From: an uncultured bacterium
GTDB lineage: Bacteria; Cyanobacteriota; Vampirovibrionia; Gastranaerophilales; Gastranaerophilaceae
Assembly (NCBI GenBank): GCA_902475545.1
Contig: CABRZP010000003.1
Location: forward strand, 72,422 to 136,421
Length of the DNA: 64,000 bases
Reading direction: 5' to 3'
Shown: in pieces, positions 1 through 64,000 of the stretch
Position numbering within the stretch: the stretch's first letter is position 1
How the letters are laid out: every line of letters begins with the position of its first letter
Made by a program: the position numbers and the translations under genes
Notes under the pieces: generated by a model
Databases searched by the model: none
Told to the model about the DNA's origin: nothing
Seen by the model: the letters and a program-made list of their open reading frames with translations, nothing else

Positions 1-149
1 TCAAAACGAAAAGGAGGTTCTTTCTATTTAAACTATAACGAATTTGGTGTTAAGAAAAGGTGTTATTCAAATTTCTCTAATCTAAAAATGGGCAAACGAT
101 AAAACTTCAAACTCCCCCTAATCCTTCATTACCCTAATTGTAAACTCAC

Positions 150-187
150 GGGGCTATTGTTGAAAAACAAGCCCCCTTCTTTTTTAT
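150..187 (+). terminator. Rho-independent terminator-like hairpin
   Basis: GGGGC..GCCCC plus TTGT/ACAA stem around a GAAAA loop, followed by CTTCTTTTTT. Probably ends a transcription unit coming from outside the window. Confidence 0.5.
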
Positions 188-270
188 TAAATCGGGAAAT
201 ATTATTAAATAATCACGAAAGGGCTTAAGGTAAGATAAAGTTGAGAAAATTAGTGCTAGAAGGAAGGTTG

Positions 271-489
271 ATGAAATTATCGAAAAAGGAACATGCTGTT
301 TTGACTTTAATTGCATGCGGTTTTACTGATAAGGAAGTAGCATCTAAACTCAAAATTTCTATAAGAACCGTTCAAACACACATGTCCTCGATAATGTTAA
401 AACTTAATGCCAAAAATAGAGTAAATGCAGTTGTTGTTTATATGCAGCGAAATCCGAAATGGAAGATAGAAGAAAGGTTAGTTTTATGA
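271..489 (+). CDS. LuxR/GerE-type HTH domain protein (DNA-binding domain only)
   Basis: LSKKEHAVLTLIACGFTDKEVASKLKISIRTVQTHMSSIMLKLNAKNRVNAV matches the GerE/LuxR C-terminal HTH pattern. AGGAAGG lies 5 nt upstream of the ATG at 271. The ORF track opens at TTG 241. Confidence 0.7.
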   Translation: MKLSKKEHAVLTLIACGFTDKEVASKLKISIRTVQTHMSSIMLKLNAKNRVNAVVVYMQRNPKWKIEERLVL

Positions 490-986
490 TTAAACGGATT
501 ATTTTACACTGGACGGCAGGAAGGTACTACCCTACACAATTTGAAAAACAGTATTATCATTATTTGATAGACAAAGAGGGTAAAATTTATAACGGAATTT
601 ATAAACCTGAAGATAATGAAAATGTTAACGATGGAAAATATGCAGCACATACAGGCGGTGGAAATACCGGCTCTATTGGTGTTGCTATGTGTAGCATGTA
701 TGGATTTAAGTCGCCATCTTATGTCGGTGATTTTCCGATTACACCTATTCAATTTGAATCTTGTATGGATTTTTGTGCAGAACTTTGCTCAAAGTATTCG
801 CTAAATATCAGTCAAGAAACTATTATGACTCATTATGAATTTGGTCAGAAAAATCCGAAAACTTCAAGTTTCGGAAAAATCGATATAGTTTATCTCCCGC
901 CATACAGTTGGGTAGCTAAAAAAGATATTGGCAGTTTTATACGCTCAAAAATTCGATGGTACGCAGAAAAAAGAATGAAAGGTTAA
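486..986 (+). CDS. N-acetylmuramoyl-L-alanine amidase (Amidase_2 / T7-lysozyme-like endolysin)
   Basis: IILHWTAG...AAHTGGGNTGSIGVAM...THYEF resembles PGRP/Amidase_2 zinc amidases. Alternative start at 459. Overlaps the stop of the LuxR-like gene. Confidence 0.75.
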   Translation: MIKRIILHWTAGRYYPTQFEKQYYHYLIDKEGKIYNGIYKPEDNENVNDGKYAAHTGGGNTGSIGVAMCSMYGFKSPSYVGDFPITPIQFESCMDFCAELCSKYSLNISQETIMTHYEFGQKNPKTSSFGKIDIVYLPPYSWVAKKDIGSFIRSKIRWYAEKRMKG

Positions 987-996
987 AGGTTGTATT

Positions 997-2517
997 ATGG
1001 ATATTAATTATTTTGATTTATCAGGCGGTATAAATCAAGCATCAACAAAAACTGAACTGGGTACAAATGTTAAAACAGTTTATTGGACAGATTCAAAAAA
1101 TATTGAAATATATAACAACAGAGGTATTATTAAGCAAAAAGGGAATACATTATTCCTTGAATTACCCGAACCTGAACCTATTATCGGGATGCATGAAATG
1201 GAGTCTGACAACTCTTTTAAGTTGATAATTATTACAGCTTCCGGCAAAATTTATATCTATAAAGAGGATTCAAATTCTTTAACCTTGTTAGAAAAAACTT
1301 TAACAGGTTCAAATATTAAATTTGCAAATTTCTTACGAGGTATTGTTATTGCAACAGAATCAGATGAAATGTTTTACATTAAAGATAATAATGCTTCAGA
1401 TATTGTTAGCTGCAATTTTAAAGATAAATCCGGTAATATTATATATCCTGACTGTATATGCATTTATAGAGGACGATTGTGGTGTGCAAAAGAATCCACT
1501 GTTTATTATTCTGCACTTGGTACTTATGATAATTTTGAACTTGAAAACGATGCAGGTTACATAAATGATTTTCATACTGATACAAATAATATTATTGGAA
1601 TGCAAAATTATAAAGGCTATCTTGCTATTTATAAAAAAGATAAAGTCTATCTTCTTAGCGGTTCAAACCCAACTGATTTTGCAGTTACACCTTTTGCAGA
1701 TAAAGGGACAATTGCAAGTAATTCATTAATAAATGTTGATAATAAACAGTATTTTTTAAGCAACGGAATTTATGCTTTAGAGCAAGTTGGAGAATTAAAT
1801 CAAATTCGTCTTGGCGGAGAAATATCAATGGCAATTAAAGATGAGTTTTATAGTTTTGATTCTTCAAAGCTAAAAAATACAATAGCACTACATTATCAAA
1901 ACAAAAGTCAAACATGGTTTTTATTTCCTTATCTTGGTGATAAATATTATCATACTATATGGATAAATGATTATGTAAATAAAGCATGGTACAAAAGAGT
2001 ATTACCGCAGAATATTACAACAGCCTGTAATTTTAATTCTTATATACTTACAGCAGATGATAACGGACGAATTTATAAAGAAGATTTTGGGACAACCTTT
2101 GATGGTAAAAGTATAAACTTTCTTTGGAAATCGCCATTCTTTTCTTTAGGAAATGTGCATCACAGAAAACTGATTGATGAATTTTACTTTATTCTTGATG
2201 ATGTGAATGATAACAAATTCAAGTTTTCTGTATTCAAAGATTATGATAGTAATTATTCGGAAGATGAAGAATTTATTACCTCAAGACATTATAATCATTT
2301 AATTTGGGCTGACAATGAATCACCTGATAAGATTGAATATTGCTGGAGTACCGAAAATAGTGAAGCACCTATTTGGTCAATTAATACCGACGTTTTAGAA
2401 AAAGCAGAAATTTATGGAAGCTGTTACTCTGTTCAACTTTGTATTGAAGGAGATAATTTTGATGATAACTGTGCTATTATCGGCCTTCAATTTAGAGAAA
2501 TCTATAACGACGACTAA
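997..2517 (+). CDS. Phage structural protein, possibly P22 gp10-like tail hub / stabilisation protein
   Basis: 506 aa. NIIGMQNYKGYLAIYKKDKVYLLSGSNPTDFAVTPFADKGTIA resembles from memory the IIGIGTWRDFIVCFG...KGIAG...TPFAD segment of P22 gp10. Lies directly upstream of the coat gene. Confidence 0.4.
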   Translation: MDINYFDLSGGINQASTKTELGTNVKTVYWTDSKNIEIYNNRGIIKQKGNTLFLELPEPEPIIGMHEMESDNSFKLIIITASGKIYIYKEDSNSLTLLEKTLTGSNIKFANFLRGIVIATESDEMFYIKDNNASDIVSCNFKDKSGNIIYPDCICIYRGRLWCAKESTVYYSALGTYDNFELENDAGYINDFHTDTNNIIGMQNYKGYLAIYKKDKVYLLSGSNPTDFAVTPFADKGTIASNSLINVDNKQYFLSNGIYALEQVGELNQIRLGGEISMAIKDEFYSFDSSKLKNTIALHYQNKSQTWFLFPYLGDKYYHTIWINDYVNKAWYKRVLPQNITTACNFNSYILTADDNGRIYKEDFGTTFDGKSINFLWKSPFFSLGNVHHRKLIDEFYFILDDVNDNKFKFSVFKDYDSNYSEDEEFITSRHYNHLIWADNESPDKIEYCWSTENSEAPIWSINTDVLEKAEIYGSCYSVQLCIEGDNFDDNCAIIGLQFREIYNDD

Positions 2518-2581
2518 TTAAAAATTATTCACCACTCATAACGTTTTGTACAACTATTTGTAAAATGAAAGGAAGAGAAAA

Positions 2582-3475
2582 ATGACAGATTTTACAACAA
2601 CTTATGGTGCTTTTATTCCTGAAATTTGGAGTAAAAAGCTGAACAACATGTTAGAAAAAAATTGTGTTATGCTTCAATGCGTTAACAGAAATTGGGAAGG
2701 CGATATCAAACAGCAAGGTGATAAAGTTAAGATTATTACCCCTGCGGATGTTACTGTTTCAACTTTAACTTCCAGTGATATTGCATACTCATCTCTTACT
2801 CCGACATCAATGGAATTAGAGATTGATCAGAAAAAATTCTTTGCATTTAAAATTGACGATGTTGCTAAAGTTCAAACAAATGGCGATATTATGGAAGCAC
2901 ATCTTAATAATGCGAAAAAAGCAATAGAAGAAGTTCAAGATTCTTATTTACTTGCAATGCACACAAATGTAACTGAAGCTAACACAGTAGGTTCAGAAGC
3001 ATCACCAATTACATTAAACAAATCTACTATTTATGAAAACTTTGTCAAATTGTCATTAACATTAAAAAATTCCGATGCTGTATATGCAGGAGTTCGCCCT
3101 TGGGTTGTAATTAACCCTAACATTGAAGCATATTTACTTCAAAGCCCTGAATTTATTAGTGCACATAACGTTGCCGATAAGACCTTAAGAGAAGGTTCAA
3201 TTGGCAGAATTGCAGGTATGGATGTACTCGTAAGCACTAATTTAACCGAGGTTAACGGCAAATATTATATTTTAGCAGGTACTAATGATGCTATTACTTT
3301 TGCATCTCAACTTGCTAAGATTGAAAGTTTAAGAGACAAAGATAGCTTTTCAGATTTAGTAAGAGGATTGTATTTGTATGGTGCAAAAACAGTTCAACCT
3401 AAAGCTTTAGCAAAAATGATTGTTTCAACCACCAGTGCTGCAGATACTTCTTCAGATCCGGACGGGCAGGAATAA
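2582..3475 (+). CDS. Major capsid protein (P22-coat-like / HK97-fold)
   Basis: 297 aa. N-terminal FIPEIWSKKLNNMLEKNCVMLQCVNRNWEGDIKQQGDKVKI is typical of the P22_CoatProtein family. Strong RBS, and a 13-bp hairpin follows the gene. Confidence 0.7.
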   Translation: MTDFTTTYGAFIPEIWSKKLNNMLEKNCVMLQCVNRNWEGDIKQQGDKVKIITPADVTVSTLTSSDIAYSSLTPTSMELEIDQKKFFAFKIDDVAKVQTNGDIMEAHLNNAKKAIEEVQDSYLLAMHTNVTEANTVGSEASPITLNKSTIYENFVKLSLTLKNSDAVYAGVRPWVVINPNIEAYLLQSPEFISAHNVADKTLREGSIGRIAGMDVLVSTNLTEVNGKYYILAGTNDAITFASQLAKIESLRDKDSFSDLVRGLYLYGAKTVQPKALAKMIVSTTSAADTSSDPDGQE

Positions 3476-3493
3476 AGCTAAGGCTAAATTATT

Positions 3494-3523
3494 GATGTAC
3501 TCTCATAAAAATGAGAGTACATC
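3494..3523 (+). terminator. Perfect 13-bp hairpin after the capsid gene (attenuator or mRNA stabiliser)
   Basis: GATGTACTCTCAT-AAAA-ATGAGAGTACATC. No clear T-run follows, so it may be a processing or stability element rather than a full terminator. Confidence 0.5.
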
Positions 3524-3548
3524 ATACTCAAAAGATAGGAGTATCTAA

Positions 3549-3797
3549 ATGTTTGAAAATATAAAAAATAGAATTAAACAACTGGCAAAAGATGCGGTTT
3601 TTATTGCAGAACAAAAGCTTGGTACAGGTAAAGGACAAGAAAAAAAGAAAATGGCAGTTAATTATATTGTTAACCGTCTTCCCTTTTCCGGTACTGTCAA
3701 AACTATAATTTCACTTCTATTATCAAGTTTTATTGATGATGCTGTAGAAATTGCAGTAACATACTTAAAATCTTTGCCGGAAAATAAGGAGAATTAA
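3549..3797 (+). CDS. Small phage protein, possibly holin-like (LL-H holin family resemblance)
   Basis: 82 aa. GKGQEKKKMAVNYIVNRL...IISLLLSSFIDDAVEIAV resembles the conserved core of LL-H type holins. Weak call made from memory. Confidence 0.3.
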   Translation: MFENIKNRIKQLAKDAVFIAEQKLGTGKGQEKKKMAVNYIVNRLPFSGTVKTIISLLLSSFIDDAVEIAVTYLKSLPENKEN

Positions 3798-3801
3798 ATT
3801 T

Positions 3802-4458
3802 ATGCAAAATCAATTAAACGGACAATCTATGAATGGTATTTCATCGCCTGCCGTTAATCCGCAGACGAATCTTTCGGCAAATTATGTCGATATAATTAAA
3901 CAGCTGGAAATGGCAATAAAATCTGATGTCCAGCGAGTAGTATTTCTTACACAACAAGGTACAATTAATGAAACTCAAGGACAGGCTCTTTTGACTCAAT
4001 TGGCTAAAAAAATGGACGAAATTAACAAATGTAAGAATACTATTGGTCAGATTAATCAACCTGTGCAGTCTGTAAATCCTGCAGTTCAATCACCTATGGA
4101 TTTATTTAATGCAGAAAAACCGGGCTTTTTTGATGGTCCGGGAAGGGCTGATGTGCTAAATTATATCAAAGATTTGGATATGGATAAAGATGAAATATCA
4201 AAAATAGCTCAACTTGTCGAAAATTTAGAAAATTTAGCAGTTGATGGCTATTTGAAAAAATCCGCTCACGAAAAATCATTGAATGACGAGAACTATGCTG
4301 CCAAAAGTAAATTGACATCTTATGCTCAAAATACTTCCGGAAACAGCGGAATTGATAGGATTTTCACCCGTGAGGATATCGGCAGAATGAGTGGCGAAGA
4401 ATTTGCTAAAAACGAAAAGTTGATAATGGATCAAGTTAAACAGGGGCTTATCAAGTAA
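3802..4458 (+). CDS. Putative scaffolding protein
   Basis: 218 aa, Q/E/K-rich and helical-looking, next to the coat gene. Strong RBS AAGGAG. Confidence 0.4.
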   Translation: MQNQLNGQSMNGISSPAVNPQTNLSANYVDIIKQLEMAIKSDVQRVVFLTQQGTINETQGQALLTQLAKKMDEINKCKNTIGQINQPVQSVNPAVQSPMDLFNAEKPGFFDGPGRADVLNYIKDLDMDKDEISKIAQLVENLENLAVDGYLKKSAHEKSLNDENYAAKSKLTSYAQNTSGNSGIDRIFTREDIGRMSGEEFAKNEKLIMDQVKQGLIK

Positions 4459-4487
4459 ATTTTTAGCTGACAAAACAAAAAGTTTGG

Positions 4488-4521
4488 ATAGAGGTTAGTT
4501 AAAACCTCTATTCGGCTTTTT
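4488..4521 (+). terminator. Terminator-like hairpin
   Basis: ATAGAGGTT-AGTTAA-AACCTCTAT followed by TCGGCTTTTTGT. Confidence 0.5.
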
Positions 4522-4539
4522 GTACAAAAAGGAGATGTG

Positions 4540-5178
4540 ATGAATTTTTTAGAACTTATTAATAAATGTTTATTAGAATTAAATTATAAAAGAGTCAGTT
4601 CTTTTTCTGAGCTGGTAAAAAACGATCATACAAAGATTAAAAATATTATTAATCTTATTAATAAAGAAATTTGCTTTATTGAAAATTGGGATTTCCTATT
4701 GCGTAAAACTTCTATAAACTTGCCTAAAGGAGCCTCAGAAGTAAAAAATACTATTAATGGGCGTATTTTATATTTATTTATTGATAATAAGAAATACGAA
4801 TATAGTGAAAATATTGAAAGATTTCTAACCGGTAAAGATGTTTCAGGATTATATTCCTGTTTAGGTGATAAGCTTTTATTGCCGGTTTTTGATACTGATA
4901 AAACTATAGAAATTGTTTATTATACACATTGTAACATTGTAGATGAGCATGGAAATGAAAAATGCAATTTTGTATCAGATAAAGACGAATCATTAATCCC
5001 CATGCCTTTTGCTGAACAACTTCTTGTGTATGGAACATGCTTAAGAATGAAAGCTAATCCTCAATATATAAAATTTTCTTACTGGATGAGCATGTACAAA
5101 GAGGCTCTGGCTAATCTGAAATCAAAGTGCTGTATTTCGGCTAAAAGTACTCCTGAGGTTCATTTACACCGTAATTAG
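4540..5178 (+). CDS. Phage hypothetical protein (head-completion or adaptor position)
   Basis: About 212 aa ORF with AAGGAG upstream. No motif recognised. Confidence 0.55.
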   Translation: MNFLELINKCLLELNYKRVSSFSELVKNDHTKIKNIINLINKEICFIENWDFLLRKTSINLPKGASEVKNTINGRILYLFIDNKKYEYSENIERFLTGKDVSGLYSCLGDKLLLPVFDTDKTIEIVYYTHCNIVDEHGNEKCNFVSDKDESLIPMPFAEQLLVYGTCLRMKANPQYIKFSYWMSMYKEALANLKSKCCISAKSTPEVHLHRN

Positions 5179-5305
5179 AGCAAAAAAAACAGGAAGTCGT
5201 TTTCATTCCCCCCTGTTAAGATTTACACTAGCCGAAATATAAATAGCATGTATATTATACAAATTATTTGATAAAAAAACAAATTATGATAAGAAATGTA
5301 AAGAG

Positions 5306-5740
5306 ATGAAACATTTAACAACACAACAAAAACGCTTTGTATCTGAATATATAAAGTCACTGGATGGTGAATATGCATTGATACAAGCAGGTTACAAAAC
5401 AAAAACACCTAAGAGCTTTTCCCAAGAATTACTTTCAAAAGATTATATTGTGAGAGAAATTAATGCACAGCTAAAGTATCAGATTAAATCTTTAAATGTA
5501 CAAAAGGGATATGTTATTCAAAAACTTTTGCAAATTGCTGAATTTTCTTTAGAGGAAGAAGATATTCTGGATAAAGAGGGTAATTACACAGGCAAGAAAA
5601 AACTTAGAGATTCTTCTGCAGGTTTAAAAGCTCTTGAAAGTCTTTGTAAATATTTGGGATTTTCTTCCGGAAATTATGATAACAACTATCGGGAAGCTAA
5701 AATTATTACTATTTCAAATCTTGATGATGAAAAAATTTAA
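5306..5740 (+). CDS. terS: Terminase small subunit (Terminase_2 / P27 family)
   Basis: LTTQQKRFVSEYIKSLDGEYALIQAGYKTKTPKSFSQELLSKDYIVREI is the classic N-terminal pattern of Terminase_2 small subunits. Confidence 0.8.
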   Translation: MKHLTTQQKRFVSEYIKSLDGEYALIQAGYKTKTPKSFSQELLSKDYIVREINAQLKYQIKSLNVQKGYVIQKLLQIAEFSLEEEDILDKEGNYTGKKKLRDSSAGLKALESLCKYLGFSSGNYDNNYREAKIITISNLDDEKI

Positions 5741-6105
5741 TGAAAGGAAAATTTATGAAACAAGATAAAAAAATAGAAGAAATTCTTTTGAATGACGAAA
5801 GTTATGAAAATTTTGTTAATTCAAAACTTGAAAAAGATTTTGAAAATGAAATTTCTTCTGTTCCAAAACTTAAAAACGAATTTATAACAAATATTAAAAA
5901 TGTTCCTGTTGAAAAACTGTTTTCAAAAAATGCGGTATATATTGTTATGAACAAAAATAGCAAAACAAAATCATATATAAACGGTATTCAGGCAGAGGCT
6001 TTTCTTGCGTCAGATAATATTTCGAGAGAAAAATTGATGTCGCATCAAACTGATTCATTTGTGCATAATGAATGTTATATAAAATTTTATAAACTGAAAG
6101 TATAA
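5740..6105 (+). CDS. Phage hypothetical protein
   Basis: 121 aa. Its ATG overlaps the terS TAA (TAATG), suggesting translational coupling. Confidence 0.55.
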   Translation: MKGKFMKQDKKIEEILLNDESYENFVNSKLEKDFENEISSVPKLKNEFITNIKNVPVEKLFSKNAVYIVMNKNSKTKSYINGIQAEAFLASDNISREKLMSHQTDSFVHNECYIKFYKLKV

Positions 6106-6110
6106 AATAT

Positions 6111-6665
6111 ATGTGCAAATTTGTTCAAATTATTTATAACCCCGGACATAATCTTTTTGCGAATTTGCACTATGTCCCGAAAGTTCAGGCTTGTTATTCT
6201 AAATATGTAAAATATCTTCATGATGATTTTGTCAACTTTGAGAGTGATATTTATCGTTATTTGGAGCATTGCTTTCCTTATATCTGGGCAATTACGACCT
6301 ATGACGACCAATTTATGGGCTTTGTGTCTCTTGATAATTTGGTTGGCGGAAAAATATGCGGTAAAAACGGTAATATTGAAGATATTAATTACAGTGCGGA
6401 ATTAACAACATGTTTTGAAAAACAGGCATGGGGAATTTTCACCAGATATAGTGCAAAGTTTTTTTTGAAAAAATGTTTTGATGAACTCGGGTTATATAAG
6501 ATAAAGGCTCAAATATATCCTGATAATTCTCGTATAGCAACTCTTTTAAAATCTTCAGGTTTTGAATACGAAACAACTTTAAAATCTGAAACTTTGCGAA
6601 ATGGAAAGCCGCAGGATATTGATGTATACGGTCTTTATAGAAATTATTATTACAAAACGAGGTAA
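6111..6665 (+). CDS. GNAT family N-acetyltransferase (RimJ/RimL-like)
   Basis: C-terminal LGLYKIKAQIYPDNSRIATLLKSSGFEYETTLKSETLRNGKPQDIDVYGL matches the Acetyltransf_3 pattern (ri.a.v...N..S......GF..EG........g...D...y.l). Confidence 0.65.
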   Translation: MCKFVQIIYNPGHNLFANLHYVPKVQACYSKYVKYLHDDFVNFESDIYRYLEHCFPYIWAITTYDDQFMGFVSLDNLVGGKICGKNGNIEDINYSAELTTCFEKQAWGIFTRYSAKFFLKKCFDELGLYKIKAQIYPDNSRIATLLKSSGFEYETTLKSETLRNGKPQDIDVYGLYRNYYYKTR

Positions 6666-6668
6666 ATT

Positions 6669-8345
6669 ATGGAAAAATATAAAAATAAATTATCATTAGA
6701 TATCAACTATCATGATGAACAAATTTTGATGGATGATATTATTCAAAAATATGATTATTACGAAGATAACCGCTCTTCTCAATTGTCAGATAACAGACTT
6801 ATTAAATATGCAATTTATAATTCTGATATTCCGAAAGTAAATGCATGGGATTGCAAAATTGAACTTCCTGAAATTTATGAACTAGCCCAAACATTAAAAT
6901 CCCATATTGTTCAGAATCTTTATTCTCATCCTGATGGAATGTTTGATGTTTCAGGAGTAGATAATAAAACGCAAAAATTTGCGAATAAGCAAAAAGCTAT
7001 GCTTGTTAATACCTTTGAGTTAATGGGCATAGAAGATGAAATGGAAAAAATTATTGATTCAGTTGTTGAAACCGGTGAAGTTACCCTTTTTGTCGGTTGG
7101 GAAACTAAGACCAAAAAGGTTAGAAGACCTTTAACTCTTGATGAGCAGCTGCGTGATAACACATCAGATTCTTTTGTTGTTGAAGATAGAATTGTCTATG
7201 ATAATGCAAAAGTTAAATTTATAAATTATGAAGATTTTGTATTTGATAAGAACGGTGTCGATAATTGGGATAATTGTTCAAAGATTTATCGTACATATCA
7301 AAGTTTTGATGATATCAAATCAAATAAAGCAAATAATAAATTAAATGTAGAAAAGTTGGAAATGTTAAAAGGAGTGATGGCAAAGAGAAAAGGTAAAGAT
7401 GATAATAAATTTGCAAGCCCTAAAATCGAAGTGCTTGAATACTGGGGAGATATTGAACTTCCAAGTGGTGAAGTATTGAAAAATAAATTGGTAGTTATTG
7501 CCGGCAGATGTGCAATTATTCGTTTTGAAGATAATCCGTTTATAATTAATCCGTTTATCCATGCCAATATCATAGAATGTCCAACAACAGGACGCGGTAT
7601 TTCCCCTTTAAGAGTTGCATTGATTTTAAATAATATTTCATCAACTATATTGAATAAACAACTGGATGCTCTTGCCCTTATGATGAACCCTCCATATTTA
7701 GCACCAAAAGGTTGTTTTAAAGGACAGCAGGATGTTAGTCCGGGAAAAATTATAGAATATGATTCATCATTGATGACAACTTCTCCAATTCCGCTTGCTT
7801 TTGATAAAGCTATGACAGGCTGGGATTTCTTAAATTATTTTAAAGCTACAATTGAGAGTGCTACAGGTATTTTCAAAAATATGGCTGGTAATGTTCAAGC
7901 TTATGACAGAACAGCAACAGAAATTAATTACTCTGTAAATGGGCAAGAAGCACGTTTGAATATGATTTTGGAATCTATTAATCGTAAAGTTATTGTTCCT
8001 ATGGTTGAAAAAACTGCAGAACTGATTTCAAATTTTAAACTTGGGAAAGAAAATATTTTAATAAATGATAGAGGAAAAACTCTAAGTATAGAAGTTGATG
8101 ATGATATAAGGAATTCTACATACGTATATCGTTATGGTGACAGAAAAGCCTCTTTTGAAAGAAAATCTAAGTTAAAAGAACTATTTGAAGTAGTTCAATC
8201 TTTTGCTCAGATTCAGACTGTTTCTGCTCGAATTGACTGGATTGAGTGTTTTAAATTTGCACTTGAACAGTATGGAGTTGAAAATGCTAATAATTTTTTG
8301 ACAGATGAAATGTCTGCTGAAAATAAGCAAGGAACATTGGCTTAA
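6669..8345 (+). CDS. Phage portal protein
   Basis: 558 aa, between terS and terL. Size and position fit a portal. The call is contextual, with only weak motif recall. Confidence 0.6.
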   Translation: MEKYKNKLSLDINYHDEQILMDDIIQKYDYYEDNRSSQLSDNRLIKYAIYNSDIPKVNAWDCKIELPEIYELAQTLKSHIVQNLYSHPDGMFDVSGVDNKTQKFANKQKAMLVNTFELMGIEDEMEKIIDSVVETGEVTLFVGWETKTKKVRRPLTLDEQLRDNTSDSFVVEDRIVYDNAKVKFINYEDFVFDKNGVDNWDNCSKIYRTYQSFDDIKSNKANNKLNVEKLEMLKGVMAKRKGKDDNKFASPKIEVLEYWGDIELPSGEVLKNKLVVIAGRCAIIRFEDNPFIINPFIHANIIECPTTGRGISPLRVALILNNISSTILNKQLDALALMMNPPYLAPKGCFKGQQDVSPGKIIEYDSSLMTTSPIPLAFDKAMTGWDFLNYFKATIESATGIFKNMAGNVQAYDRTATEINYSVNGQEARLNMILESINRKVIVPMVEKTAELISNFKLGKENILINDRGKTLSIEVDDDIRNSTYVYRYGDRKASFERKSKLKELFEVVQSFAQIQTVSARIDWIECFKFALEQYGVENANNFLTDEMSAENKQGTLA

Positions 8346-8377
8346 CATAGAAATTCTACATATAGGATGTTGTAATT

Positions 8378-9667
8378 ATGAAATATAAATTGCTTAATGC
8401 TCAACGTGAATTTCTTGAAATCCCTCATAATTATTCCCTTGATGTGGCTGTATATCAGGGCGGGTATGGATCCGGTAAAACTTTTGCCGGATCTTTACTC
8501 GGGATACTTCTTGCTTTAAAGTTTAATGGAATTCGGGGGCTTGTTGGGGCCCAAACTTACACTCTTGTCAGAGATACTACCCTTCAAAGTTATTTTGAAC
8601 ATCTTAATAGTATGAAACTTGTTGACGGCGTAGATTATAAGTGGATAAGTTCGGAACAAAAGCTTGTTTTCCGTAATGGTTCTGAAATTCTTTTCAGACA
8701 TTTTGACGAACCTAATAAGTTAAAATCATTAAATTTGGGATTTGTTGAAATCGAAGAAATGTCGGATATTCCTTATGATACATTCAAAATGCTTCTTGCA
8801 AGAATGAGACAAAAAGTTTCTCCGGAGTGGAAGAGATTTACATATAGGATTTTTGGTCATACTAATCCTGAAATCCAGCAAGGTTGGATTTATAAAACTT
8901 TTTTTACAAATCCGCCGCCGAATTATCGTCTAATATGTGCACCAACAACCCAAAATGTTTATTTGCCTGAGGGATTTTGTGAAGAACTTAAAAAGCTATA
9001 TGACAAAAGTTATTATGAAACATTTGTTCTCGGCAGGACCGGAAATTATAATGAAAATCTTGTTGTCAAAGATTTTACTGATAAAAATGTTAGAGATATT
9101 CAGTATCAACGGGATTTGGATGTTCACATAAGCTGCGATTTTAACGTCGATCCTATGGCATGGGTTCTGGCTCACAAAACCGAAGACAAAGTATTTTATT
9201 TTGATGAACTTGTTATTGAAAATACTACAACATCGAAAACATGTGATGAATTTTATCGCAGATATCCTAATCATAAGGGTAAAGTTATTATCAATGGAGA
9301 CGCTTCAGGTGATAATCGAAGTTGTATGAGTGAATATACAAATTATGTAATCATTAAAAAGAAACTCGAATCGTTTGGTTATAATGTGGAAATTAGAATT
9401 AAAGCGTTCAATCCTCCAATTAAAAACAGGATAGCGGCTTTCAATGCCAAAGTTAAAAATGCTAATGGCGAAATTTGTTTATATATTTCTCCAAAATGTG
9501 AAAAACTTTTGTATAACATATATAATTTACGATATCAGGAAGGGTCTTCAAGAATTGATATTCCTACATATACTCAGATAAAGCAGTCGAAAGAATTAAA
9601 ATTCTTATCACATCCTTTTGATGCTGCATCCTATCTTGTTGATTTTTATTGGCCAATTGTTTTGTAA
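8378..9667 (+). CDS. terL: Terminase large subunit
   Basis: Walker A YQGGYGSGKTFAG and Walker B-like GFVEIEE. C-terminal nuclease-like region (ISCDFNVDP...INGDASG). 429 aa. Confidence 0.85.
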   Translation: MKYKLLNAQREFLEIPHNYSLDVAVYQGGYGSGKTFAGSLLGILLALKFNGIRGLVGAQTYTLVRDTTLQSYFEHLNSMKLVDGVDYKWISSEQKLVFRNGSEILFRHFDEPNKLKSLNLGFVEIEEMSDIPYDTFKMLLARMRQKVSPEWKRFTYRIFGHTNPEIQQGWIYKTFFTNPPPNYRLICAPTTQNVYLPEGFCEELKKLYDKSYYETFVLGRTGNYNENLVVKDFTDKNVRDIQYQRDLDVHISCDFNVDPMAWVLAHKTEDKVFYFDELVIENTTTSKTCDEFYRRYPNHKGKVIINGDASGDNRSCMSEYTNYVIIKKKLESFGYNVEIRIKAFNPPIKNRIAAFNAKVKNANGEICLYISPKCEKLLYNIYNLRYQEGSSRIDIPTYTQIKQSKELKFLSHPFDAASYLVDFYWPIVL

Positions 9668-9699
9668 AAACCTGTTATTAAGAAAGGAATTATTTTAAT

Positions 9700-9930
9700 A
9701 TGGAAACTTTATTATATTATTCTCCGGTAATAATAGTTGTTTTGGTCTTTTTAATCCAGCAAAGGATTGTAGTTACACCGGAACAACTGGAAAGAAAGCA
9801 TCGCGAGATACTAACAGATATAGAAAAACGTTTTGTAACAATAAACAGTTATGAAGATTTAAAGTCTCAATTTACCGAAATTAAAGATAAAATAGATAAA
9901 ATTTATGATTGTTTAATAATTTCAAAATAA
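9700..9930 (+). CDS. Small membrane protein (holin or i-spanin-like candidate)
   Basis: 76 aa. N-terminal TM segment YYSPVIIVVLVFLI followed by a charged, coiled-coil-like tail. Confidence 0.45.
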   Translation: METLLYYSPVIIVVLVFLIQQRIVVTPEQLERKHREILTDIEKRFVTINSYEDLKSQFTEIKDKIDKIYDCLIISK

Positions 9931-9934
9931 CTTA

Positions 9935-12900
9935 TTATGCGAAGTAGATATGACCTTTTTTCTTTTGCCTATCATAGTCTCTGCCAAAAGGTAAGGTTAC
10001 GCTGTGTCCATCACCTTTATCATATATATAAGGATGTGCTGTTTCGTCACCTTCAATAGCGTTCTCAAGAGTAATCATACCACTATCAGGTTTCACTTGA
10101 GCAATTGCAGGATTAGGATTTGCAGAAGGTGCTGTTTTCATGCTCTGTATATGCTTTGCATAGTGAGCATCTGTTCCAGGAATTTCTTCAGCCAATGCGG
10201 GATAATTAGCTAAAATATCACTTTGATATTCAGCTGTAAGCAGAGCATACAGACCTTTAAGATTGCGAGGTTCTTCTCCGCCTTTTAACTGTAATTCAAT
10301 AATTTTTGCCAAAGCTTCAGAATTATTTTTGATTAAATTGATATCCTGAATTTGACCTTTCATATACAAGTCAATAATATCAGAAGAATCCATAAATCTA
10401 ATCAATTCGCTGTTTTGACTATACTTAAATAATGTTCTTATAATACCTTTATCACTTCTATGCTCATTAGCAAAAGCCATAATTGCTTCATGTGATTTTG
10501 TACTTGCAAGTTTTTCAACGAAGGAATCTTTTTTATTACCATCTAATGCCTTATAAATTGCATTTATACCATTTTTTTCGTATAAATCTTTGAAATATTC
10601 TTTAACGTCTTCTTTTAATTCTTGAGGAAGATTTTCATACTTATTTATATTAGGATCTGAATATACTTCAGTTTCTGATGTTAATTCGGCAATAATATCC
10701 TCAAATCTATCCTCAAGTTTTTGAGCTTGTTGTTCTTCATATTCTTGAATACTTTCAGCTTGAGTTTCCATGAATTCCTCAATTTTATCCATCAAAACTT
10801 GAGCTTCATCTTTTAATTTTTGAGTTTCTTCAGGTGAAATAGACTGAAGAGTTTTTGATGTTACTTCGGCTGAACCTGATGCTTCATCATTGATAGCAGA
10901 AGGATTATTTGAAATATGAGTTTTGCTTGCTGATACTGAAACAGTTGAAGAACTACTTGCAGAAGCATAAACTGTTCTATTATTAGATGCAGCAGTTTGA
11001 CCGGTTACAGAATTTTTAGCAGCTTGATTTGTTGTATATATAGCAGTCTGATTTACAGCAGAAGCCTGAGATTGCTTAGATGAAGCAGGTGAAGCTCCTG
11101 ATGGTTGAGAAGCATTATTACTACCTGTATTATTCGCAGCTGATGGTGTAGATGTTGTACCTGTACCATTTGCAGAATTTGAATTAGCAGCTACATTTGA
11201 ACCGGCATTTGAACCTGAATTTGAATTTGAGCTTTCAATAGGTTTGCCGTTAGAAGTATTAGTTTGAGATAATGTTGAAGATGAAATTTCACCGGTTTCA
11301 CGGGCTTGTCTTATAGCAGCCTGTTGTTCCGGCGGATAATTCTTCATAGCATTATCAACATAAGAGTCATACTGTTGTCTTGCACTCGGATCAGAAATAG
11401 ATTTAGATGCAGCAGCAAGTCCCTCAGTAACCGCAGGGTTGTCAACTGTAGATAAAGTTTTACCGTATCTTAACTGTTCTTCGGAACCAAGTCTTGCAGC
11501 ATCAGTAATTAATTCGTTTGTAAATTGAGATTTATAACTATCTGCAATATTAGAGTTATTAGCTAGTGATAAAGCAAATCTATTTGCCTTTGTCCTATCT
11601 TCTAAGTCGTTTAACCCTTGAGCTGATGCTGTCATTAAGTTTTTATGATGTTGAATGCCTTCTGTAAATTGATTCCATGCTTTATCGGATTTTGCACATG
11701 CAGGCATCATTCTGGACATTTTTTCAGCCATTTTCGGATCTTGTTTATTAACCCTGTTAGTAGCCCTAGCGGCTTGTGCACCGTTATCATGTACAATCAT
11801 TGCTGCAAAACCTGTACGGGTATAGGTTTCAGAGTTTAAAAATTCTTTAATATACTTGTCTCGAATTTTTGGATCTAAATCTTTTCTGCCATTTAATAAG
11901 GTTTCAATAAGCTCTACTTGTTCAGCATTACCCATAGCCCGAGCTGAACCAATCAAAGCAACAAATTGTTTTCTACCTTCTTTAGTCTTAAAATCTATGT
12001 TATTTATCATAGTTGTAATGTACTCTTCAGTGGACATTCCATACATTTCAGCTGCAACTTCATTAACAAGTTTTAAGTCTATATTGTCTTTTTTTAAATC
12101 TATTCCATTTTGTTCAAGTCTGGAATACATTTCTAACATGTTTTTTTCAACTGCAGATAAAGGCTGCTTATTTTGCAGGTACTTATACATATCATAACTA
12201 GTTGGATTTTCTTTATTAAGTGATATGCCAACTTCAATACTTATTTGCATTATTTCAATTGAAGTCTGGTATCTCTTTTTCATATCATCCGGAAGAGATT
12301 TTAATACTTCTCCAAAGGCTTCCAGTTTTCGGTCTGGGTCTTCAGACTGAAAAGCCTTAAGCACTTGCATTAATTTACCAGATTTTGACAAATTTGAAAC
12401 TATTTCAAGTCCATTCTTGAAAAGTTCCTCATCTCCCATATGCGTATTTTTAGCAATAGTCTCTACAGGTATTCCAATATTATTAAAAAATTCTTTTATT
12501 TTGGAATTTCTGTATTCATCTTTAGCTTTACCGGATAATTTTTCATATTCTGAATCTGCTCCCATAAGTATTGCATCCGCAAATTTATTTACTTTTTCAA
12601 CATTACTATCACCCGGAATATTTTTAATTTTTTCTAGTGTAGTATTGACAATATTTTCAACAGATGCATCAATAATTTTATTTATATTTTCTTTTTTTAG
12701 TTTTGTTAAATCTTCAATAGATTTCCCTGTTGCATGTGCATATTGTAAGATAGCTACAGCATTTAATGAACTAGTAAAATTATTTAATTTATTTTTTTCA
12801 TTATAATTAATTAGTTGTTTTAAAATTGCAACAGTATCTTTTTCATATCTTTCTTTATCTTTTTTTGATAATTCTGAATATTTTGAATCATTTGCATTCA

Positions 12901-13588
12901 AATATATTTTAGACAATTCTTTTAATTTTTGTTCAGGTTTCAATTTTGTAAAATTAGGAGACAGTAGTGTATCTACATTAAAAAGTTCTTTTTTTTGTGC
13001 AGATTTTGTCGTTGGAGGTAAATTAACAGCTTTATATTCCTGTAATATACTCTTTTCTTTATCTGTTAACTCTGTTAGTTCTTTTCCTGAAATTTCTTGA
13101 ATGTAACTTTCAACATCACCTTCATACTTAATTGATTGAAGGTATTCTGTAGTTTTTTTGTTAAATTGACGAGTTGCAGGAGTTGCAGTTTCATCTACTT
13201 CAACATCATCAGTTGCCTCAGTGTCAGAAGGAATTTGTTCAGTTTCAACTTTTTGCTCTTGTTTTAACGAAGTTGTAGTACTAGTATTATCATTTTCTTT
13301 TGTTTGTTCTGCAAGTAAAATATAATTTTTTATATCTTTATCAGTCGCATTTTTTAAAGACGGATTATTTTGTCTTAACCATTCTATTTTTTCAGACTCA
13401 TTTTTCAAACCTTTATATTCTTTAGAGTTGATTGAAGCTAAAATATCCTTATCAGTTTCAGTTTTATCACCATTTTTATAGTTAAAATCAATTGGCTTTT
13501 TATTTGTACGTGCAGTAGTATCGGTAGATGTTGTCACCGGGGTTGATACTGTATTAGTTTGTTTTAGTTTATCTACATTTAAAGCCAT
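9935..13588 (-). CDS. Giant hypothetical protein (1217 aa; helical repeats plus an S/T/N/A-rich low-complexity linker)
   Basis: Long uninterrupted ORF. The low-complexity tract (SNSNSGSNAGSNVAANSNSANGTGTTS...) separates two large helical-looking regions. No catalytic motif recognised. Confidence 0.7.
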   Translation of the reverse strand: MALNVDKLKQTNTVSTPVTTSTDTTARTNKKPIDFNYKNGDKTETDKDILASINSKEYKGLKNESEKIEWLRQNNPSLKNATDKDIKNYILLAEQTKENDNTSTTTSLKQEQKVETEQIPSDTEATDDVEVDETATPATRQFNKKTTEYLQSIKYEGDVESYIQEISGKELTELTDKEKSILQEYKAVNLPPTTKSAQKKELFNVDTLLSPNFTKLKPEQKLKELSKIYLNANDSKYSELSKKDKERYEKDTVAILKQLINYNEKNKLNNFTSSLNAVAILQYAHATGKSIEDLTKLKKENINKIIDASVENIVNTTLEKIKNIPGDSNVEKVNKFADAILMGADSEYEKLSGKAKDEYRNSKIKEFFNNIGIPVETIAKNTHMGDEELFKNGLEIVSNLSKSGKLMQVLKAFQSEDPDRKLEAFGEVLKSLPDDMKKRYQTSIEIMQISIEVGISLNKENPTSYDMYKYLQNKQPLSAVEKNMLEMYSRLEQNGIDLKKDNIDLKLVNEVAAEMYGMSTEEYITTMINNIDFKTKEGRKQFVALIGSARAMGNAEQVELIETLLNGRKDLDPKIRDKYIKEFLNSETYTRTGFAAMIVHDNGAQAARATNRVNKQDPKMAEKMSRMMPACAKSDKAWNQFTEGIQHHKNLMTASAQGLNDLEDRTKANRFALSLANNSNIADSYKSQFTNELITDAARLGSEEQLRYGKTLSTVDNPAVTEGLAAASKSISDPSARQQYDSYVDNAMKNYPPEQQAAIRQARETGEISSSTLSQTNTSNGKPIESSNSNSGSNAGSNVAANSNSANGTGTTSTPSAANNTGSNNASQPSGASPASSKQSQASAVNQTAIYTTNQAAKNSVTGQTAASNNRTVYASASSSSTVSVSASKTHISNNPSAINDEASGSAEVTSKTLQSISPEETQKLKDEAQVLMDKIEEFMETQAESIQEYEEQQAQKLEDRFEDIIAELTSETEVYSDPNINKYENLPQELKEDVKEYFKDLYEKNGINAIYKALDGNKKDSFVEKLASTKSHEAIMAFANEHRSDKGIIRTLFKYSQNSELIRFMDSSDIIDLYMKGQIQDINLIKNNSEALAKIIELQLKGGEEPRNLKGLYALLTAEYQSDILANYPALAEEIPGTDAHYAKHIQSMKTAPSANPNPAIAQVKPDSGMITLENAIEGDETAHPYIYDKGDGHSVTLPFGRDYDRQKKKGHIYFA

Positions 13589-13674
13589 AATTATCTTTTC
13601 TAATATTAGTTACTATTATATGTAAAAATTTCAATTACCTGTTTTTTCGGTAATGTCAGATACTTTTACAATTC

Positions 13675-14403
13675 TTAATATATTTTAGTTTTCCTAACAT
13701 TTGGAGATGATGTTTCTACCATTTCTAATCCTGCTGAATTTTTGTATTTTGAATCACCTGCAATTAAATCAATTAGTAAATTCGCAGTATCATCATCAAT
13801 ACGTGTTTCATAAGTTACTTTACTATAGGTACCATCTTCATTTGGCGTAGAAGCTTCTATTGCCAGTCCACAAAAATCTTTATTGGGATCTCCTAAGTTA
13901 TGATAAATCAAAGATTTTACTTCTGGTGGCTGAACATAGTTAACTTTATGTTTATAACCATCTTGTATAAAATAAATATTTTCAACCTCATTATTATCAG
14001 CTTTTCCTAAACTTGCATATACCAGATTATATCTTTTTCCATTTGCAATAACCGGTAAAGACATTTTCATTCTCCTCGGTGCTAAATATGCAGAATAATA
14101 AGGCAATTTATGGAATACATCTTGAAAGCGTGGAGCAGTAGTGCTACTTGATGCTTGTCCTACAGAGGATACCATTTCTACCTTTGTTTCACTTTCTGTT
14201 GGTTGTGCCGCAGCTGGTTGACTTGCATTTATTGCACTTGTTGCTAATGCCAAAAGCAATGCTGCTGGAACGGTTACCATTCCACTTGCTTTTTGTGAGT
14301 TATAATTATTTTCTTTATTTTCTGATTCTTTATTTCCTCGACGTCCAAAATTTACTGCTGTGCTATTATTAAACCTAACACTACTAACCGGTAATACTGC
14401 CAT
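13675..14403 (-). CDS. Hypothetical membrane-anchored protein with an N-terminal VSSVRF motif
   Basis: 242 aa. N-terminus MAVLPVSSVRFNN, a charged linker, then TM VPAALLLALATSAINA. RBS GGAG. Confidence 0.65.
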   Translation of the reverse strand: MAVLPVSSVRFNNSTAVNFGRRGNKESENKENNYNSQKASGMVTVPAALLLALATSAINASQPAAAQPTESETKVEMVSSVGQASSSTTAPRFQDVFHKLPYYSAYLAPRRMKMSLPVIANGKRYNLVYASLGKADNNEVENIYFIQDGYKHKVNYVQPPEVKSLIYHNLGDPNKDFCGLAIEASTPNEDGTYSKVTYETRIDDDTANLLIDLIAGDSKYKNSAGLEMVETSSPNVRKTKIY

Positions 14404-14590
14404 ACTAACTCCTATTCTATTGTATCTTGGATTAACCCCTTAATCCACTTTCCTTCATTAACCTTACACCAATTATAGCAACCGTTTTGCTTTTTGTAAA
14501 GTTTTATCATTATATTAGTGTAGGCTTTTGGGTTGTTATCTAATTTCTAAAACAAGAAAACAAAAATTTTTGTTACTTTGTTAACAATTT

Positions 14591-15733
14591 TTAATCTTTA
14601 TCTGTATGTGAAATTATTCCTGATGAGGTATTGTTATCAATATCAATTACATGCTTGATTATTGTATGTGCCATTAAAAGCAAATAAGGATTTATTTCTG
14701 TAGTTTGTGACATGTTTATATTTGCAGAAGGTTTGTCAGTTTTTGGTTTAGTATTATTTATACTAAAAGATGTTACGGTATCTACTGTATAATGTTTTTT
14801 ATCACCATCAATTCTTAATTCTAATTCTGATTTTGGAAACTTTTCACTGCATTCAATTGCTATTTGCACAGAATTAGAGGTTTCTAAAAATATTGTTGCA
14901 ATTACTGTTCCATAATTTACCGTTGTAATTGTAACAGTTATTACGCTGTCACTTTCTTGATAACTATTTTCTTTTGTTTCAATTTCTAAATCAAATCCTA
15001 CTCCATCTTCAAGCGGCAGCCATGGAAGGTATAACATTAAAAGAAGTTTTAATGTTTTTTGCGGATTGTTTTCTGCGGCAACAGAAATACTTGCGTTAAT
15101 TAGCTTAGCCATTTCCTTCATTTGGGTTAAATCTGTAACTCCGGCTTTAGATGCTTCTGTCATATTCATTATGAGTTTTGTAAGAGCTTCTTTTCCGTTT
15201 TTTTGTAACAAAAGAGAGACATCCGCAAGATTTATCATTCCATTTGAAAGAATTTTTAAATCTTTGAGAGATGATTGAAGTTGTGATGCAAGTTGGACAT
15301 TGACCATCTCTTTTGATGTCGAAAATTCTAAACCCTGAAGTTGTGCAAGAATTTGTGCTTGCATTTGCGATAACGTGTTTCTTTGTGCTGCTAACTGGTT
15401 TGCAAACATCCGGTTAAATTGTGCCTGATTCATTCCTCGTTGAAGCATATAAATCAACTCATTCATGTTTTTAGGCACTTGCAATAAATCTTTTGCATAA
15501 ATTGCTCTGTCCATACTTTGGAGAGTATTTAATTGCAAATTTTGCTGAAGCTGTGAGGTTGTGTTACCTGATGCGATTTGTTGAGTATTATTTGCAATGA
15601 TTTCGGCAGATTTTGGAATTTCAACAGAAGATTGAGTTGGAGCGTTAATTTTAGCTTGGGCAGCCAACATTCTTTGATGGGCACTATTTTGCCCAAAATT
15701 ATTCAAAAATCTTCTGATATCTATGCCTGACAT
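14591..15733 (-). CDS. Hypothetical Q/N-rich protein (weak FliK-like C-terminal resemblance)
   Basis: 380 aa. Q-rich N-terminal half. LPLEDGVGFDLEIETKE...VITVTITTVNYGTVIATIFLE vaguely resembles the hook-length-control C-terminal fold pattern. Confidence 0.55.
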   Translation of the reverse strand: MSGIDIRRFLNNFGQNSAHQRMLAAQAKINAPTQSSVEIPKSAEIIANNTQQIASGNTTSQLQQNLQLNTLQSMDRAIYAKDLLQVPKNMNELIYMLQRGMNQAQFNRMFANQLAAQRNTLSQMQAQILAQLQGLEFSTSKEMVNVQLASQLQSSLKDLKILSNGMINLADVSLLLQKNGKEALTKLIMNMTEASKAGVTDLTQMKEMAKLINASISVAAENNPQKTLKLLLMLYLPWLPLEDGVGFDLEIETKENSYQESDSVITVTITTVNYGTVIATIFLETSNSVQIAIECSEKFPKSELELRIDGDKKHYTVDTVTSFSINNTKPKTDKPSANINMSQTTEINPYLLLMAHTIIKHVIDIDNNTSSGIISHTDKD

Positions 15734-15779
15734 ACAACTAATTTAACTGATTTTTTTAATAAAATCAATATTTATAACT

Positions 15780-16760
15780 TTAGCCTTCAATTGGCATGTA
15801 TGATTGAGGATAGTTGTAATCTTCAAGAAATCCTAAGTTTTTATACAATCTCAATGCCTGTAAATTATTAGTTTCTGTAGTTGTATTTATTTCGGAAATA
15901 GCACTATTGTAACTGTCAATTTCTTCAAAAATAACATCCATTGAGTGTTTTAGCATAATTGTTGATAAACCTTTACTCTGATGTTCTTGTTTAATCCCTA
16001 CTAACGGAATATTAACAATAGTTCCGCCTGTAAGGTTCATAAAACAAAAACCAACAGGTTCATCGTTATATAGCAATATGCTTGTTGCTTTTGGCATAAA
16101 TTCAGCATAAACATCTTTAACAATTTTTGTAATAATATCTCTTGTGCCTTCAATAGACTTAAATCTCGGATCAAATAAGGCATCAGAGCTGTCATTGAAT
16201 GATTCTTGAATTACATTTACAGCAGCTTCAAAATATTTGTCATTCCAAGAGACAACTCTGTAATCTTCAGGAAGTTTTACTACTCGGGCTCTTGAAAATA
16301 GTTCTCTTGACGGAGTTCCTTTCATTAGAAATCTCAACACTTCAATTCCAACAAATTTAAAACCAAGTTTTGCAATTACACTAATTAGAGATTTTTGTTC
16401 TCCTAACATTGGGTAGCAAACAATCTTTTCTCTTCTTAAATTTTGGGTTATGTCGATAAATTTTGTTAATAAATCTTTTGCACAATCCAGTAAAATATCT
16501 TTATTTTTGGTATGTATAATATTTAGTTCAATGGCTTCAGATATTGCGGTTGTGTATACCAAAAATCCAACAATATTTTCTTCTTCATCCTGAGCTATAA
16601 CACATTTTATCAAATCCTTATCTATAGCCTCAAGAAATCCGTCATAATCAAGAGGTTCTAATTCAAAGTTATATTCGGTTTTAGCTTTATTCTTGAAATC
16701 TTCGTACAGATTTCTAAGTTTATCATAATTACTTGCAGTTAAAATTCGTGTATTATACAT
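15780..16760 (-). CDS. GNAT family acetyltransferase with two GNAT-like halves
   Basis: 326 aa. C-terminal half has VGIKQEHQSKGLSTIMLKHSM...ALRLYKNLGF (acetyl-CoA binding-like). The N-terminal half has a similar beta-alpha layout. Confidence 0.65.
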   Translation of the reverse strand: MYNTRILTASNYDKLRNLYEDFKNKAKTEYNFELEPLDYDGFLEAIDKDLIKCVIAQDEEENIVGFLVYTTAISEAIELNIIHTKNKDILLDCAKDLLTKFIDITQNLRREKIVCYPMLGEQKSLISVIAKLGFKFVGIEVLRFLMKGTPSRELFSRARVVKLPEDYRVVSWNDKYFEAAVNVIQESFNDSSDALFDPRFKSIEGTRDIITKIVKDVYAEFMPKATSILLYNDEPVGFCFMNLTGGTIVNIPLVGIKQEHQSKGLSTIMLKHSMDVIFEEIDSYNSAISEINTTTETNNLQALRLYKNLGFLEDYNYPQSYMPIEG

Positions 16761-16769
16761 GATTGCTCC

Positions 16770-17984
16770 TTATAAAAAGTGATGCATTTTTTCTTTTTTT
16801 GTATCTAAATATCTTTGATTGTAAGGTGTAATTTCAGATGATAATTTCACAATATCATTAACTTTCAGTCCGTAACCTTCCAATCCGATAATTTTTTTAG
16901 GATTATTTGTCATTAAATTGAAGTTTGTATATCCCAAATCGACAAGAATTTGAGCTCCAGTGCCATAATCTCTTAAATCTGATTTGAATCCTAGTGAAAG
17001 ATTTGCTTCAATAGTATCCTGCCCTTCTTCCTGAAGTTTGTAAGCTTTGATTTTATTACACAAACCAATTCCTCTGCCTTCGTGATCTGTAAGATATACA
17101 ACCGCACCTTTTCCGTATTCGTTTAAATACTTAAGTGCGTTAAACAATTGAGAATTACAGTCACATTTCAAAGAATGAAAAACATCGCCTGTTAAACACA
17201 TACTATGAACTCTTACAGCCGGAATTTTGTCAGAACCGTCGTCTTTAACAAGTGCAACATGTTCAGTTCCATTAATTTGGTTTTTGTATGCATACAGTTT
17301 AAATTCACCATAAGGTGTTGGCAGCATTGTTTCAGCTTCACGGGTTACAAGTTTTTCAGATTTGAGTCTATAGGCAATTAATTCCGCAACAGAAATAAAT
17401 TTCATGTTATGTTCGTCAGCAAATTGTCTTAAATAATCTCTTCTTCCCATGTGCCCGTCAGGAGCCATAACTTCACACATTACACCTGCCGGTCTGTGTC
17501 CGCAGAGTTTTGCTAAATCAACGACAGCTTCGGTATGTCCTGTACGTTCTAATACTCCGCCCTTTCTGGCAACGCAAGGGAATAAGTGTCCCGGACGTCT
17601 CAGGTCTGATGGTTGAGCATCTCGTGCAGTTGCAACTTCAACGGTTTTTGCTCTGTCATAAGCTGAAATTCCTGTTGTTACACCATATTTTTCTGCTGCG
17701 TCGATACTTACAGTAAATGCTGTTTTCATACCTTCACTATTTTGGTCTACCATTTGAGGCAAATCCAATTGTTCTGCGATTTCACTTGATATTGCAAGAC
17801 ATATTAACCCTTTGACTTCAGATGCCAGAAAATTTATTAATTCAGGTGTAACTTTTTCTGCTGAAATTATTACGTCACCTTCGTTTTCTCTATCTTCATC
17901 ATCTGCCACAATAATAGGTTTTCCTTGTGCAAAATCTTGCAAAGCGTCTTCTATACTATCAAATTTAAATTGTCTATCTTCCAT
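16770..17984 (-). CDS. ribBA: Bifunctional 3,4-dihydroxy-2-butanone-4-phosphate synthase / GTP cyclohydrolase II
   Basis: DDEDRENEGD, TGHTEA and HSMCLTGDVFHSLKCDCNSQL...HEGRGIGL are canonical RibB and RibA motifs. Confidence 0.95.
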   Translation of the reverse strand: MEDRQFKFDSIEDALQDFAQGKPIIVADDEDRENEGDVIISAEKVTPELINFLASEVKGLICLAISSEIAEQLDLPQMVDQNSEGMKTAFTVSIDAAEKYGVTTGISAYDRAKTVEVATARDAQPSDLRRPGHLFPCVARKGGVLERTGHTEAVVDLAKLCGHRPAGVMCEVMAPDGHMGRRDYLRQFADEHNMKFISVAELIAYRLKSEKLVTREAETMLPTPYGEFKLYAYKNQINGTEHVALVKDDGSDKIPAVRVHSMCLTGDVFHSLKCDCNSQLFNALKYLNEYGKGAVVYLTDHEGRGIGLCNKIKAYKLQEEGQDTIEANLSLGFKSDLRDYGTGAQILVDLGYTNFNLMTNNPKKIIGLEGYGLKVNDIVKLSSEITPYNQRYLDTKKEKMHHFL

Positions 17985-18628
17985 TATACAAATCCATTCT
18001 CTTGTAAAAAACTCATACTAAGTTGGCTTTCTTTATTATCATTCGCAGATAAAAATTTTTCAACATATTTGCCTAAAATATCAGTTTCTATATTTACAAA
18101 ATCCCCAATTTTTAGAATTTTTAGGTTAGTATTTTCAAATGTATGAGGAATAACCGCAACCTCAAATATATTATTGTAAGTTTTTGCTATAGTTAAACTT
18201 ATACCGTTTACAGTTATTGAACCTTTATGAACAATATATTTCTGCTGATTTTCAGGTAGTTCAAATGTAAGATTGTAAAAATCAGTTAATTGTTCTTTAG
18301 CAATAAGTTTTCCTTTGCAATCTACATGACCAGAAACAATATGTCCACCAAGACGTGAAGTTGGAGTTAATGCTCTTTCCAAATTTACATAATCATCTTT
18401 TTTTAAATTTAAAAATGTAGTAACAGAAAGAGTTTCATCACTTACTCTTGCAGTAAAGCTATCATTTGTACGTTCAGTAACAGTATCACAAACTCCGTTA
18501 ATTGAAATACTATCACCTATATTAGTTCCATCAAGAACTGTATTACAGCTCACAACAATAGTTGCCCCATTTGATGTTTTAGAAAATGATTTAACTTTCC
18601 CGATTTCTTCAATGATACCCGTAAACAT
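17984..18628 (-). CDS. ribE: Riboflavin synthase alpha chain
   Basis: MFTGIIEEIGKV start and the duplicated lumazine-binding repeat (SISINGVCDTV / SITVNGISLTI). Confidence 0.93.
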   Translation of the reverse strand: MFTGIIEEIGKVKSFSKTSNGATIVVSCNTVLDGTNIGDSISINGVCDTVTERTNDSFTARVSDETLSVTTFLNLKKDDYVNLERALTPTSRLGGHIVSGHVDCKGKLIAKEQLTDFYNLTFELPENQQKYIVHKGSITVNGISLTIAKTYNNIFEVAVIPHTFENTNLKILKIGDFVNIETDILGKYVEKFLSANDNKESQLSMSFLQENGFV

Positions 18629-18736
18629 AAATATAGCTTATCATATTTTTATTTTAATTGATACAAAAATGACGAAACTTTTACATAAATAATATTATCC
18701 ACAGGATAATCAAAGAAAGGTTCGGAAACGTAGTTT

Positions 18737-19077
18737 CTGATAACTCGTATCATTTGTTCAGCGTTTTTCTCTTTTACTCGCAATAAAGCGTATAGCGAGC
18801 AGAGGGCGAACGCTCAAGGCGTTGAGCCTTGACGGTAGTCCCGTTTAATGCGAGCTAACAAGCGGAGAAAGAAATGAAGAAACAGAATTTATTTTAAAAA
18901 GAATCTTTCTTTGTTCACTTTTTTAACTTGGTTACTCGCATTAAACGGCATTGCAGTCAGGGCTCAACACCCTGCCTTTCAGCCTCTGCTCGTAATCCGC
19001 TTTTTGATTGCGATGCAAAAAGAAAAAGTAGAACCGAAAAAGAAAAACACGCTTGATTAAATGGCTCGAGTTATCAG
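18737..19077. repeat. 341-bp imperfect palindrome (foldback element or structured RNA candidate), G+C-enriched
   Basis: The ends CTGATAACTCG and CGAGTTATCAG are perfect complements. Shared blocks between the arms: CGAGCAGAGG (18796 / 18983, reverse-complemented), GTTGAGCC, CCGTTTAATGCGAG (18841 / 18935, reverse-complemented). The centre is near 18907. Confidence 0.8.
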
Positions 19078-19143
19078 GGGATTCCCCTGAACCCCCTCTA
19101 TTGAAATATCGGTTTGATATTTACCCCTAATATTATTTATGGA

Positions 19144-19175
19144 AAAGCAGGAGATAATAAATTATCTCCTGCTTT
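19144..19175 (-). terminator. groEL terminator hairpin
   Basis: AAAGCAGGAGATAA-TAAA-TTATCTCCTGCTTT, a 14-bp stem 27 nt downstream of the groEL stop. Confidence 0.6.
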
Positions 19176-19201
19176 CAATTTGTTTAGAATTATGTTTGTT
19201 A

Positions 19202-20960
<1,759 letters not shown>

Positions 20961-20965
20961 TTTGA

Positions 20966-21250
20966 TTACTCTATTACTGCTAATGCATCTTTGATTGATA
21001 AGATTTTGTATTCAACACCATCAACTTTAACATCTGTTCCTGAATATTTAGCATAAAGGATTGTGTCCCCAACTTTAACATCCATAGGTTCTCTTTCGCC
21101 TTTGTCGTTAAGTTTACCTAAACCAACAGCAACAACTTCACCTCTTTGAGGTTTTTCTTTTGCACTATCAGGAATAAAAATTCCACCTGAAGTTTGTTCT
21201 GTTTCTTCTACAACTTTAATAACGATTCTTTCGCCTAACGGTTTAATCAT
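20966..21250 (-). CDS. groES: Co-chaperonin GroES
   Basis: [13 protein letters not shown]...[22 protein letters not shown] is the canonical Cpn10 sequence. Confidence 0.97.
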
Positions 21251-21288
21251 AATAGCCTCCTCTTTTACTACTTACATTACATTTATAT

Positions 21289-21300
21289 AACAAATTTGTT
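21289..21300. promoter_or_regulatory. 12-bp perfect palindrome AACAAATTTGTT in the groES promoter region (candidate operator)
   Basis: Lies 39 nt upstream of the groES start, next to TATATA/TATAAA -10-like hexamers on the minus strand. No CIRCE (TTAGCACTC-N9-GAGTGCTAA) is visible. Confidence 0.3.
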
Positions 21301-21339
21301 TAAAATTTGAGAACCTTAAGGAAATTTTAATAATTTAAA

Positions 21340-21987
21340 TTAATGATTTTGTTGCTCTTTGATAATTTCTATTTCAGCCTTAAGTTTATTAAGCTCACAT
21401 CTCACAGGATCTGGAATTCTATTGTGCATCAAATTGCTTTTGCAATCTGTAATGGCTCGATGCACAACTCGTCCGGGAATACCTACAACTGTAGAATCAG
21501 CAGGAACATCTTCAATCACAACTGAACCAGCCCCAATTCTAACATTGTCGGAAATTGTAATATTCCCCAAAACTTTCGCCCCTGCACCAACAATTACATT
21601 ATTTCCAAGAGTCGGATGACGCTTACCGGATTCTTTACCTGTTCCGCCAAGAGTCACTTGCTGGTATATAAGTACATCATCTCCAACAACCGTGGTTTCT
21701 CCAATTACAACCCCCTCACCATGGTCTATAAAAAAACGTCTGCCAATACGTGCCCCGGGGTGAATTTCAATTCCTGTAATAATCCTTGTTATGTATGAAA
21801 TTATTCGAGGGAATAACGGGATATTCCATTTATACAGTCTATGTGCAAAACGATATGCAATAAGTGCATGCAACCCCGGATAACAAAGAATAACTTCTAA
21901 TAAATTCTTTGCTGCCGGATCGTTGTCATAAATTACTTTTATGTCTTCGTGTACTTTGGATATTCCGCGTTTTATAACACTAAGCAT
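21340..21987 (-). CDS. cysE: Serine O-acetyltransferase
   Basis: Hexapeptide repeats GARIGRRFFIDHGEGVVIGETTVVGDDVLIYQQVTLGGTG..KRHPTLGNNVIVGAGAKVLG. Confidence 0.9.
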   Translation of the reverse strand: MLSVIKRGISKVHEDIKVIYDNDPAAKNLLEVILCYPGLHALIAYRFAHRLYKWNIPLFPRIISYITRIITGIEIHPGARIGRRFFIDHGEGVVIGETTVVGDDVLIYQQVTLGGTGKESGKRHPTLGNNVIVGAGAKVLGNITISDNVRIGAGSVVIEDVPADSTVVGIPGRVVHRAITDCKSNLMHNRIPDPVRCELNKLKAEIEIIKEQQNH

Positions 21988-21996
21988 TATAATAAA

Positions 21997-23220
21997 TTAC
22001 CTTACTAATTTTGCAAATTTACGTTTGCCTGCCTGTAATACTACACTATCATCAAATGAAACGGTATAAGACAGGTCAGCAATTTTTTCGCCTTCAATTT
22101 TAACTCCGCCGCCTTGAATTAAGCGTTTAGCTTCACCTCGACTTGCTGCAAAATTTAATTCTGTTAACAGGTCGAGAATATTTTTACCCTGTTCAACTTT
22201 TACTTCTTGAATATCTTCAGGAATACCTTTATTTGAAACAACATTGATAAATTCTTCCTGAGCTTTATCTGCTCCGTCTTTTCCGTGATATTCTTCAGTA
22301 ATTGTATGTGCTAATTGCATTTTAATATTTCTTGGATTTATAGAACCATCTGCAATTTGTCTGTCATAAGTTTCCAATTCATCTTTTGTGGCATCTGTCA
22401 ATAAGCTATAGTAACGGGTAATCATATTATCCGGAATACTCATTAGTTTGCCAAACATATCTTTAGCACTGTCAGTTAGAGAGATGCAATGTTCAGGATA
22501 AGATTTTGACATTTTTACAACACCGTCAGTACCTTCAAGTAAAGGTAACAACATTACCAATTGCGGATATTTTTTACCGTAAGCAGATTGTATATCACGA
22601 CCCAAAAGAGTGTTAAATCTTTGGTCTGTACCGCCAAGTTCAATATCAGCATCAATTGCTACAGAATCATAAGCCTGCATCAACGGGTAGAAAAATTCTA
22701 CAATAGATATTGGTTTACCATCTGCATATCTTTTAGCAAAGTCATCTCTTGTCATCATTTGAGCAACTGTAATTTGTGCAGATAATTTTAAAAGTTCAGT
22801 AAAGCTCATTTTATGGAGCCAATCTGCATTATTTACAACTTCGGCTTCTGAAACATCTAAAACTTTAGACATTTGTTCAAAATATGTTTTTGCATTTTCC
22901 TCAACCTGTTCTTTTGTTAAAGCTGGACGAGTTTCTGATTTTCCTGAAGGGTCACCAACCATTGCAGTTGCTCCGCCAACAAGAAGTACAATTTTATGTC
23001 CTAAAGCTTGGAACTCTTTTAATTTTCTCATTACAACAGTATGTCCAAGATGCAAATCCGGTCTTGTCGGATCCATTCCCAGTTTTATACGAAGCGGAGT
23101 TTTTGTATCTGATGCGTACTGCAATTTTACCGCTAATTCTTCAATTCCACCAGGTAATACTTCTGCGTTTCTTGCAAGATGTTTTGCCTGATTTATAAAT
23201 TCTTCTTTAATATCTACCAT
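21997..23220 (-). CDS. tyrS: Tyrosine--tRNA ligase
   Basis: HIGH-type motif PDLHLGH, KMSKS motif present, C-terminal S4 domain (SRGEAKRLIQGGGVKIEGEK). Confidence 0.95.
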   Translation of the reverse strand: MVDIKEEFINQAKHLARNAEVLPGGIEELAVKLQYASDTKTPLRIKLGMDPTRPDLHLGHTVVMRKLKEFQALGHKIVLLVGGATAMVGDPSGKSETRPALTKEQVEENAKTYFEQMSKVLDVSEAEVVNNADWLHKMSFTELLKLSAQITVAQMMTRDDFAKRYADGKPISIVEFFYPLMQAYDSVAIDADIELGGTDQRFNTLLGRDIQSAYGKKYPQLVMLLPLLEGTDGVVKMSKSYPEHCISLTDSAKDMFGKLMSIPDNMITRYYSLLTDATKDELETYDRQIADGSINPRNIKMQLAHTITEEYHGKDGADKAQEEFINVVSNKGIPEDIQEVKVEQGKNILDLLTELNFAASRGEAKRLIQGGGVKIEGEKIADLSYTVSFDDSVVLQAGKRKFAKLVR

Positions 23221-23321
23221 AATCTTTCTCCTTAAATATAAATATTATTTAAAATTATAGCAAAAAAATATTTTTACGGATTTTGTATTATAAATAACAA
23301 GATAGTAAAGGGTATAAAATA

Positions 23322-23867
23322 ATGGATAAAATAAATTTTACAGGAATTAGAAACATCGGAGCTTTAAGGATAAGAATACCAAAAGATTCTACAGAATTAG
23401 TAAACACTCACATGATAGTGAATTTAACTGATGATGCCGCAGGAAAAGATTTATCCGAATTTCGAGAAGTCTTAAACAAATGTAAACCGGTACTTAACAA
23501 TATGGAATTTGCTCAAAATGATAATTTCGTTCATGTATTATCAGCAAGCTATGCAGATGGCAGCTGCGTACCAGACTTAGCAGTTAATCATAAAATTATT
23601 AGACCTAAAACCAAAACACTGCCGTTATTTAGCTATATTGCAAAACTAACAAAAAGAATTTCTAACATTAAAGATAACGAATTTATTGTAACTCCGGAGT
23701 TCAAATATGGCGTAGAAGCTGACAATTATTTAATTCCCGGAACAAAATTATCTTCTCTCGGAATACCAAATGCTACAGATTTGGCATATTCGGCAGAAAG
23801 TGCAAGGATGTATTCTAAAGAAATAAATGATAATATTGTTGAACAAATGATGAATTACTTAAAATAA
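23322..23867 (+). CDS. Hypothetical protein
   Basis: 181-aa ORF. N-terminus MDKINFTGIRNIG. No recognised domain. Confidence 0.6.
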   Translation: MDKINFTGIRNIGALRIRIPKDSTELVNTHMIVNLTDDAAGKDLSEFREVLNKCKPVLNNMEFAQNDNFVHVLSASYADGSCVPDLAVNHKIIRPKTKTLPLFSYIAKLTKRISNIKDNEFIVTPEFKYGVEADNYLIPGTKLSSLGIPNATDLAYSAESARMYSKEINDNIVEQMMNYLK

Positions 23868-23874
23868 ATAATAA

Positions 23875-23900
23875 ATCGGGAAAGATTTTTCTTTCCCGAT
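23875..23900. terminator. Bidirectional terminator hairpin
   Basis: ATCGGGAAAGA-TTTT-TCTTTCCCGAT between convergent genes, followed by TATTTTT. Confidence 0.65.
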
Positions 23901-23905
23901 TATTT

Positions 23906-24274
23906 TTAACTATTTAATTTTATTAATTCATTTCGAGTTTCTGCAATTTGTTTATTATAATATTCAAGCCAAGTTTCACCACTTTCTTCATCTTTTATTT
24001 CCATTTCGCATAATGCTCGAATACGTTTTGCATCAAGTTCATTAAGCTTCTCAATGATTTTTGAATTATGCTCAATTGCTTCCCGCTCCTTGACGATTTC
24101 AGCATACTTCGGATTTTCAACAATTTGTCCGCCTGAATAAACAAATTTATCCGGAGCTTCGCAGTAAGTTTGATACAATTCATTAGAAACTAAAATACTC
24201 ATAGTATCTTCATCAATGCACTTACATTCTCCTGCTCCATTTAGGATTCCATTATTAATAAAAATATATTTCAT
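23906..24274 (-). CDS. Tail-fibre-assembly / chaperone-like protein
   Basis: 122 aa, immediately downstream of the tail-fibre-like gene. The charged helical C-terminus (LDAKRIRALCE...WLEYYNKQIAETRNEL) fits the Tfa-like pattern. Contextual call. Confidence 0.4.
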   Translation of the reverse strand: MKYIFINNGILNGAGECKCIDEDTMSILVSNELYQTYCEAPDKFVYSGGQIVENPKYAEIVKEREAIEHNSKIIEKLNELDAKRIRALCEMEIKDEESGETWLEYYNKQIAETRNELIKLNS

Positions 24275-24298
24275 GATTTTCCCTTTCTTAAAATTTAA

Positions 24299-24898
24299 TT
24301 ATCTAACTTTTCTATAACCACAAAGCTTGAACGAACAAGAATTAGGATAACTGTTTGCATTAGTTTCGCTGCCTGTTCTTATTGTTAAACTCCTATCCGG
24401 TCCAATAGGAATTGTGCAATTACAAGAATCTATATCATTGTAATTATTTATTCTTGTAACAGCCCTACCTAAAAATACACCATTACATAATTGAGTAGTC
24501 GCTATAATGGCAAGACAATTATTTGATTCACTTCCTGTTCTTATTATTGCACCTATTATAATTTCATAAGTATTATCATCCTCTGGTAATAGTGAGGATA
24601 AATCAAAAGTTTTATTGTAATTTGCTGTAACCGTAACATTTTGAGCTATATAACTGTTTTTAGATTTCCAAACACCATCAAGTTCTGTTTTGTCAGCCTT
24701 ATTATCTAATGTTGATTGACCTGCTTCGTCTAAATTTGCAAGATTCGCATCCGCTTTAGTTGCAACACTTGAATTTAGAGTTTCAATATCAGAATTTATT
24801 TTGTCAAGCTCATCTATAACTGCAATAAAATTTGCATTTACTTCGTTTGCCTTTGCTTTTGTTCCAGGAACGAAAGAGTACGGAATGTTAAATGTCAT
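24299..24898 (-). CDS. Phage tail-fibre-like protein
   Basis: The N-terminus PYSFVPGTKAKANEVNANFIAVIDELDKIN is a motif I recall from many phage tail-fibre and collar proteins. It is followed by a coiled-coil heptad region and a Cys-rich C-terminal domain. Confidence 0.5.
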   Translation of the reverse strand: MTFNIPYSFVPGTKAKANEVNANFIAVIDELDKINSDIETLNSSVATKADANLANLDEAGQSTLDNKADKTELDGVWKSKNSYIAQNVTVTANYNKTFDLSSLLPEDDNTYEIIIGAIIRTGSESNNCLAIIATTQLCNGVFLGRAVTRINNYNDIDSCNCTIPIGPDRSLTIRTGSETNANSYPNSCSFKLCGYRKVR

Positions 24899-24996
24899 AA
24901 TATCCTTTCTGACAGTCTTCCAACTCTTTTCGGCTAAATTTTTAAATAGGATTTGAAATTAACATCCGATTATACCATATTTTTTATAATTTCGTC

Positions 24997-25030
24997 AAGA
25001 AACCGACAATCAATAGATTGTCGGTTTCTT
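24997..25030 (-). terminator. Terminator hairpin for the 25063-25443 gene
   Basis: AAGAAACCGACAATC-AATA-GATTGTCGGTTTCTT, a 15-bp stem. Confidence 0.6.
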
Positions 25031-25062
25031 ACTATATTTTGAGGTTTTCTTCTTATATTTTT

Positions 25063-25443
25063 TTACGCAGTTGGAGCTGCCGGTTTTTTCCTACTAAACA
25101 ATTTTGTAAACGGACTAAGAATCGCTTCACCTGTTTTTGCAAGATAGTGACCAACTTTTTCCATTGTTTTTGCATTTTTCAGAGCTTCTGCATCTAATGT
25201 TTTGATTGCTTTTGGAAATACTTTAGGAAGTGCGGCTAATACACCTGCAACTACCACTAAACCAGCAACAAATTTTAAAAGTTTTTTTCCACCTGATTTT
25301 TTAGGTTGATCAGCAGGTGCAGTTGTTGCTGCTGTAGTTTGTTGAGCGTCACCACCGGAAAATCTACCCGGTCTTGATAATGGACTTGCACCAGTTGTTT
25401 CACCACAAAAACGTACACTTGAGATTGAATTGACCATTGACAT
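25063..25443 (-). CDS. Small membrane protein with an N-terminal ISSVRF motif
   Basis: 126 aa. MSMVNSISSVRFCG, an A/T/P/Q-rich linker, then TM LLKFVAGLVVVAGVLAAL. Visibly higher G+C than its neighbours. Confidence 0.6.
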   Translation of the reverse strand: MSMVNSISSVRFCGETTGASPLSRPGRFSGGDAQQTTAATTAPADQPKKSGGKKLLKFVAGLVVVAGVLAALPKVFPKAIKTLDAEALKNAKTMEKVGHYLAKTGEAILSPFTKLFSRKKPAAPTA

Positions 25444-25607
25444 GAGAAAACCTCCTTACACACTTTTTACAAAAATTTTAAAACATATAATAATTTAATT
25501 TTGACCCAATAAATTTATTTTGTGAATTATTGTTACAAAAATTTACATTTATTTTGGAATATTTTAATTCCATGTGTCATCTATATACTTGTGGAGGAGA
25601 GATTATA

Positions 25608-28600
25608 ATGCCAGAAAAACAACAATCACTTATATATATAGAACAACAAAACAAAACTGAAGCTGAATTTATGTCCAGAAGCTTTGTTGATAAAGCTACT
25701 AAGAATAGAGCGTACATAAATGCCCTAGGTGCAGAATTAGTTATAAAATATCTTGCACTTGAAGGAGTTGACGCTGCAAAGACTTTCAATCTTCATTCAA
25801 TTTCAAAGATTTTAGAAAAAGTTGATATCTCTGATATCAGACTACCAAATGTTCATATTGATGTGAGAGTTGTTTTTGATGAAAGTCAAATATTTATTCC
25901 AAAAAGCCATTTTGAATATGGTTTAGTACCTGATGTTTATTTTATTTTAAAACTTGCACAAGATTTTAAATATGTTGAATTTTTAGGATTTATTAAACCT
26001 GAGTTAATAAACAAAAGAAATGCAAATTCTGACTATTATTTTGTCGAAATGAGCGATTTAACTTCTCCTGATTCCGCAAAAGAATTTATTCAAAATTTTG
26101 AAGGCAACACCTCTGTTGGAATAACTCAAGATGAAATGCTCAAAGGTCGTGAATTATCTGTCTTGATGGCAGATCATAACATTTCCGATTCTGAAATGAA
26201 AGAATTATTCAGATTACTTTCAGCAAGCAGTGAATTAAGAGACAGTGTTCTAGAGTTTGACAATTTTGAAACTCTTTCAAATTCTGTTGGATCTATTTTG
26301 TTTGAACAAATGACCACTGCCGAATCTGTAGATGTTAGTTCCATTGAAGATTTCTTAGATAATCCGGAAGATGACTCTCAAAATTCTGAAGAAAATGAAC
26401 CTCAGCAAGATACAACACAAGATATAGAAACATCTAACGAAACAATTGAAAATATTACTACAGAAGATACATTAGATGTTGATTTTGATGATATTTTTTC
26501 AGATGAACCGATTTCAAGTGAAGAACCTGAAATGTTAGAAATGACAGAGCAGAGTACTGATTTACCGGCAGCCAACGAAAATGACGATGACAAATTAGGA
26601 CAAATTGTCGGAGACGTTGTTAAAAAATCATTAGGACTTGCAGCAGGAACCGCAGCAGCAGGAGCAATTGCAGGAGCCGCAGCTGAAGCCGCAGAAATAT
26701 CAGCTGCAGGAGCCATTTCGGAAGAAGCAATGAAACTGGCAGGTGTTGCCGGAGATGTTGTTTCTGACTTAATTAAACAAAATATTGATAATCAAGAAGA
26801 ACATTTAAGCAAACTTGATTTTGAAAATTTAGCTGTACGTTCAGAAAACATAGAGGATGAACTTGCAGGGTTTGAATTTGCAAATGATCCTATAAATACT
26901 ACAGATGAATACGCTGCACCTCAAGATTTATCATCTCTTGAACAAGTTCCAACATCTGATTTTACCGAAACAAATGAAATTCAACATGATGTTGTAGATT
27001 TGTCAGAAATGGCCGAAGTTGAAAATGAAAACTTTAAAGAAAATATTGAAGATTTATCTGATTTACATAATATGTCAACAATGGATTCAACAGATCCTAT
27101 AAATATAGACATTGAAACTAATGATGATAGCAATGAACATTTATCAGAATTAGATTTTCAAAATTTAGAAACAATAGATAATGAACAAAACCAAAATACA
27201 GAATCTAAAGATAATTCTGAAGAAGAAAATCTTCTTGATTTTAATTCAACAGATGATATTTTCGGAGAAGAAGATTTAAACATACTTGATACAGATTTAA
27301 ACATGGATATTGTACAAGATGATTTTGTTGATTTAAACTCAGAAGATCCAATTATTGATAACAACTCAAATGTTTCTGAAGAACCTATTACTGAAGAAGA
27401 AGAAAGCGTTGTTGAAAATACAATTGATAACGAATCTGAATCAATCTCTGTTTCTGACGATATGGAATTATCAGAAGAGATAGATATGTTGGAAGACAAT
27501 TTAATAATCGACGATTTTAACGAGGATGCATCTTTAATTGAAGCTCCATTAGAAGAAGAAATCTCGGCACCTGAAAATGAGGAAATTCAAGAAAACACTG
27601 TTTCTGTTGAAAATAGTATTATTGAAGAAAACAATGAAACAAACGACTTACTTATCGATGAAGCTTTAGAACCTGAAGCCTCAGAAGATGAACTTTTTGC
27701 AAATATAGATATGGAAGAAGATTTAGTTCTTGATGATGTTATTAGTGAAGATACTGAAATGGATGACATAGAAGCTAACAACCAAGAACAAGAAAATTCA
27801 ATACCAGAAAACAATACAATAATAGAAGATGAAGTAGTTTCCCTTGATAATATTGAACCTGTGGACAATTATGAAACTACAAACATTGATATTAATGATT
27901 CTAATATTGAAGAAAATAATCTTACAAATTTAGAAGAAATAGCTGAAGTAAATAATTCAGATGAAGATTTTTCAGCATCAGAAGACCTTTCTGCACAAGA
28001 ATGGTTAGAAGATTCAGTTGATAACATTGAAGCAGCGGCTTTAGGCACAATTTCAGATTCTGATAATGTTGAAAATTCTGAAATTGAAACAGGCGACAAT
28101 ATTGAAATTGACAATCAACCTGAAGATATTATTACAGAGCCTGAAGTTATTCAACCGTACGAATTTGCAGTTGCAGAAAACTCTATTGTTATAAGCGATC
28201 TTACATTTAAGGTTGGAGAAATTCCAATCGATATCAACAATCCGAATGTTCAAACCTTTGATGGTCCTGAACAATTAGGTGATTTATATAATGAAAATGT
28301 TCCTGGCGGTTCATTACTCCAAAATCCGGGAACTTTAGGCTCTGCTGCTGCATCCAGAAACAAGAAAAGTCCTATCGGAGGAATTCTTGGCGGTATTGTA
28401 GTTCTGATTATTCTCGGAGTTGTTGGTTTTTATGTGGCAAAAATGCTTAAACCTGCTGTAGAAGAAGTTCCCGAACCAATTACAGATGGAAACACTTCTG
28501 TAACACCTGAAGTAGGATCAAATGATCCGAATGCATTGAATGTAAAACCTGAAAATGTTGTAAATATGGAAAATAATACTCCTGCAGTTCAACCAAATGT

Positions 28601-29051
28601 CACACCTGCTGAACCCGCACAAAAGGTTCAACAGACAACACCTCTAGCAAACGCAGCTAAAACACCTGCTACAGTTCAAAAGAAACCAAAACCAATCCCT
28701 TCAACATCTTTCTTAAATGTTAGAAAATTGAGTTGGGAAGTACCTGATTATATTTCATATAATCAACAATTTAAACAATACTTCCAATCTGCAGGTAAAA
28801 GTTTGAAATTATCTTTGACTACAGACTTACTTTCTGCATCTGAATACGTATACTCAGATCAAGTTAGAGTAAGCATTTTGTATGACAAAGACGGTACTTT
28901 CAAAGATGCTAAGATATTATTATCAAGCGGTTCTGCTCAGGTAGATAAAATTGTGTTACAAACTGTTAACCAAACCTTAAAGGTGCTAAAAGCTCCTAAT
29001 AGCGTGGGTAACGACGAAAGTACAACGGTCATACTTAAAATTTATTTTTAA
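25608..29051 (+). CDS. Giant bitopic protein: DUF1822-like N-terminal domain, ~600-aa D/E/N-rich acidic region, one TM helix, Pro-rich linker, TonB-C-like domain
   Basis: GGAGGAG RBS before the ATG at 25608 (the ORF track opens at 25530). TM IGGILGGIVVLIILGVVGFYVA (about 28372-28440). The C-terminal VSILYDKDGTFKDAKILLSSGSAQVDKIVLQTVNQ matches the TonB_C pattern. Confidence 0.75.
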   Translation: MPEKQQSLIYIEQQNKTEAEFMSRSFVDKATKNRAYINALGAELVIKYLALEGVDAAKTFNLHSISKILEKVDISDIRLPNVHIDVRVVFDESQIFIPKSHFEYGLVPDVYFILKLAQDFKYVEFLGFIKPELINKRNANSDYYFVEMSDLTSPDSAKEFIQNFEGNTSVGITQDEMLKGRELSVLMADHNISDSEMKELFRLLSASSELRDSVLEFDNFETLSNSVGSILFEQMTTAESVDVSSIEDFLDNPEDDSQNSEENEPQQDTTQDIETSNETIENITTEDTLDVDFDDIFSDEPISSEEPEMLEMTEQSTDLPAANENDDDKLGQIVGDVVKKSLGLAAGTAAAGAIAGAAAEAAEISAAGAISEEAMKLAGVAGDVVSDLIKQNIDNQEEHLSKLDFENLAVRSENIEDELAGFEFANDPINTTDEYAAPQDLSSLEQVPTSDFTETNEIQHDVVDLSEMAEVENENFKENIEDLSDLHNMSTMDSTDPINIDIETNDDSNEHLSELDFQNLETIDNEQNQNTESKDNSEEENLLDFNSTDDIFGEEDLNILDTDLNMDIVQDDFVDLNSEDPIIDNNSNVSEEPITEEEESVVENTIDNESESISVSDDMELSEEIDMLEDNLIIDDFNEDASLIEAPLEEEISAPENEEIQENTVSVENSIIEENNETNDLLIDEALEPEASEDELFANIDMEEDLVLDDVISEDTEMDDIEANNQEQENSIPENNTIIEDEVVSLDNIEPVDNYETTNIDINDSNIEENNLTNLEEIAEVNNSDEDFSASEDLSAQEWLEDSVDNIEAAALGTISDSDNVENSEIETGDNIEIDNQPEDIITEPEVIQPYEFAVAENSIVISDLTFKVGEIPIDINNPNVQTFDGPEQLGDLYNENVPGGSLLQNPGTLGSAAASRNKKSPIGGILGGIVVLIILGVVGFYVAKMLKPAVEEVPEPITDGNTSVTPEVGSNDPNALNVKPENVVNMENNTPAVQPNVTPAEPAQKVQQTTPLANAAKTPATVQKKPKPIPSTSFLNVRKLSWEVPDYISYNQQFKQYFQSAGKSLKLSLTTDLLSASEYVYSDQVRVSILYDKDGTFKDAKILLSSGSAQVDKIVLQTVNQTLKVLKAPNSVGNDESTTVILKIYF

Positions 29052-29089
29052 ATATGTTATAATTCCATTATAGAAGATGGAGCCTTATT

Positions 29090-29653
29090 GTGGAATTAAC
29101 ACAAGACAAGATAGAGCTGATAAGTAAAATCATAAAAAACGACCGGAAGTATTCAAACAATGAAGATTTGTATGATGATTTCTTTAATGAAACATGCAAA
29201 CGTTCTGTTGGAATACTTGAGGCTGTTGATTCTGAGGCTACTCTTGAAATTTACTTAAAACGTGTTGCAACTACAGCAATTATTAATGTATTGAAAGATT
29301 CCGGAAGATTAAGACGTTCCAGAACCGGTTACATGTCAACAAAAGAAGTATCTTATGATAATACTAAAAATGATGTTGATTATTCAGATGTTGTTATTAA
29401 TTATTCAAATGTGACACTTCCTGAAACCCCTGAAGATATTGTTATCCAAAGAGATTTTCTACAATTTGTTGCTGACACGGTTAAGAAAATTAATGATCAA
29501 GAACCTGATAAAGATTATTTACATATTTATATTTTACGTTATGATAAGGGCATGACTCAGAAAGAAATATCTGATGAAATTGGTATCTCCCAGTCTGAAG
29601 TTTCCAAAAGACTTTTCAGATTGATGGAAAAAGTTAAAAATGTCATTGAGTAA
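29090..29653 (+). CDS. Divergent sigma-70/ECF-like protein (region 4 HTH clear, region 2 degenerate)
   Basis: YILRYDKGMTQKEISDEIGISQSEVSKRLFRLMEKVKN matches sigma region 4. YLKRVATTAIINVLKD resembles region 2.3/2.4. GTG start with a GGAG RBS. Confidence 0.65.
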   Translation: MELTQDKIELISKIIKNDRKYSNNEDLYDDFFNETCKRSVGILEAVDSEATLEIYLKRVATTAIINVLKDSGRLRRSRTGYMSTKEVSYDNTKNDVDYSDVVINYSNVTLPETPEDIVIQRDFLQFVADTVKKINDQEPDKDYLHIYILRYDKGMTQKEISDEIGISQSEVSKRLFRLMEKVKNVIE

Positions 29654-29665
29654 AAAGTTTAAGAT

Positions 29666-32623
29666 ATGAAATGTCCCGTATGTGAAAAAAATATTCCGGA
29701 AACAAGTTTGAGATGTCCGTATTGTAAAACTCGAACAGGTTTATTGTGTTCTCATTGTAATACAGTTAACCCTCTCGGCACTCTTTTATGCAAAAATTGC
29801 GGACATGAACTGCTTAAAATTTGCCAACATTGCGGTAGTGTGAACTTCCCCAATGCCGTAAAATGCAGAAAATGCGATTCCCTTTTAAATCCAAAAACAG
29901 AAGAAAAAATATCAGGTATAAATCCATTAGAATATAACCCTGATTTATACAGCCAAAAGCAAGCGTTTGATATTTTATCTGACGGATTAAATTCAAAAAC
30001 GCAAAAAATATTTTCTATTACAGGAGACAAAGGAATTGGTAAAACTTTTCTACTAAAACAAGTCATAAAAAGTTTTAATAAAGATAAATTCCGCTGGGGT
30101 ATCGGAGAATGCACCCCGCTTACGCAATTAACTCCCGGTGGTGTAATTCAGGCAATGCTGTTGGATTTATTCTGCCTGCCCAATTTCTGTATTAAAAATG
30201 AGGAATTTGAAACTAATGCAATTAAATTTTTCACTAATGAATTTAAATTTTTAAAACAAGATGAAATTTCTGACTTTTTAAACTTTTTATATAATTTTAA
30301 AGATGGAAACTATGAAGATATCATTATTAATAAAAAACGAACTTTTAAAATTTTAAATAAGATATTTACAGCGTTTTCAGACACCGGAAATTTTGTTTTT
30401 GTAATTGATAATTTTGATTTTATAGATGGTTTTTCAATTGAATTTCTAACAAATTTTATGCAGCATGACGAAGTTTGGAAAAACCTCAAGTTTATTGCTA
30501 TATATAACAGACATAAGCCAATAACTAATTTTTTCGGATTTGAAGATAAAGATATAAATGCGTATGTTGATATTAATCTTGCTCCGTTAACAGTTAAAGA
30601 ACTTGAAAATAACATGAAGTTAACGGGAGATTCAGGTACCTATGTAACAGAAAGAGAAAAAGAAGTTATTTTTGCTAAAAGCCATGGGAACCCTGCATTT
30701 GTAGAACAGGCTATAAGCTATTCTTTTGATTGTCAAATTTCAGATAAAGCATTTTTGATGCCTAATACTTTTTTTGAATTGATTAAAAATCGTTTAGACA
30801 CTTTGAAAAAAAATAATAATCAGGCTTACAAACTTCTTTGCGGAGCATCTGTTATTGGTAATAAATTAAATTTAGCATTATTAAAAGAAATTTTTGGATA
30901 TAAAGGACAAGAGTTTAACGATATAATGTCCTATCTTGTGAAATCAAATTTTGTTAGACCTTATAATGAAATATACTATGAATTCAATAATATTTTATTA
31001 TGGGAAACAATATTAAAAAGTCTAACCCGAAATTCGGCATTTGAAGATATAAATATAAAAATAGGAAAAGCATTAAGCGTATTTACACTAAATACAAATC
31101 CGACACTGGCTATGATTGCACACAATTTAAAAGAAACTCGAATGGCTTTTGATATTTGGACAAAGACAACACGTCTTGCCTCTTACGTCGGAGATATAAA
31201 TTTATATGTTATTTCGCAAAAACAGTGTCTTGCATTACTAAATGAATTCAATGAGAATGAAACACTGAACATTCGCTATAATATCAGTGAACGACTCGGG
31301 AAATTACTTGCTGAATACGATGCAGAAGAAGCTTTGGAATTTTTACCTGATGCTATAGCCAATGCAAAAGCTGACAATAACGAAGTAAAGGAAATTGAAC
31401 TGTTAGGGTATTTATCTCTCTGCTGCAAAAAAACAGGTAACTATTTGGGCAATGTTGAATGCGTTGATAATGTTTTAAAAAAGATGAAACCATCTCAAGA
31501 GATTGAATCAGCTCTGGTTAAAACTTCAAAATTAGAATCACTTTTAAATATCGGAAACTGCGGAGAAGTTATTAATCTTATTGATAATGACATCATGCCT
31601 GTTTTAAGTAATTATCTTGCTAAACCTAAATTAAACAAGACAATACCTCTATTATTTTTGTATGATACATGGATCAGAATTCATTTAACACTGGCTCATG
31701 CTTTAGCCCTGCAAGGTAATAACCGCTCATTTGAAATATTAAACAAATTATTTAATATTATTGAAAAACATAAAGTTAATGATTACCAGCTTCATTGTAA
31801 AGCTAAACTTGTCTTGGCATTAGCAAATACTATGCAGGGGAATTTTGAAACCTCGAACAATCTTTTAGAAGATATTGAACGAAATTATAAAGACAAAATC
31901 ATGGATGGAGAAACTATTTCCCGAATGAATTTAATTTCTATAATCAATAGATTTATGACTAAACAATATGACCAGCTTCAGGAAATATTGTTTGATGCTG
32001 TAACATTTGCAAATAATACGGGGGATAATTTTACAAAAAATATTTTGAAAGTATTGCTTGGTAAAATGTTTAAAGATGAACAAAAAGCAAAGCATGCAAT
32101 AGAAATATATAATGAACAGGTCACATACTTTGCAAAAGAGAAAATGGCATTAGGAGCGTTGCTGTCATGGTTATTAATTGCTGAAGCAGTAATGATAACT
32201 GAAACACCGAAAAATACTATTGAAATTGCAAATAATGCTCTTGAAATTGCACAAAATCCGAGAATTAATAACACATTTTTTATTGTGCATTTAAAAATGC
32301 TTTTAGCTCAAGCCTATATGGAATTATCAGACTATGAAACCGCAAAAATAAATCTTGAATCGGCAGTTATACTTGCAAAAAAATATGCAATGAACGATAC
32401 CCTTTCAAGACTTTATATGCTATTTGGAAAATATTACAGAGACTTAGGGACTGTACAATCTAACAATCAAATTGATTACTTAAAAGGAGCATTAAAAATG
32501 TTTGAAAATGCGATGTCTCTTGTTCTAAAAAATACACATAATAAATATATTCATGACCAAATAGATAAAGAGCAGAGACTTTTGCTTTCATATTGTGATG
32601 TTAATGGTTTTAAAATAGTTTAA
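29666..32623 (+). CDS. STAND-type P-loop NTPase with N-terminal multiple zinc ribbons and a C-terminal TPR-like array
   Basis: Four CxxC pairs in the first 75 aa. Walker A ITGDKGIGKTFLLK (about 30022-30045). Walker B-like FVFVIDNFDFID. Long helical-repeat C-terminus. Confidence 0.75.
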   Translation: MKCPVCEKNIPETSLRCPYCKTRTGLLCSHCNTVNPLGTLLCKNCGHELLKICQHCGSVNFPNAVKCRKCDSLLNPKTEEKISGINPLEYNPDLYSQKQAFDILSDGLNSKTQKIFSITGDKGIGKTFLLKQVIKSFNKDKFRWGIGECTPLTQLTPGGVIQAMLLDLFCLPNFCIKNEEFETNAIKFFTNEFKFLKQDEISDFLNFLYNFKDGNYEDIIINKKRTFKILNKIFTAFSDTGNFVFVIDNFDFIDGFSIEFLTNFMQHDEVWKNLKFIAIYNRHKPITNFFGFEDKDINAYVDINLAPLTVKELENNMKLTGDSGTYVTEREKEVIFAKSHGNPAFVEQAISYSFDCQISDKAFLMPNTFFELIKNRLDTLKKNNNQAYKLLCGASVIGNKLNLALLKEIFGYKGQEFNDIMSYLVKSNFVRPYNEIYYEFNNILLWETILKSLTRNSAFEDINIKIGKALSVFTLNTNPTLAMIAHNLKETRMAFDIWTKTTRLASYVGDINLYVISQKQCLALLNEFNENETLNIRYNISERLGKLLAEYDAEEALEFLPDAIANAKADNNEVKEIELLGYLSLCCKKTGNYLGNVECVDNVLKKMKPSQEIESALVKTSKLESLLNIGNCGEVINLIDNDIMPVLSNYLAKPKLNKTIPLLFLYDTWIRIHLTLAHALALQGNNRSFEILNKLFNIIEKHKVNDYQLHCKAKLVLALANTMQGNFETSNNLLEDIERNYKDKIMDGETISRMNLISIINRFMTKQYDQLQEILFDAVTFANNTGDNFTKNILKVLLGKMFKDEQKAKHAIEIYNEQVTYFAKEKMALGALLSWLLIAEAVMITETPKNTIEIANNALEIAQNPRINNTFFIVHLKMLLAQAYMELSDYETAKINLESAVILAKKYAMNDTLSRLYMLFGKYYRDLGTVQSNNQIDYLKGALKMFENAMSLVLKNTHNKYIHDQIDKEQRLLLSYCDVNGFKIV

Positions 32624-32634
32624 ATCAAAAAAAA

Positions 32635-32657
32635 GGTGTTTGAATTTACCAAACACC
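32635..32657. terminator. Bidirectional terminator hairpin
   Basis: GGTGTTTG-AATTTAC-CAAACACC with an A-run upstream, between convergent genes. Confidence 0.55.
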
Positions 32658-32684
32658 ATTACCTCTTTAATATAATGTATATCC

Positions 32685-34352
32685 TTAGATTTCAAACAAA
32701 CTGTGAAGTCTGCTTCTAATATCATCTTCATCCAGTTCGCCTGTTAATTTATTCAAATCAATTGCCATCTGATAATAATTAGCGGCATCATTTGTAAAGC
32801 CCATTTGCTGACTTGCTCTTCCTGCATTAAAATATGCAAGAGTATAATTCGGATTTAGTGCAATAGCTTCTTCGAAATATTCAAGAGCTTCTTCTGCATC
32901 TGCCAAACCATCCAGATATAATATTCCAAGATTATTTTGGGAATATTCATTCTCAGGATTCAATTCTATAGCTTTATGGTAAGCAACTAAAGCTTCTTCC
33001 AAATAGTCTTTTTCCCACAGTGCAATTCCGACTTTTGAATAAGCTCTGGCTTCATCCGGATTCAAGGTAATTGCGTCGCAATATGCCCGTATTGCTTTAT
33101 CTAAATCGTAATCTGCCATATATATATCACCAAGAGCAATATGCAAATCGTAATTTTTCGGGTCTAATATAATACCTGCTTGGTATGTCGAAACCGCAGC
33201 TTCCATGTTGCCTTTATTTTCGGCATAAATTGAACCTAAAGCCTGACATACAATTGATGTCCATTCTGCATCAGGATTTACTGAAATTGCTTTCTGATAA
33301 TGTTCAATTGCATCATCATACAATTCAGCTTTTGCATAAGCATAACCGAGAGAATTATTAAAGAACGGATTTTCCGGATCTTTTTCTACTGCAAGCTTAA
33401 ATGCACTTAACGAATTCAATTTATCTTCTTTTGATAGATATAAATGTCCTAATTCATAATAAATTTGAGCAGTATCAATATCAAATTCTAATAATTTTTC
33501 ATAACAATCAATTGCTTCTTCCGTATTTTCAGGAAAATATGTTTGCAAAATTGTAGCCAATTTTACAAGCACTTCACGATTAATAGGATTTGCCTCTAAT
33601 ACTTTTCTATAGCATTCTGCAGTTTTTTCTAAATCTTTATTTTTTAATGCCAAATCACCAATTTTATTGTAATAATATTCACTATGTGTAGTTTTGACTA
33701 TAGCATCATTGTATAATTTTTCTGCAGCATCATACATCTTACAGTTTTCATAGAATCTTCCAACTGTATTATATGAAAAGATTGAAACATCATTTGACAT
33801 GTTTTTATAGAACATTTTGATGGCAGCTCTATCCCATGCCAACATAACACTTCCTGTTATGAAATAATACAAAAATCCTGCATAGTCTTTAAATGAACTG
33901 CTTTGCGTATTGATTTTCTGTAATATTGACTGCGACAAAATCATTCTTGGTCTGCCTGAAGTCAAAGGACTCATCTTTATTGCTGACTTAAATTCTTTTT
34001 CAGCAGACGAATAATCTTGAGCTAATTGCATGAAATAACCTGTATAAAGGTGAGCATCCTTATTGTGAGGAGACAAGGAAATTGCAGTCTTACATTGCTC
34101 TATTGCAGTATTAACACTAATCTGCCCCTGTTCCCACATCAATGTAGCTAACCTGTAATAAGTTTCAGGTATTGTAGGGTCATACTTAACCGTATCTACA
34201 TAGTGTTCAATTGCCTCTTGTAAATCGTTATTTCTCTGACCAATTAAATATTTCTCATGAGCAAGTCTTGCTTTTTCAAGAGAATCTATAGCCTTTTCCT
34301 TATTTTCTATATTGTTTGTGCCAATCATTGGCATTAAAACTTGTTCTGACAT
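32685..34352 (-). CDS. TPR repeat protein
   Basis: 555 aa with many 34-residue repeats of the A..Y..AI.L.P pattern (for example AIEHYQKAISVNPDAEW, AYHKAIELNPENEY, YFEEAIALNPNYTLAYFN). Confidence 0.85.
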   Translation of the reverse strand: MSEQVLMPMIGTNNIENKEKAIDSLEKARLAHEKYLIGQRNNDLQEAIEHYVDTVKYDPTIPETYYRLATLMWEQGQISVNTAIEQCKTAISLSPHNKDAHLYTGYFMQLAQDYSSAEKEFKSAIKMSPLTSGRPRMILSQSILQKINTQSSSFKDYAGFLYYFITGSVMLAWDRAAIKMFYKNMSNDVSIFSYNTVGRFYENCKMYDAAEKLYNDAIVKTTHSEYYYNKIGDLALKNKDLEKTAECYRKVLEANPINREVLVKLATILQTYFPENTEEAIDCYEKLLEFDIDTAQIYYELGHLYLSKEDKLNSLSAFKLAVEKDPENPFFNNSLGYAYAKAELYDDAIEHYQKAISVNPDAEWTSIVCQALGSIYAENKGNMEAAVSTYQAGIILDPKNYDLHIALGDIYMADYDLDKAIRAYCDAITLNPDEARAYSKVGIALWEKDYLEEALVAYHKAIELNPENEYSQNNLGILYLDGLADAEEALEYFEEAIALNPNYTLAYFNAGRASQQMGFTNDAANYYQMAIDLNKLTGELDEDDIRSRLHSLFEI

Positions 34353-34486
34353 TTTGAAGCTCCAATATACTAGGGATGCATAATGAGTCGATTATAAATT
34401 TTATATCTTTAACATTTTATAAAAAATCTCCTCCATTTGTATTAGATAAGAGAATAAATTTCAAATACCTACTTCTCAACATAATA

Positions 34487-34513
34487 AAAAGACTGCCACT
34501 CCGGCAGTCTTTT
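34487..34513 (-). terminator. Terminator hairpin after the BI-1 family gene
   Basis: AAAAGACTGCC-ACTCC-GGCAGTCTTTT. Confidence 0.6.
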
Positions 34514-34539
34514 AAAATAGTATATCTATATATTTATTA

Positions 34540-35286
34540 CTAATTATTTCGACTTGAAATTTTAGCTAAAAGATTGAGTATTTCAATATACATCCAAATA
34601 ATTGTAACTAATAAAGAAAATCCAAAATACCATTCGTAATTTTTATTAAATTGTCCTGAAAATTTTTCAATATTATCAAAATCAATTATTAAATTAAATG
34701 ATGCAACAGCTACGACAACCAGACTAAAGCCTATTCCGATAGGACTATTAGAAAAAATTGCAGGAATAGAAATATGGAAAAAGCTTAAAATTAACTGAAG
34801 CATGTAAATACAAAAAATTGCAAACGTAGAATTAAAAATAACCATTTTAAAAGTTTCAGTAGCTCTAACCAATTTTGTTTTATATAAAAAGAACATGCCG
34901 AATAAAGCAAACATAGTGCCAATAGCAGCCTGCGAAGCAACTCCGGGATAAATTTTATTAATTAAAGCCGAAATATATCCCAGCATTAAACCTTCACACA
35001 TTGCATACAATGGAGTTGTTATAATTAATGATTGATTTTTAGGTGCAAAACAAATAATTAATGCAAGAATTAAACCTCCAAATAATCCGCCATGATAAAG
35101 CAATATAGCTTTATCAGCATATCCCGATAATAAAAGACCCCATGAATACACAAAGGTCAAGGCTGTAAATAAACCCAGAACACATGTTTTTAAAATTGTA
35201 CCGTTTATTGTCATTACATGTTGAGTTTCTAAACTATCAACAGAAGAAGATTTTAACATTCTATCTCCAAAAGTAGGGTTTGGCAT
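34540..35286 (-). CDS. Bax inhibitor-1 / YccA family membrane protein
   Basis: 248 aa with about 7 TM segments. Size, topology and the charged C-terminal end are typical of the BI-1 family. Confidence 0.7.
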   Translation of the reverse strand: MPNPTFGDRMLKSSSVDSLETQHVMTINGTILKTCVLGLFTALTFVYSWGLLLSGYADKAILLYHGGLFGGLILALIICFAPKNQSLIITTPLYAMCEGLMLGYISALINKIYPGVASQAAIGTMFALFGMFFLYKTKLVRATETFKMVIFNSTFAIFCIYMLQLILSFFHISIPAIFSNSPIGIGFSLVVVAVASFNLIIDFDNIEKFSGQFNKNYEWYFGFSLLVTIIWMYIEILNLLAKISSRNN

Positions 35287-35383
35287 ATAAAGCTCCTTTC
35301 TTAAAACATATCCATTAATTTATGGATATAATAACATATAAAACACAAATCTCAATTCTCAAAAAAAAATTTTAAAAAAGTAC

Positions 35384-35410
35384 TTTACAATATATTTTTT
35401 TTGTTATAAA
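35384..35410 (+). promoter_or_regulatory. Candidate promoter for tRNA-Asn (TTTACA, then extended -10 TGTTATAAA)
   Basis: TTTACA at 35384-35389 and TGnTATAAA at 35402-35410, 12 nt before the mature tRNA 5' end. The 15-nt spacer is short. Confidence 0.35.
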
Positions 35411-35422
35411 CTAAAGACATAA

Positions 35423-35494
35423 TCCTCAGTAGCTCAATGGCGGAGCATTCGACTGTTAATCGAAGGGTTGCTGGTTCGAGTCCAGCCTGGGGAG
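35423..35494 (+). tRNA. tRNA-Asn (anticodon GTT)
   Basis: Hand-folded cloverleaf. Acceptor TCCTCAG/CTGGGGA (one G-U pair), D stem GCTC/GAGC, anticodon stem TTCGA/TCGAA with loop CTGTTAA, T arm GCTGG-TTCGAGT-CCAGC. CCA is not encoded. Confidence 0.9.
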
Positions 35495-35510
35495 TATTTT
35501 TTTGGAATTA

Positions 35511-35543
35511 GCCGTTTTTGTGATATAACAAAACGGCTTTTTA
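35511..35543 (+). terminator. Terminator after tRNA-Asn
   Basis: GCCGTTTT..AAAACGGC stem followed by TTTTTAT. Confidence 0.6.
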
Positions 35544-35546
35544 TAT

Positions 35547-35815
35547 GTCCAGTGTACGTTTTCACTGTAATTTTTCACCTCAGTGTATTTGTACGGTTAA
35601 AACGATTATTTTCGGCATAATCGCCTGTGTGTCGGCATATTTGGGGTAGGAAGCAACCTACGAATAATCATTTCCACAGTCCGAAAAGTCCATTTTTTGA
35701 GCCTACAAGTCCGATAAGTTCCTTTTAGTGTCCTAATTCTGTCCACGCAAGGGTTTTAGTCGTTTTGCTCCTTTTCGGGATTTTGTACACTTGAGATTAT
35801 TATTCGTGGGTTGGG
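35547..35815 (+). repeat. Cluster of short direct and inverted repeats resembling a transposon end (multiple transposase-binding sites)
   Basis: CAGTGTA twice (about 35550 and 35581). TCGGCATA twice. AGTCCGAAAAGTCC (35678-35691) and AGTCCGATAAGTTCC (35708-35722). Inverted pair CTACGAATAAT (35658-35668) and ATTATTCGTGG (35799-35809). Confidence 0.45.
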
Positions 35816-36024
35816 CGAAATAAAAAAACTAAGATTTTTAAATTAAATTTTTTCTAAGGTCGGAAGATTTTTTATTAAGGTAGGAATAAAATTAATTGTT
35901 CGGTTTTAAAAATTATTTTATTTTTTCAAACAAAATAATTTTAAATTTTCAAAGACACAAAACAACACAATGGTCGGAAATGATGTTCCAATGCTTTGTC
36001 TTTAGAGGTAAGGTGTTTCGTACC

Positions 36025-36528
36025 ATGAAAGACATATATATTAATATAAATAAGGTGGCGGAAGCCAAAGGATTAAAAAGAACTCGCTCAATAAGAATGG
36101 CAATTAATAATGGGAAATATCAAGCAAGGAAAATCTCTGTTAATGGCGGCTTTTCTTATGAAATATTGTATTCAAGTTTAGAAATTGAAATCCAAGAAAA
36201 ACTTGAAGATGAAGAAATTAAATCAACGGCACTTGTTCCGATGAATAATCAAAGACCGACATTTGTTTCAGAGAGTGCAAAAATGACATCTTTAGAAAGG
36301 GCAGATATTGTTGTTGCACTAAATAATATTCAAAAGAGGTATAAAACTAAAAAAGAGGCAGAGTCCATATTTTTAGATTTGTATAATTCGGGAATGTTGT
36401 TACCTGCTATATATAAATATATAGGAAGCATTTCAATCGGTACATTGCATCGTTGGGTTAAGGCTTATGAAGATAATGGGGCAAAAGCATTAATCCCTCA
36501 ACGCAAATGTTCAACATTAACAGAATAA
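36025..36528 (+). pseudogene. Truncated transposase N-terminal fragment (Mu/Tn7 TnsB/Tn552-like HTH region only)
   Basis: Ends with SISIGTLHRWVKAYEDNGAKALIPQRK, the HTH plus G..aL.P.. signature that precedes the rve catalytic core in Mu-like, TnsB and IS481-type transposases. No DDE core follows. Confidence 0.5.
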
Positions 36529-36654
36529 ATAATTATTACATAAAATTATTGAAAAGATATGTAACAAAAATTATTGCCAATGAAATTATCAAAAATTGCT
36601 TGTTTTATATAATATATCAGTTAAAAATACTGACTTTATGTTCATTTAGAATGG

Positions 36655-36686
36655 AAAGGGGCGAAGAGCCCCTTTCTTCTTTTTTA
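36655..36686. terminator. Terminator hairpin
   Basis: AAAGGGGC-GAAGA-GCCCCTTT followed by CTTCTTTTTT. Abuts the stop of the minus-strand gene at 36694. Confidence 0.65.
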
Positions 36687-36693
36687 GTTATAT

Positions 36694-37254
36694 TTAAAAA
36701 ATTTCTTCAACCATTTTTTGTAATAATTCCGAAATATCTTGTACGGTAGTAATCTGCTTATCTTTAATAACAGTCTGAAATTTTTCAGAATTTATTTCAT
36801 TCATATGAATTAGCCTTTTATATGTATTAAGATGAGGCGGAAGAGGACGATTGGCAATAGATTCTCTATTAAAAATTTGTTTAAATTTAACCATAAGATC
36901 TAACTTTTTGCTAAACATAAATTTCTTTAATGAATTTAAATCTTCCATGCCTGTAAAAATCCAACCATCTGTATCTCTCAAATCCGGTAATTTAATTCCA
37001 TGATTTTTAGCATTTAACAAAAGCCATTCATACGAACAACTCTCCATTTTAGCACCTTCTCCCAAAGTTTCGACAAAAGCTGCTTCATACGGATTATGCC
37101 CTATAAAACAATAACCTGGCTCCTGTTTTAATAGTGAGTGCACCGGAAGTACAGAATCCTTAAAATCTTTGATAACTTTACTATTTGTATGAGGTAATCT
37201 GTAAATTGCTGAAAATTTAATATTTCTATTGTTATTTCTATTATTTATTTGCAT
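36694..37254 (-). CDS. Hypothetical protein
   Basis: 186-aa ORF. N-rich N-terminus MQINNRNNNRNIKFSAIYRL. No recognised domain. Confidence 0.6.
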   Translation of the reverse strand: MQINNRNNNRNIKFSAIYRLPHTNSKVIKDFKDSVLPVHSLLKQEPGYCFIGHNPYEAAFVETLGEGAKMESCSYEWLLLNAKNHGIKLPDLRDTDGWIFTGMEDLNSLKKFMFSKKLDLMVKFKQIFNRESIANRPLPPHLNTYKRLIHMNEINSEKFQTVIKDKQITTVQDISELLQKMVEEIF

Positions 37255-37329
37255 AATTTTTTTCCTTATATAAGTTTTAAATCCGGGGAAAAAATTTTTT
37301 GCTAAGTTGGAGTTAATAATTTATGAAGT

Positions 37330-37357
37330 TTGACTTTATACCTTTAAATACTATAAT
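37330..37357 (+). promoter_or_regulatory. Near-consensus sigma-70 promoter (TTGACT-16 nt-TATAAT) immediately upstream of hisS
   Basis: -35 at 37330-37335 and -10 at 37352-37357. The hisS ATG starts 7 nt after the -10 element, and no Shine-Dalgarno sequence lies between them. Confidence 0.55.
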
Positions 37358-37363
37358 TTTTTT

Positions 37364-38605
37364 ATGGCTAACATTATTAAAGTATTAAAAGGAACAAAAG
37401 ATATTTTGCCGCAAGATATTGATATGTGGCATTTACTGGAAGAAAAAGCAAATCAAGTTTTTTCTAAATATGGATTTAAAGAAATCAGAACCCCGATAAT
37501 TGAAGTTACTGAACTTTTTTCACGTGGTGTTGGTGATACAACAGATATTGTTAATAAAGAAATGTACACATTTGAAAAAAGTGACCGTTCAATTACATTA
37601 AGACCTGAAAATACAGCAGGAGTAGTTCGTTCATATATCGAAAACGGTATGTCCAGACTGTCTTCTCCTGTAAAACTATGGTACAAAGGTCCGATGTTCC
37701 GTTATGAAAGACCACAGGCAGGAAGACAAAGACAATTCCATCAAGTTGGTGTCGAAATGTTTGGAATTAAAGATGCTACTGCGGATGCGGAAGTTATCCT
37801 TATGGCTGTTAATTACTTAAAAGCACTCGGACTTAATGATTTGGAAGTAGAATTAAATTCTTTAGGATGTCCAAAATGCCGTGACGAATTTAAATCTAAA
37901 CTAAAAGCAGTTTTAAAGCCTTATTTTAACGAATTATGTGAAGACTGCCAAAACAGATATGAAAAAAATCCTTTAAGACTATTAGATTGTAAAGTTGAAG
38001 ATTGTAAAAAGATTTTTGAGAAACCGGAAATTCAAGAAGTTATCAATTCTGATTTTATATGCGAAGATTGTGCTCATCATTATTCAGAATTAAAATTATA
38101 TCTGGATAAAATGGGTGTAAAATATAATGAGAACAAACTTCTTGTAAGAGGTTTAGATTATTATAACCGTACAGTTTTTGAAATCAAATCCAACAATCTT
38201 GGTTCTCAAAATGCAGTATGCGGAGGCGGAAGATATGATGGATTAGTCGGACAGCTTGGCGGAGAACCTACTCCTGCAGTTGGATTTGCAATGGGAATGG
38301 AAAGATTAATTTCATTATTGCCGGCTAAAGAAACAAAAAAATTGGATGGTTACATCGTTTCGAATTACCCGGTAGATGCATTTGTTCTTGCTGAAGAACT
38401 AAGAAGTCAAGGATTAAATGTTGAATTTGATTTAGCTAATAAGAAATTTACAAAACAATTGGAAAAAGCTTCTAAAGTTGCAAAATATGCATTTATACTC
38501 GGAGAAGATGAAATTCTTAAAAATCAAATTTCAATAAAAAATCTTGAACTTGGTAAACAAATAACTGTAGACAGAGCAAATTGCACAAAAATGATTGAAA
38601 TTTAA
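37364..38605 (+). CDS. hisS: Histidine--tRNA ligase
   Basis: Class II motifs: GTKDILP, LRPENTAGVVR, YKGPMFRYERPQAGRQRQFHQ, GGGRYDGL. Confidence 0.96.
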   Translation: MANIIKVLKGTKDILPQDIDMWHLLEEKANQVFSKYGFKEIRTPIIEVTELFSRGVGDTTDIVNKEMYTFEKSDRSITLRPENTAGVVRSYIENGMSRLSSPVKLWYKGPMFRYERPQAGRQRQFHQVGVEMFGIKDATADAEVILMAVNYLKALGLNDLEVELNSLGCPKCRDEFKSKLKAVLKPYFNELCEDCQNRYEKNPLRLLDCKVEDCKKIFEKPEIQEVINSDFICEDCAHHYSELKLYLDKMGVKYNENKLLVRGLDYYNRTVFEIKSNNLGSQNAVCGGGRYDGLVGQLGGEPTPAVGFAMGMERLISLLPAKETKKLDGYIVSNYPVDAFVLAEELRSQGLNVEFDLANKKFTKQLEKASKVAKYAFILGEDEILKNQISIKNLELGKQITVDRANCTKMIEI

Positions 38606-38606
38606 G

Positions 38607-38924
38607 TTACTCATAAAGCGATGTAACTAATTTGTAAATAGTTTTGAACTCTTCATCTGAACTATTTGCAATAATATTATGCAATTTTTCTTCAAGAAAC
38701 ATTCTGGGTTGTTGATGTTCCAACTTCAATAACTCACAAATATCCATATTAAAAACTACTGCATATTTATCTAAAAGATCAGAGGATGGAAAATTTCTGC
38801 CATTTTCAATACAACTTTGATGTTTCGGATCAATAGAAACCTGTTCAGCGAGTTGTGATTGTGTCATTTTGCAATGTGTTCTCAGCTCTTTTATTCTCAA
38901 GCCTAATAGTTTTTTCAGATTCAT
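38607..38924 (-). CDS. XRE family HTH transcriptional regulator
   Basis: LGLRIKELRTHCKMTQSQLAEQVSIDPKHQSCIENGRNFPS is a typical HTH_3 sequence. Confidence 0.85.
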   Translation of the reverse strand: MNLKKLLGLRIKELRTHCKMTQSQLAEQVSIDPKHQSCIENGRNFPSSDLLDKYAVVFNMDICELLKLEHQQPRMFLEEKLHNIIANSSDEEFKTIYKLVTSLYE

Positions 38925-39164
38925 AATACCTCTTTTTAAAGAGTTTAATTTATGCTGACAAAAATTAAAACTATATAATTTATAGTCTATATTGACATAA
39001 ATCTATATTTAATGTAATTAATCATATATAAAAATAGAATATCGACCATAAATTCTATTTTTAATATAGAAAAATTTTAAATTACGATTGTGGATATACC
39101 TAACCGGATAAGTTCATTTCAAATTCACAAAGTAATGTAAACAAATATAATAAAGGTGAATAGA

Positions 39165-40013
39165 ATGGATAAGATTAAAGTTTCAATAATTATACCAGTG
39201 TACAATGTAGAAAAATATCTTGCAAAATGCTTAGATAGTATTATTAACCAAACATTAAAAGATATTGAAATTATATGCGTAAATGACGGTTCTACTGATA
39301 ATTCACTCGAAATTTTGACAGATTATGCAATATCAGACTCAAGAGTTATTATAATTAATCAAAAAAATGCAGGATTATCTGCGGCACGAAATACAGGAAT
39401 AGATGCAGCAACAGGAGAATATATCGGATTTGTAGATTCTGACGACTGGGTTGATACCAATTTTTATGAAAATTTATATAATGAAGCTGTTAATAATCAA
39501 TGTGATATTGCTGTTGCAGGAATAATACGGCATTATAAACAACAAAACATTTATGATTTGAAATTTATAAATTCTCAAATCTCTGATAATTTAAATTCGA
39601 AATTTAAACTCTCTGACACACCTGATTGTTCGTATGTTTGGAATAAAATTTATAAAACTGCAAAAATAAAAGAACATAACTTAAAATTCCCTGTTGGAAA
39701 ATATTATGAAGATCAGTATTTTACCCCTTTGGCTTTTTTGAAATCTGACAAGCTGATTACTGTTCCAGAAATATTTTACCATTACCGCAGGCATTCAAAT
39801 TCAATTGTAAAAAAGACAAAAAATAATGAAAAGTTATTAAGAGATAGCGTTGAGGCAAAAACTTTTATAAGTAATTTTATTTCAAAATATAATATAAATA
39901 TTTCTCACAAAAAACAAGAAAAAAAATATAAAATATTTGGACTAACAATTTTAAAAACAATAAAAAAAGAAAATAAACAAAAAAATATTTTATTAAATTG
40001 TATAGAGTGGTAA
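39165..40013 (+). CDS. Family 2 glycosyltransferase
   Basis: VSIIIPVYNVEKYLAKCLDSIINQTLKDIEIICVNDGSTDNS...FVDSDD are canonical GT2 motifs. The ORF track opens at GTG 39156. Confidence 0.9.
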   Translation: MDKIKVSIIIPVYNVEKYLAKCLDSIINQTLKDIEIICVNDGSTDNSLEILTDYAISDSRVIIINQKNAGLSAARNTGIDAATGEYIGFVDSDDWVDTNFYENLYNEAVNNQCDIAVAGIIRHYKQQNIYDLKFINSQISDNLNSKFKLSDTPDCSYVWNKIYKTAKIKEHNLKFPVGKYYEDQYFTPLAFLKSDKLITVPEIFYHYRRHSNSIVKKTKNNEKLLRDSVEAKTFISNFISKYNINISHKKQEKKYKIFGLTILKTIKKENKQKNILLNCIEW

Positions 40014-40025
40014 GGGAGAAATAGA

Positions 40026-40811
40026 ATGATTCCAAAAATAATTCACTACGTATGGGTTGGAGACAAACCTAAGTCAGATTTGGTTTTAAAATGTATTGAT
40101 AGTTGGAAAAAGTTTTGTCCCGATTACGAAATTATCGAATGGGGTAATGATAAAATAAAAGACTTTGATAATTTATATTTACAACAGGCTTTTGAGAATA
40201 AAAAATGGGCATTTGTATCTGATTATATAAGATTGCATGCCCTAAAACATTATGGTGGATTATATTTTGATACAGATTTAGAAATCACAAATTCGTTGGA
40301 CAAATTTTTAAATTTGCAATTTTTCAGCGGTTTTGAAGATTATCATGGTGTATACTCTCCCATTACTGCAATTATGGGTGCCGAAAGAGATCAAAAAATT
40401 ATTTGTGATTTATTAGATGAATATAAAAATATTCCATTTATAAAAAATGGGGTTTGTAATCAAACAACAAACACTGCACGAATAACTAAATATTTTGAAA
40501 AGAATTTCAATATTTCGTCTCCTTACAATCCCAATGAAACTATTAAATTGACAGATGAATGTATAATATACCCGTCATATTATTTTTGTGTTCCTCAAAA
40601 TAATAAACAAAACTATTCAATTCATCATTTTAACGGTTCATGGCTTGATGCATATAAAAGAACGATTATTTTTTCAGTTGGAAACTATAGAATTGCAAAA
40701 TTCAGCAAACGAAAAAATGAACCGGAGGCAGCATTACCTCTGCTCAAAAATGAAAAAATCCTATTTCAATTTAGATTTCTAAAATATAAAATCTGCCTGA
40801 TAAAATACTAA
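40026..40811 (+). CDS. GT32-type glycosyltransferase (sugar-binding DXD family, OCH1/MIPC-like)
   Basis: IPKIIHYVWVG, FVSDYIRLHALKHYGGLYFDTDLE (DXD motif DTD). Confidence 0.85.
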   Translation: MIPKIIHYVWVGDKPKSDLVLKCIDSWKKFCPDYEIIEWGNDKIKDFDNLYLQQAFENKKWAFVSDYIRLHALKHYGGLYFDTDLEITNSLDKFLNLQFFSGFEDYHGVYSPITAIMGAERDQKIICDLLDEYKNIPFIKNGVCNQTTNTARITKYFEKNFNISSPYNPNETIKLTDECIIYPSYYFCVPQNNKQNYSIHHFNGSWLDAYKRTIIFSVGNYRIAKFSKRKNEPEAALPLLKNEKILFQFRFLKYKICLIKY

Positions 40812-40887
40812 TAATATCTTGATTTTTTCAAAAATTTACTGTATAATACCAAACTGTAACCAGTATTTAAGGGGTAAACAAAGTATT

Positions 40888-41076
40888 ATGACAGAAAAAG
40901 TTACTATTCGTTCAGACAGAAATTCAGATTACAAATTTATGTACAAAGGTGAAGAAGTAGTTCTTGGTGCCGGAAAAATTATTGGTATTGCTGATGGCTT
41001 AGAACATGTTGTTCTTCCAACTTGTGCTATGAAAATTGTGAATAATTTAATTGTTATTAAAGACGATGTAAAATAA
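40888..41076 (+). CDS. Small hypothetical protein (62 aa)
   Basis: ORF followed by a strong terminator. Start uncertain (the ORF track opens at 40819). No recognised domain. Confidence 0.4.
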   Translation: MTEKVTIRSDRNSDYKFMYKGEEVVLGAGKIIGIADGLEHVVLPTCAMKIVNNLIVIKDDVK

Positions 41077-41101
41077 ACTTACATAATAAAAGCATATTTT
41101 G

Positions 41102-41129
41102 AAGACCGGAAAAACCGGTCTTTTGTTTT
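41102..41129 (+). terminator. Rho-independent terminator
   Basis: AAGACCGG-AAAAA-CCGGTCTT followed by TTGTTTT. Confidence 0.7.
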
Positions 41130-41162
41130 ATGATATAATCTTTTCAAATAAGGAGAATTTAT

Positions 41163-41546
41163 ATGAAATTATTACATACAATGATTAGAGTTAAAGATAT
41201 AGAAGCAAGTTTGAAATTTTATACAGAACTTCTGAATATGAAATTAGACAAGAAGAAACGCCTTGATGATTGCTGGCTTTATTTCTTAAACGATGAAGAA
41301 GGAACAACTCAATTAGAGCTAACTTATAATGATGAAACTCCTGAACTTGGCTATAATTTAGGTCAAGGTTTCGGACATTTTGCATTTTCTGTCGAGTCTC
41401 TGGATAAATTCACGGAAAAACTTCATTCATTGGGATATGAATACCTATATGAACCATTTGATTTAAACGGAAAAGGAACAAAAATCGCATTTGTTCAAGA
41501 TCCTGACGGATACGAAATAGAATTGATTGAAAAAGTTGTATGGTAA
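41163..41546 (+). CDS. gloA: Lactoylglutathione lyase (glyoxalase I)
   Basis: LLHTMIRVKDIEASLKFYTELLNM...LELTYN...GHFAFSV...FVQDPDGYEIELIE. Confidence 0.88.
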   Translation: MKLLHTMIRVKDIEASLKFYTELLNMKLDKKKRLDDCWLYFLNDEEGTTQLELTYNDETPELGYNLGQGFGHFAFSVESLDKFTEKLHSLGYEYLYEPFDLNGKGTKIAFVQDPDGYEIELIEKVVW

Positions 41547-41685
41547 TATTATTTAAATATTAAGAATAATATTTCATTGCAAGTATATACAATCTTTACA
41601 TAATTTAATTTATTTACAACAAAATAAAGTGATTGTATTATTATATATAGTGAAGATATGATGAAGATTTCTTTCGGAGGCTAAG

Positions 41686-43005
41686 TTGGTAGAAAGATTT
41701 TATATAAAAGGCGGAACCCCACTAAAAGGTGAAGTACAAATAGGCGGAGCTAAGAATTCAGTATTAAAACTTATGGCGGCTGCAATTCTGGCTAAAGGCG
41801 AATCAAAAATTTATAATGTTCCTGATTTAACAGATGTTGAGATTATGCTTAGCGTTATCGCTCAATTAGGTGCAAAAACAAGTTATAATAAAGAAGAAAA
41901 ATCATTAACAATAGATGCTACTGATATTACTAATATAACTGCAAGTTATGAATTAGTAAGTAAAATGAGAGCATCTTTTATTGTTTTAGGTGCATTAGTT
42001 TCACGTTGTCGTGAAGCTCGAGTTGCTTTACCTGGCGGATGTGCTATCGGAGAAAGAAGAGTTGATTTCCACATTCGCGGACTTGAAGCTCTTGGTGCTA
42101 AAATCAAAATTGAAAGCGGTTATGTACACGCTAAAGCAAGTAAACTTGTAGGTTCAGATGTATATTTGGATATCCCTTCTGTAGGTGCAACTGAAAATAT
42201 TATGTTGGCATCAGTTTTAGCAGAAGGCTCAACAAGAATTCAAAACGCAGCACAAGAACCTGAAATCGTTGATCTTGCAAACTTCTTAAATACTATGGGA
42301 GCTGATATTTCAGGTGCCGGAACTTCTGAAATTATTATTAACGGTGTAAAACAATCTGATTTACATCCGATTGAATATACAACAATTCCGGACAGAATTG
42401 AAGCCGGAACATTTATGACAGCAATCATTGCAACTAAAGGAAAAGGTATTATAAAAAATATATATCCTGCACACTTGACATTCTTTACCGATAAATTGTT
42501 AAAGATGGGGGCAAATATAAAACTTCTTGACCCGACATCAATGGAAGTAAGCTGTAAAAACAGATTGAACTCTATAAATTTTGTAACTCAGCCATATCCG
42601 GGCTTCCCGACAGACTTACAGTCAATGGCTATGACCCTTTTGACCACAGCAAATGGTGTTGGTATTATTACAGAAAGTTTGTACGAAAACAGATTTATGC
42701 AGGTTCCTGATTTGAATAGAATGGGTGCAGATATTCACCAAGACAGAAACCACGCAATTATTAAAGGTGTTAAAAAACTTTCCGGAGCTATCTTAACAGC
42801 AAGTGATTTGAGAGCCGGTGCATCTTTAGTTGTAGCAGCGTTAATGGCTGACGGAAATTCTGTCGTTGAAAAACTACATCATATAGATAGAGGATACGAA
42901 AATTTCGAAAGTAAGATAAGATTGTTAGGAGGGAAAATAGAACGTAAAAACGAAGATTTCCCATCAAACCTAACGGAGGGTACACATAATGAGTCCTACT
43001 TATAA
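41686..43005 (+). CDS. murA: UDP-N-acetylglucosamine 1-carboxyvinyltransferase
   Basis: GGAKNSVLKLMAAAILA, catalytic LPGGCAIGERRVDFH, FPGFPTDLQ. TTG start with a GGAGG RBS. Confidence 0.96.
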   Translation: MVERFYIKGGTPLKGEVQIGGAKNSVLKLMAAAILAKGESKIYNVPDLTDVEIMLSVIAQLGAKTSYNKEEKSLTIDATDITNITASYELVSKMRASFIVLGALVSRCREARVALPGGCAIGERRVDFHIRGLEALGAKIKIESGYVHAKASKLVGSDVYLDIPSVGATENIMLASVLAEGSTRIQNAAQEPEIVDLANFLNTMGADISGAGTSEIIINGVKQSDLHPIEYTTIPDRIEAGTFMTAIIATKGKGIIKNIYPAHLTFFTDKLLKMGANIKLLDPTSMEVSCKNRLNSINFVTQPYPGFPTDLQSMAMTLLTTANGVGIITESLYENRFMQVPDLNRMGADIHQDRNHAIIKGVKKLSGAILTASDLRAGASLVVAALMADGNSVVEKLHHIDRGYENFESKIRLLGGKIERKNEDFPSNLTEGTHNESYL

Positions 43006-43324
43006 ACGTTGGTACGATCATGACCCATTATTATTAGAAGTAATTGAGCTTTTGAGAAATTATCAAACTGAATTAAGAGCTCAAGCAGAAATATTTTTGC
43101 AAAAAATTGAAGAAAAAGTTTCAAAAGAAACAATTGATAAATTTTATGCTATGGTTAAGCCTGTAAATGCAAATAATCGTTGGTATGATAAAGATCCTGT
43201 TATCTCCAGAACGGTAGAAATTTTGAGAATTGTTCCACCTGAAGCTCAACGTATTTGTGCCCAAAATTTTATTAAAACATTAAAGGAAATGGGGATCGAA
43301 TACGAAAGTCCAAATGTAAAATAA
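42989..43324 (+). CDS. Hypothetical protein with an internal RWYDxDP...(I/V)E(L/I)LR duplication
   Basis: 111 aa. Overlaps the murA 3' end by 17 nt. The two repeats are KRWYDHDPLLLEVIELLR and NRWYDKDPVISRTVEILR. Confidence 0.6.
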   Translation: MSPTYKRWYDHDPLLLEVIELLRNYQTELRAQAEIFLQKIEEKVSKETIDKFYAMVKPVNANNRWYDKDPVISRTVEILRIVPPEAQRICAQNFIKTLKEMGIEYESPNVK

Positions 43325-43350
43325 GTTGAAATAGTGTAGTGGGAAAATAA

Positions 43351-43381
43351 AAAGAACTCTGATAAATTCAGGGTTCTTTTT
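43351..43381 (+). terminator. Rho-independent terminator
   Basis: 12-bp stem AAAGAACTCTGA / TCAGGGTTCTTT with a T-run. A second hairpin (AGCCCGTAC..GTACAGGCT, about 43392-43421) probably serves the convergent OMF gene. Confidence 0.7.
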
Positions 43382-43454
43382 ATTATAATGAGAAGCCCGT
43401 ACATTATTCGTACAGGCTTTTAGTAAGTAAAAATATGATTAAGATTTAGTGTAT

Positions 43455-44855
43455 TTATAACTGTGTTCCAACCGCTTTGTACAATCCAATGTAATCAACA
43501 AGGCAGTTAATTTTATCGTTTACAACTTGCTTATCTGTAAATAAAACATTTTCTTTTACTTGAATTAAATCAAGTTTAGAAATTGTTCCTTGATTATATT
43601 TCTGAGTGCTGTAACCAAAATCTTGTCTTTCAAGTTTTGCTTGTTTCTCGGTATCTGTAAATTTTTGATGATCAAGTTTTATTGAAACCATTGCATCATT
43701 TACTTCTTGAATTGCAGTAAGATTTGTTTTTCTATAATTATTTAAAATTCTTTCATATTCATCTTTTTTCATTCTAAGATTAGCAACTCTTCTGCCGCCT
43801 GTAAATATTGGAAGATTAAGCCCGCCGCCAAGCATTGCCAGTGCATTTTTAGTAGTAAATACACTTCCTAAATCGTTGGCTAAGAAAAACGCAACCCCCA
43901 TAAGATTAACTGATGGTAAAAATTCTTTTTTAGCAACCCTGACATTTATACCTGCTTTTTCAACCATTTTTTCTGCTCTGATGTAATCAGGTCGTGTTAC
44001 AATAACTTCTGACGAAATTTCAGATGGAATATTACCGGAAAAATGAATATCGTCAAAACTTGTTCTAGTTAAAGATTCAGCTTTATTCGGATTTTCACCA
44101 AGCAATACACATAATTGATTTAATAATTTTGTTCTTTGCTTTTTATATTCTGTTAAATCTGTATTACCTGCAATATATGATTTATTTGCTTTTACAGTAT
44201 CAGCTGTAGAAGTTAAACCTTCTTTATTTCTTGCTAACATTAAATCGTAAATTGTTTTTCTATCCTGAACGATTTCTTCTTGCAAAGCAATCATTTTATC
44301 CAATTTAACAATATTAAAATAAGTAGTTCCAACAGCAGATGCAATTGAAATATATGCGGCACGCTCGTCTTGCAAAGAAGCTTCGTAATCTTTCTTAGAA
44401 GCTTTTGTTTTATCTCTGTTTTTCAGGAATAAATCCAATTCATAACTGGCAAAAGCCGGAACTGAAAATCCCCAGTCAGAGCTTGATGAATACGGCATTT
44501 TTGAATAACCGGCACCCGCCCCAAGATTAGCTGATGGAAGTTCATTTGCAAATTGAATTTTTACTGCTTGATAATATTCATCAACAGCAATAGTTGCCAT
44601 TTTTAAATCGTAATTGTTTTTTATTGCGGTATCAATATAACCGTTCAAAATATCATCATTGAAATTTTTCCACCAATCATAGTTAATATATTCATATTTG
44701 AAAACATCGCTTTTTGCTCTTTGCTTATGAGTTTTTGTTATTGAAACTTTTTTAGGTTCTTTTATATCTTTGTTTCCTATAGCAAGACATGCTGCAGGAG
44801 AAATATTTGTCAAAATAAAACTTGCCAATAATAATGTAGCTATACTCTTTTTCAA
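43455..44855 (-). CDS. Outer-membrane efflux lipoprotein (NodT/OprM outer membrane factor family)
   Basis: Signal peptide with lipobox LTNISPAAC. 466 aa with two OEP-like helical repeats. Confidence 0.85.
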   Translation of the reverse strand: MKKSIATLLLASFILTNISPAACLAIGNKDIKEPKKVSITKTHKQRAKSDVFKYEYINYDWWKNFNDDILNGYIDTAIKNNYDLKMATIAVDEYYQAVKIQFANELPSANLGAGAGYSKMPYSSSSDWGFSVPAFASYELDLFLKNRDKTKASKKDYEASLQDERAAYISIASAVGTTYFNIVKLDKMIALQEEIVQDRKTIYDLMLARNKEGLTSTADTVKANKSYIAGNTDLTEYKKQRTKLLNQLCVLLGENPNKAESLTRTSFDDIHFSGNIPSEISSEVIVTRPDYIRAEKMVEKAGINVRVAKKEFLPSVNLMGVAFFLANDLGSVFTTKNALAMLGGGLNLPIFTGGRRVANLRMKKDEYERILNNYRKTNLTAIQEVNDAMVSIKLDHQKFTDTEKQAKLERQDFGYSTQKYNQGTISKLDLIQVKENVLFTDKQVVNDKINCLVDYIGLYKAVGTQL

Positions 44856-44918
44856 TGTTTTATATCCTCTTAAAAATATCTACTTGCATTTTATATATCA
44901 GTATGATAACATAATATT

Positions 44919-44932
44919 GTTGCAAATGCAAC
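44919..44932. promoter_or_regulatory. Inverted repeat GTTGCA-AA-TGCAAC (candidate MarR operator) in the divergent OMF/marR promoter region
   Basis: 6-2-6 inverted repeat 41 nt upstream of the marR start. Confidence 0.4.
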
Positions 44933-44972
44933 ACATAATTTTTACAACATAGAGAAAATTCTAAACCATAAG

Positions 44973-45434
44973 ATGTATAAATATCAGCACTACACAGATT
45001 CAATATTTTATCAATTCGAGCAAACTGCAAAGTATTGCCGTTTTTTAGGTGCTCAAGTTTTTCAAAAATTAAATATGCCAGTAACACCTGATGAATTTTA
45101 TGCCTTGGATGTTATTATGTTAAATAATAATATTTGTCAAAGAGAACTTGCAAAAATGATTTTGAAGGATAGGCCAAATACCGGAAGAATTTTAGATTCT
45201 CTTGAATCAAAAGGATACATTAAACGCTTTGCTGACACAAAAAATAACAGACTTGTACGTAGAATGAAGATAACATCAGAAGGAATTAGAGTGACGGAAG
45301 AAACCTCCGCAAAACTAAGAGAATATATCAGTAATATCCCTAAAATATTCTCAGATGAAGATAAAGATTTATTAAGAAGTTTAATTATAAAATTTAGAGA
45401 AAGTTTAGAACTACAAGTAGAAATGAAAATATAA
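44973..45434 (+). CDS. marR: MarR family transcriptional regulator
   Basis: TPDEFYALDVIMLNNNICQRELAKMILKDRPNTGRILDSLESKGYIKRFADTKNNR is a winged-HTH MarR pattern. Confidence 0.88.
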   Translation: MYKYQHYTDSIFYQFEQTAKYCRFLGAQVFQKLNMPVTPDEFYALDVIMLNNNICQRELAKMILKDRPNTGRILDSLESKGYIKRFADTKNNRLVRRMKITSEGIRVTEETSAKLREYISNIPKIFSDEDKDLLRSLIIKFRESLELQVEMKI

Positions 45435-45445
45435 GAGGTTAAAAC

Positions 45446-46450
45446 ATGGAAGAGAAAATTCAAGAACAAGAAGTTATTGAAGAAACACAAAACAAAAAAC
45501 CAAAAGGAAGAAAAAGAAAAATAGCTATAGGTATTGTTGCTATTGCAGCAATTCTTTCAGGATTTTATATTGCTCATGAAATGCAATACCAATCAACAGA
45601 TGATGCCTACGTTGAAACAACAACAGTGAATGTTGCTCCTCGTGTATCAGGACAAATAGCAGAAGTTTACGTAAAAGATAACCAACACGTAAATGAAGGC
45701 GATTTAGTTGCAGTTATTGATGCTGACGATTACAAAATCAAATTAGAACAAGCAGATTCTACTTATGAAAAAATTAAATTAGATCAATCAAATGCTAAAG
45801 CTAATCTTGTAGCTGCAGAATCTAATATTGCCCTTGCCAAAAAAGATTTAGAAAGATATAGAAAACTTTATGAACAAGGTGCAGTTTCAAAACAAACTTT
45901 TGATGCGGCTCAAGTCAAATATGATGATGCTCAAGCTAGTTTAACCCAGGCAAATCAGGCTTTATTTTCAGAAAACGGTAAAACCGTTGCCGATGCAAAC
46001 TTAAGAACAGCAAAAGCTGCAAAAGATAAAGCTGCACTTGACCTATCTTACACAAAAATCTATGCACCACAAGCTGGAACAGTTTCATCCAGAAGAGTTG
46101 AAAAAGGAATGTATGTAACAGCAGGAGCTCCATTATTTACTCTTGTACCTGAAGAAGTTTGGATTGTTGCAAATTTCAAAGAAAACCAATTAACAAATAT
46201 GAAACCGGGTCAACCTGTTGAAATTAAAATTGATACATATCCAAATAAAAAATTCAAAGGGAAAATTGACAGTATTCAAAGAGCATCAGGGGCTAAATCA
46301 AGTTTATTCCCACCTGAAAATGCTGTAGGCTCGTTTGTAAAAATTGTACAAAGAATTCCTGTAAAAATTGTATTTACTGAAAATATAAATCCAAATGAAT
46401 ACAACATAGTTCCGGGAATGTCAGTAGTTCCAAAAGTTAAAGTTAAATAG
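45446..46450 (+). CDS. emrA: HlyD/EmrA family membrane fusion protein
   Basis: N-terminal TM, QSTDDAYVETTTVNVAPRVSGQIAEVYVKDNQHV, coiled coil, YTKIYAPQAGTVS. Confidence 0.9.
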   Translation: MEEKIQEQEVIEETQNKKPKGRKRKIAIGIVAIAAILSGFYIAHEMQYQSTDDAYVETTTVNVAPRVSGQIAEVYVKDNQHVNEGDLVAVIDADDYKIKLEQADSTYEKIKLDQSNAKANLVAAESNIALAKKDLERYRKLYEQGAVSKQTFDAAQVKYDDAQASLTQANQALFSENGKTVADANLRTAKAAKDKAALDLSYTKIYAPQAGTVSSRRVEKGMYVTAGAPLFTLVPEEVWIVANFKENQLTNMKPGQPVEIKIDTYPNKKFKGKIDSIQRASGAKSSLFPPENAVGSFVKIVQRIPVKIVFTENINPNEYNIVPGMSVVPKVKVK

Positions 46451-46457
46451 TTAAAAA

Positions 46458-46485
46458 AGGAGTGGTTTTTCACTCCTCTTTTTTA
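46458..46485 (+). terminator. Intra-operon hairpin with T-run between emrA and emrB (attenuator or partial terminator)
   Basis: AAGGAGTG-GTTTTT-CACTCCT followed by CTTTTTT. Confidence 0.45.
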
Positions 46486-46498
46486 GAAGGTATTTAAA

Positions 46499-48055
46499 AT
46501 GTCAGAACAAATACAAGAATGGAAACCCTCTGTTAATCCATGGTTTATGATACTACCTGTAATGATTGCAACATTTATGTATGCATTAGATGAAACAGTT
46601 GCCAATGTTGCATTGCCACATATTGCCGGTTCATATTCGGTTAGTTCTCAGGAATCTATATGGGTTTTGACAAGTTATTTAATGGCGAGCAGTATTGTTA
46701 TTCCTATGATTGATTTTTTGTGTAGATTTTTAGGACGTAAAAACCTGTTTATGCTGGCTGTTTTCATTTTTACATTGGCTTCATTCTTGTGCGGAATTTC
46801 AAATTCTATTGGAATGATAGTACTGGCACGTGCAATGCAGGGTTTTGGCGGAGGCTGCTTAATGCCGATGGCTCAGGCTGTTACTATGGAAAGTTTTTCC
46901 GGCGAAGAAAGAAATAAAGCAATGGCTGTTTTTGGTATGGTTGTTGTAGTCGCCCCTATTTTAGGTCCAATTGTAGGTGGCTGGATTACTGAAAACTGGT
47001 CTTGGCCGTATATTTTCTTTATTAATATCCCTGTTGGATTTCTTTGTATTCTTTTAGCTAAAAAATTTCTGGAAGATCCTCCGTATGCAAAAAGACAGGC
47101 AAATACGCATCTTGATAAATTCGGATTTTTATGGCTTTGTGTTTGGTTAATTCCTTTGCAGATTGTGTTTGATAAAGGTAATGATGCTGATTGGTTTAAT
47201 GCTCCGTGGATTTGTAAATTATCAGCAGTAGCATTAATCGGTGCAATACTGTTCTTTTATTCACAAATCAAGGGACAGAATACTTTAGTAAAACTTGATG
47301 TATTAAAGGATAGAAATTATCTTTTCGGAACCGGTATGTTGATTCTAGTTAATGCCGTATTACTTGCCTCACTGGCAATTTTACCTCAAATGCTTCAATA
47401 CTTAATGGGTTATGACTCATTTTTAAGCGGATTGGCAATTGCACCTAGAGGTTTAGGTTCGCTTACAGCGTCTGTAATTTTTGGTTGTGTAGGTGGACGT
47501 ATAAGTTATCGTAATTATGGCTTGGTGGGTTTAACCTGTCTGGCTGCCGGAGGTTGGATGCTTGGATTGTTGAACTTACAAATAAATCCTATGAATATTG
47601 CAATTCCTAACTTTATATTTGGAATGGGACTTGTATTTTCATTTATGCCGATTACTACATTATCTTGTATAACTTTGAGGAATGACCAGATGACAAACGC
47701 ATCAGGTTTGCAAAATCTTTTAAAAACTATCGGCGGTGCTGTTGGAACTTCTCTTGTTGCTACAATGATTTCACGATTTTCACAGGTTCATCAAAACGGA
47801 CTTGTTAAAAATATGACAGAATTAAATCCTGCATTTTCAGAACGATTTCAAATGTATACAAGTTCATTTATTCATCAGGCAGGAGATATGATAAGTTCTG
47901 CTAATCTTGCAGGTAAAATGTTATATAATCAACTTATTCAGCAATCTACATTATGTGCATATATGACAACTTTTAAAGTTTTTGCAGTTGCCTGTTTTGT
48001 TTTAATTCCGTTTATGTTTTTATTAAAAGGAGAGACAAATAAAGTAGAGAAATAA
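46499..48055 (+). CDS. emrB: MFS DHA2 (EmrB/QacA) drug efflux permease, copy 1
   Basis: About 14 TMS. LDETVANVALPHIAGS and the RAMQGFGGG motif. Confidence 0.9.
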   Translation: MSEQIQEWKPSVNPWFMILPVMIATFMYALDETVANVALPHIAGSYSVSSQESIWVLTSYLMASSIVIPMIDFLCRFLGRKNLFMLAVFIFTLASFLCGISNSIGMIVLARAMQGFGGGCLMPMAQAVTMESFSGEERNKAMAVFGMVVVVAPILGPIVGGWITENWSWPYIFFINIPVGFLCILLAKKFLEDPPYAKRQANTHLDKFGFLWLCVWLIPLQIVFDKGNDADWFNAPWICKLSAVALIGAILFFYSQIKGQNTLVKLDVLKDRNYLFGTGMLILVNAVLLASLAILPQMLQYLMGYDSFLSGLAIAPRGLGSLTASVIFGCVGGRISYRNYGLVGLTCLAAGGWMLGLLNLQINPMNIAIPNFIFGMGLVFSFMPITTLSCITLRNDQMTNASGLQNLLKTIGGAVGTSLVATMISRFSQVHQNGLVKNMTELNPAFSERFQMYTSSFIHQAGDMISSANLAGKMLYNQLIQQSTLCAYMTTFKVFAVACFVLIPFMFLLKGETNKVEK

Positions 48056-48059
48056 TATT

Positions 48060-49625
48060 ATGGAAAAAGAAAACATTATACAACCCGATGATGATAGCAA
48101 ATATTTGCCCGATAACCCATGGATTTCAGCAATCCCAACAATGCTTGCAGTATTTATCTATGTACTGGACGGGACAATTGCGAATGTAGCTTTGCCGCAT
48201 ATGGCAGGAAGTTTTTCGGCTACACGTGATGAGAGTATGTGGATTTTAACAAGTTACTTAATTGCAAGTGGGGTTATTATTCCATCAGTAGATTTTTTTA
48301 GTAAACTTTTTGGCCGAAAAAACTTTTTTGTAATTAGTATATTACTGTTTACACTTGCTTCTATGCTTTGCGGAATGGCACAAAACCTTGGTCAAATGGT
48401 TCTGTTCAGAATTTTGCAAGGTGCAGGCGGCGGTGGAATTTTGCCTATTTCTCAAGCTATTATGATGGAAAGTTTTCCTAAAGAAAAACGCGGAACCGCA
48501 ATGGCTATTTTTGGTATGGGTATTATTGTTGCCCCAATTGTAGGTCCTGTTTTAGGCGGCTGGATTACGGATAACTGGACTTGGCCGTGGATTTTTTATA
48601 TAAATGTTCCATTTGGATGTCTCGCTGCAATTTTATCTCAAAAACTTTTATTCAATCCACCTTATTCTCATCGTCAAAAAGGTGTAAAGATTGATGGTGT
48701 TGGATTTTTCTTTCTTGCGGTTTGGTTATTATGCCTACAAGTATTTTTCGATAAAGGTAATAATGCCGATTGGTTTAATGCAACTTGGATTTGTTGGTTA
48801 TTCGGAGTGTCTTGTGTTTCAGGTATATGTTTCTTTATTTCACAAATAGTAAGAAAAAATACTCTTGTTGACTTAAGCGTATTTAAAGATAGAAATTTTA
48901 TTATTGGGACATTTATACAAGTAATTATGCAAGCTGTTCTATATGCATCACTTGCAATTCTTCCGCAATTTTTACAAAGTATGATGGGATATACTGCATT
49001 TTTAAGCGGTTTTTCAATGATGCCTCGCGGAGTAGGGTGTATGACCGCAACGGTTATTTGTGCAATAATTGCGGATAAAGTCGATAAAAGAGCTTTGACC
49101 GGAGTTGGATTATTTTTACTTGGGGTTGCAGGTATAATACTAGGATTTTTAAATTTACAAATATCAAATATTAATATTATGATTCCAAACTTTATTATGG
49201 GACTGGGAATGGGACTTTCTTTTGTACCTATAATTAACTTATCTATGGAAACAATGTCTAATGTTCAAATGACAAATGCGACAGGTCTTCAAAACTTGTT
49301 AAAAAACATTGGAAGTGCTATTGGTACTTCACTTGTTGCTACAATGATTACAAGATTCGGACAAATGCATCAATTCATGATGGTTGGAAAACTAAACGAT
49401 CTAAATCCGATATTTGTTGAAAGAGTTCAAACAACAACAGCAGCACTTTCACAGTATGCACATATTACCGTTGCGAAACACATGGCTGAATATTCACAAT
49501 ATGGAACACTATTAAAACAATCCAGCCTTTGGGCATTTATGGATTCTTTCAGAATATTCGGTGTTTTATGCTTTTTACTAATTCCGCTATTATTGTTATT
49601 TAAAAAGAATAATGAATCAAAATAA
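48060..49625 (+). CDS. emrB: MFS DHA2 (EmrB/QacA) drug efflux permease, copy 2 (tandem paralog)
   Basis: Collinear with copy 1 (LDGTIANVALPHMAGS, RILQGAGGG, NADWFNA shared). Confidence 0.9.
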   Translation: MEKENIIQPDDDSKYLPDNPWISAIPTMLAVFIYVLDGTIANVALPHMAGSFSATRDESMWILTSYLIASGVIIPSVDFFSKLFGRKNFFVISILLFTLASMLCGMAQNLGQMVLFRILQGAGGGGILPISQAIMMESFPKEKRGTAMAIFGMGIIVAPIVGPVLGGWITDNWTWPWIFYINVPFGCLAAILSQKLLFNPPYSHRQKGVKIDGVGFFFLAVWLLCLQVFFDKGNNADWFNATWICWLFGVSCVSGICFFISQIVRKNTLVDLSVFKDRNFIIGTFIQVIMQAVLYASLAILPQFLQSMMGYTAFLSGFSMMPRGVGCMTATVICAIIADKVDKRALTGVGLFLLGVAGIILGFLNLQISNINIMIPNFIMGLGMGLSFVPIINLSMETMSNVQMTNATGLQNLLKNIGSAIGTSLVATMITRFGQMHQFMMVGKLNDLNPIFVERVQTTTAALSQYAHITVAKHMAEYSQYGTLLKQSSLWAFMDSFRIFGVLCFLLIPLLLLFKKNNESK

Positions 49626-49678
49626 ATATTTTTATGATAAAATTACAATCAGTACTTTATTAAATATACAGGTTCTGA

Positions 49679-51301
49679 GTGAAAAACAAAAAATATTTAT
49701 CAACAATAAAAGGGGATTTATTTGGAGCAATTATAGCTACAATAATTGCATTTCCACAAGCTCTGGCTTTTGGAGTTGCTTCGGGAATGGGAGCATCTGC
49801 AGGTATCTGGGGAGCAATTATTTTATCATTTATTGCAGGAATTTTAGGCTGTAATTTGCCTATAATATCCGGTCCGACAGGTCCGACTGCAATTATTGTA
49901 GCTCTTGTCATAAGCAGCGTTAACGGAAATCTTGCCAATGTTATTCCGATTTTGATAATGGCAGCAATTTTCCAACTTGTTATATCAATTACTGATATTC
50001 CTAAAATGATAAAATATGTTCCATATCCGGTAATTTCCGGATTTTTGACAGGTATTGGACTTATTATTATTATTTTACAATTATCACCATTACTTGGAGG
50101 TATAACTTATTCTTCAACACTAAAAGCCATATTATCATATCCGCATTTATTTACACACATAAATTATCAAGCTTTAATTCTAGGTATAGGAACACTGGTA
50201 TTATTATTTTTCACACCAAAAGTTATTACTAAATATATTCCTTCACAGTTATTAGCGTTAATAATAATGACCGCTTGTGCATATTATTTCGGATTGGATG
50301 TAGAAAGAGTTTCAGGTGTAACCTTCAACTTGCCTCATGCATATTTCCCTCACTTTACAATGGAAAACTTCACCAGAGATATCCCAATTGCGTTAACACT
50401 GGCATTTATTGCAACAAGTGAAGGTTTACTTACAGGTATAATAATGGATTCTCTTGTTAAGGTAAAACATAACTCAAAACGCCTTGTTGCATCTCAAGGG
50501 ATAGGTAATTTATTTTGTGCTATTACAGGTTCAATGTATGGAACAGCGGCAACTATGCGAAGTGTTGCGGCAGTTAAAGCAGGAGCTCTTACACGAACAT
50601 CGGCAATTATTTCGTCTTTAATAATGACTCTTGTATTATTTAAGTTCACAGGATTCATTACCCAAATCCCAATATGTGTCCTTTCAGCTATCCTAATAAA
50701 AATAGGTTATGATATTCTTGACATTAAAGTTTTAAAGGTCTTAAAATATGCCCCTAAAGATGATTTGTATGTTTTATTAACAGTACTTGGGTTGACAGTG
50801 TTTTACAATCTTATATTTGCACTGGGAACAGGAATAGTTCTAGCAGCACTTTTATACGCAAAAAGAATTGCAGATAACACTAATATCAGAACTAATATAT
50901 ACAATCCGGCAGCATATACGTCACTGGAAACGAAAGTAGAAAGAGAATCTCATTATAAAATAAGAATTTTACATATAGACGGACAATTTTTCTTTGGTTC
51001 AATCACACAGATTGTATCTCATTTTGATGAAATGCTGGAAACTGAATATATCATATTAAATTATTCTTCAAATTCCGAACTGGATATGTCTGCAATTTTC
51101 GCTCTGGAAGATATTATTGTCAGATTACAGGCTCAAAAAATCAAATTGTTTTTAGTAATTCCGAGCGAAAAAGTTTATAATCAGGTTCGCTCGCTTGAAA
51201 TTATATCCCAAATTGGTCAGGATGCTTTGTTTAATGAAGAAACTGATGCAATTAACACAGCAATTATAGAAACACATTTAGAAAAAATTATTGAAGAATA
51301 A
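49679..51301 (+). CDS. SulP family anion transporter with a C-terminal STAS domain
   Basis: GDLFGAIIATIIAFPQALAFGVASG, many TM segments. The C-terminal IRILHIDGQFFFGS...LDMSAIFALEDI matches a STAS domain. Confidence 0.88.
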   Translation: MKNKKYLSTIKGDLFGAIIATIIAFPQALAFGVASGMGASAGIWGAIILSFIAGILGCNLPIISGPTGPTAIIVALVISSVNGNLANVIPILIMAAIFQLVISITDIPKMIKYVPYPVISGFLTGIGLIIIILQLSPLLGGITYSSTLKAILSYPHLFTHINYQALILGIGTLVLLFFTPKVITKYIPSQLLALIIMTACAYYFGLDVERVSGVTFNLPHAYFPHFTMENFTRDIPIALTLAFIATSEGLLTGIIMDSLVKVKHNSKRLVASQGIGNLFCAITGSMYGTAATMRSVAAVKAGALTRTSAIISSLIMTLVLFKFTGFITQIPICVLSAILIKIGYDILDIKVLKVLKYAPKDDLYVLLTVLGLTVFYNLIFALGTGIVLAALLYAKRIADNTNIRTNIYNPAAYTSLETKVERESHYKIRILHIDGQFFFGSITQIVSHFDEMLETEYIILNYSSNSELDMSAIFALEDIIVRLQAQKIKLFLVIPSEKVYNQVRSLEIISQIGQDALFNEETDAINTAIIETHLEKIIEE

Positions 51302-51360
51302 TCTAAAGCAAGGATTTATATACATGTTTACACCAAATATGTTCTAAACGTAGACATAAT

Positions 51361-51426
51361 GTCATTCCGAAATTGTTTCGGAATCTCATGGATGTTAGAC
51401 CCTGAAACAAGTTCAGGGTGACAGTT
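51361..51426. repeat. Double-hairpin dispersed repeat, copy B
   Basis: ATTCCGAAATTGTTTCGGAAT (51364-51384) and ACCCTGAAACAAGTTCAGGGT (51399-51419). Shares GTYATYCYGAA..TTCRGRATCTC and TTCAGRRTGACA strings with copy A at 20881-20960. Confidence 0.6.
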
Positions 51427-51517
51427 TTGGCAAATTTCAGTGTAAAGTTGTATATAAGTTCTCTAAATCAGGGCTTGTTTTTCATATATTGGAGTGCTAT
51501 CATAAAGTTATTAACAA

Positions 51518-51588
51518 TCCCGGATCGTCTAGTGGCAGGACGAAAGATTCTGGCTCTTTTAACGGTGGTTCGAATCCATCTCCGGGAG
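51518..51588 (+). tRNA. tRNA-Gln (anticodon CTG)
   Basis: Hand-folded. Acceptor TCCCGGA/TCCGGGA (U1-A72 as in bacterial tRNA-Gln), anticodon stem AAAGA/TCTTT with loop TTCTGGC, T arm GGTGG-TTCGAAT-CCATC. Confidence 0.85.
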
Positions 51589-51593
51589 AATTT

Positions 51594-51615
51594 AAAGACA
51601 CTTTTAGGTGTCTTT
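51594..51615 (+). terminator. Terminator-like hairpin after tRNA-Gln
   Basis: AAAGACAC-TTTTA-GGTGTCTTT. Confidence 0.55.
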
Positions 51616-51736
51616 CTTAGTATGGAGAGTCTTCGAACACAGAAAGTTTTTCGTATAACTCAAAACTTTCGTGGTTTTACCCTCGAAGGGTACCCTCATC
51701 AGTAAGGCTCGTGCTTCTCGCCAACTGCTGAGCTGA

Positions 51737-51752
51737 AATCCATCTCCGGGAG
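51737..51752 (+). repeat. 16-bp direct repeat of the tRNA-Gln 3' end (att-like scar)
   Basis: AATCCATCTCCGGGAG at 51737-51752 is identical to 51573-51588 (T-loop and acceptor 3' strand of tRNA-Gln). Confidence 0.7.
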
Positions 51753-51863
51753 TTTTTAAGATTTTAGCTTGATATTATATCTTCAAATAATCAGCAAATC
51801 TATTTCCATAAAAGTTCCTGAAAAATAATTTATTATAAAATATTCTTTTGCTATACTTATATT

Positions 51864-52397
51864 ATGGGAATTTCACCAAACATAAATCAATATATTGAAA
51901 AATCTAAATTGAACGGCAAACTATGCAAATGGAATAAAAGTATTGTTAATATTTTTATAACCCCTATTTCTGCTCCAATTACTAATAAAAACTTTTACTA
52001 TTCCGAGATAGAACGAGCAATTTCTCTCTGGAACAAAACCTTAAAACAATGTTGTATTAATGTACAATTTAATTTGATAACAAATGCAGCCGGTGCAGAT
52101 ATTGTTATTCATTGGACAAAAGTCGGAAGAGTCTTTGAAGGAATGTGCAAGTATCCTTCAATTATTAATGGTGAATTTCGTAAAATTTCTATTGATATTG
52201 GTTTGCAAAACGAATTTTCAGGTAAAAACACTACTGATGAAAGTATATTTTTTGTAATAATGCATGAACTCGGACACTCTCTTGGATTAGGACATGGGAT
52301 AGATATAGATGATTTAATGTTCGTACCTCATCAAAAAAATATCGTTCAACCATCAGAAAATGACTTATATGTTTTAAAAACGATTTACAATATTTAA
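51864..52397 (+). CDS. Matrixin-like zinc metalloprotease (peptidase M10 type HExxHxxGxxH)
   Basis: FFVIMHELGHSLGLGHGIDIDDLMF contains the full HEXXHXXGXXH motif and a Met-turn candidate. No obvious signal peptide. Confidence 0.75.
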   Translation: MGISPNINQYIEKSKLNGKLCKWNKSIVNIFITPISAPITNKNFYYSEIERAISLWNKTLKQCCINVQFNLITNAAGADIVIHWTKVGRVFEGMCKYPSIINGEFRKISIDIGLQNEFSGKNTTDESIFFVIMHELGHSLGLGHGIDIDDLMFVPHQKNIVQPSENDLYVLKTIYNI

Positions 52398-52475
52398 CCC
52401 CCCTGTTTTGTTTGTGATAATATAAGTTTGTCTACGGATAAAAATTTTATTTTGAAATAAGGGAAAGAGTTTAAT

Positions 52476-53474
52476 ATGGGATTAATAGTATCGGATGAGA
52501 AAGCGAAAAAATCTTTTATTAGTAAAGATGAAGAGGGTCTCCACTATATATTTAACATTTTGGGCTTAAAAATAACTATTTCTAATTTTACAAAAGCTGA
52601 TAGAATTAAAATTATTCTTCATAAACAAAATGATGTTGCTGATTATTTGATACATAATTATATAAATAAGTATTTGAATAATTATATTCCGAAAATAGAA
52701 GTTAAAACGAAAAAAGATTTAAAAACAGATAAAATCATATGGCAATATTGGGGACAAGGCTTTGAAAATCTGCCTGAAGTAGTTAAGGTATGTTATAAAT
52801 CTGTAGACAGATATAAAAATGATTATATAGTTATTAGATTAACAGATGATACTATTGATGAGTATATAGATATTCCTGATTTTATTTATAAAAAGTTTAA
52901 AGAAAATAATAGTTTTAAAAGAGCATTTTTTTCTGATATAATAAGGCTTTATTTGTTGTCTGCTTATGGTGGAATTTGGATTGATTCAACAATTTACCTA
53001 ACAGAACCTATTCCAAACAATTTATCAAATAAAGATTTTTTTATGTTTCAACGGGATTTAAATGAAACAAATCCTGAGTTTTGGGTAAAACAGGATTATA
53101 GATATTTTGGCTTTACGAAAGATTTTAAAGTTAATTCTTTGAATAGCTTTATGATATCAAAACCTCAAAACTTATTAATAAACGCATTGAAAGATATACT
53201 TACCCAGTATTGGAAAGATGAAGATTTTTTCCAATATTACTATTTATTTCAAATATTATTTAATGAATTGATAAATACTCCGGAATATAAAAATTTAAAT
53301 TGTGAAATTATTAGTGATACGTTGCCACATTTATTGCAGGTATACAGAAATAATAAATACTCCGAACAATTATGGAATAAAATAAAAAAATCAAGTTTTA
53401 TGCATAAATTAAAATATTATTCAAAATGCAAAAAGAACTCAATATTAGAGAAAATTATACAGGGAGAAGACTAA
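52476..53474 (+). CDS. Capsular polysaccharide synthesis / GT32-like glycosyltransferase
   Basis: IIWQYWGQG and FFSDIIRLYLLSAYGGIWIDSTIYL fit the Caps_synth / Gly_transf_sug pattern. Confidence 0.75.
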   Translation: MGLIVSDEKAKKSFISKDEEGLHYIFNILGLKITISNFTKADRIKIILHKQNDVADYLIHNYINKYLNNYIPKIEVKTKKDLKTDKIIWQYWGQGFENLPEVVKVCYKSVDRYKNDYIVIRLTDDTIDEYIDIPDFIYKKFKENNSFKRAFFSDIIRLYLLSAYGGIWIDSTIYLTEPIPNNLSNKDFFMFQRDLNETNPEFWVKQDYRYFGFTKDFKVNSLNSFMISKPQNLLINALKDILTQYWKDEDFFQYYYLFQILFNELINTPEYKNLNCEIISDTLPHLLQVYRNNKYSEQLWNKIKKSSFMHKLKYYSKCKKNSILEKIIQGED

Positions 53475-54329
53475 ATGAAAATAGCTGTTTTATATATTGC
53501 AACCGGTAGATATAGTATATTTTGGGATGATTTCTATACATCTTGTGAAAATTATTTTCTAAAGAAACATGAAAAAACATATTTTGTTTTTACTGATGAT
53601 GAAAATATTAAAGACAAAGAAAATATAAGAAAGATTTATCAAAAAAAATTAGGTTGGCCTTATGACACAATGATGCGTTTTGATATGTTTTTAACACTGG
53701 AAAAAGAATTAATAGATTACGATTATATTTTCTTTTTTAATGCAAATACAAAATTTTTATCTGATGTAAATGAAGAAATACTACCGGATGAAGCACACGA
53801 TGGACTTGCCACCGCATCGCATCATGCATTTTATGATAAAAATCCGGATGACTATACATATGACAGAAATCCACTTTCAACAGCTTATATACCTTTTGGA
53901 GAAGGAAGTCATTATGCCACCGGAGCACTGAATGGAGGAATAAGTAAAAATTATTTAGATATGTGTAAAAAATGCAGCGAAAATGTTCACACTGATTTGG
54001 ATAATAATGTAATTGCATTATGGCATGATGAAAGTCATTTAAATAAGTATTTATTAGATAAAAACCCTCTTATTATGCCGGTTAATTATTTGTATCCGGA
54101 AACATCAAAAAAAAGAAGTAAATGGAACAAACCGAATGAGTTTAGCAAAGATATAAAAATACTTTCTGTAGATAAGACAAAACCTCAATATGGCGGGCAT
54201 GATTACTTAAGAGGAGCAGAAAATAATAGTTTTCTTAAAAATATTTTTTCTATATATGACTCTACTAAAGGCAATCATAAAATATTAAGAATATTCGGTC
54301 TTAAAATTAGTTTTAAATCTCCAAAATAG
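53475..54329 (+). CDS. Family 6 glycosyltransferase (histo-blood-group A/B transferase homolog, bacterial NXN type)
   Basis: TYDRNPLSTAYIPFGEGSHYATGALNGG and VIALWHDESHLNKYLL align with mammalian GTA/GTB [25 protein letters not shown] and IEAVWHDESHLNKYLL. N89-A90-N91 (53739-53747) replaces the DXD motif. Confidence 0.88.
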   Translation: MKIAVLYIATGRYSIFWDDFYTSCENYFLKKHEKTYFVFTDDENIKDKENIRKIYQKKLGWPYDTMMRFDMFLTLEKELIDYDYIFFFNANTKFLSDVNEEILPDEAHDGLATASHHAFYDKNPDDYTYDRNPLSTAYIPFGEGSHYATGALNGGISKNYLDMCKKCSENVHTDLDNNVIALWHDESHLNKYLLDKNPLIMPVNYLYPETSKKRSKWNKPNEFSKDIKILSVDKTKPQYGGHDYLRGAENNSFLKNIFSIYDSTKGNHKILRIFGLKISFKSPK

Positions 54330-54338
54330 TCTAAATTT

Positions 54339-55052
54339 TTAAAAACGATTTACAATATCTAGATATTTAAAATCAAGATTACCGCCGCAACGACCAATAC
54401 CATCTTGGGTTACATCTATGGAATATGCACCCAATTCTGCAGCCTTCAAGCTGTTTTGTAATGCAAATCCGGAATTATTATGACCATGAAAGCTTATTTT
54501 TTCAAATCCTAATATTTTTAATTTATTGAAATATTTTTCAGTTTCATCAGGAGTAATTGTTCCGTAACTATCTGCAAAATATAAACTTTCAAGGATACTT
54601 TTTTTATCCCAGCTATACAAATTTATATAACCATCTGCACCTACATTGGAAATGTCCATTAATTGTACAAAAACTTTATAATTTCGTTCATATAAGAATT
54701 CAGCGATATTAAGAGTATCTTGAATTCTGTCAGGATGACAAGCAACACGAACAAAGTCAATAAAATCATTATTTACTCCAGAAAAATCTTTTTCTGAAAA
54801 TCTCTTTGTATCAACCATAACTCCAAGTTGCAACTGTCCTTTAGCTCGGTAAAAAGTTTCTAACATTTCCGGCGTACAATTGTAAAAACGTCCTTTATTA
54901 TCAGTATCATAATGATTTCTATAACCAATTTCATAATAACTCACGTTATAATTATTTAGTTTTTCCATTAGAGAGAGGACAAATTTATCATCAAATTCCC
55001 AGTTAGTAGTATGTCCGCCATCTCTGGTTGTACAATCTAAAATTTTTACCAT
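54339..55052 (-). CDS. HMGL-like / DRE-TIM aldolase-family protein
   Basis: VKILDCTTRDGGHTTNWEF is the pyruvate-carboxyltransferase / 4-hydroxy-2-oxovalerate-aldolase type N-terminal motif. HGHNN appears later in the protein. Confidence 0.7.
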   Translation of the reverse strand: MVKILDCTTRDGGHTTNWEFDDKFVLSLMEKLNNYNVSYYEIGYRNHYDTDNKGRFYNCTPEMLETFYRAKGQLQLGVMVDTKRFSEKDFSGVNNDFIDFVRVACHPDRIQDTLNIAEFLYERNYKVFVQLMDISNVGADGYINLYSWDKKSILESLYFADSYGTITPDETEKYFNKLKILGFEKISFHGHNNSGFALQNSLKAAELGAYSIDVTQDGIGRCGGNLDFKYLDIVNRF

Positions 55053-55164
55053 AGCTGTATTTTATCATAAATTATTAAATCTTTTTACTAAATGATGTAC
55101 CTGATTGGATAATTTATTTTGATTTTTTGAAAGATAACATGAATTTAGTTGAGAGGAGTATTTT

Positions 55165-56022
55165 ATGAAAACTAATATTTATCAATCACAAGTTGTTAAT
55201 ATGCAATCACTTAATAATTTATTTATAGAATTGACTGCGAAATCATGTAATCAACATTGCAAACATTGTTATATAGATTTTCCACAATATAGCAAAGTTA
55301 ATGATTACATTAGCACAGATACTGTAAAAAAAGCTTTAGATGATACAATAAATGAAAACATTGAATGCATATATCTTACCGGAGCAGAACCAATGACTCA
55401 TCCTGATTTTAACACAATTTTAAGATTATGCTTAAAACGTTCTAATGTCTGTATTTGCACTAATGGCTCATTCATCAATGAAAAAAAAGCACGATTTTTA
55501 AAAAAAGTTGAGGATGAATCATCAAATGAAATTATTTTTAAACTTAGCTTAGATCATTATGAAGAGATAAAAAACGATGATATAAGATACCGAGGAGCAT
55601 TCAGACAAGCCGTATTCGCAATTAAACATTTGTGCAAATACAGCTTTAATCCAATCATTACTGTTACAAACTACTATAATTTATCAGAACAGGACATTTT
55701 TGAAGGTTTCGGTGTACTTTTTAAAAATATGAAATTAGACTTAGACAGTTCAAATATCCAAATTAACCGCTGGCACGATAAAAACTCACAGATTGACGAA
55801 AATTTATCTGAGAAATGGGAAAGTTTAGATTGTGAAAATGGTAGAATTTTAACAGCTACAGGAGTTTATACCTGCCCGTTTTTAGCAAATGATTATCGAG
55901 GACGTTGCGGCAGCAGTTTTGAAGATTATACAAAAAGAAGTTCGTTAGAAACGAACTTCTGTAATACCTGTATTAAATCTAAAAAACAATTATTCGGAAT
56001 AGATTTTTCAAAATTTGAATAA
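55165..56022 (+). CDS. Radical SAM enzyme with a Cys-rich C-terminal (SPASM/Twitch-like) region
   Basis: CNQHCKHCY (CX3CX2C), GAEPMTHPDF. C-terminal cysteines: CENGRILTATGVYTCPF...CGSS...CNTC. Confidence 0.8.
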   Translation: MKTNIYQSQVVNMQSLNNLFIELTAKSCNQHCKHCYIDFPQYSKVNDYISTDTVKKALDDTINENIECIYLTGAEPMTHPDFNTILRLCLKRSNVCICTNGSFINEKKARFLKKVEDESSNEIIFKLSLDHYEEIKNDDIRYRGAFRQAVFAIKHLCKYSFNPIITVTNYYNLSEQDIFEGFGVLFKNMKLDLDSSNIQINRWHDKNSQIDENLSEKWESLDCENGRILTATGVYTCPFLANDYRGRCGSSFEDYTKRSSLETNFCNTCIKSKKQLFGIDFSKFE

Positions 56023-56028
56023 AATATA

Positions 56029-56610
56029 TTATTTTTTAGAATATAATTTTACTTTAAAATTGATTAGCAAAATCTTTTTATTCTTTTTATAAGGGACAAT
56101 TTCAACAGATTGAAGATCCAAAAAATGCTCATGTTTATACATTTCTTTTAAGAAATTATCATAACTGGCATAATCACCAATCATTTCCATGTTCAGGCGT
56201 GCTACATTATATTTATCTTTAGCTCCCTGAACAAAATTGTCATCTTGCGGATCATAATCATATTTGATTGATCTAACTTTAATTTTATTAGCCCTTACAA
56301 GCTGAAGAACTTCCGCAAATTCACCTGCAATAACAGCTTCAGTATCCATTCCGGCTTCAATTGGCTTGTAGAACGGTTTACCCGCATTTGCATTTTCTTG
56401 AGATTCTTGTTCCTGTTCTTTCTTTTTTAATTCTTCTAATCTTGCTTGTTTTTCTTGTAATGTAGTTGTTTTATTAACAATCTCTTGTTTTGTTGCCATA
56501 ATTGTTTGGACATTTGTAAAAATTTGAGGTGCTAAATAACAAACTCCAACAATAGTAAGAACTAACAACATTATAGGTACTAAAAAAGCTTTTAATTTTT
56601 CATTATCCAT
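56029..56610 (-). CDS. pilO: PilO-like type IV pilus assembly protein
   Basis: 193 aa with an N-terminal TM, a coiled coil (LQEKQARLEELKKKEQEQ) and a ferredoxin-like C-terminal region. Lies directly downstream of the pilM/N-like gene. Confidence 0.55.
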   Translation of the reverse strand: MDNEKLKAFLVPIMLLVLTIVGVCYLAPQIFTNVQTIMATKQEIVNKTTTLQEKQARLEELKKKEQEQESQENANAGKPFYKPIEAGMDTEAVIAGEFAEVLQLVRANKIKVRSIKYDYDPQDDNFVQGAKDKYNVARLNMEMIGDYASYDNFLKEMYKHEHFLDLQSVEIVPYKKNKKILLINFKVKLYSKK

Positions 56611-56629
56611 GTATTATAATTCCTTATAA

Positions 56630-58333
56630 TTAATTTCCGTTAGCAGGGGCTTCCCCTTGATTTTGTTGTGCATTCGGATCTTGTTGTTGACCCTGCTGCT
56701 GATTATTGTTATTATTTGCATCTTTAGGTGCAAATAATTTATCCATAAATGATTTCAATTGAGAATCATCCATATTAGTTATTTCAAATACATACGGAGC
56801 ATCATCAACAGTTGATATTGTACTTGTAACAATTTTATCCAATGATCCGCTCTTTAAATCCAGTTTACTAATACGAAGTTTTGATTCAACAAGAGAATCT
56901 TTCAAATTCTTGAAGAACACATAAACATCTTCCACAGAATCTGCACAGCCTTTGATATCAATCATTCCATCTTCACCTGTCATAAAATATGTAAGATAAA
57001 GACTTTTTGGTACTGATTCACCAAGTGCAGCGTATGCCATAATTTTAATTCGATTATTTTTCAAAACTCTTTCGATTTCTGCAATCGGATCAAAATCACT
57101 TCCACCTTGATTTTCCATTGCTTTAATTTGTTCATCAATACTTGTAATTTGTGCGTCCAAATTAGCACTTTCTTCTTGAACTTTAAGACACATATTATTT
57201 GCCATAAAATGTCCTACACCAACAGGTCCAAGAATTAAAGCGAGAATAATACCGGCAATAACTGATGCTTTTTGAGGTGTAAGTTGTATAGTTTTACCAT
57301 TTCCGATTGGAATATCTATAACTTCTACATGGGCAGCTTTTTGTCCTGTAGCAGCTAAAAAGTCTACGACAATCGGGAACGCCGTATCCGGAGCAATAAA
57401 ACCAATTGTTGGCAATGAAACCTTGATTTGGTCTTCAGGAAGAATATTTAAACTCATCTCAACTAATGGTTCTTTTTTAAATTTATTATCTTCTACCGGA
57501 ATTACAGTCCCGCTAAATTGAAGCCTGTTTCCAAGAATTTCTGCAGAAAGTAATTCAGTTTCAGAAATAACAACCAATGCTGAAGATGGAGTACTCATCA
57601 AAGCAATTTGTGCAGAGTTGCTTACAGAAGAATAAATTTCTTCACCTTCATAAGATTTTAATGGAAGAGGTTCTTCATAGTATTCAACAATTTTTTGTCC
57701 AACAAGTCCATACATTTGATAACCGGAACTGTTAACAATCATCAAACTCCAAGAACTACCTTCACCCATTACACTTGTCGCAATACCACCGGCATACAAT
57801 GCTTTAAGTGATGAAAACAGTGAACAGGTCACACCAACAAGAACGGCACCCATTCCTGTAAGGATATCTTTAATTTGATTTACTGCTTCCACCTGTAATG
57901 CGGTATAAAAAACGCTTCTGGAATCTGTATTTGTAGATTGTAAATCATCAAACCAAAACGGTAACGGCTCTTTTCTCTTAAAAATATAAGAGGATTCCAA
58001 TTCACCAATAATAATATTAGAAATAGCAGATTCATCCAAAAGTAACGGAATACCTTCTTTATGCCCGAACCAAACTGTAGGTAAGTTCAAATGAACATTA
58101 GCCTTCTTTGGATCAATATGTCTTTCTTTAAATAAATCTTCTACCGCAGCTTTAAACTGTTCGTAGTTAGCGATTTCTCTCTGTGCTTCATTATATTCTA
58201 AAGGGGTTTGAGCATAAGACTTAACATTACCTCTGGCATCTAGCAGCATTAACTCTAACCCGCTTGATTGCGTAACGGAAAGATATACTTCAACTCTTCC
58301 CCCCAGTCCCAAACTGTCTAAAAAACTTGCCAT
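56630..58333 (-). CDS. pilMN: PilM-PilN-like fusion protein with a Q/N-rich C-terminal tail
   Basis: 567 aa. The N-terminal ~350 aa look actin-like/PilM-like, followed by TM ASVIAGIILALILGPVGVG, a coiled coil and a PilN-like region. The tail is NNNNQQQGQQQDPNAQQNQ. Confidence 0.5.
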   Translation of the reverse strand: MASFLDSLGLGGRVEVYLSVTQSSGLELMLLDARGNVKSYAQTPLEYNEAQREIANYEQFKAAVEDLFKERHIDPKKANVHLNLPTVWFGHKEGIPLLLDESAISNIIIGELESSYIFKRKEPLPFWFDDLQSTNTDSRSVFYTALQVEAVNQIKDILTGMGAVLVGVTCSLFSSLKALYAGGIATSVMGEGSSWSLMIVNSSGYQMYGLVGQKIVEYYEEPLPLKSYEGEEIYSSVSNSAQIALMSTPSSALVVISETELLSAEILGNRLQFSGTVIPVEDNKFKKEPLVEMSLNILPEDQIKVSLPTIGFIAPDTAFPIVVDFLAATGQKAAHVEVIDIPIGNGKTIQLTPQKASVIAGIILALILGPVGVGHFMANNMCLKVQEESANLDAQITSIDEQIKAMENQGGSDFDPIAEIERVLKNNRIKIMAYAALGESVPKSLYLTYFMTGEDGMIDIKGCADSVEDVYVFFKNLKDSLVESKLRISKLDLKSGSLDKIVTSTISTVDDAPYVFEITNMDDSQLKSFMDKLFAPKDANNNNNQQQGQQQDPNAQQNQGEAPANGN

Positions 58334-58442
58334 ATCTTCTTTCTTAATCTTTTTACTATTATCCTTTTTTATTATACAATATATTTTATAAATAGAAAAA
58401 TTTTAACATAAATTTACACTAAACGGAGGAAAATCATTTAAA

Positions 58443-59351
58443 ATGGTAACAACTATAGAGAAAATAAAGAAACTAAAAAGAGAGAAAAATGCAGTAATTC
58501 TTGCACATTGCTATCAACCCGTAGAAATAGATTTAGTTGCAGATTACGTAGGAGATTCATTGTATCTAAGTCAGGTTGCAGCAAAAACAGATGCAGATAT
58601 AATTATATTTGCAGGTGTATATTTTATGGCTCAAACTGCAAAGTTGTTATCACCGGAGAAAAAAGTCTTATTACCGCAGATTGAAGCAGGATGCAGAATG
58701 GCGGATATGATAAGCCTTAATCAGTTAAAAGAATTTAAAGCTAAATACCCTAATATTCCTGTAGTTTGCTATGTAAATTCAACCGCTGAAGTAAAATCTG
58801 AATGCGACATGTGCTGTACAAGTTCAAATGCAGTAAAAGTTGTAAAAAGCATGAATGAAGAAAAAATTCTTTTTGCTCCTGATACATATTTAGGTAAATG
58901 GGTTGAAAAACAACTCGGGAATGTGGAAGTAATAACCTATCCGGGATTTTGTCCGACACATTTACGTATTAGACCTGAAGACATTGAAAAAGCCAGACAA
59001 GAACACCCTAATGCACTAGTTCTTGCACATCCGGAATGTCATACTTCGGTTTCTGATATAGCTGATTATGTAGGCAGTACAACAGGTATTATGAAATTCG
59101 CAAACGAAAGCAATAACAAATCTTTCATTATTGCAACTGAGTCAGGTGTTATTGACAGATTAAGACGTGATTATCCGGAAAAAGAATTTATTCCTGTAAA
59201 ATCAAACATCGTTTGTCCAAATATGAAAATGACTTCCCTTGAAGATATTTTAAATGTTTTAGAAAATGAAAGTAACGAAATATTTGTAGATGAACAAATC
59301 GCTCAAAAAGCTGTTAAATGTATCGACAGAATGCTGGAGGTTTCAAAATAA
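58443..59351 (+). CDS. nadA: Quinolinate synthase
   Basis: ILAHCYQ...DYVGDS, YFMAQTAK, CYVNSTAEVK, VLAHPEC. 302 aa. Confidence 0.95.
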   Translation: MVTTIEKIKKLKREKNAVILAHCYQPVEIDLVADYVGDSLYLSQVAAKTDADIIIFAGVYFMAQTAKLLSPEKKVLLPQIEAGCRMADMISLNQLKEFKAKYPNIPVVCYVNSTAEVKSECDMCCTSSNAVKVVKSMNEEKILFAPDTYLGKWVEKQLGNVEVITYPGFCPTHLRIRPEDIEKARQEHPNALVLAHPECHTSVSDIADYVGSTTGIMKFANESNNKSFIIATESGVIDRLRRDYPEKEFIPVKSNIVCPNMKMTSLEDILNVLENESNEIFVDEQIAQKAVKCIDRMLEVSK

Positions 59352-59353
59352 TT

Positions 59354-60154
59354 ATGGAAAATTCCAAGGGTAAAAATCATAAAACAAATACATCGAACTC
59401 TGCTCCTATCGGAGAAGATATAATTTTTGGCAAAAACTCTGTTATGGAAGCACTTATTACAGGCAACAGAGAAATAAATAAAATTTTGATATCAAAAAAT
59501 ATTCATACTGATGTTAAAATTAATAAAATTAAAGAACTAGCCCAACAGCAAGGCATTGTTTTTCAGTTTGTTGCCAGAGAAAAGTTTCAAGCTTATGCAG
59601 AATTTAACCATCAGGGAATTATTGCCCAAATTTCACCAATTAAATACTTAGACTTAGATGAATTTATAGAAAATAATACAGCTTCAAATTCATCACTTGT
59701 TATTTTAGACGGTGTCGAAGATTCACATAACCTCGGTGCAATCATAAGAACTTGCGTTTGTGCAGGAGTTGACGGCATAATTATCCCGTCAAGACGAAAT
59801 GTACAGGTAAATTCAATCGTAGAAAAAACCAGTGCAGGTGCAATAAATCATATTCCGATTATAAAAGTCAATAGCCTTGTTAATGCGGTACAAAAATTAA
59901 AAGATAACAACTGGTGGGTAATTGCCACAGATGCTTCAGCAAAAGATAATTATTATGATGTTAAATATGACGATATGAACTTTGCAATAATTATGGGGGC
60001 AGAGCATGCAGGAGTTTCAAAATCTTTATTAAAAGCATCAGATTTTGTTGTAAAAATCCCTATGCAAAACAGTTTTAATTCCTTAAATGTATCAAATGCA
60101 TTAAGTGCAATTATTTTTGAAGCATTAAGACAAAAACTTATTAAAAATAAATAG
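59354..60154 (+). CDS. rlmB: TrmH/SpoU family 23S rRNA (guanosine-2'-O)-methyltransferase
   Basis: IFGKNSVMEAL (SpoU substrate-binding), LDGVEDSHNLGAIIRT, IIMGAEHAGVS, IPMQNSFNSLNVSNA. The ORF track opens at 59318, inside nadA. Confidence 0.88.
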   Translation: MENSKGKNHKTNTSNSAPIGEDIIFGKNSVMEALITGNREINKILISKNIHTDVKINKIKELAQQQGIVFQFVAREKFQAYAEFNHQGIIAQISPIKYLDLDEFIENNTASNSSLVILDGVEDSHNLGAIIRTCVCAGVDGIIIPSRRNVQVNSIVEKTSAGAINHIPIIKVNSLVNAVQKLKDNNWWVIATDASAKDNYYDVKYDDMNFAIIMGAEHAGVSKSLLKASDFVVKIPMQNSFNSLNVSNALSAIIFEALRQKLIKNK

Positions 60155-60218
60155 TGCAGCTGTATGACCTCAAATTATTTTCTTAGTTATATTATAAGTA
60201 TAAGATTGGAGAAATATT

Positions 60219-61241
60219 GTGGTTAAAGAATTTGAACATCTGGGTATAATGATAGACGACATTTCTGACGAAAATGTCGACTTTAAAAAGTTGCAAGAAC
60301 TTGAACCTGACAATGATGAACAGGATGGAGAAGATGTTTTAAAATCTGTAGAAGATCCAAAAGTTCAAGAAAGTTTGTTATCTGTAAATTCCGATGACAG
60401 TGTAAAAATATATTTAAGACAAATTGGTAAAATCCCGCTGCTTAGTCAAGAAGAAGAATTAGATTTAGCCAGAAAAATTCAAGAAGAGCATGATACTTTT
60501 TCAAAAGATTTACTGGTAAATGCAAATTTACGTTTAGTTGTAAGTATTGCAAAAAAATATATAGGCCGCGGCTTGTCATTTCTGGATTTAATACAAGAAG
60601 GAAATGTTGGTCTTATCAAAGCTGCAAACAGATTTGATTATAAAAAAGGCTACAAATTTTCAACTTACGCAACTTGGTGGATTCAACAATCTATAACCAG
60701 AGCAATTGCAGATAAGGCAAGAATAATAAGATTACCTATTCATATGATTGATTCTATAGGTAAAATCAGAAGAACAACACTTGAATTAACAACAGAACTT
60801 GGCAGAACACCTACAAAACAAGAAATTGCGTATAGATTAGGATATTCCGTATCTAAACTGACTGCAATAATCAAATCCGCTCAATCTACTGTTAGTATGG
60901 ATACTCCTGCAACTTCAGATGACGATTCTTCAAAAATTGCAGATTTTATTGTTGATAATTCAACAATTACTCCTGATGGCAAAGTTTCTCAAGATAATTT
61001 ATTGGAAGATACCAGAAAAATTCTAAATCAGCTTAGCCAAAAAGAACGCGACGTTTTAATTTTACGTTACGGGCTGGACAACAGCGGAATGAAGAAAACT
61101 CTGGATGAAATCGGTTCTCAATACGGAGTATCGAGAGAAAGAATTCGTCAGATTGAAACCCGTGCAATTTCAAAACTAAAAAAATTATGTAAAGATAAAA
61201 AATTACATGATGGTTTAGTTAACTATTTTGGCGGAGTATAA
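60219..61241 (+). CDS. rpoD: RpoD-family (group 1/2) sigma-70 factor
   Basis: [77 protein letters not shown]. Confidence 0.93.
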
Positions 61242-61270
61242 TTAAATTTATATATTCTAAAATGTCAGAA

Positions 61271-62560
61271 CTAGTCTTTTGTTGTCGGTAACTTAACACA
61301 GAATTCTGTTCTGACATTTTCTTCACTTGTTACCGTAATCTCTCCACCATGTGCCTGTGCAATTTGCTGAGAAAGATATAACCCTAAACCTGTACCGACT
61401 TTTCTCAATTTCTTTGCAACGGAATAATATTTATTAAAAACCATTTTTATTTCATTTTTGCTTATGCCCTGACCAAAATCTACAACTGAGATTGTTATAA
61501 ATTCAGGAATCTCGCCAATTGATACTTCAATATCTTTTTTGCTGTTACTATGATCTATTGCATTCGAAATTAAGTTTTTAATTACTCGCTGTAATTGAAT
61601 AGGATCTGCAAAAATAACAGGATTATTTTTAGATGGGATGAACTTTATTCCCATTCTGGTATCTTTCGCAATTGTTTGCATTTCATCTGCAATTTCTTTG
61701 ATAAATGGATTTAAAACAATATCTTCTTTTACAAGTTTTATACCTTTTTCATGAATTTTATAAGTTTCTAAAAGAATTTGTACCAAATCGAGAAGTTCTT
61801 TATTCGAATCTTTCATACTATTCAACGCAAACTCTTGCTTATCCGATATTGAACCAAATTTTTCCGCCAAGAATAAATCAATCATATTTGCAGCGGCAAT
61901 AATCGGTACTTTCAAATCATGCGTTAAAGTGGCAACAAAATCTTCCTTTAATGTTTCTATTTCTTTTTCTGTAGTTATATCTTTTATAATTAGAACATAC
62001 CTTTTCTTTTCCATGGAAGAAAGCGGCTGGGAATTAATAATGAAATTGTTAGTCGGAGTATGTTTTATAAAGACTTCGACATTATTCAATTGTTCAACAT
62101 CTTTTTCATCATCTGCCGGTTGGATAAATTCAAAAACATTTTTCCCGACGATATCTTTCCCTTTCACTCCAAACCATTTTAAAATTTTAGGAGTTGCTCT
62201 TAGAATTTCAAATTTTTCATTGATAATTAAAATACCATCAGACAATGAATTAATTACAGATTCCAAAAGTTTATTCTGCCTCATTAATTCAGCCTGATAT
62301 TCAATAATCATTTTTTCTCTGTCATTAAGAGTTTCAACCATTCTGTTAATACTGTCAGTAACGTTTTGATATGTAGGATGTTCAATTTTTTCAATTTTTG
62401 TCGATAAGTTTCCATAGCGGATAGAATCAACAGTTGTTGTAACCTTGCCAAGATAGTCATTGATTTTAGACCAACGTTTATTTGTCTTTCTGGTTATGAA
62501 AAACAAACAGATAAATACAATAATTACACAGATATTAATTATATAAAAATATGAAAACAT
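61271..62560 (-). CDS. Sensor histidine kinase (TM, linker, PAS-like, HisKA, HATPase_c)
   Basis: H-box FVATLTHDLKVPI, N-box ISNAIDHS, G-boxes DFGQGI and GTGLGLYLS. No adjacent response regulator. Confidence 0.9.
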   Translation of the reverse strand: MFSYFYIINICVIIVFICLFFITRKTNKRWSKINDYLGKVTTTVDSIRYGNLSTKIEKIEHPTYQNVTDSINRMVETLNDREKMIIEYQAELMRQNKLLESVINSLSDGILIINEKFEILRATPKILKWFGVKGKDIVGKNVFEFIQPADDEKDVEQLNNVEVFIKHTPTNNFIINSQPLSSMEKKRYVLIIKDITTEKEIETLKEDFVATLTHDLKVPIIAAANMIDLFLAEKFGSISDKQEFALNSMKDSNKELLDLVQILLETYKIHEKGIKLVKEDIVLNPFIKEIADEMQTIAKDTRMGIKFIPSKNNPVIFADPIQLQRVIKNLISNAIDHSNSKKDIEVSIGEIPEFITISVVDFGQGISKNEIKMVFNKYYSVAKKLRKVGTGLGLYLSQQIAQAHGGEITVTSEENVRTEFCVKLPTTKD

Positions 62561-62661
62561 TTATTACTTTTTTACTCTCACTCACTTAAAATTTATGACT
62601 TATATGTTATAATTATATCAAATAGTTTGAAGTTTGTTAAGGGTTCAGGTAAGAAATTAAA

Positions 62662-63144
62662 ATGTCGAAAATAAAACTGCCTAAATCAATAAAAATGATT
62701 ATCACAGATTTTGATGGAATTGTAACTGATAATTGCGTATATATTAATGAAGATTTTACAATGTCAAGAAAACTTAATTTTAAAGATGTTATGGGATTTT
62801 CACTATTAAAAAAGAACGGTTATGATATTGCAATAATATCAGGCGAAAGAAATTCGGCTATTGAAACAATGGCTAACAAATTTCAAATATCAGAAATACA
62901 TCAGGGAATAAGAATCAAGATTGATGTTTTAAAAACTATTGTTGAGAAATACAATTTATCACAAGATGAATATGCTTATTTGGGCGATGATGTGAATGAT
63001 TTAGATTGTTTAAATTTTGCAAAATACAAAATTACCGTTCCTCATGCTGTTGATAAAGTAAAATCGGTAAAAGATATTCAGATAACTTCAAATCAAGCAG
63101 GTAACGGTGCATTTAGAGAGGTAGTTGATTGTTTAGTTGGGTAG
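62662..63144 (+). CDS. kdsC: KDO 8-phosphate phosphatase (HAD-IIIA, YrbI family)
   Basis: IITDFDGIVTDN, ISGERNS, YLGDDVNDL. 160 aa. Confidence 0.85.
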   Translation: MSKIKLPKSIKMIITDFDGIVTDNCVYINEDFTMSRKLNFKDVMGFSLLKKNGYDIAIISGERNSAIETMANKFQISEIHQGIRIKIDVLKTIVEKYNLSQDEYAYLGDDVNDLDCLNFAKYKITVPHAVDKVKSVKDIQITSNQAGNGAFREVVDCLVG

Positions 63145-64000
63145 AAAAAATCAGTAAAAATATAAAAGACTTAAGCGGTTCGGTTGATAAATACAAAAGT
63201 GATTCAATAATCCAATCTCTACCGTCTGTTGCTTATGTCAATAAAGCAAAAAAACTAATTAACGAAAAACGTATAGATGAAGCTGAAGCCGTCCTAAAAA
63301 AAGCTTTAGATATTTCCGTTCAAGATTCCAGAATTTATAAATTTTTAGGAAAAATATATGAACAAAAATTCAACTTTGAAGAAGCTGTAAATTATTATAA
63401 ACAATCTGCAGATTTATCTCCTCAAGATAAAGAAATATGGCTTCGCCTTGGAATGAGCCAGCTTAGTGCAAATTTATTAAATGACGCACTAATATCATTT
63501 GAAAAAGCTGATAAAGTATGCCCTTATAATACCGATGTTTTTACCGGCTGGGGTATGGTTTTAATGAAATTAAAAAAATATGCTTTAGCAAGAGATAAAT
63601 TTGTTACAGCATCCAAAATCAGCAAATATAATTTTACTGCAATTTTGCTTTCCGCAGTTATGGAAGTCAAATTAAATGATTATGAATCTGCGGAAATGAA
63701 ATTAAGTTTTTTAGCTAAAGTTGCCCCTAACGAAGGCAGTTTATATGAATATGCACATTTAAAACTTTTAAAATCAGACTACGACGCAGCAATCAAATAC
63801 GCTAAAAAGACACTCGAAATAAACAAACAAATGCTTCCGGCATATTTAATTCTTGGTGAAGTTTATTCAATAAAAAAAGATATTGAAAACACAGAAAAAA
63901 TATTTAACAAAGCTATTGAATACGATTTAGACGATTCACTACTACATTTTGAATGGGGTAAAGCTTATGTTAGATTTTTCGAATTTCAAAAAGCGAAAGA
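63129..64000 (+). CDS. TPR repeat protein (3' end runs off the window)
   Basis: Hand-translated open frame from TTG 63129 to the window end, preceded in frame by TGA at 63126: ...AVNYYKQSADLSPQDKEIWLRLG..., AIKYAKKTLEINKQMLPAYLILG. Overlaps the kdsC stop by 16 nt. Absent from the ORF track because there is no stop in the window. Confidence 0.7.
   Translation, partial: MFSWVEKISKNIKDLSGSVDKYKSDSIIQSLPSVAYVNKAKKLINEKRIDEAEAVLKKALDISVQDSRIYKFLGKIYEQKFNFEEAVNYYKQSADLSPQDKEIWLRLGMSQLSANLLNDALISFEKADKVCPYNTDVFTGWGMVLMKLKKYALARDKFVTASKISKYNFTAILLSAVMEVKLNDYESAEMKLSFLAKVAPNEGSLYEYAHLKLLKSDYDAAIKYAKKTLEINKQMLPAYLILGEVYSIKKDIENTEKIFNKAIEYDLDDSLLHFEWGKAYVRFFEFQKAK

Follow-up and report, generated by a model that had tools for sequence, protein, structure and literature searches.

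A Palindrome Upstream of ribE in an Uncultured Gastranaerophilaceae Bacterium Probably Reflects Two Insertions of a Small, Structured Mobile Unit

Introduction

In an uncultured bacterium of the Gastranaerophilaceae, a 341-bp imperfect palindrome separates groEL from the ribE-ribBA genes, in the place where an FMN riboswitch (RFN element) would be expected. A preliminary description, made from the sequence of a 64-kb stretch of this genome (hereafter the window, whose positions are used throughout), interpreted the palindrome as a structured RNA in the ribE leader, with a mobile repeat as the alternative. The locus therefore raises two questions: what the palindrome is made of, and whether it has anything to do with riboflavin.

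Results and Discussion

An Imperfect Palindrome between groEL and ribE

The palindrome (18737–19077) lies between the intrinsic terminator of groEL and ribE (Table 1). In a BLAST comparison with its own reverse complement, 271 nt align at 72% identity (E 8e-32), and a repeat search recovers a chain of inverted repeat pairs that covers the full 341 bp. The folding energy on either strand is approximately −160 kcal/mol, compared with −98 ± 6 in shuffled sequences (z = −10.7). G+C content is 0.44–0.47 inside the palindrome, versus 0.315 for the window as a whole. The palindrome and its G+C enrichment are therefore real, as the preliminary description had reported. Also present as described are the terminal 11-mers CTGATAACTCG (18737–18747) and CGAGTTATCAG (19067–19077), the shared blocks CGAGCAGAGG (18796–18805 and 18983–18992), GTTGAGCC and CCGTTTAATGCGAG (18841–18854 and 18935–18948), and the flanking genes groEL and ribE-ribBA, which are confirmed by Pfam. 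The groEL terminator exhibits a compensatory G:C to A:T change between strains. Several assemblies have contig breaks at the edge of the palindrome, and a relative without the palindrome also breaks nearby.

Table 1. Features of the ribE locus (positions in the 64-kb window).
Feature	Positions	Strand	Remarks
ribBA	16770–17984	−	Pfam-confirmed; downstream of the palindrome with ribE
ribE	17984–18628	−	Pfam-confirmed; neighbour downstream of the palindrome
Conserved non-coding block	18629–18774	−	Directly 5′ of ribE; contains TTATCCACAGGATAA; outside the ~77-nt unit
Whole palindrome	18737–19077	none	Composite: older inverted repeat with one unit in each arm
Left outer arm, older inverted repeat	18737–18787		Ends ...ACTCGCAATAAA, the insertion point; 18737–18774 lies inside the conserved ribE-upstream block; 93% identity in relatives without units; kept in single-copy haplotype L094
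Left copy of ~77-nt unit	18788–18864	+	Subfamily GGGCGAAC...GGUAGUCCC; opposite strand to groEL/ribE
AT-rich centre, older palindrome	18865–18923		Found in every haplotype, single-copy ones included
Right copy of ~77-nt unit	18924–18999	−	Subfamily GGCUGAAAG...CUGCAAUGCC; groEL/ribE strand
Right outer arm, older inverted repeat	19000–19077		Read on the − strand, ends ...CATCGCAATCAAAAA(G), the insertion point matching that of the left arm
groEL intrinsic terminator	19144–19175	−	Stands between groEL and the palindrome
groEL	19202–20851	−	Pfam-confirmed; upstream of the palindrome
groES	20966–21250	−	Pfam-confirmed; upstream with groEL

The Palindrome Contains Two Members of a Widespread Family

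Alignment of the two arms reveals three invariant blocks flanking a variable hairpin. The helices beside this hairpin differ between the arms yet stay paired (UAGC/GCUA versus UUAC/GUAA; GGG/CCC versus GGC/GCC). Using the invariant blocks as a seed pattern, we scanned species-representative genomes, viral contigs and metagenome contigs. The first set yields a single true homologue, in an uncultured gut bacterium (L006), the second 11 true copies and the third about 100, and there is no match to the unit in the cultured phage genomes of INPHARED. A covariance model of 85 positions, termed R1, matches the fetched metagenomic and viral loci 83 times, corresponding to 81 distinct copies.

Within the window, R1 matches the left copy at 18783–18867 (94.6 bits, E 1e-26) and the right copy at 18922–19005 (78.3 bits, E 1e-21). 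The third-best match scores 14.5 bits, such that these two copies are the sole members of the family in the window. The unit had initially been taken to be ~165 nt long, but is really ~77 nt; the remainder of each arm belongs to an older inverted repeat that also exists without the unit. A scan for sigma-70 consensus sequences reveals no convincing promoter for either copy.

The bacteria that carry family members are low in G+C and live in gut and anaerobic habitats, and their phages carry members too. The cluster and homologue names obtained for the host contigs comprise one Candidatus Gastranaerophilaceae and one Heliobacteriaceae bacterium, the rest being labeled simply “bacterium”. The first of these names belongs to a member of the RibBA cluster and assigns the organism of the window to that family (Melainabacteria). 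No family of Rfam 15 matches the unit, even with the laxest filters, in the region, the window, 16 related loci or excerpts of ~100 nt. The matches in those scans are plant-miRNA long-hairpin artefacts, tRNAs and a 16S rRNA gene, and Rfam 15 applied to the 64 kb returns two tRNAs only. The conserved strings of the unit do not occur in the literature searched, where a search for structured RNAs of Melainabacteria likewise found nothing.

An Invariant Core Is Combined with Covarying Helices

Family members share the consensus (A)GCGGAUUGC-GAGCAGAGG-(3-bp helix, internal loop YGAAR or YGNARN, variable hairpin)-CCGUUUAAUGCGA-GCAACCAAG, in which the first two elements form the fixed 5′ end and the last two the fixed 3′ end. 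In a second type of unit, of which L052 is an example, P1 is GCGAGC/GCGAGC and includes tandem G.A pairs, and the sequence closes with ...CAAGAC. Members are 60–85 nt long and combine a core of ~30 invariant unpaired bases with three covarying helices: P1, which closes the unit, P2 of 3 bp, and P3, the variable hairpin.

In an alignment that was fitted to R1, and thus flatters the structure, 84.9% of cells at the proposed pairs are paired, compared with 59.0% in shuffles, and none of 500 shuffles attains the observed value. By the same counts, 393 cells carry double-sided changes (112 in shuffles), and compensatory changes are seen in 19 of 20 pairs. The covariation score is 0.546, versus 0.158 for shuffles and 0.04–0.08 when registers are slid by 1–3 columns. 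In the raw sequence listing, the variable hairpin consists of unrelated sequences that are all able to pair. Covariation supports the hairpin CAAGGC-GUUGA-GCCUUG, and the hairpin GCTCAA-GGCG-TTGAGC given in the preliminary description is in the wrong register. The attenuator-like alternative pairing proposed there leans partly on that contradicted register.

The mismatches tolerated in the helices are strand-asymmetric, with 98 G.A/A.G versus 8 U.C/C.U and 34 GU/UG versus 18 AC/CA, which indicates that the fold is read from one given strand, as RNA or single-stranded DNA, and not as a cruciform. One reading frame of the unit would encode ADCEQR...PFNASNQ. A protein-coding unit was rejected because core lengths of 52–70 nt break the frame and the stems covary.

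The Unit Is Gained or Lost Precisely

The loci compared are metagenomic assemblies throughout. Among contigs of this population and its sister populations, the spacer takes four forms. Both copies are present in the window, L001, L002 and L062. The right copy (18924–18999) is missing from L076 and L031, and the left copy (18788–18864) from L094, whereas both are missing from L133 and L135–137, whose RibE is 81–86% identical to that of the window. Strains that lack one copy have flanks that are 94–99.6% identical, those of L076 being 99.6% identical to the window. The older inverted repeat and its AT-rich centre persist in single-copy haplotypes (L094, L076), and the outer arms still match as an inverted pair when the units are left aside. 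For L133 and L135–137, homology to the window (93%) is confined to the stretch between the ribE start codon and 18774, and a different gene lies upstream.

At the right junction, the filled site reads CAATCAAAAAG(CGGATTAC...CCAAGTTA)AAAAAGTGAAC and the empty site CAATCAAAAAG/AAAAAGTGAAC (L076, L031). At the left junction, the filled site CTCGCAATAAA(GCGTATAGC...CTAACAAGCG)GAGAAAG corresponds to CTCGCAATAAA-A-GAGAAAG in L094, the empty junction there being CTCGCAATAAAAGAGAAAG. Junctions at the ribE locus are thus precise to within 1 nt. Empty and filled sites are also found among Mu-like phages. L015 and L058 carry a 75-nt copy (25 codons) in frame and antisense within a C5-methylase gene, along with a 60-nt degenerate copy (20 codons) in frame and sense within a portal gene; both are absent from phage L012.

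No target-site duplication is seen in the four empty/filled pairs from the ribE locus and the Mu-like phages, and the unit has no terminal inverted repeats, its ends being GCGGA... and ...CCAAG(NN). Over 36 distinct sites, positions −4 to −1 relative to the unit are A or T in 86–98% of cases, with variation among the 4 nt on the left (AAAG, TAAA, GAAA, CTTT), and the 3′ end extends to CAAG-(C/A)-A-G. The unit is therefore a discrete, structured, strand-specific and non-coding entity that is gained or lost precisely, in the absence of duplications or terminal inverted repeats. Two of the empty/filled pairs come from almost identical strains, implying that the unit moved or was excised very recently. 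The “empty” alleles could, however, be precise excisions instead of ancestral states.

Two Probable Insertions into an Older Inverted Repeat

Both copies lie directly 3′ of the equivalent arm sequence TCGCAAT(C)AAA, and consequently point towards one another. Their membership in different subfamilies and their equivalent positions in the older inverted repeat argue for independent insertions instead of a local duplication, and two insertions at equivalent sites point to a target preference. The palindrome is thus an older inverted repeat that harbors two oppositely oriented, presumably separately inserted units of ~77 nt.

The explanation that we consider probable is that these are two independent insertions of a non-autonomous, structured mobile element. 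A shorter inverted repeat upstream of ribE, with arms 18737–18787 and 19000–19077 around an AT-rich centre, would have existed first, and each arm would then have received one insertion after TCGCAAT(C)AAA. The single-stranded fold of the unit, as DNA or RNA, might be recognized by trans-acting machinery that prefers A/T-rich or hairpin-loop sites, and the unit is presumably retained at positions where its presence in a transcript causes no damage or where reading frames stay open. The settings in which it is found are intergenic DNA, hairpins, and in-frame positions within phage genes, and L023 holds another convergent pair of units. Transcription of the region, if it occurs, would yield a long hairpin, located 3′ of the groEL terminator and 5′ of the ribE promoter, as the sole local effect.

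A search of the neighbourhoods reveals no mobilizing enzyme beside the units. Their only recurrent neighbours are the MuA-like and MuB-like genes of transposable phages. MuA/MuB chemistry gives 5-bp duplications, and none are found at the units, so MuA and MuB are a poor fit as mobilizers.

Further observations count against the mobile-element explanation. All strict-pattern matches for this species come from the ribE locus, the one locus in the 64 kb, and so low an apparent copy number (as judged from 64 kb and a strict pattern) is unlike that of REP elements or MITEs. In addition, a hand tally of phage contexts finds the unit in sense orientation in 9 of 10, which points to a life as RNA. 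Invariance of ~30 bases across loci is commoner in catalytic or machinery-binding RNAs than in transposase substrates, which usually co-vary with their enzyme.

Could the Unit Be Primarily a Functional RNA?

The strongest rival reading holds the unit to be primarily a functional RNA: a new, small self-cleaving ribozyme, or else an element for RNA processing or stability by which mRNA ends are set. Mobility would be secondary, and the unit would have spread horizontally as hammerhead, twister, hatchet and theta ribozymes have. This reading overlaps with the mobile-element explanation and does not exclude it; on the sequence comparisons made here we regard it as unlikely, though deserving of serious attention. 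Invariant junction bases among freely covarying stems recall a ribozyme or aptamer, and the strand specificity of the fold agrees with this.

Genomic contexts lend further support. Often only 17–28 nt separate the unit from a start codon downstream, and the Shine-Dalgarno sequence directly follows ...CAAG. The genes downstream include those for a Mu-F head protein, a scaffold, a tail chaperone, a MuB-like ATPase, a binding protein and a dehydrogenase, as well as rplT, rpsQ, thrC, ispD and others. Near groEL of another species (L093) and rpsO (L086), the unit is located at the stop codon or in the 3′ UTR, ahead of a terminator. One copy resides in a 16S rRNA leader, 54 nt ahead of the gene, and tRNA-linked copies start ~65 nt past the tRNA and precede a repeated tRNA 3′ end. 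Tandem arrays exist in L064 and L095. The sporadic, phage-rich distribution resembles that of theta ribozymes, and in phage operons the unit is mostly in sense orientation.

Other features sit uneasily with a simple version of this reading. Relative to crude ORF calls, orientation is mixed, with ~58% of copies on the same strand; antisense copies and in-frame coding copies exist, and one of the two copies in the window is antisense to both neighbours. A sense-oriented, active self-cleaver would cut the portal mRNA in the phages described above. Moreover, none of the Rfam ribozyme families matches the unit, and on inspection the topology does not fit that of HDV-like ribozymes, given that GAGCAGA has no upstream P1 partner and J4/2 is not C-initial.

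Comparison with small self-cleaving ribozymes (twister, hatchet, pistol and HDV-like theta) reveals real similarities: a size of 60–90 nt, an invariant core with variable stems, sporadic occurrence in gut phages, some tRNA-linked copies and functionally unrelated neighbour genes (PMC10879173). The points just listed, namely Rfam, topology and the antisense and intra-ORF copies, set the unit apart. In HDV-like and theta ribozymes, the fold is a nested double pseudoknot (P1-P2-P3-P1.1-P4), J4/2 begins with a catalytic C, and the cleavage site abuts the tRNA 3′ end. An HDV-like theta ribozyme was accordingly rejected for the unit, which has no match in the Rfam HDV clan, lacks the P1 partner, and is separated from the tRNA by a gap of ~65 nt instead of adjoining its 3′ end.

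The L006 copy is convergent with an Abi_2 gene and overlaps its 3′ end. The abiF RNA motif has been described (PMC12373285), and an abiF motif or type III antitoxin RNA, which would be placed upstream of an Abi_2 gene, was considered and rejected: the copy in L006 has the wrong orientation, the unit bears no resemblance to the abiF motif, Rfam gives no match, and no Abi gene lies beside the unit at any other locus checked.

A more specific proposal, that the unit represents a new RNA class with a catalytic or guide-like core, is a somewhat slimmer prospect still. Such an RNA could be a ribozyme that trims transcripts near ribosome-binding sites, rRNAs and tRNAs, or could assist its own duplication-free insertion. 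In that case, no smaller mobile element with an RNA-encoded function would be known. Overall, we place the unit with the small non-autonomous structured repeats, with a real but minority chance that it constitutes a new functional RNA class.

A Single Inverted Duplication Is Improbable

The preliminary description had seen two diverged inverted copies. Two inverted, structured units are indeed present, but their subfamilies and their separate presence and absence indicate that they are not duplicates of each other. The corresponding scenario is a single local inverted duplication of a ~165-bp segment followed by divergence, in which case the one-copy haplotypes would be later deletions. It finds support in the arms, which align end to end at ~72–77%, flanks included, with flank divergence similar to that of the unit.

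We nevertheless consider this scenario improbable, because the two copies are not each other's closest relatives and have distinct subfamily loops (CGAAC/GGUAGU versus CUGAAAG/CUGCAAU). They are 72.9% identical to each other. The left copy is closest to that of L062, at the same locus, and to L045 (85.9%); it is 78.8% identical to the L006 copy over the 85-nt model span and 92.6% in a 68-nt BLAST segment. The right copy is 79.1% identical to that of L034. The subfamily loops of each copy recur in copies from unrelated contexts: the P3 hairpin and internal loops of the left copy are also those of L045, L006 and L010, all from other contexts, and the CUGAAAG...AAUGCC subfamily includes the right copy. 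Furthermore, either copy can be missing to within 1 nt in nearly identical flanks, and the older inverted repeat is found with just one unit (L094, L076).

Comparison with Known Small Repeats

In its behaviour, the unit most closely resembles the Rickettsia palindromic elements (RPEs), which are small non-coding hairpin units with no known transposase that occur both in intergenic regions and in frame within unrelated protein genes (PMC10969869). The unit likewise inserts in frame, as in the methylase and portal genes, a shared behaviour that is not evidence of homology. RPEs measure ~100–150 bp, are confined to Rickettsia and number tens per genome; the unit is 60–85 nt, is low-copy in this window and also inhabits phages. 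Unlike RPEs, it has an invariant unpaired core that, together with the covarying stems, resembles a functional RNA. This comparison concerns behaviour and not sequence.

REP/BIME/REPIN elements, mobilized by RAYT (HUH) transposases, and palindrome-associated elements derived from IS200/IS605 function as single-strand hairpins and produce no target duplication. They may stand alone, in tandem or in inverted pairs that make long hairpins, in transcribed intergenic regions. The unit shares these arrangements and the lack of target duplication, and its doublets also form long hairpins. However, REPs are species-specific, high-copy sequences of 20–40 nt with a 5′ GTAG-type tetranucleotide, and the sameness of the unit's core across many loci argues against species specificity. 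Similarly, IS200/IS605 ends require a fixed 4–5-nt target, whereas the left flank of the unit is only A/T-rich, with no such target, and the loci examined yielded no RAYT or TnpA gene. ERIC and Correia-type repeats are imperfect palindromes that lie in transcribed regions in either orientation and affect mRNA processing (PMC10969869). They differ from the unit in having terminal inverted repeats and, for Correia, TA duplications, in being restricted to particular lineages, and in lacking a conserved multi-junction core.

A classical MITE or REPIN, with terminal inverted repeats, target duplications and many near-identical copies, is a very improbable identity for the palindrome. The 341-bp object does have 11-nt terminal inverted repeats and a REPIN-like doublet-hairpin shape. 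Even so, the left terminal repeat derives from ancestral sequence 5′ of ribE, and the perfect repeat is not conserved, since a 98%-identical strain has CTGAAGACTCG. Neither the 341-bp object nor the 77-nt units are bordered by target duplications, and the units, unlike a MITE, have no terminal inverted repeats. Self BLAST and R1 find no other copy of the palindrome or unit in the 64 kb, and the palindrome flanks recur in none of the fetched loci. The suggestion of a mobile repeat was thus close to the truth, except that the target-site duplications of a MITE are absent.

No Link to Riboflavin

There is no FMN riboswitch (RF00050) at the gathering threshold in the 64 kb, nor at E ≤ 10 in 18400–19400 or 18770–18880, in agreement with the earlier failure to find an RFN core. 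Upstream of ribE, the unit is absent from the other relatives examined, including those with 81–86% identical RibE. More distant relatives have merely a 58-nt spacer before ribE, following a co-oriented gene. No association of the unit with flavin genes was seen; at other loci, unrelated genes follow it. The similarity to an FMN riboswitch is therefore one of position upstream of ribE only, without a sequence or structure match, gene-linked conservation or a link to flavin genes elsewhere.

The 146 nt immediately 5′ of ribE are 93% identical between species, compared with 84% for ribE itself and 67% for its third codon positions. A candidate extended −10 element (TGATAAGCT) is located 6 nt before the ribE ATG, and TGnTA(A/G)(G/A)CT-N6-ATG is kept in the window, L138 and L140. 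From this motif and the conserved block we infer a promoter beside the ATG. ribE has no Shine-Dalgarno sequence, and this, along with the extended −10 near the ATG, suggests that the palindrome lies upstream of the promoter, probably outside any leader.

A ribE-specific cis-regulator, such as an unconventional flavin riboswitch or attenuator acting in place of the RFN element, had been an understandable proposal for a G+C-rich, structured palindrome located upstream of ribE-ribBA where no RFN is present, but it merits almost no credence, because the unit is missing before ribE in all other relatives examined, near-identical strains do without one or the other copy, unrelated genes carry it upstream elsewhere, and the conserved block with its putative −10 element puts the promoter downstream of the palindrome. 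Neither copy is needed for ribE, and the unit at this locus is not a riboflavin sensor. For annotation, ribE of this lineage lacks an upstream RFN element and may be leaderless.

Conclusions

REP, ERIC and RPE sequences are known small non-autonomous repeats. A discrete element of 60–85 nt that combines ribozyme-like conservation with four clean empty/filled site pairs provides a tractable case for the movement of repeats in which duplications and terminal repeats are lacking. The family offers defined ends, a fold backed by covariation, and natural before-and-after alleles with which movement can be studied. The 81 distinct copies, for which R1 serves as a working model, also supply RNA-family databases with a motif that has been unannotated. 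Without such a model, similar motifs in low-G+C genomes will continue to pass for riboswitch candidates.

Conserved sequences upstream of ribE

Between species, the non-coding block immediately upstream of ribE (18629-18774, minus strand) is 93% identical, compared with 84% for ribE itself and 67% for the third codon positions of that gene. This difference in identity argues that the non-coding block is under stronger constraint than ribE. Two short inverted repeats lie within the block (see table).

No Shine-Dalgarno sequence is present at ribE, whose start is at 18628 (18629-18645 in the window). Instead, the arrangement TGnTA(A/G)(G/A)CT-N6-ATG is kept in three lineages (18629-18645 in the window, and about 2980-3003 in the fetched loci L138 and L140). 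Because this sequence is conserved and a Shine-Dalgarno sequence is missing, we suggest that it may be an extended -10 promoter that yields a leaderless ribE mRNA.

Genomic setting and variation of the large palindrome

The gene upstream of ribE is a different one in each of four related lineages, and thus the large palindrome between groEL and ribE (18737-19077) is located at a recurrent synteny breakpoint. Many independent assemblies end where the palindrome begins on its left side, or shortly within it; population variants or low coverage may account for these breaks.

Several differences among strains and relatives were observed in this spacer. Between the window and the 98%-identical strains L001 and L002, the stem of the groEL terminator (19144-19175) differs by a compensatory G:C to A:T change. 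These two strains also have one A more in CAGGGGAATCCCCTG, a small perfect palindrome (19074-19088) overlapping the large one at the latter's right end. At about 18764, a 24-nt indel polymorphism, aaagagaaagaaacgcaagcaaag, is situated between AAAGAGAAA direct repeats. The 24 nt are present in L031, which has only the left copy of the ~77-nt structured unit, in L094, which has only the right copy, and in L133, which has neither; they are absent from the window and from L076, another left-copy locus. In the L133-type relatives, a perfect 19-bp hairpin with the loop TTGCGAG occupies the site of the indel.

A second short hairpin repeat family recurs in related genomes (L094, about 2400-2480, and the flanks of L102, L112 and L084), with the types CCTGAAC-TTG-TTTCAGG and TTCCGAA-CTTG-TTTCGGAA.

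Features upstream of ribE and unit copies beside tRNA and rRNA genes
Feature	Locus	Coordinates	Strand	Remarks
DnaA-box-like perfect palindrome TTATCCACAGGATAA	window	about 18696-18710	+	within block 18629-18774
Hairpin GAAACGTAGTTTC	window	18725-18737		within block upstream of ribE
ribE upstream neighbor	window	19202-20851	-	groEL
ribE upstream neighbor	L094			unknown gene with terminator
ribE upstream neighbor	L133	852-2471		divergent SpoIIIAA/R3H gene
ribE upstream neighbor	L138	2130-2942		co-oriented gene, 58 nt away
Contig ends	L003, L004, L005, L141-L144, L134			80-192 nt upstream of ribE
Type 2 copy	L022	4777-4945		adjoining tRNA gene
Type 2 copy	L063	1575-1736		adjoining tRNA gene
Type 2 copy	L036	2590-2785		adjoining tRNA gene
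Type 2 copy	L021	2810-2960		adjoining tRNA gene
Unit copy	L052	416-500	-	rRNA operon leader, 54 nt upstream of 16S rRNA gene 5' end

Unit copies in other gene contexts

The copy in L006, a species-representative genome, is convergent with an Abi_2 gene and overlaps its 3' end. Directly upstream of this copy (700-770) are a perfect sigma-70 promoter, TTGAAA-17-TATACT, and then a terminator-like hairpin.

Other copies adjoin tRNA genes or lie in an rRNA operon leader (see table). Those beside tRNA genes belong to the type 2 variant and carry an additional 5' module, which consists of GAGAAC, a hairpin and GUUCGAGCG, in that order. After each of these copies, the T-stem and acceptor 3' strand of the tRNA recur as a direct repeat that pairs with the 5' flank (for example, CGCGAU...AUCGCG). 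The arrangement looks like either an att-type duplication around an insert of ~190 nt or a tRNA-like tail on the RNA.

Follow-up and report, generated by a model that had tools for sequence, protein, structure and literature searches.

A three-gene operon in gut Melainabacteria

The window, which is the whole 64-kb stretch of DNA that we analyzed, contains a gene for a giant membrane protein of gut Melainabacteria (Table 1). From the N terminus, this protein has a DUF1822-type head, an acidic spacer, one transmembrane (TM) helix, a proline-rich linker, and a TonB-like periplasmic end. An initial annotation had already described these parts, including a spacer of ~600 amino acids, in a single open reading frame (ORF); we verified its coordinates, and the three peptides that it quoted lie at amino acids 108, 923, and 1090. 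The gene starts with an ATG, which is preceded by a ribosome-binding site (GGAGGAGAG). (An automated ORF listing opens the frame earlier, at the TTG at position 25530.) This is a real ORF and not a chance one, because an uninterrupted ORF with the same architecture is found in 85 of 97 related loci, with lengths of 754–1313 amino acids, and the architecture is also present in 138 of the 148 best cluster representatives that we examined. All 97 of the related loci are from metagenome-assembled genomes of Gastranaerophilales/Melainabacteria or from gut and rumen metagenomes. The locus lies among housekeeping genes, and it is found throughout the order.

Table 1. Features of the locus. Positions are those of the window; aa, amino acids of the giant protein unless a protein length is given.
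Feature	Position	Strand	Description and basis
Divergent small single-TM protein, 126 aa	25063..25443	-	pI 10.2; conserved N-terminal motif
Upstream regulatory block	25532..25584	+	GTTACAAAAATTTACA, N8, TTGGAATATTTT, N8, GTGTCATCTAT
Giant gene (whole)	25608..29051	+	encodes a bitopic protein of 1147 aa; the last codon of the range is the stop; ORF and ribosome-binding site
Cytoplasmic head, aa 1-240	25608..26327	+	alpha/beta core (aa ~60-150), then four helices; DUF1822-like in part
Polyacidic spacer, aa 241-850	26328..28157	+	cytoplasmic, probably disordered; composition, low conservation, gappy alignment
Island A, aa 326-450	26583..26957	+	within the spacer; ortholog alignment
Island B, aa ~505-550	27120..27257	+	HLSxLDFxN ... 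EENLxDF; ortholog alignment
Juxtamembrane cytoplasmic segment, aa 851-921	28158..28370	+	conserved; ENSxVISDxxFxVGEIPIDINNP ... GPEQLxxLY ... LLQxPGRLG
TM helix (single), aa 922-944	28371..28439	+	Gly-rich, without His; hydropathy
Periplasmic linker, aa 945-1030	28440..28697	+	Pro/Thr/Asn/Val-rich; 14 Pro in 86 aa
C-terminal domain, TonB/TolA type, aa 1031-1147	28698..29048	+	periplasmic; TonB_C/TonB_2 matches, AF2, Foldseek
Sigma factor, ECF-type, 187 aa	29090..29653	+	TIGR02937 67 bits (cut-off 42.9); Sigma70_r4 matched
Third operon gene, 985 aa	29666..32623	+	double zinc ribbon, P-loop STAND-type NTPase (AAA_16), TPR-like repeats
Terminator-like hairpin	32635..32657	.	between the convergent STAND gene and TPR gene

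The sigma-like gene that had been reported directly downstream of the giant gene does encode a sigma factor, and it is followed by a gene for a STAND-type protein (Pfam matches: DZR, AAA_16, KAP_NTPase, and TPR_12). The gaps between these genes are 38 nt (giant to sigma) and 12 nt (sigma to STAND). We found no terminator-like sites between the three genes, and the hairpin beyond the third gene is likely the end of the operon. Considering the loci that extend far enough past the giant gene, the sigma gene is directly 3' of it in 16 of 16 loci from genomes and 70 of 70 from metagenomes, and the STAND gene is present in all 16 and all 66 of the loci that reach that far. A lack of conserved linkage to the sigma gene had been set beforehand as a refutation of the initial annotation; instead, the linkage is kept in every one of these loci, and it is maintained down to N-domain identities of 41–45%. 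The gene order is also preserved in a frameshifted locus (L017), while the outer flanks of the three-gene block vary between loci. The giant gene thus opens a conserved operon that is found throughout gut Gastranaerophilales, with the synteny demonstrated within this one bacterial order.

The regulatory block upstream of the giant gene is nearly invariant among 77 distinct upstream regions, even with 45% protein identity. Across 1.3 Mb, each locus has one copy and no copies were seen outside the loci; in the window, it is a single site. Its GGAAT-N15-GTC pair resembles an ECF-type promoter, and we treat it as a putative one; that the adjacent sigma factor might read it is, at the level of sequence, only a resemblance. 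On the other side of the block, the divergent small gene is present in 91 of 97 loci, and it starts 133–244 nt from the giant gene. The small protein had no family match in Pfam or NCBIfam. As a conserved membrane protein, it could be an alternative candidate for the anti-sigma factor. Neither this protein nor the STAND NTPase had been noted in the initial annotation, and either of them could hold the anti-sigma role or alter the logic of the system.

Domains of the giant protein

When we scanned the head (amino acids 1–241) by itself against Pfam, with E values of up to 10 allowed, the sole match was to DUF1822 (PF08852; 29.3 bits, E = 5.8e-7, cut-off 25); anti-sigma families (zf-HC2, RskA, or similar) were absent. 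The match spans amino acids 9–155 and positions 1–154 of the 370 in the profile, so the full-length profile is not covered, and the helical part of the head (amino acids 154–237) is unmatched. A Pfam scan of the whole protein did not report DUF1822, while a precomputed match to PF08852 is present in 22 of 28 close homologs. The family assignment of the initial annotation stands for the isolated head, marginally, and it extends to just the N-terminal 40% of the profile.

The AF2 model of the head (pLDDT 84.7) has an alpha/beta core and helices. In 223 members, 34 positions of the head are nearly invariant, including D73, D76, D85, R87, K99, H101, and D109, and the many invariant charged residues suggest a catalytic or ligand site. 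Foldseek against BFVD matched the head to ~24 proteins of phages and giant viruses (probability of at least 0.82, over ~170–200 columns). The best of these matches had E = 3.4e-5; two are named "Restriction endonuclease" and most are unnamed. A search of PDB structures gave nothing better than E = 0.79, with TM-scores of ~0.2, and the sub-threshold matches were mostly HincII, Sau3AI-C, AspBHI, Eco15I-N, and PA endonuclease. Based on these matches, the head may be a nuclease-fold (restriction-endonuclease-like) domain. D85 and K99 are invariant, but the residues preceding K99 are I-P, with no acidic residue two positions before it, so no canonical (D/E)xK triad can be placed.

The spacer (~610 amino acids) contains 193 aspartates and glutamates and 9 lysines and arginines, for a net charge of -184. 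In a set of 156 homologs, the spacer can be as short as 118 or as long as 841 amino acids, and its acidity is retained. We looked for tandem repeats in the spacer and found none. The acidic region is not featureless: amino acids 326–480, ~505–550, and 851–921 are conserved among orthologs. Island A has an Ala/Gly/Thr-rich stretch, followed by the motif AIKLAGVxGDxVxDLIxKNxExQ..L.K(I/L)D(Y/F). The motif HLSxLDFxNL is present twice in the spacer, with its LDF core starting at amino acids 403 and 515. The mean column conservation of the juxtamembrane segment across 17 orthologs is 0.60–0.77 (0.69–0.77 for amino acids 851–900). Neither island A nor the juxtamembrane segment matched Pfam. Because the sigma factor is acidic (pI 5.0), the polyanionic tail cannot retain it through charge.

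The bitopic topology with the N terminus inside, as had been proposed, is supported by hydropathy and by the charges that flank the TM helix (in 156 homologs, net +2.3 on the N-terminal side and about 0 on the C-terminal side). In 138 homologs, 189–261 amino acids separate the TM helix from the C terminus, and such a constrained length is expected of something that needs to span the periplasm. There is also a weak match to NF033761 (GltJ) over the TM helix and the linker (21.3 bits versus a cut-off of 450).

No other part of the protein is as conserved as the C-terminal domain. By itself, this domain matches TonB_C (PF03544) at 27.1 bits, above the cut-off of 24.6, and TonB_2 at 24.4 bits, above the cut-off of 22. 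Within the whole protein, the TonB_C score is 22.5 bits, and TIGR01352 scores 22.8 bits, under its cut-off of 27.1. For the AF2 model of this domain (pLDDT 86.3), Foldseek found the TonB C-terminal domain of H. pylori (E = 4.7e-4) and domain III of TolA (E = 6e-3 to 3e-2), with TM-scores of 0.4–0.5. A profile search of PDB sequences found no TonB. The TonB_C signature described in the initial annotation is supported by the isolated domain and by the fold, although it is marginal by sequence and falls below the cut-off in a scan of the whole protein.

Proposed role of the giant protein

The gene for the giant protein always shares its operon with genes for a sigma factor and a STAND ATPase, so the protein is probably an envelope-anchored sigma-factor regulator, putatively of a new kind. 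A trans-envelope signaling or anti-sigma-like role had been suggested in the initial annotation. More specifically, we tentatively propose a role as an envelope-docked tether, or as an anti-sigma-like regulator, of the co-transcribed sigma factor. We infer the binding steps, the signal, and the autoregulation as follows. The TonB/TolA-type periplasmic domain, on its length-constrained Pro-rich linker, would contact a partner in the outer membrane or the cell wall. The DUF1822-type head, possibly together with the islands in the tail, would retain the sigma factor, or else the STAND protein, at the membrane, and the polyanionic tail of variable length would be a flexible spacer. Altered contact with the envelope, or activation of the STAND NTPase, would release the sigma factor, which would then transcribe its own operon from the conserved GGAAT-N15-GTC promoter.

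Several observations support this proposal. With its N-terminal domain in the cytoplasm and its C-terminal domain in the periplasm, on either side of one TM helix, the giant protein has a layout that resembles that of a single-pass anti-sigma factor. The close spacing of the genes, with a hairpin after the third gene and no terminator-like site before it, is also in its favor, as are the conservation of gene order despite differing outer flanks and low N-domain identity, the nearly invariant ECF-like block, and the combination of a constrained periplasmic reach with a variable cytoplasmic spacer. Independent support comes from the literature, in which DUF1822 genes co-occur with ECF sigma genes in cyanobacteria (PMC8195603), and GltJ is a precedent for the layout (PMC11135422). 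On the other hand, the head has no match to anti-sigma families, its predicted fold is an alpha/beta core with helices instead of the helical fold of anti-sigma factors, and its invariant charged residues point to a catalytic or ligand site. The acidity of the sigma factor, which speaks against retention by the tail through charge, is a further objection. The similarity of the head to phage proteins, two of them named as restriction endonucleases, and the conservation of a second membrane protein (the divergent protein of 126 amino acids) also count against a sigma-factor regulator.

A broader view, which we consider doubtful when all of its parts are taken together, is that DUF1822 represents an unrecognized class of ECF-sigma regulators that is common to Cyanobacteria and Melainabacteria, with the version from Gastranaerophilales fused via a polyanionic tether to a TonB-type domain. 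The head may then be a repurposed domain with the restriction-endonuclease fold. If this is true, then a single polypeptide would sense an outer-membrane partner directly, such as by an exposed TonB box, and would relay the signal to the sigma factor together with the STAND NTPase. In effect, the giant protein would merge the roles of TonB and FecR.

Alternative explanations

We also considered that the giant protein might be a landmark or scaffold, similar to HubP/FimV in mirror image, which recruits cytoplasmic clients to a site on the membrane. The sigma factor and the STAND protein would be merely co-expressed with it or would be among its clients, and the sigma factor would not be sequestered. 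HubP/FimV proteins combine a LysM domain in the periplasm and a TM region with a large acidic domain in the cytoplasm that leads to a TPR domain at the end of the chain (PMC12918733), and Kaur et al. (PMC8195603) refer to DUF1822 as a TPR protein. A spacer that varies in length but stays acidic, with islands that are typical of short binding motifs, would suit a scaffold, but "DF" dipeptides are just ~2-fold enriched in it. Furthermore, Pfam and NCBIfam scans of the giant protein found neither a LysM domain nor the FimV motif, and the domain order is opposite. Also, HubP/FimV genes are not known to be bound so strictly to a sigma gene in one operon, or to have an ECF-like promoter, as the giant gene does. 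A scaffold seems unlikely to us. We are more skeptical that the head is a PD-(D/E)xK-like effector or a nucleic-acid-binding domain and that the cluster is a conflict or stress system based on the STAND NTPase. Until the STAND sensor is triggered, the tethering to the membrane and the polyanionic tail, which is DNA-like, would suppress the activity of the head; the sigma factor would be the transcriptional arm. The BFVD matches, the predominance of endonucleases in the sub-threshold PDB list, and the invariant charged residues of the head are consistent with this idea, and Kaur et al. placed pairs of DUF1822 and ECF sigma factors in caspase/STAND systems, in the context of apoptosis-like responses or immunity (PMC8195603). 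But most of the BFVD matches are to unnamed proteins, the PDB matches are poor, the canonical triad is missing, and PADLOC and PHROGs gave nothing for either the head or the STAND protein. The housekeeping surroundings and the order-wide presence are also unlike a mobile defense island.

Finally, the giant protein could be a true energy-transducing paralog of TonB/TolA, with an accessory cytoplasmic extension. Its partner would be an ExbBD/TolQR motor with genes at another site, and it would transmit the energy to an outer-membrane transporter or serve the integrity of the envelope. A TolC-like OEP encoded at 43455-44855 shows that the organism is diderm, the C-terminal domain passes two TonB cut-offs on its own and has a predicted fold that matches both TonB and TolA, and the length of the Pro-rich linker is similar to that of TonB. 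However, the TM anchors of TonB and TolA have a conserved Ser/His motif (SxxxH) that couples them to ExbBD, and none of the 156 homologs of the giant protein has a histidine in the core of the TM helix. TIGR01352 scores below its cut-off, and the linkage of the giant gene is invariably to a sigma factor and never to transport genes. Among ~50 non-nested ORFs of at least 110 amino acids in the window, we searched 46 and found no members of the ExbB/ExbD or TonB-dependent receptor families. Also, TonB proteins generally lack a cytoplasmic domain (PMC8262864), while the giant protein has 921 residues ahead of its TM helix. Given the missing histidine, the long cytoplasmic part, and the absence of ExbB/ExbD from the 46 ORFs, we reject canonical TonB identity. 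This agrees with the initial annotation, which had noted the departure from TonB and the lack of exbB/exbD nearby. We view even a divergent energy-transducing paralog as highly improbable.

Comparison with known systems

The giant protein shares the C-terminal fold (as predicted), the SSG...(L/V)D signature, the Pro-rich linker, and the single N-in TM helix of canonical TonB/TolA, but its TonB sequence scores are marginal and no ExbBD/TolQR genes are nearby. Like HubP/FimV (PMC12918733), it is bitopic, with a periplasmic domain of an envelope-binding type and a cytoplasmic region that is acidic, very long, and capped by an interaction domain. It differs in its reversed order, in having a TonB_C-like domain in place of LysM, and in lacking the C-terminal motif of FimV, and there is no homology.

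GltJ and GltG, of the Agl-Glt gliding machine of Myxococcus, are TonB-like proteins with a cytoplasmic extension, and GltJ is a precedent for a TonB_C protein with a large, partner-recruiting cytoplasmic N terminus. The cytosolic N-terminal region of GltJ has 377 amino acids and contains folded modules as well as a disordered, partner-binding linker; a single TM helix comes next, and a Pro-rich linker then carries the TonB_C domain in the periplasm (PMC11135422). The giant protein lacks the ZnR and GYF domains, its spacer is far longer and is polyanionic, and its gene is linked to a sigma factor, with no AglRQS/ExbBD-like motor genes near it.

Kaur, Iyer, Burroughs and Aravind (2021; PMC8195603) described cyanobacterial DUF1822 genes as neighbors of ECF sigma genes, beside genes for EACC2-caspase sensor proteins; a STAND NTPase is one form that the variable part of these sensors can take. 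Similarly, the giant protein passes the cut-off for PF08852, and its gene has an ECF sigma gene and a gene for a large sensor protein next to it. (We compared the loci by their published description.) In contrast to those systems, the giant protein matches just the first 154 of the 370 profile positions, its DUF1822-type module continues in the same chain into the acidic tether, the TM helix, and the TonB_C-like domain, and Pfam finds no caspase or EACC2 domain in its STAND partner.

As in single-pass ECF anti-sigma factors and FecR-type sigma regulators (such as RseA, RsiW, and FecR), the giant protein has a cytoplasmic N-terminal part, one N-in TM helix, and a C-terminal domain in the periplasm. 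Its gene is also in an operon with that of an ECF-type sigma factor, and the ECF-like promoter ahead of this operon looks autoregulatory. Unlike those regulators, the giant protein has no anti-sigma signature; instead, its head is a DUF1822-type alpha/beta and helical domain of 240 amino acids, separated from the membrane by the polyanionic spacer, and its periplasmic domain is of the TonB/TolA type. Also, the giant gene is upstream of the sigma gene, and the STAND NTPase is a third constant partner. The giant protein does have two features of class I ECF anti-sigma factors: it is predicted to cross the membrane once, with its N terminus inside, and its gene is co-transcribed with that of an ECF sigma factor.

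A giant bitopic protein and its relatives

The giant gene is one open reading frame of 1,147 codons whose ATG start has GGAGGAGAG on its 5' side (an automatic ORF listing begins the frame earlier, at TTG 25530). The three peptides cited in the initial annotation all lie in its product, at residues 108, 923, and 1090. We derived the residue layout from composition and hydropathy. A second transmembrane (TM) helix in the Ala/Gly-rich residues 335–385 was considered and rejected: hydropathy peaks at 1.42, glutamate is present, and 137 of 138 homologues have a single TM helix.

Features of the giant protein (residue numbers) and of the window (nucleotide positions)
Feature	Position	Strand	Remarks
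Head	aa 1-240		mixed composition
Extremely acidic region	aa 241-850		193 D+E vs 9 K+R, net charge -184
Juxtamembrane segment	aa 851-921		ordinary composition
TM helix	aa 922-944		sole strongly hydrophobic segment
Pro-rich linker	aa 945-1030		14 Pro per 86 residues
C-terminal domain	aa 1031-1147		slightly basic
Giant gene	25608-29051	+
Sigma factor gene	29090-29653	+	187 aa
STAND gene	29666-32623	+	985 aa
Small basic protein	25063-25443	-	single TM
TTACA half-site pair	25532-25547
All-TPR protein	32685-34352	-	555 aa
orf199 and following orf122	23906-24898	-
Amidase_2	459-986	+
Small terminase	5306-5740	+
Portal or head-tail connector	6669-8345	+	weak match
Large terminase	8378-9667	+
Second giant ORF	9935-13588	-	1217 aa
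Neighboring ORF	13675-14403
Neighboring ORF	14591-15733

Scanning one genome per species yielded 16 loci, each with a complete orthologue (935–1313 aa) of the same layout. These are from MAGs titled Gastranaerophilales, Melainabacteria, "Cyanobacteria bacterium" or "uncultured bacterium," plus one archaeon-labelled bin. Gut and rumen metagenome assemblies contributed 80 more loci, in which N-terminal domain identity is 45–68%. A reading frame that spans the head and the TonB-like domain without interruption is present in 85 of the 97 loci (754–1313 aa); the others are at contig ends or in low-coverage assemblies with frameshifts. When we compared a profile of the head to 1.84 billion cluster representatives with HMMER, we found 767 proteins at E ≤ 1e-3 (340 at E ≤ 1e-30). 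Among the best 150 of the 767, 148 were newly retrieved, and 138 of those have one TM helix and the C-terminal domain.

Locus L006 (CAVAPR010000002.1) and the records P0003 and P0259 are labelled "Candidatus Methanomethylophilaceae archaeon" or "Muribaculaceae bacterium" despite a Melainabacteria-type locus; they are probably from mis-binned or mislabelled MAG contigs. In another related locus, L017 (GCA_036704275.1, JBAJGS010019546.1), the whole region is in many short ORFs and the giant gene is in at least four pieces. The genes for SecDF and trigger factor are broken up as well, a pattern that points to an assembly rich in frameshifts and not to pseudogenes.

Domains and topology

A Pfam scan of the entire giant protein gave one match, to TonB_C, which was below threshold (22.5 bits versus 24.6), and did not report DUF1822. 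When scanned as separate pieces, both ends pass their curated thresholds. The head scores 29.3 bits against DUF1822 (PF08852; threshold 25, E = 5.8e-7), in a match confined to positions 1–154 of the 370 in the profile. The C-terminal domain scores 27.1 against TonB_C (cut-off 24.6) and 24.4 against TonB_2 (cut-off 22), but NCBIfam TIGR01352 scores 22.8, under its cut-off of 27.1. The two families that the initial annotation had named are recovered from the isolated pieces, but not from the whole protein, and for DUF1822 only in part.

AlphaFold2 modelled both ends with confidence. In the predicted head (pLDDT 84.7), four helices come after an alpha/beta core, and its comparison to solved structures gave nothing better than E = 0.79. 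The best matches for the model of the C-terminal domain (pLDDT 86.3) are the C-terminal domain of Helicobacter pylori TonB (E = 4.7e-4) and TolA domain III structures (E = 6e-3 to 3e-2); further TonB C-terminal domains also match. The TM-scores of these matches are modest, at 0.4–0.5. As modelled, the domain appears to belong to the TonB/TolA C-terminal fold as a divergent member, and the matches do not separate TonB from TolA. Searches of PDB sequences with the whole giant protein or with profiles of the head or the C-terminal domain found no useful match. (SjdR of Anabaena was also considered as a cyanobacterial TonB-like analogue and set aside, being short and having no TonB_C domain.)

Across 156 homologues, the 15 residues on the N-terminal side of the TM helix have a mean net charge of +2.3 and the 15 on its C-terminal side about 0, which predicts that the N-terminus is cytoplasmic and the C-terminus is outside. 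A TolC-like OEP gene in the window shows the organism to be diderm. In 138 homologues, the TM helix and the C-terminus are 189–261 residues apart, so the periplasmic reach is constrained.

On the cytoplasmic side, the spacer is between 118 and 841 residues long in the 156 homologues, while its composition is maintained (about 31% D+E and under 3% K+R). Its charge is therefore constrained and its length is not. Such a polyanionic tether, probably disordered, is an unusual natural spacer for bacteria. The spacer alignment also shows a conserved island at residues 326–450 (an Ala/Gly/Thr-rich stretch and then a helix-like motif) and two copies of the motif HLSxLDFxN, and the roughly 70 juxtamembrane residues are strongly conserved. 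None of these islands matched a Pfam family, and Tandem Repeats Finder found no significant repeat in the acidic region. An array of short "DF" motifs seemed possible, but their enrichment relative to shuffled sequences is only about two-fold, which weakens the idea.

A conserved operon with an ECF-type sigma factor

The sigma factor gene begins 38 nt 3' of the giant gene, and its product belongs to the sigma-70 family and has the size of an ECF sigma factor. It scores 67 bits against TIGR02937 (cut-off 42.9); region 4 is clear and region 2 is very divergent. Its profile matched PDB sequences only in region 4 of SigF, and the matches listed by a word-indexed protein search are all close orthologues. 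The STAND gene starts 12 nt after the sigma factor gene and encodes a double zinc ribbon, an AAA_16/STAND-type P-loop NTPase, and TPR-like repeats. Terminator-like sites are absent between these genes, and a hairpin lies just beyond the STAND gene.

The linkage to the sigma factor gene that was noted in the initial annotation is deeply conserved: the giant-sigma-STAND order is kept in 16 of 16 genome loci and in 70 of 70 metagenome loci that extend beyond the C-terminal domain. The order is also present in frameshifted L017, which is 44% identical and has different flanks. The outer flanks vary among loci (tyrS, tail-fibre-like genes, hemN-like genes, or secDF). A fourth partner, the divergently transcribed small basic protein, is present in 91 of 97 loci and has a conserved N-terminal motif (VSxVxFxG...PGKF). 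In L043–L050 and L072, the small protein has C-terminal Lys/Glu/Pro/Gly-rich repeats (such as EGENKAEGDKKPEENKAP, in several copies), which are not in the window's copy.

The 130 nt 5' of the giant gene hold GTTACAAAAATTTACA, N8, TTGGAATATTTT, N8-9, and gTGTCATC. This block is near-invariant even at 45% protein identity and occurs once per locus; a regulon search of the 1.3 Mb of fetched loci found no further copies. It contains a GGAAT-N15-GTC pair, which we take to resemble the −35 and −10 elements of ECF-type promoters, and we infer that the block is read by the operon's own sigma factor. A sigma-70 promoter does not fit the spacing of the conserved blocks, and a scan for sigma-70 promoters was uninformative in this AT-rich DNA (55 sites versus 40 expected). 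The two TTACA half-sites (GTTACAAAAATTTACA), which lie exactly 10 bp apart and 5' of the GGAAT/GTC pair, do not vary among loci and may serve a further regulator as an operator.

Other genes of the window

The all-TPR gene is convergent to the operon. Its only full-length orthologue among the 16 genome loci is in L001 (the closest relative), and tblastn found matches in 6 of 80 metagenome loci, so we place it outside the conserved cluster. Just upstream of the cluster, orf199 (by its N-terminus, FVPGTKAKANEVNANF) and orf122, which follows it, look like a phage tail-fibre/tail-fibre-assembly pair; their matches to PHROG "tail" families are weak (E ~ 0.01). Homologues of orf199 and orf122 are just upstream of the cluster in 11 and 10 of the 16 genome loci, and L080 has a 391-aa version. 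At the left end of the window, the phage-like genes, which perhaps reach to about 15700, suggest a prophage or a remnant. The second giant ORF has a Ser/Thr/Asn/Ala-rich low-complexity middle (residues ~780–900) and no match in Pfam or significant match in PHROGs (best E = 0.32), and no family was found for its two neighbors.

Proposed role and alternatives

We tentatively propose that the giant protein is an envelope-docked tether or an anti-sigma-like regulator of the co-transcribed sigma factor; the initial annotation had likewise suggested an anti-sigma-like role. The TonB/TolA-type domain would touch a partner in the outer membrane or the wall via the periplasm-spanning linker, and the DUF1822 head or the conserved islands would keep either the sigma factor or the STAND NTPase bound to the membrane. 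When signalled by the envelope or the STAND NTPase, the protein would set the sigma factor free, and the sigma factor would then transcribe from the conserved promoter of its own operon. Our data establish the architecture, a topology prediction, the operon with its deeply conserved linkage, and the conserved promoter block, and we infer every interaction, the signal, and the autoregulation in this scheme. The head has no anti-sigma domain signature and its predicted fold is unlike known anti-sigma domains, which count against an anti-sigma role; the small protein, as a second membrane protein, could be the true anti-sigma factor instead. We reject the idea that the acidic tail captures the sigma factor electrostatically, as the sigma factor is itself acidic.

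The giant protein might instead be a scaffold like HubP/FimV, with the sigma factor not necessarily among its clients. HubP/FimV landmark proteins combine a LysM domain in the periplasm with a TM region, a long stretch of acidic cytoplasmic sequence, and a TPR domain at the end (PMC12918733), and to that extent they are architectural analogues; we consider this role rather unlikely. It is less likely still that the head is a nuclease-fold effector or sensor within a STAND-based system. Foldseek against predicted viral structures gave about 24 matches to the head with probabilities of at least 0.82 (best E = 3.4e-5, over ~170–200 columns), two of which are named restriction endonuclease; restriction enzymes are abundant among its sub-threshold PDB matches; and D73, D76, D85, R87, K99, H101, and D109 are invariant across 223 members. 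However, the canonical (D/E)xK motif could not be placed in the head, and PADLOC and PHROGs gave no meaningful match for the head, the STAND protein, or the small protein. Most improbable is a true energy-transducing paralogue of TonB or TolA, as the C-terminal fold might suggest. TonB and TolA are coupled to ExbBD and TolQR by a Ser/His motif in the TM helix, but the TM core lacks histidine in 156 of 156 homologues. As the initial annotation had remarked, no exbB or exbD is nearby: Pfam scans covered 46 of the ~50 non-nested window ORFs with a length of 110 aa or more and detected neither ExbB/ExbD nor TonB-dependent receptor families. And TonB proteins generally lack a cytoplasmic domain (PMC8262864), whereas the giant protein has 921 residues ahead of its TM helix.

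Relation to known systems

In public databases, members of the family are named "hypothetical" or "DUF1822 family protein." No function is known for DUF1822, which is scarcely mentioned in the literature that we searched; there we found no description of the DUF1822-TonB fusion or its operon and nothing on TonB or sigma factor systems of Gastranaerophilales or Melainabacteria. The parts are known (the bitopic sigma-linked layout, the TonB-type domain, the DUF1822 module, and the acidic tether), but the combination is undescribed so far. ECF signaling is often termed the third pillar of bacterial signal transduction, and if DUF1822 proves to be a partner of sigma factors, the giant protein would represent a new class of regulator for it, in gut relatives of cyanobacteria from humans and animals. 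Its main value is that it puts the function of DUF1822 within reach of testing: a lineage-wide fusion of DUF1822, a membrane anchor, and a TonB-type domain in an ECF sigma operon gives the testable hypothesis that DUF1822 is a partner of sigma factors.

GltJ of Myxococcus is an architectural analogue: its 377-aa cytosolic ZnR-linker-GYF region recruits partners and is followed by a TM helix, a Pro-rich linker, and TonB_C (PMC11135422). If DUF1822 is a partner of sigma factors, the giant protein would be the second case, after GltJ, of a TonB-type domain that does not energize transport. In the sister lineage, the cyanobacteria, DUF1822 genes neighbour ECF sigma genes and genes for caspase proteins, in which the variable C-terminal part is in some cases a STAND NTPase (PMC8195603). 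[quoted passage not shown] The link between DUF1822 and sigma factors outside Melainabacteria rests on this literature, as neither the head nor the sigma factor had a tblastn match in 72,556 plasmids. Compared to the cyanobacterial DUF1822/ECF sigma/caspase systems, the variant in the window has no detectable caspase, and its DUF1822 module is tethered to the membrane.

Follow-up and report, generated by a model that had tools for sequence, protein, structure and literature searches.

The third gene of a conserved operon from an uncultured member of the Gastranaerophilaceae encodes a previously uncharacterized protein of 985 aa, and this protein is a real STAND NTPase. Its motifs, Pfam profile matches and fold matches agree on zinc ribbons followed by an AAA_16-type core and a TPR-like C-terminus. 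The core gene that encodes it lies directly behind those for a small sigma factor and a giant membrane protein; it is therefore probably a regulatory gene of this sigma module, not a mobile anti-phage gene. More specifically, the chances are somewhat better than even that the protein acts as a cytoplasmic AAA_16/MalT-like nucleotide switch, which would control the three-gene sigma module of Gastranaerophilales. The features on which the analysis is based are given below in the coordinates of the window, that is, the whole stretch of 64,000 nucleotides that was analyzed.

25530-25587, plus strand: conserved promoter-like block, composed of TTGTTACAAAAATTTACA (25530-25547), GGAATA (25556-25561), a 16-nt spacer and CATCTA (25578-25583)
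25608-29051, plus strand: first gene, membrane protein of 1147 aa; DUF1822-like head followed by polyacidic spacer, single TM helix and TonB_C-like tail
29090-29653, plus strand: second gene, ECF-type sigma-70 family factor of 187 aa, starting at GTG behind the ribosome-binding site GGAG
29666-32623, plus strand: third gene, STAND protein of 985 aa, with an ATG start
29666-29893, plus strand: zinc-ribbon head (residues 1-76), three tandem CxxC-N10-CxxC ribbons
29894-29953, plus strand: linker (residues 77-96), modeled with low confidence (pLDDT below 50 at residues 77-88)
29954-30580, plus strand: P-loop nucleotide-binding domain (residues 97-305), supported by AAA_16, motif conservation and strand order in the model
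30593-31024, plus strand: helical and winged-helix domains (residues 310-453), assigned from the AF2 model, fold matches and the invariant R376 and G398
31040-32605, plus strand: TPR-like alpha-solenoid (residues 459-980), about 25 paired helices in the model, pLDDT mostly above 90
32635-32657, no strand assigned: GC-rich hairpin with a 9-bp stem, separating the STAND gene from the convergent TPR gene, found in a terminator scan

Domain architecture of the STAND protein

The initial annotation described a zinc-ribbon, P-loop and TPR protein of the MalT or Avs type, and this description is borne out by the motifs, the Pfam matches and the fold matches. In the Pfam search that it recommended, DZR reaches 39 bits against a cut-off of 27.3, and AAA_16 covers residues 108-277 with 32.1 bits, slightly below its cut-off of 32.6. 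On the same locus in a six-frame search of the genome, AAA_16 scores 35.2 bits and exceeds this cut-off, and a precomputed PF13191 match is present in most homologues. The TPR_12 and TPR_MalT matches are weak; TPR_MalT (PF17874) gives 13.7 bits against a cut-off of 45 and rises to 42.7 bits in one distant homologue. An AfsR match from NCBIfam, also of 13.7 bits, falls in the TPR part. KAP_NTPase exceeds its cut-off of 20 with 23.3 bits; this identity was rejected as a cross-match at the P-loop level, since the NTPase domain has no TM insertion and its fold is that of a STAND protein. A search of PDB sequences with the family profile returned only zinc-ribbon-level and P-loop-level matches. The genome holds a single full AAA_16 protein, which is the one described here.

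The conservation of the nucleotide-binding motifs was judged in two alignments, one of 26 diverse and one of 46 closer homologues. The proposed Walker A motif, GDKGIGKT (G120-DKGIGK-T127, nt 30023-30046), is confirmed: G125 and K126 do not vary among the closer homologues and reach at least 90% conservation among the diverse ones. The proposed Walker B-like stretch holds as well: V244-FVIDN249 is followed by F-D-F-I-D254-G-F-S257 (residues 244-257, nt 30395-30436), in which D254 and S257 are invariant and correspond to the AAA_16 pattern DDlhwaDeaS. The second acidic position of Walker B is occupied by an asparagine, N249, which is invariant in the 46 close homologues, and distant members carry DD or ED. 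As judged from this substitution, ATP hydrolysis may be slow or absent.

The N-terminal head contains six CxxC pairs (C3/6, C17/20, C28/31, C42/45, C53/56 and C67/70) and consequently three zinc ribbons, so that the ribbons claimed earlier stand while their count of four pairs does not. All 12 cysteines are invariant in both sets of homologues. Residues 1-70 are modeled with a pLDDT above 90, and the single ribbons superpose on eL40 and on fingers of the NZF/RanBP2 type with deviations of 0.4-0.9 A. Zinc ribbons of such a type can also bind nucleic acid. The head is basic, with a net charge of +6 and a range of +4 to +13 among the 46 homologues. It faces an operon partner whose net charge is -203. 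No enzymatic fold was found in residues 1-76, and a Foldseek search with the head alone gave no match at E <= 0.001.

The head is connected to the core by a short linker. In distant homologues, the linker site carries an insert of 150-340 aa, which is either a degenerate class III cyclase domain or of low complexity. The globular inserts had no Pfam matches; their cyclase fold becomes visible in a PDB profile search, in which their profile matches the nucleotide cyclase 5oyh over the full domain (E 0.0016). The metal-binding Asp positions of the retained cyclase domains are replaced, and these domains are therefore probably inactive, as far as their sequences indicate. A degenerate cyclase-homology domain also occurs in a 1159-aa paralogue in the same genome. 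Multidomain proteins that join a class III cyclase, AAA_16 and TPR are known, for example of the Mycobacterium tuberculosis Rv0386 type. The distant homologues resemble them: their cyclase-homology domain follows the zinc ribbons and precedes the AAA_16 core, which points to an ancestral plan of zinc ribbons, cyclase-homology domain, AAA_16 and TPR. The window protein, by contrast, has no cyclase domain, only about 20 aa of linker being left, and has no LuxR HTH.

The AlphaFold (AF2) model of the whole protein has a pLDDT of 88.5 and shows NBD, HD and WHD followed by a solenoid. The helical repeats of the initial annotation are thus present, over about 520 aa and not the approximately 600 aa that were estimated. 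In Foldseek, the best match is the archaeal STAND-TPR protein 6mfv (E 1.7e-11) and the second-best is Avs3 (8dgc). The NOD of MalT (8bob) matches with a target-normalized TM-score of 0.60, and Apaf-1 (3sfz, 1z6t) is also found. Both comparisons proposed earlier, with Avs and with MalT, are therefore fold matches. For the solenoid, the matches include TPR subunits of the APC/C, Ctr9 and LGN. The solenoid, presumably a domain for sensing or for binding a partner, is conserved better than any other part of the protein: segments 501-650 and 751-900 have the highest identity in both alignments. This conservation fits a constant endogenous partner.

The initial annotation also stated that the N-terminus consists of zinc ribbons only, and profile and fold searches support this. 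They found no nuclease, protease or HTH effector anywhere in the protein. Neither LuxR/GerE nor any other HTH was matched, and the model ends in the solenoid; the Pfam search gave no match to a SARP module (Trans_reg_C, BTAD).

Operon, promoter and conservation

The STAND gene begins 12 nt after the stop codon of the sigma gene, which in turn lies 38 nt behind the membrane-protein gene. The sigma factor scores 67 bits on TIGR02937 against a cut-off of 42.9, and its Sigma70_r4 and r4_2 matches exceed their cut-offs. The membrane protein has a polyacidic spacer of about 700 aa, which belongs to a protein of the strongly negative overall charge given above, and its TonB_C and TonB_2 matches lie just under the cut-offs. 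Its head is homologous to the PF08852-positive DUF1822 head of the orthologue in a genome of another family (G038), and orthologues within the family match PF08852 (DUF1822) directly.

The promoter-like block lies about 25 nt upstream of the ATG at 25608, and its sequence is nearly identical across 14 loci that represent different genera. It may be read, from its sequence, as a -35/-10 promoter of the ECF type, and the operon is probably autoregulated from it. A PWM of 35 nt was built from the 14 orthologous promoters and scanned over the 1.93-Mb genome. Only one site was found, the operon's own promoter, with 42.4 bits; the next-best score of 16.7 is at the level of shuffled sequence. This genome-wide search for a regulon consequently returned no further promoter, and a scan with the exact pattern gave one other match, inside an ORF on the opposite strand. 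At the other end of the operon, the hairpin is flanked by an A-run and a T-run, which results in a T-tract on the minus strand. It is likely to be the end of the operon transcript, judging by its sequence.

The gene travels with its neighbors, as the initial annotation had suggested checking. In 79 of 79 public loci that could be assessed, the sigma gene immediately precedes the STAND gene in the same orientation, and the membrane-protein gene precedes the sigma gene in all 28 loci with enough flank. Intergenic gaps measure 3-17 nt. The order of DUF1822-head/TonB_C membrane protein, sigma and STAND is found at 12 of 12 loci of the genus. Another 14 of 14 loci, which cover 13 other genera of the family, retain it at STAND identities down to 23%, as does the G038 genome. 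In the G006 genome, the triad occurs a second time as a diverged copy. In several other families of the order (f5, f6, f8 and f10), the STAND homologue is located far from the sigma gene, and the pair of TonB_C protein and sigma has a different third gene or none. Consequently, the link to sigma is not obligatory in cis.

The STAND gene is core, single-copy and vertically inherited. It is present in all 24 genomes of the genus, all 73 of the family and 15 of 16 from other families of the order Gastranaerophilales. In the single genome of the order without it, the DUF1822 gene lies at a contig end. A search of 3 genomes from another order of the class yielded none of the three components. The neighbors are housekeeping genes, namely ribBA, ribE, groEL, cysE, tyrS and hisS, and no relatives of the protein were found on plasmids or phages.

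The convergent gene of 555 aa (32685-34352), which the initial annotation pointed out as a TPR neighbor, exists and is strongly TPR. Its status as a conserved partner was rejected: it adjoins the STAND gene only in a strain with 93% identity, and none of 14 loci from other genera has it in the flanks. A gene that is a neighbor in the closest strain only is not part of the system.

Related systems and the probable role

In cyanobacteria, neighborhoods of sigma, DUF1822 and EACC2-caspase/CHAT genes have been described (Kaur, Burroughs, Iyer, Aravind, eLife 2021, PMC8195603). The pairing of sigma and DUF1822 was confirmed here in 10 of 10 cyanobacterial loci, two of which (L050 and L051) have CHAT neighbors. 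Sigma and DUF1822 thus form a module shared across the phylum, whose third gene, for a sensor or a protease, varies (PMC8195603). The operon resembles the cyanobacterial loci in placing a sigma-70/ECF gene beside a DUF1822 protein and a large third gene of the sensor type. It differs in that the third gene encodes a zinc-ribbon STAND ATPase instead of a caspase/CHAT protein, and no CHAT match was obtained in the window operon. Further differences are the extension of the DUF1822 protein, in which the domain is fused here with polyacidic spacer, TM helix and TonB_C, as well as the gene order (DUF1822 protein before sigma here, sigma before DUF1822 there) and the copy number (single-copy and core here, multi-copy there).

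The cyanobacterial sigma-DUF1822-caspase systems have been proposed by Aravind's group to serve immunity or apoptosis (PMC8195603), and the operon could accordingly be regarded as their Melainabacterial counterpart. The STAND protein would then be a sensor of an Avs-like or other conflict system, in which the TPR region recognizes an invader protein, the core oligomerizes and the sigma factor drives a transcriptional or abortive response. The protein shares with Avs3 the order of N-terminal module, STAND ATPase and TPR-like sensor, and the fold match to Avs3 is significant. Moreover, the sigma-DUF1822 pair does accompany EACC2-caspase (CHAT) proteins in cyanobacteria, G006 has its second triad, and the control of defense loci by ECF sigma factors has a precedent in DdvS/DdvA (PMC11506125). 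However, the protein lacks the nuclease, protease, Sir2 or TIR effector of Avs proteins and any other enzymatic effector domain, and it is about half their size. PADLOC, which the initial annotation proposed running, assigned neither Avs nor another defense family; its sole match was ShosA, with 13 bits and an E-value of 0.01. The gene is found in every sampled genome of the family, outside defense islands and off plasmids and phages, the genome has no expanded STAND repertoire, and the supposed sensor is the most conserved region of the protein instead of a diversifying one. A defense function is therefore unlikely. Where the initial annotation left the choice between a regulator and a defense-type sensor open, the constant adjacency to sigma, the core status of the gene and the PADLOC result favor the regulator.

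If the protein is a regulator, it might act on transcription by itself. STAND proteins of the MalT clade, such as Escherichia coli MalT and Pyrococcus horikoshii PH0952 (the 6mfv structure), have the same core of NBD, helical and winged-helix domains followed by a TPR-like solenoid. They also have the AAA_16 Walker B signature D-x-h-x-x-h-D..S and the R...G motif of the winged helix. As an autonomous MalT-like activator, the protein would bind DNA through its basic zinc ribbons and assist the sigma-bound polymerase instead of controlling the availability of sigma. A candidate site is offered by TTCAA/TTACA/TTACA direct repeats with a spacing of about 10 bp just upstream of the operon -35; this block (25530-25547), directly upstream of GGAATA, is conserved in at least 12 loci. 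The MalT-like NOD fold, the basic head and the TPR_MalT scores among relatives would agree with such an activity. In contrast to the MalT clade, the window protein has no LuxR-type HTH or other output domain, with three zinc ribbons at its N-terminus, and its Walker B is DN and not DD. It has no other known DNA-binding domain either, and its ribbons resemble eL40, NZF and RanBP2 fingers, which are binders of RNA or proteins. The repeat block could equally be a UP element or serve the divergent gene, and the genome has no second copy of it, which would leave a single target. Direct activation is thus, like a defense role, unlikely, and the likely output domain is supplied in trans by the sigma factor.

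A non-transcriptional role, in which an ATP-driven scaffold or chaperone assembles or remodels the envelope-spanning TonB_C-tailed protein and sigma is merely co-expressed, is very improbable. In its favor, TPR-STAND proteins can provide platforms for assembly, the operon is conserved, and the partner is a giant polyacidic protein anchored in the membrane. Against it, such a role has no known precedent, sigma remains with the TonB_C protein in other families where the STAND homologue is not linked to it, and a sigma gene placed between the other two points to an output at the level of transcription.

The favored explanation remains a nucleotide switch that acts on the sigma module. The small ECF-type sigma factor and the single-pass membrane protein, with its predicted cytoplasmic head and periplasmic domain, resemble pairs such as RseA-sigmaE and FecR-FecI, as does the ECF-like bipartite promoter upstream of the operon. 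In pairs of this type, sigma is released by regulated proteolysis or by TonB-dependent signaling. Unlike the operon, the known anti-sigma/ECF pairs have no STAND ATPase, and the DUF1822 head is here the putative anti-sigma element. The direction in which control runs, what the zinc ribbons and the TPR domain bind, and autoregulation are inferred here. In the proposed mechanism, the TPR solenoid would bind a conserved endogenous ligand or partner, and this binding would allow the NBD-HD-WHD core to bind ATP and to oligomerize. Oligomerization would cluster the basic triple-zinc-ribbon heads. These could then engage either sigma itself or the part that holds it, DUF1822 head or acidic tether, and this engagement would set the amount of free sigma.

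A more far-reaching form of this proposal is put forward tentatively, its chances being below even. In this form, a tether that spans the envelope and has a DUF1822 head would hold the sigma factor, and the STAND ATPase would serve as gatekeeper of this sigma in the cytoplasm, with the clustered basic ribbons competing for the polyacidic tether or for sigma. Sigma would then be activated through a nucleotide switch, a route that differs from regulated proteolysis, partner switching and TonB-dependent signaling, in a system homologous to the cyanobacterial sigma-DUF1822-caspase modules.

Meaning for Gastranaerophilales

The Gastranaerophilales inhabit the guts of humans and animals. They are related to cyanobacteria but are non-photosynthetic and uncultured, and their regulation is almost unstudied. 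The operon, which occurs in every sampled genome of the family, is one of the few lineage-defining regulatory cassettes of this order. It also illustrates that a STAND and TPR architecture without an effector need not imply anti-phage defense. If the STAND protein controls sigma, it would represent a new type of input into sigma signaling, namely an ATP-dependent oligomeric switch with zinc ribbons as its sole output. The operon would then also provide a tractable three-protein system for studying the role of the widespread cyanobacterial DUF1822-sigma pair.

Sequence and predicted structure of the STAND protein

The STAND gene and the domains of its product, as delimited in the AlphaFold2 model
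29666-32623, + strand: STAND open reading frame, 985 aa, ATG start, 12 nt past the stop codon of the 187-aa sigma gene
Residues 1-76: zinc ribbons
Residues 77-96: low-confidence linker
Residues 97-305: P-loop domain
Residues 310-358: helical domain
Residues 369-453: winged-helix domain
Residues 459-980: about 25 paired helices

The N-terminus of the protein matches the Pfam family DZR (39 bits, cut-off 27.3). It contains six CxxC pairs (C3/6, C17/20, C28/31, C42/45, C53/56, C67/70) and not four, as the initial annotation had counted, and thus three zinc ribbons. All 12 ribbon cysteines are invariant in alignments of both 26 diverse and 46 closer relatives. The Walker A (G120-DKGIGK-T127) and Walker B-like motifs reported earlier are present. 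The latter, VFVID248-N249, continues into FDFID254-GFS257, and the whole reads as an extended AAA_16 signature; D254 and S257 are invariant in both alignments, as are R376 and G398 of the winged-helix region. AAA_16 scores 32.1 bits on residues 108-277 (cut-off 32.6) and 35.2 bits, above the cut-off, in a six-frame genome search. KAP_NTPase reaches 23.3 bits (cut-off 20), and the TPR_12 and TPR_MalT matches are weak. The second acidic Walker B position is Asn in the window's clade, compared with DD or ED in distant family members, which suggests that ATP binding is likely retained and that hydrolysis may be slow. The best conserved region in the alignments is the TPR solenoid (residues 501-650 and 751-900), above the ATPase.

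The AlphaFold2 model, built from a 46-sequence alignment, has a mean pLDDT of 88.5 and a pTM of 0.74. Foldseek searches of the PDB matched it to the STAND-TPR protein 6mfv (E 1.7e-11), Avs3 8dgc (E 1.3e-8), the MalT NOD 8bob (target-normalised TM-score 0.60), Apaf-1 (3sfz, 1z6t) and numerous TPR scaffolds. Residues 1-95 modelled apart form three small ribbons with pLDDT >90 over residues 1-70, each superposing at 0.4-0.9 A on eL40 or NZF/RanBP2-type fingers. When this head was used for a structure search, nothing matched at E <= 0.001 and enzymatic folds were lacking, in agreement with the earlier observation of an N-terminus with no recognisable nuclease, protease or DNA-binding effector. Together, the fold matches and the head model confirm the proposed STAND architecture with a zinc-ribbon-only N-terminus, which is predicted to be an interaction module rather than an effector enzyme.

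Operon organization and upstream region

The sigma-70 family factor encoded upstream of the STAND gene scores 67 bits with TIGR02937 (cut-off 42.9); the matches in region 4 likewise exceed their cut-offs. It is preceded by a gene for a 1147-aa membrane protein, whose correct start codon is the ATG at 25608 behind a GGAGGAG ribosome-binding site. This protein has a head homologous to that of Pfam DUF1822, a TonB_C-like C-terminal part and a net charge of -203. The initial annotation had asked whether the STAND gene travels with the sigma/TonB-C pair in other genomes. The order membrane protein-sigma-STAND is kept in 12/12 genus loci, in 14/14 further loci from 13 other genera of the family (STAND identity down to 23%) and in one genome from another family, and gaps between the genes are 3-17 nt. 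The sigma gene lies immediately upstream of the STAND gene, on the same strand, in 79 of 80 public loci; the 80th starts inside the gene. Four other families differ: there the STAND homologue is found away from this site, among housekeeping genes, and sigma either remains with the membrane protein or stands alone. Consequently, the sigma-STAND link is strong but not universal in cis. In the three sampled genomes of another order of the class, searches turned up none of the three components.

Several neighbouring or related loci were also recorded. In one genus genome, the whole triad is present twice; the second, diverged copy (locus L022, G006:C6:15000-33000, at 2455-10401) has a 1450-aa membrane protein, 55% sigma and 49% STAND identity and the conserved promoter block. 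In two other families (L025, 6465-8276, - strand; L026, 8239-9972, + strand), the TonB_C-protein/sigma pair is followed not by a STAND protein but by a 577-603-aa protein with a hydrophobic N-terminal segment and no Pfam match; in genome G028, the C-terminal end of this protein is similar to residues 1-74 of sigma (31% identity, E 1e-11). The convergent gene just downstream of the STAND gene (32685-34352, - strand) does encode a canonical 555-aa multi-TPR protein (TPR_11 154 bits, MamA-like 130 bits). It was rejected as a module member, as it adjoins the STAND gene only in a 93%-identical strain.

Upstream of the operon, a stretch of about 60 bp is nearly letter-identical in 14 loci.

Elements of the conserved upstream block
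25530-25547: TTGTTACAAAAATTTACA
25556-25561: GGAATA, followed by a 16-nt spacer
25578-25583: CATCTA, after the spacer

The geometry of GGAATA, spacer and CATCTA resembles that of ECF-type promoters, and the block is presumably a promoter. In a PWM scan of the 1.93-Mb genome, it occurs once (42.4 bits; the next match has 16.7, which is shuffle level). This single copy fits autoregulation of the operon, and no second copy pointing to a regulon scored above shuffle level. A divergent 126-aa gene (25063-25443, - strand) shares the intergenic region 25444-25530 with the operon. The conserved strings ATTTTGAC and AAAACGACTGACA of this region recur across genera and may be the promoter of the 126-aa gene or an operator. 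Just upstream of the operon, isolated among housekeeping genes (23906-24898, - strand), lies a 199-aa ORF whose N-terminus resembles a phage tail fibre (FVPGTKAKANEVNANF), followed by a 122-aa ORF, neither with a Pfam match.

Distribution and proposed function

In the genus, the STAND gene is single-copy and full-length in 24/24 genomes (60-93% identity). Other families of the order carry it in 15/16 genomes (25-28% identity), and in the only order genome lacking it, the DUF1822 gene sits at a contig end. In a phylum-wide draw, it was found in 73/73 genomes of the family and in 0/3 of another order of the same class, and photosynthetic cyanobacteria gave only generic AAA_16-level matches. Among 1.84 billion representative proteins, there were only 612 matches at E <= 0.001 and 114 at <= 1e-30. 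Homologues are named Candidatus Gastranaerophilales, Gastranaerophilaceae, Melainabacteria or 'Cyanobacteria bacterium'. Their sources are the guts of humans, mice, ruminants, rabbits and chickens. The gene, otherwise specific to Melainabacteria, also appears, at 56-70% identity, in public MAG records under the labels Methanomethylophilaceae archaeon, Bacteroidaceae or Muribaculaceae (loci L065, L082, L083, L097, L119), whose contigs or bins are probably mislabelled or mis-binned. The protein is the only one with a full AAA_16 domain in a search of its genome. The operon is flanked by housekeeping genes (ribBA, ribE, groEL, cysE and tyrS upstream; a Bax-inhibitor gene and hisS downstream).

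The initial annotation had left a regulator feeding the sigma factor and a defence-type sensor side by side; of the two, the regulator is preferred. An Avs-like conflict sensor with transcriptional output, whose fold the model shares, is unlikely: searches of plasmids and phages found no relatives, PADLOC returned no family matching the protein, and none of its distribution, setting or conservation fits a mobile, diversifying anti-phage sensor. A MalT-like activator, whose ribbons would bind upstream direct repeats, has the MalT NOD match in its favour and the lack of a known DNA-binding domain against it; it is regarded as quite improbable. A scaffold or chaperone serving the envelope protein is very doubtful.

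Rated slightly likelier true than false is a cytoplasmic nucleotide switch that sets sigma availability, all of its functional steps being putative. The TPR domain would sense a conserved endogenous signal. Oligomerisation would then cluster the basic ribbon heads (charge +4 to +13 in homologues) onto sigma, the DUF1822 head or the acidic tether, and thereby set sigma availability.

Ancestral architecture and cyanobacterial counterparts

Distant STAND relatives are longer (1070-1340 aa), with an insert between ribbons and ATPase that is also found in triad-linked orthologues of two deep genera. In one group of distant relatives, the insert forms a globular domain (about 160 aa). A profile of this domain aligns with class III nucleotide cyclase domains along their full length (5oyh, E 0.0016; also 6sir, 6aoa, 3r5g), and its metal-binding Asp positions are substituted. 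This insert indicates an ancestral plan of zinc ribbons, (pseudo)cyclase, AAA_16 and TPR, from which the cyclase domain was lost in the window's clade.

The genome with the window's operon also encodes a 1159-aa paralogue (G000 contig C2, 116268-119750; locus L024:8269-11748). Its triple zinc-ribbon head is of the same kind (39% identity over 72 aa), its insert is cyclase-like and degenerate, and AANMYQPYT stands in place of Walker A. Apart from the STAND protein itself, no other protein of the genome has this ribbon head, and in 73/73 family genomes the paralogue accompanies the short form. The two might resemble a sensor/helper pair, with the paralogue as a degenerate partner of the active STAND protein.

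A literature search found no paper describing this zinc-ribbon STAND/sigma/DUF1822 architecture. Kaur et al. (eLife 2021, PMC8195603) describe cyanobacterial sigma + DUF1822 neighbourhoods with EACC2-caspase/CHAT proteins. In the high-scoring cyanobacterial loci, a sigma-70 region-4 gene precedes the DUF1822 gene in 10/10 cases and CHAT proteins adjoin it in 2/10. Given this pairing, the window operon represents, in Melainabacteria, a sigma-DUF1822 module that occurs across the phylum. It differs from the cyanobacterial loci in that its DUF1822 domain forms one protein with an acidic spacer, a TM helix and a TonB_C domain, and in that a zinc-ribbon STAND ATPase occupies the third position.

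Follow-up and report, generated by a model that had tools for sequence, protein, structure and literature searches.

Bacterial glycosyltransferases of family 6 (GT6) make host-like glycans and are believed to influence the natural antibodies against A, B, and α-Gal structures. BoGT6a from Bacteroides ovatus (PDB 4AYJ, 4AYL, 4CJ8, 4CJB, and 4CJC) is metal-independent and makes the A antigen from UDP-GalNAc and 2′-fucosyllactose; its Glu192 is the key catalytic residue (PMC3516806), and two C-terminal cationic residues, Lys231 and Arg243, substitute for a metal in binding the UDP diphosphate (PMC3961637). The B-type Gal transferase WbnI from Escherichia coli O86 and the A-type GalNAc transferase BgtA from Helicobacter mustelae are further bacterial GT6 enzymes of the NXN type. 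Both belong to LPS O-antigen synthesis, where they act after a GT11 enzyme of the same genome, and we compare them here by description only. Bacterial NXN enzymes have a C-terminal basic-hydrophobic-basic (BHB) membrane-association domain (PMC3516806). The vertebrate members of the family, including human GTA and GTB and bovine α3GalT, are metal-dependent.

A GT6 Gene in a Nonphotosynthetic Cyanobacterial Relative

The window (the whole stretch of DNA that was analyzed; 64,000 nucleotides, about 31% GC) belongs to a genome of 1.93 Mb in 34 contigs that is 97.8% complete. No photosynthetic reaction-center protein was found in this genome, and the control cyanobacterium gave a match; the host is a nonphotosynthetic cyanobacterial relative of the Melainabacteria group. 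Its MurA shares a 90% identity cluster with a protein assigned to Cyanobacteria bacterium SIG26, which NCBI places in the Cyanobacteriota/Melainabacteria group. A gut habitat has indirect support, from one relative's contig recorded as gut.metagenome. The gene under study and its catalytic domain are placed as follows.

53475 to 54329, forward strand: GT6 open reading frame, 284 aa, ATG start
53475 to 54212, forward strand: GT6 catalytic domain with GT-A fold, residues 1 through 246, aligned to BoGT6a residues 1 through 243

Competing frames of note are absent, the opposite strand is rich in stop codons, and the gene is apparently intact. A preliminary description, made from the DNA letters, had proposed that the 284-aa product is a GT6 enzyme with an ABO-like core, and profile and structure searches bear this out. 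The protein matches PF03414 (Glyco_transf_6; 116.8 bits, E = 1.1e-33; Pfam cutoff 25 bits) and NF041524 ("family 6 glucosyltransferase"; 292.3 bits; NCBIfam cutoff 250 bits), passing both cutoffs. Its best PDB sequence match is BoGT6a (4ayj, E = 5.3e-64, over residues 1 through 246), and the human ABO transferases and bovine α3GalT are matched at E values of about 1e-23. An AlphaFold2 model, calculated with an input alignment of 41 homologs, has a mean pLDDT of 93.7; its best Foldseek match is again BoGT6a (4cj8_E; target-normalized TM score 0.92, rmsd 1.6 Å, 45% identity), and GTA, GTB, and α3GalT follow with TM scores of about 0.70 to 0.72 and 25 to 28% identity. The motif TYDRNPLSTAYIPFGEGSHY, quoted earlier as matching the human ABO enzyme, is paired in the same way in the PDB alignment, as is ALWHDESHLNKYLL with AVWHDESHLNKYLL. 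The conserved motifs are thus retained on a proper alignment and the GT6 assignment stands. The gene is real and encodes a bacterial relative of the ABO enzymes, of the metal-independent type already described.

Compared with the vertebrate enzymes, the protein shares the WHDESHLNKY and TY(D/E)R..S.AYIP blocks and differs in having NXN in place of DXD, in the absence of an N-terminal anchor or stem, and in the presence of a C-terminal tail instead. Compared with BoGT6a, it shares the NAN motif, the catalytic Glu, the diphosphate-binding Lys and Arg near the C terminus, and an overall plan in which a minimal catalytic domain at the N terminus leads into a basic-hydrophobic tail; it differs in having two short extra segments, of 6 and 4 residues, ahead of the C-terminal lid and in several substrate-site residues (see below).

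Distribution and Phylogeny

The preliminary description held GT6 to be rare in bacteria, which is contradicted by the searches: 1,621 cluster representatives are homologous at E ≤ 1e-5 (the best 120 all carry PF03414), a curated NCBIfam model exists, and a GT6 is encoded in 12 of the 401 genomes sampled from its class. All 12 fall in the family of the query, where they are spread over 9 of 136 genera. GT6 genes of this family (for instance in genomes G030, G034, G144, G452, and G060) are 36 to 58% identical to the query. They differ from it in their donor triads (M-G-G, Q-G-A, P-G-G, or H-S-G), often in their metal-site motif (N-G-T or N-I-N), and in usually adjoining genes for GT11, Gmd, or Fcl; in G060 the GT6 is fused to GT11.

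A maximum-likelihood tree built from 123 catalytic domains places the query in a four-member clade (SH-aLRT 99) with a 99% identical conspecific copy and two proteins of 73 and 69% identity. All four have the donor triad T-G-A, which occurs in 20 of the 123 sequences. BoGT6a belongs to a different, large, and well-separated group of the tree. The combination of T-G-A with Ser at the position of BoGT6a residue 228 is found in the query and its nearest relatives (P0002 through P0009, P0013, and P0024), and also in the GT6 genes of six further loci (L013, L027, L044, L046, L048, and L049). We found no mention of GT6 together with Melainabacteria in the searchable literature, and the gene is therefore a member from a lineage in which the family had not been discussed there.

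Active Site and Donor Triad

BoGT6a residues named in the structural papers (PMC3516806, PMC3961637) were placed on the 123-sequence alignment, which locates the following features.

53739 to 53747, forward strand: NXN motif N89-A90-N91, over ABO D211-V212-D213 and BoGT6a N95-A96-N97
54021 to 54032, forward strand: W183-H184-D185-E186 block, E186 being equivalent to BoGT6a E192 and GTA E303
53919 to 53927, forward strand: donor triad T149-G150-A151, equivalent to GTA L266-G267-G268, GTB M-G-A, and BoGT6a A155-G156-G157
Change relative to BoGT6a: N69 to D64, Asp being the commonest residue of that column
Change relative to BoGT6a: G124 to A118, acceptor site
Change relative to BoGT6a: I228 to S231, acceptor site

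The ABO and BoGT6a alignments agree with the earlier placement of Asn89-Ala90-Asn91 (in FFFNANTKF) at the DVD site; with this motif present and BoGT6a as the closest match, the assignment to the bacterial NXN type also holds. The first Asn of the motif never varies among 122 homologs, 116 of which also have Asn at its third position; the Asp and Glu of the W-H-D-E block are invariant among the same 122. Equivalents of the BoGT6a residues are retained across the domain (I8, T10, Y13, T65, R68, N89, A90, N91, H116, K122, T128, Y147, G150, W183, H184, D185, E186, K234, and R246), and K234 and R246 are the counterparts of BoGT6a K231 and R243. The known mechanism of the family is left unchanged by this case.

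In the donor region the hand alignment of the preliminary description was one residue out of register. The corrected pairing sets Y147-A148-T149-G150-A151-L-N-G-G against Y-Y-L266-G267-G268-F-F-G-G. Its statement that the donor could not be called from this region nevertheless holds for the corrected register, as T-G-A matches neither the GTA, the GTB, nor the BoGT6a pattern. Set against the characterized A-type (LGG and AGG) and B-type (MGA) triads, T-G-A has Ala at position 268 as GTB does; its residue at position 266 is small, the counterparts being Leu in GTA, Met in GTB, and His in α3GalT. Among the patterns that have been studied, the closest is that of the GTA double mutant L266G/G268A, which is cisAB by its label (PDB 3zgf and 3v0m). 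A reading of Ala151 alone as specifying UDP-Gal was dropped: Thr149 is smaller than the Leu and Met of GTA and GTB, and the Gly-Gly-Ala mutant has dual specificity (cisAB) according to its PDB label. Because of this small residue and this precedent we make no donor call, and UDP-Gal, UDP-GalNAc, or both are possible.

The acceptor pocket, lined by His116 and the small residues Ala118 and Ser231, aligns with that of the fucosyl-acceptor enzymes and differs from that of α3GalT, where the three positions are occupied by Gln, Trp, and Trp (PMC3516806). From this alignment, a galactose substituted at the 2-position would therefore be accepted. The T-G-A triad combined with Ser231 occurs in no characterized enzyme; the protein is an ordinary further member of the known NXN clade with an uncharacterized specificity signature.

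A Putative Membrane-Association Tail

The protein begins at its first β-strand, without a leader, and ends in a segment beyond the range that matches the BoGT6a catalytic construct (residues 1 through 246).

54213 to 54326, forward strand: C-terminal basic-hydrophobic tail GAENNSFLKNIFSIYDSTKGNHKILRIFGLKISFKSPK, residues 247 through 284

This tail contains seven Lys or Arg residues against two Asp or Glu, with hydrophobic residues alternating, and is modeled by AlphaFold2 as a helix and three short strands (pLDDT 57 to 81). Comparable tails are present in most GT6 homologs. Judged from its composition and position, the segment looks like the BHB membrane-association domain of the bacterial NXN clade. 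A hidden Markov model (HMM) of the tail motif matches the N termini of three further proteins of the same genome. One is the product of the gene directly upstream of GT6, a Caps_synth protein (residues 17 through 36, E = 1.2e-4); the other two are a LicD-family protein and a TagF-like phosphotransferase, whose genes lie directly downstream of galE on contig C11. The motif thus seems to be a common tether for the organism's surface-glycan enzymes, a reading we infer from its distribution.

A Two-Gene Cassette

The upstream partner gene and a pair of direct repeats, detected by an exact repeat search, define the surroundings of the GT6 gene.

52476 to 53474, forward strand: Caps_synth/GT32-like partner, 332 aa, with DXD sugar-binding region; PF05704 and PF04488
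52372 to 52393, no strand: left copy of the 22-bp direct repeat TTTTAAAAACGATTTACAATAT, containing the last matrixin codons
54337 to 54358, no strand: right copy of the 22-bp direct repeat TTTTAAAAACGATTTACAATAT, containing the last codons of a convergent HMGL-like gene

The partner matches PF05704 (E = 1.5e-71) and PF04488 (E = 8.8e-8), and neither an NCBIfam family nor a solved relative was found for it. The N-terminal stretch that resembles the GT6 tail motif (about residues 17 through 36) reads GLHYIFNILGLKITIS. The partner stop codon TAA (53472 to 53474) directly abuts the GT6 ATG, and GGGAGAAG lies 7 to 14 nt upstream of that ATG; this arrangement suggests that GT6 is translationally coupled to its partner.

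Together the two genes form a cassette of 1.95 kb with a GC content of 25.9%, compared with 31.5% for the window. The closest relative (genome G017) lacks window positions 52388 to 54338 while having the same gene order and flanking proteins of 86 to 96% identity; it has one copy of the 22-bp repeat, at the point where the tails of the convergent matrixin and HMGL-like genes overlap. The two copies in our genome keep both flanking gene ends intact. The cassette is present, with the GT6 reading frame intact, in each of the 24 conspecific contigs read, which came from several sample sets, and this type of GT6 was not found in any other searched genome of the genus. Gain of the cassette in the lineage of this species is therefore the more economical reading, the alternative being loss via the repeat.

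Two other readings of the neighborhood were rejected. The cassette is not part of a tRNA-Gln-integrated island: the tRNA 3′ end is repeated as a 16-bp sequence, the two copies enclose no more than 148 bp and are situated 620 bp upstream of the cassette, on the far side of the matrixin gene, and the segment of tRNA plus repeat is also found in G017, which itself lacks the cassette. The downstream HMGL-like and radical-SAM genes are not part of a glycan cluster, as six of eight fetched genomes of the genus have both next to pilO, pilMN, and nadA, and the glycosyltransferase genes are present in none of the eight.

A recently acquired gene might also be a mere passenger, silent or inactive. The cassette is low in GC and without a recognizable strong promoter or terminator, its count of promoter-like sites is not above that of shuffled sequence, and differences within the species are too few to reveal selection (0 to 4 per gene pair, too few to show purifying selection by dN/dS). 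Set against this are the intact frame in all 24 conspecific contigs, the conservation of every mapped catalytic residue, and the tight coupling of GT6 to the partner gene, and we regard a silent or inactive passenger as very improbable indeed.

The pairing recurs elsewhere. Locus L013 encodes, in order, GT8, GT2, a double Caps_synth protein, a GT6 of 73% identity, GalE, and RmlA, and L027/L028 encodes GT25, GT25, GT11, a GT25-methyltransferase-Caps_synth fusion, a GT6 of 52 to 53% identity, and GT10; in both, the Caps_synth and GT6 genes abut. The GC content of L027/L028 is 43%, so it comes from an unrelated organism. Other close GT6 genes of the T-G-A type are solitary, without a Caps_synth neighbor: a TPR gene precedes some of them, another is next to dnaA and a transposase gene of the IS200 type, and a further one has outer-membrane-factor genes on both sides. 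On several of these contigs the flanking genes are 50 to 80% identical to genes of our genome, so that the T-G-A-type GT6 travels as a tiny unit among these bacteria.

Fucose Genes and the Acceptor

The preliminary description had envisaged an A/B/Forssman-like terminal glycan, which would be host mimicry in a gut organism, and had proposed a search for a fucosyltransferase elsewhere in the genome. Neither GT11 (the α-1,2-fucosyltransferase family, PF01531) nor GT10 gave a match in the 34 contigs of this 97.8%-complete genome, and tblastn with the GT11 proteins of sister genomes also found none. For the GDP-mannose dehydratase Gmd, the best score against TIGR01472 in this genome was 48.9 bits (cutoff 415), on galE, with nothing above the threshold; the Gmd and Fcl (GDP-fucose synthase) proteins of sister genomes retrieved only GalE by tblastn, at 22 to 25% identity. 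The fucokinase/pyrophosphorylase Fkp (PF07959) had no match in the genome. GalE and RmlA are present. As a control, the GT11 model was positive in 3 of 61 genomes of the genus and 36 of 401 of the class, next to Gmd or Fcl. This sets our organism apart from B. ovatus as the source of BoGT6a, and from the hosts of WbnI and BgtA as described, in that fucose machinery, including the GT11 that precedes those two enzymes, was not found in the query genome.

A true A or B antigen requires a Fuc-α1,2-Gal acceptor, and since the fucose genes were not found such a product is unlikely in this organism; a nonfucosylated cap, α-Gal-like or Forssman-like, is possible, so that the findings speak neither for nor against host mimicry. 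Could the enzyme nonetheless be a genuine A or B histo-blood-group synthase that uses Fuc-α1,2-Gal, as BoGT6a, BgtA, and WbnI do? Fucosylation would then stem from a fucosyltransferase and nucleotide-sugar route that escaped recognition, from genes located in the 2% of the genome that is unassembled, or from host-derived fucosylated glycans. The acceptor residues fit (H116, A118, and S231 against H122, G124, and I228 of BoGT6a), GT11 occurs in 9 of the 12 GT6-positive genomes of the class sample, often within 0 to 3 kb of GT6, and at L027/L028 a GT6 of the T-G-A type shares its locus with GT11 and GT10. However, the three GT6-positive genomes without GT11 (our own, G000, with G249 and G286) all have the T-G-A/Ser type, a descriptive observation as these kin are not independent, and among the Melainabacteria no gene of this type was observed beside fucose genes. 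The protein also lacks a signal peptide and therefore would not act on extracellular host glycans. Taken with the five gene products not found (GT11, GT10, Gmd, Fcl, and Fkp), these points make a blood-group synthase distinctly improbable.

A further alternative is a different substituent on the acceptor galactose. Either the GT32-like partner or a rhamnosyltransferase may attach a sugar other than fucose to its 2-position, to give a branched epitope with the shape of A or B and free of fucose. The Caps_synth-GT6 pair occurs in three separate contexts, the 2′-pocket is open (A118 and S231), and RmlA is encoded in the genome and, together with GalE, downstream of the pair at L013. On the other side, the partner has no characterized close relative, and close GT6 genes of the T-G-A type also stand alone, without a Caps_synth neighbor. 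We consider a 2-substituted acceptor of this kind rather unlikely, if less so than a fucosylated one.

Proposed Function

The best overall explanation, which we hold to be quite probable, is that the gene encodes an active, metal-independent NXN enzyme, expressed from a coupled cassette and held at the membrane, that adds a nonfucosylated α-Gal(NAc) cap. By homology, the enzyme would be a retaining α-1,3-galactosyl or N-acetylgalactosaminyl transferase. Its GT-A domain (residues 1 through 246) would bind UDP-Gal or UDP-GalNAc, with Asn89, Lys234, and Arg246 taking the role that Mn2+ has in the mammalian enzymes and with Glu186 as the key catalytic residue, and the sugar would be transferred to O-3 of a β-linked Gal(NAc). 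The tail (residues 247 through 284) may anchor the enzyme to the inner membrane on its cytoplasmic side, the place at which lipid-linked precursors of surface glycans are assembled. GT6 and its GT32-like partner would have been acquired jointly, as a cassette inserted between two convergent core genes. With GalE present and a GDP-fucose route and fucosyltransferase not found, the product would most likely be an LPS- or capsule-type glycan that bears a nonfucosylated α-Gal(NAc) cap, α-Gal-like or Forssman-like. Counter to a fucose-free product are the pocket formed by H116, A118, and S231, which is of the fucose-tolerant type, the T-G-A/Ser-type GT6 two genes from GT11 in L027/L028, and the use of Fuc-α1,2-Gal acceptors by all three characterized NXN enzymes, BoGT6a, BgtA, and WbnI; in addition, a fucose locus might have escaped an assembly of 34 contigs and 97.8% completeness.

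In a broader and rather doubtful form, the proposal is that the T-G-A/Ser type of GT6, alone or with the GT32-like partner, may be a fucose-independent capping module that travels as a one- or two-gene mobile cassette and places terminal α-Gal (Gal-α1,3-Gal-like) or Forssman-like structures on the surface of gut Melainabacteria. As none of the fucose genes sought was found in the genome, this GT6 is a convenient candidate for learning what NXN-type enzymes do where the H antigen is lacking. The presence/absence polymorphism, together with the 22-bp duplication, indicates that surface-glycan genes travel as very small cassettes. If the capping module is real, an uncultured and widespread gut lineage would be an unrecognized source of antigens that drive natural anti-Gal or anti-Forssman antibodies.

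Genomic neighborhood of the GT6 cassette

The HMGL-like and radical-SAM genes immediately downstream of the glycosyltransferase cassette were considered as members of a glycan cluster and rejected; they are core neighbors that are conserved without it. Of eight genomes of the genus that were compared, six have both genes adjoining pilO, pilMN, and nadA, and the cassette is absent from all eight. Upstream, the window and its closest relative (G017), which lacks the cassette, share tRNA-Gln and a 16-bp repeat of the tRNA 3' end; the window has an additional ∼160 bp ahead of tRNA-Gln (51303-51463, the double-hairpin repeat). In G017, an additional 2.1 kb, which includes a 494-aa ORF, separates the tRNA-Gln region from the matrixin gene.

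Window 51303-51776 (L019 in G017): region compared between the two genomes
Window 51573-51588 and 51737-51752: 16-bp repeat of the tRNA-Gln 3' end
Window 54339-56022: HMGL-like and radical-SAM genes

GT6 domain architecture in related genomes

A lone GT6 of the same T-G-A type, 69% identical to that of the window, lies on a related gut contig (L031), where its neighbors are dnaA and a transposase gene of the IS200 type (Y1_Tnp). In G060, a genome of the same order, a GT6 domain (motif N-G-T, triad M-G-G) and a GT11 α-1,2-fucosyltransferase-like domain, the latter 45% identical to the GT11 of genome G034, are in frame within a single ORF, which would be a natural fusion of an H-type step with an A/B-type step. 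The C-terminal extension of a GT6 in genome G400 looks like the beginning of a GT2 domain; the start of a GT11 gene is found ∼350 bp downstream.

L031:1716-2225: T-G-A-type GT6 with IS200-type (Y1_Tnp) neighbor
L004:1501-3156 (G060): GT6-GT11 fusion ORF, 551 aa
L055:1465-2631 (G400): GT6 with C-terminal extension, 388 aa

A ∼30-residue motif (..IFSI.....HK.I.I.GIKI.I.K) is found at the C terminus of the window GT6 (54213-54326) and is N-terminal in its Caps_synth neighbor (52524-52583), as well as in two proteins encoded on C11 of the same genome, one of the LicD family and the other a TagF-like phosphotransferase. In relatives (L007, L008, and L013), GT2 and unclassified transferases carry it at their ends. 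The motif is probably a portable membrane tether, the basic-hydrophobic-basic (BHB) domain of the GT6 literature.

C11:30718-31704: motif-bearing LicD-family protein
C11:31697-32971: motif-bearing TagF-like phosphotransferase

Glycan loci elsewhere in the genome

Glycan genes of this genome are dispersed as mini-cassettes. A further small glycosyltransferase pair in the window (39156-40811) is flanked by hisS/HTH genes and glyoxalase/murA genes.

Window 39156-40013: GT2
Window 40026-40811: GT32-like/Gly_transf_sug protein

The C11 locus (29490-38256) encodes GalE, LicD, the TagF-like CDP-alditol phosphotransferase, an IspD/TarI-like cytidylyltransferase, a Zn-dependent dehydrogenase, an epimerase-like protein, a polysaccharide pyruvyl transferase, and an ABC exporter; this gene content suggests a surface polymer containing ribitol- or glycerol-phosphate.
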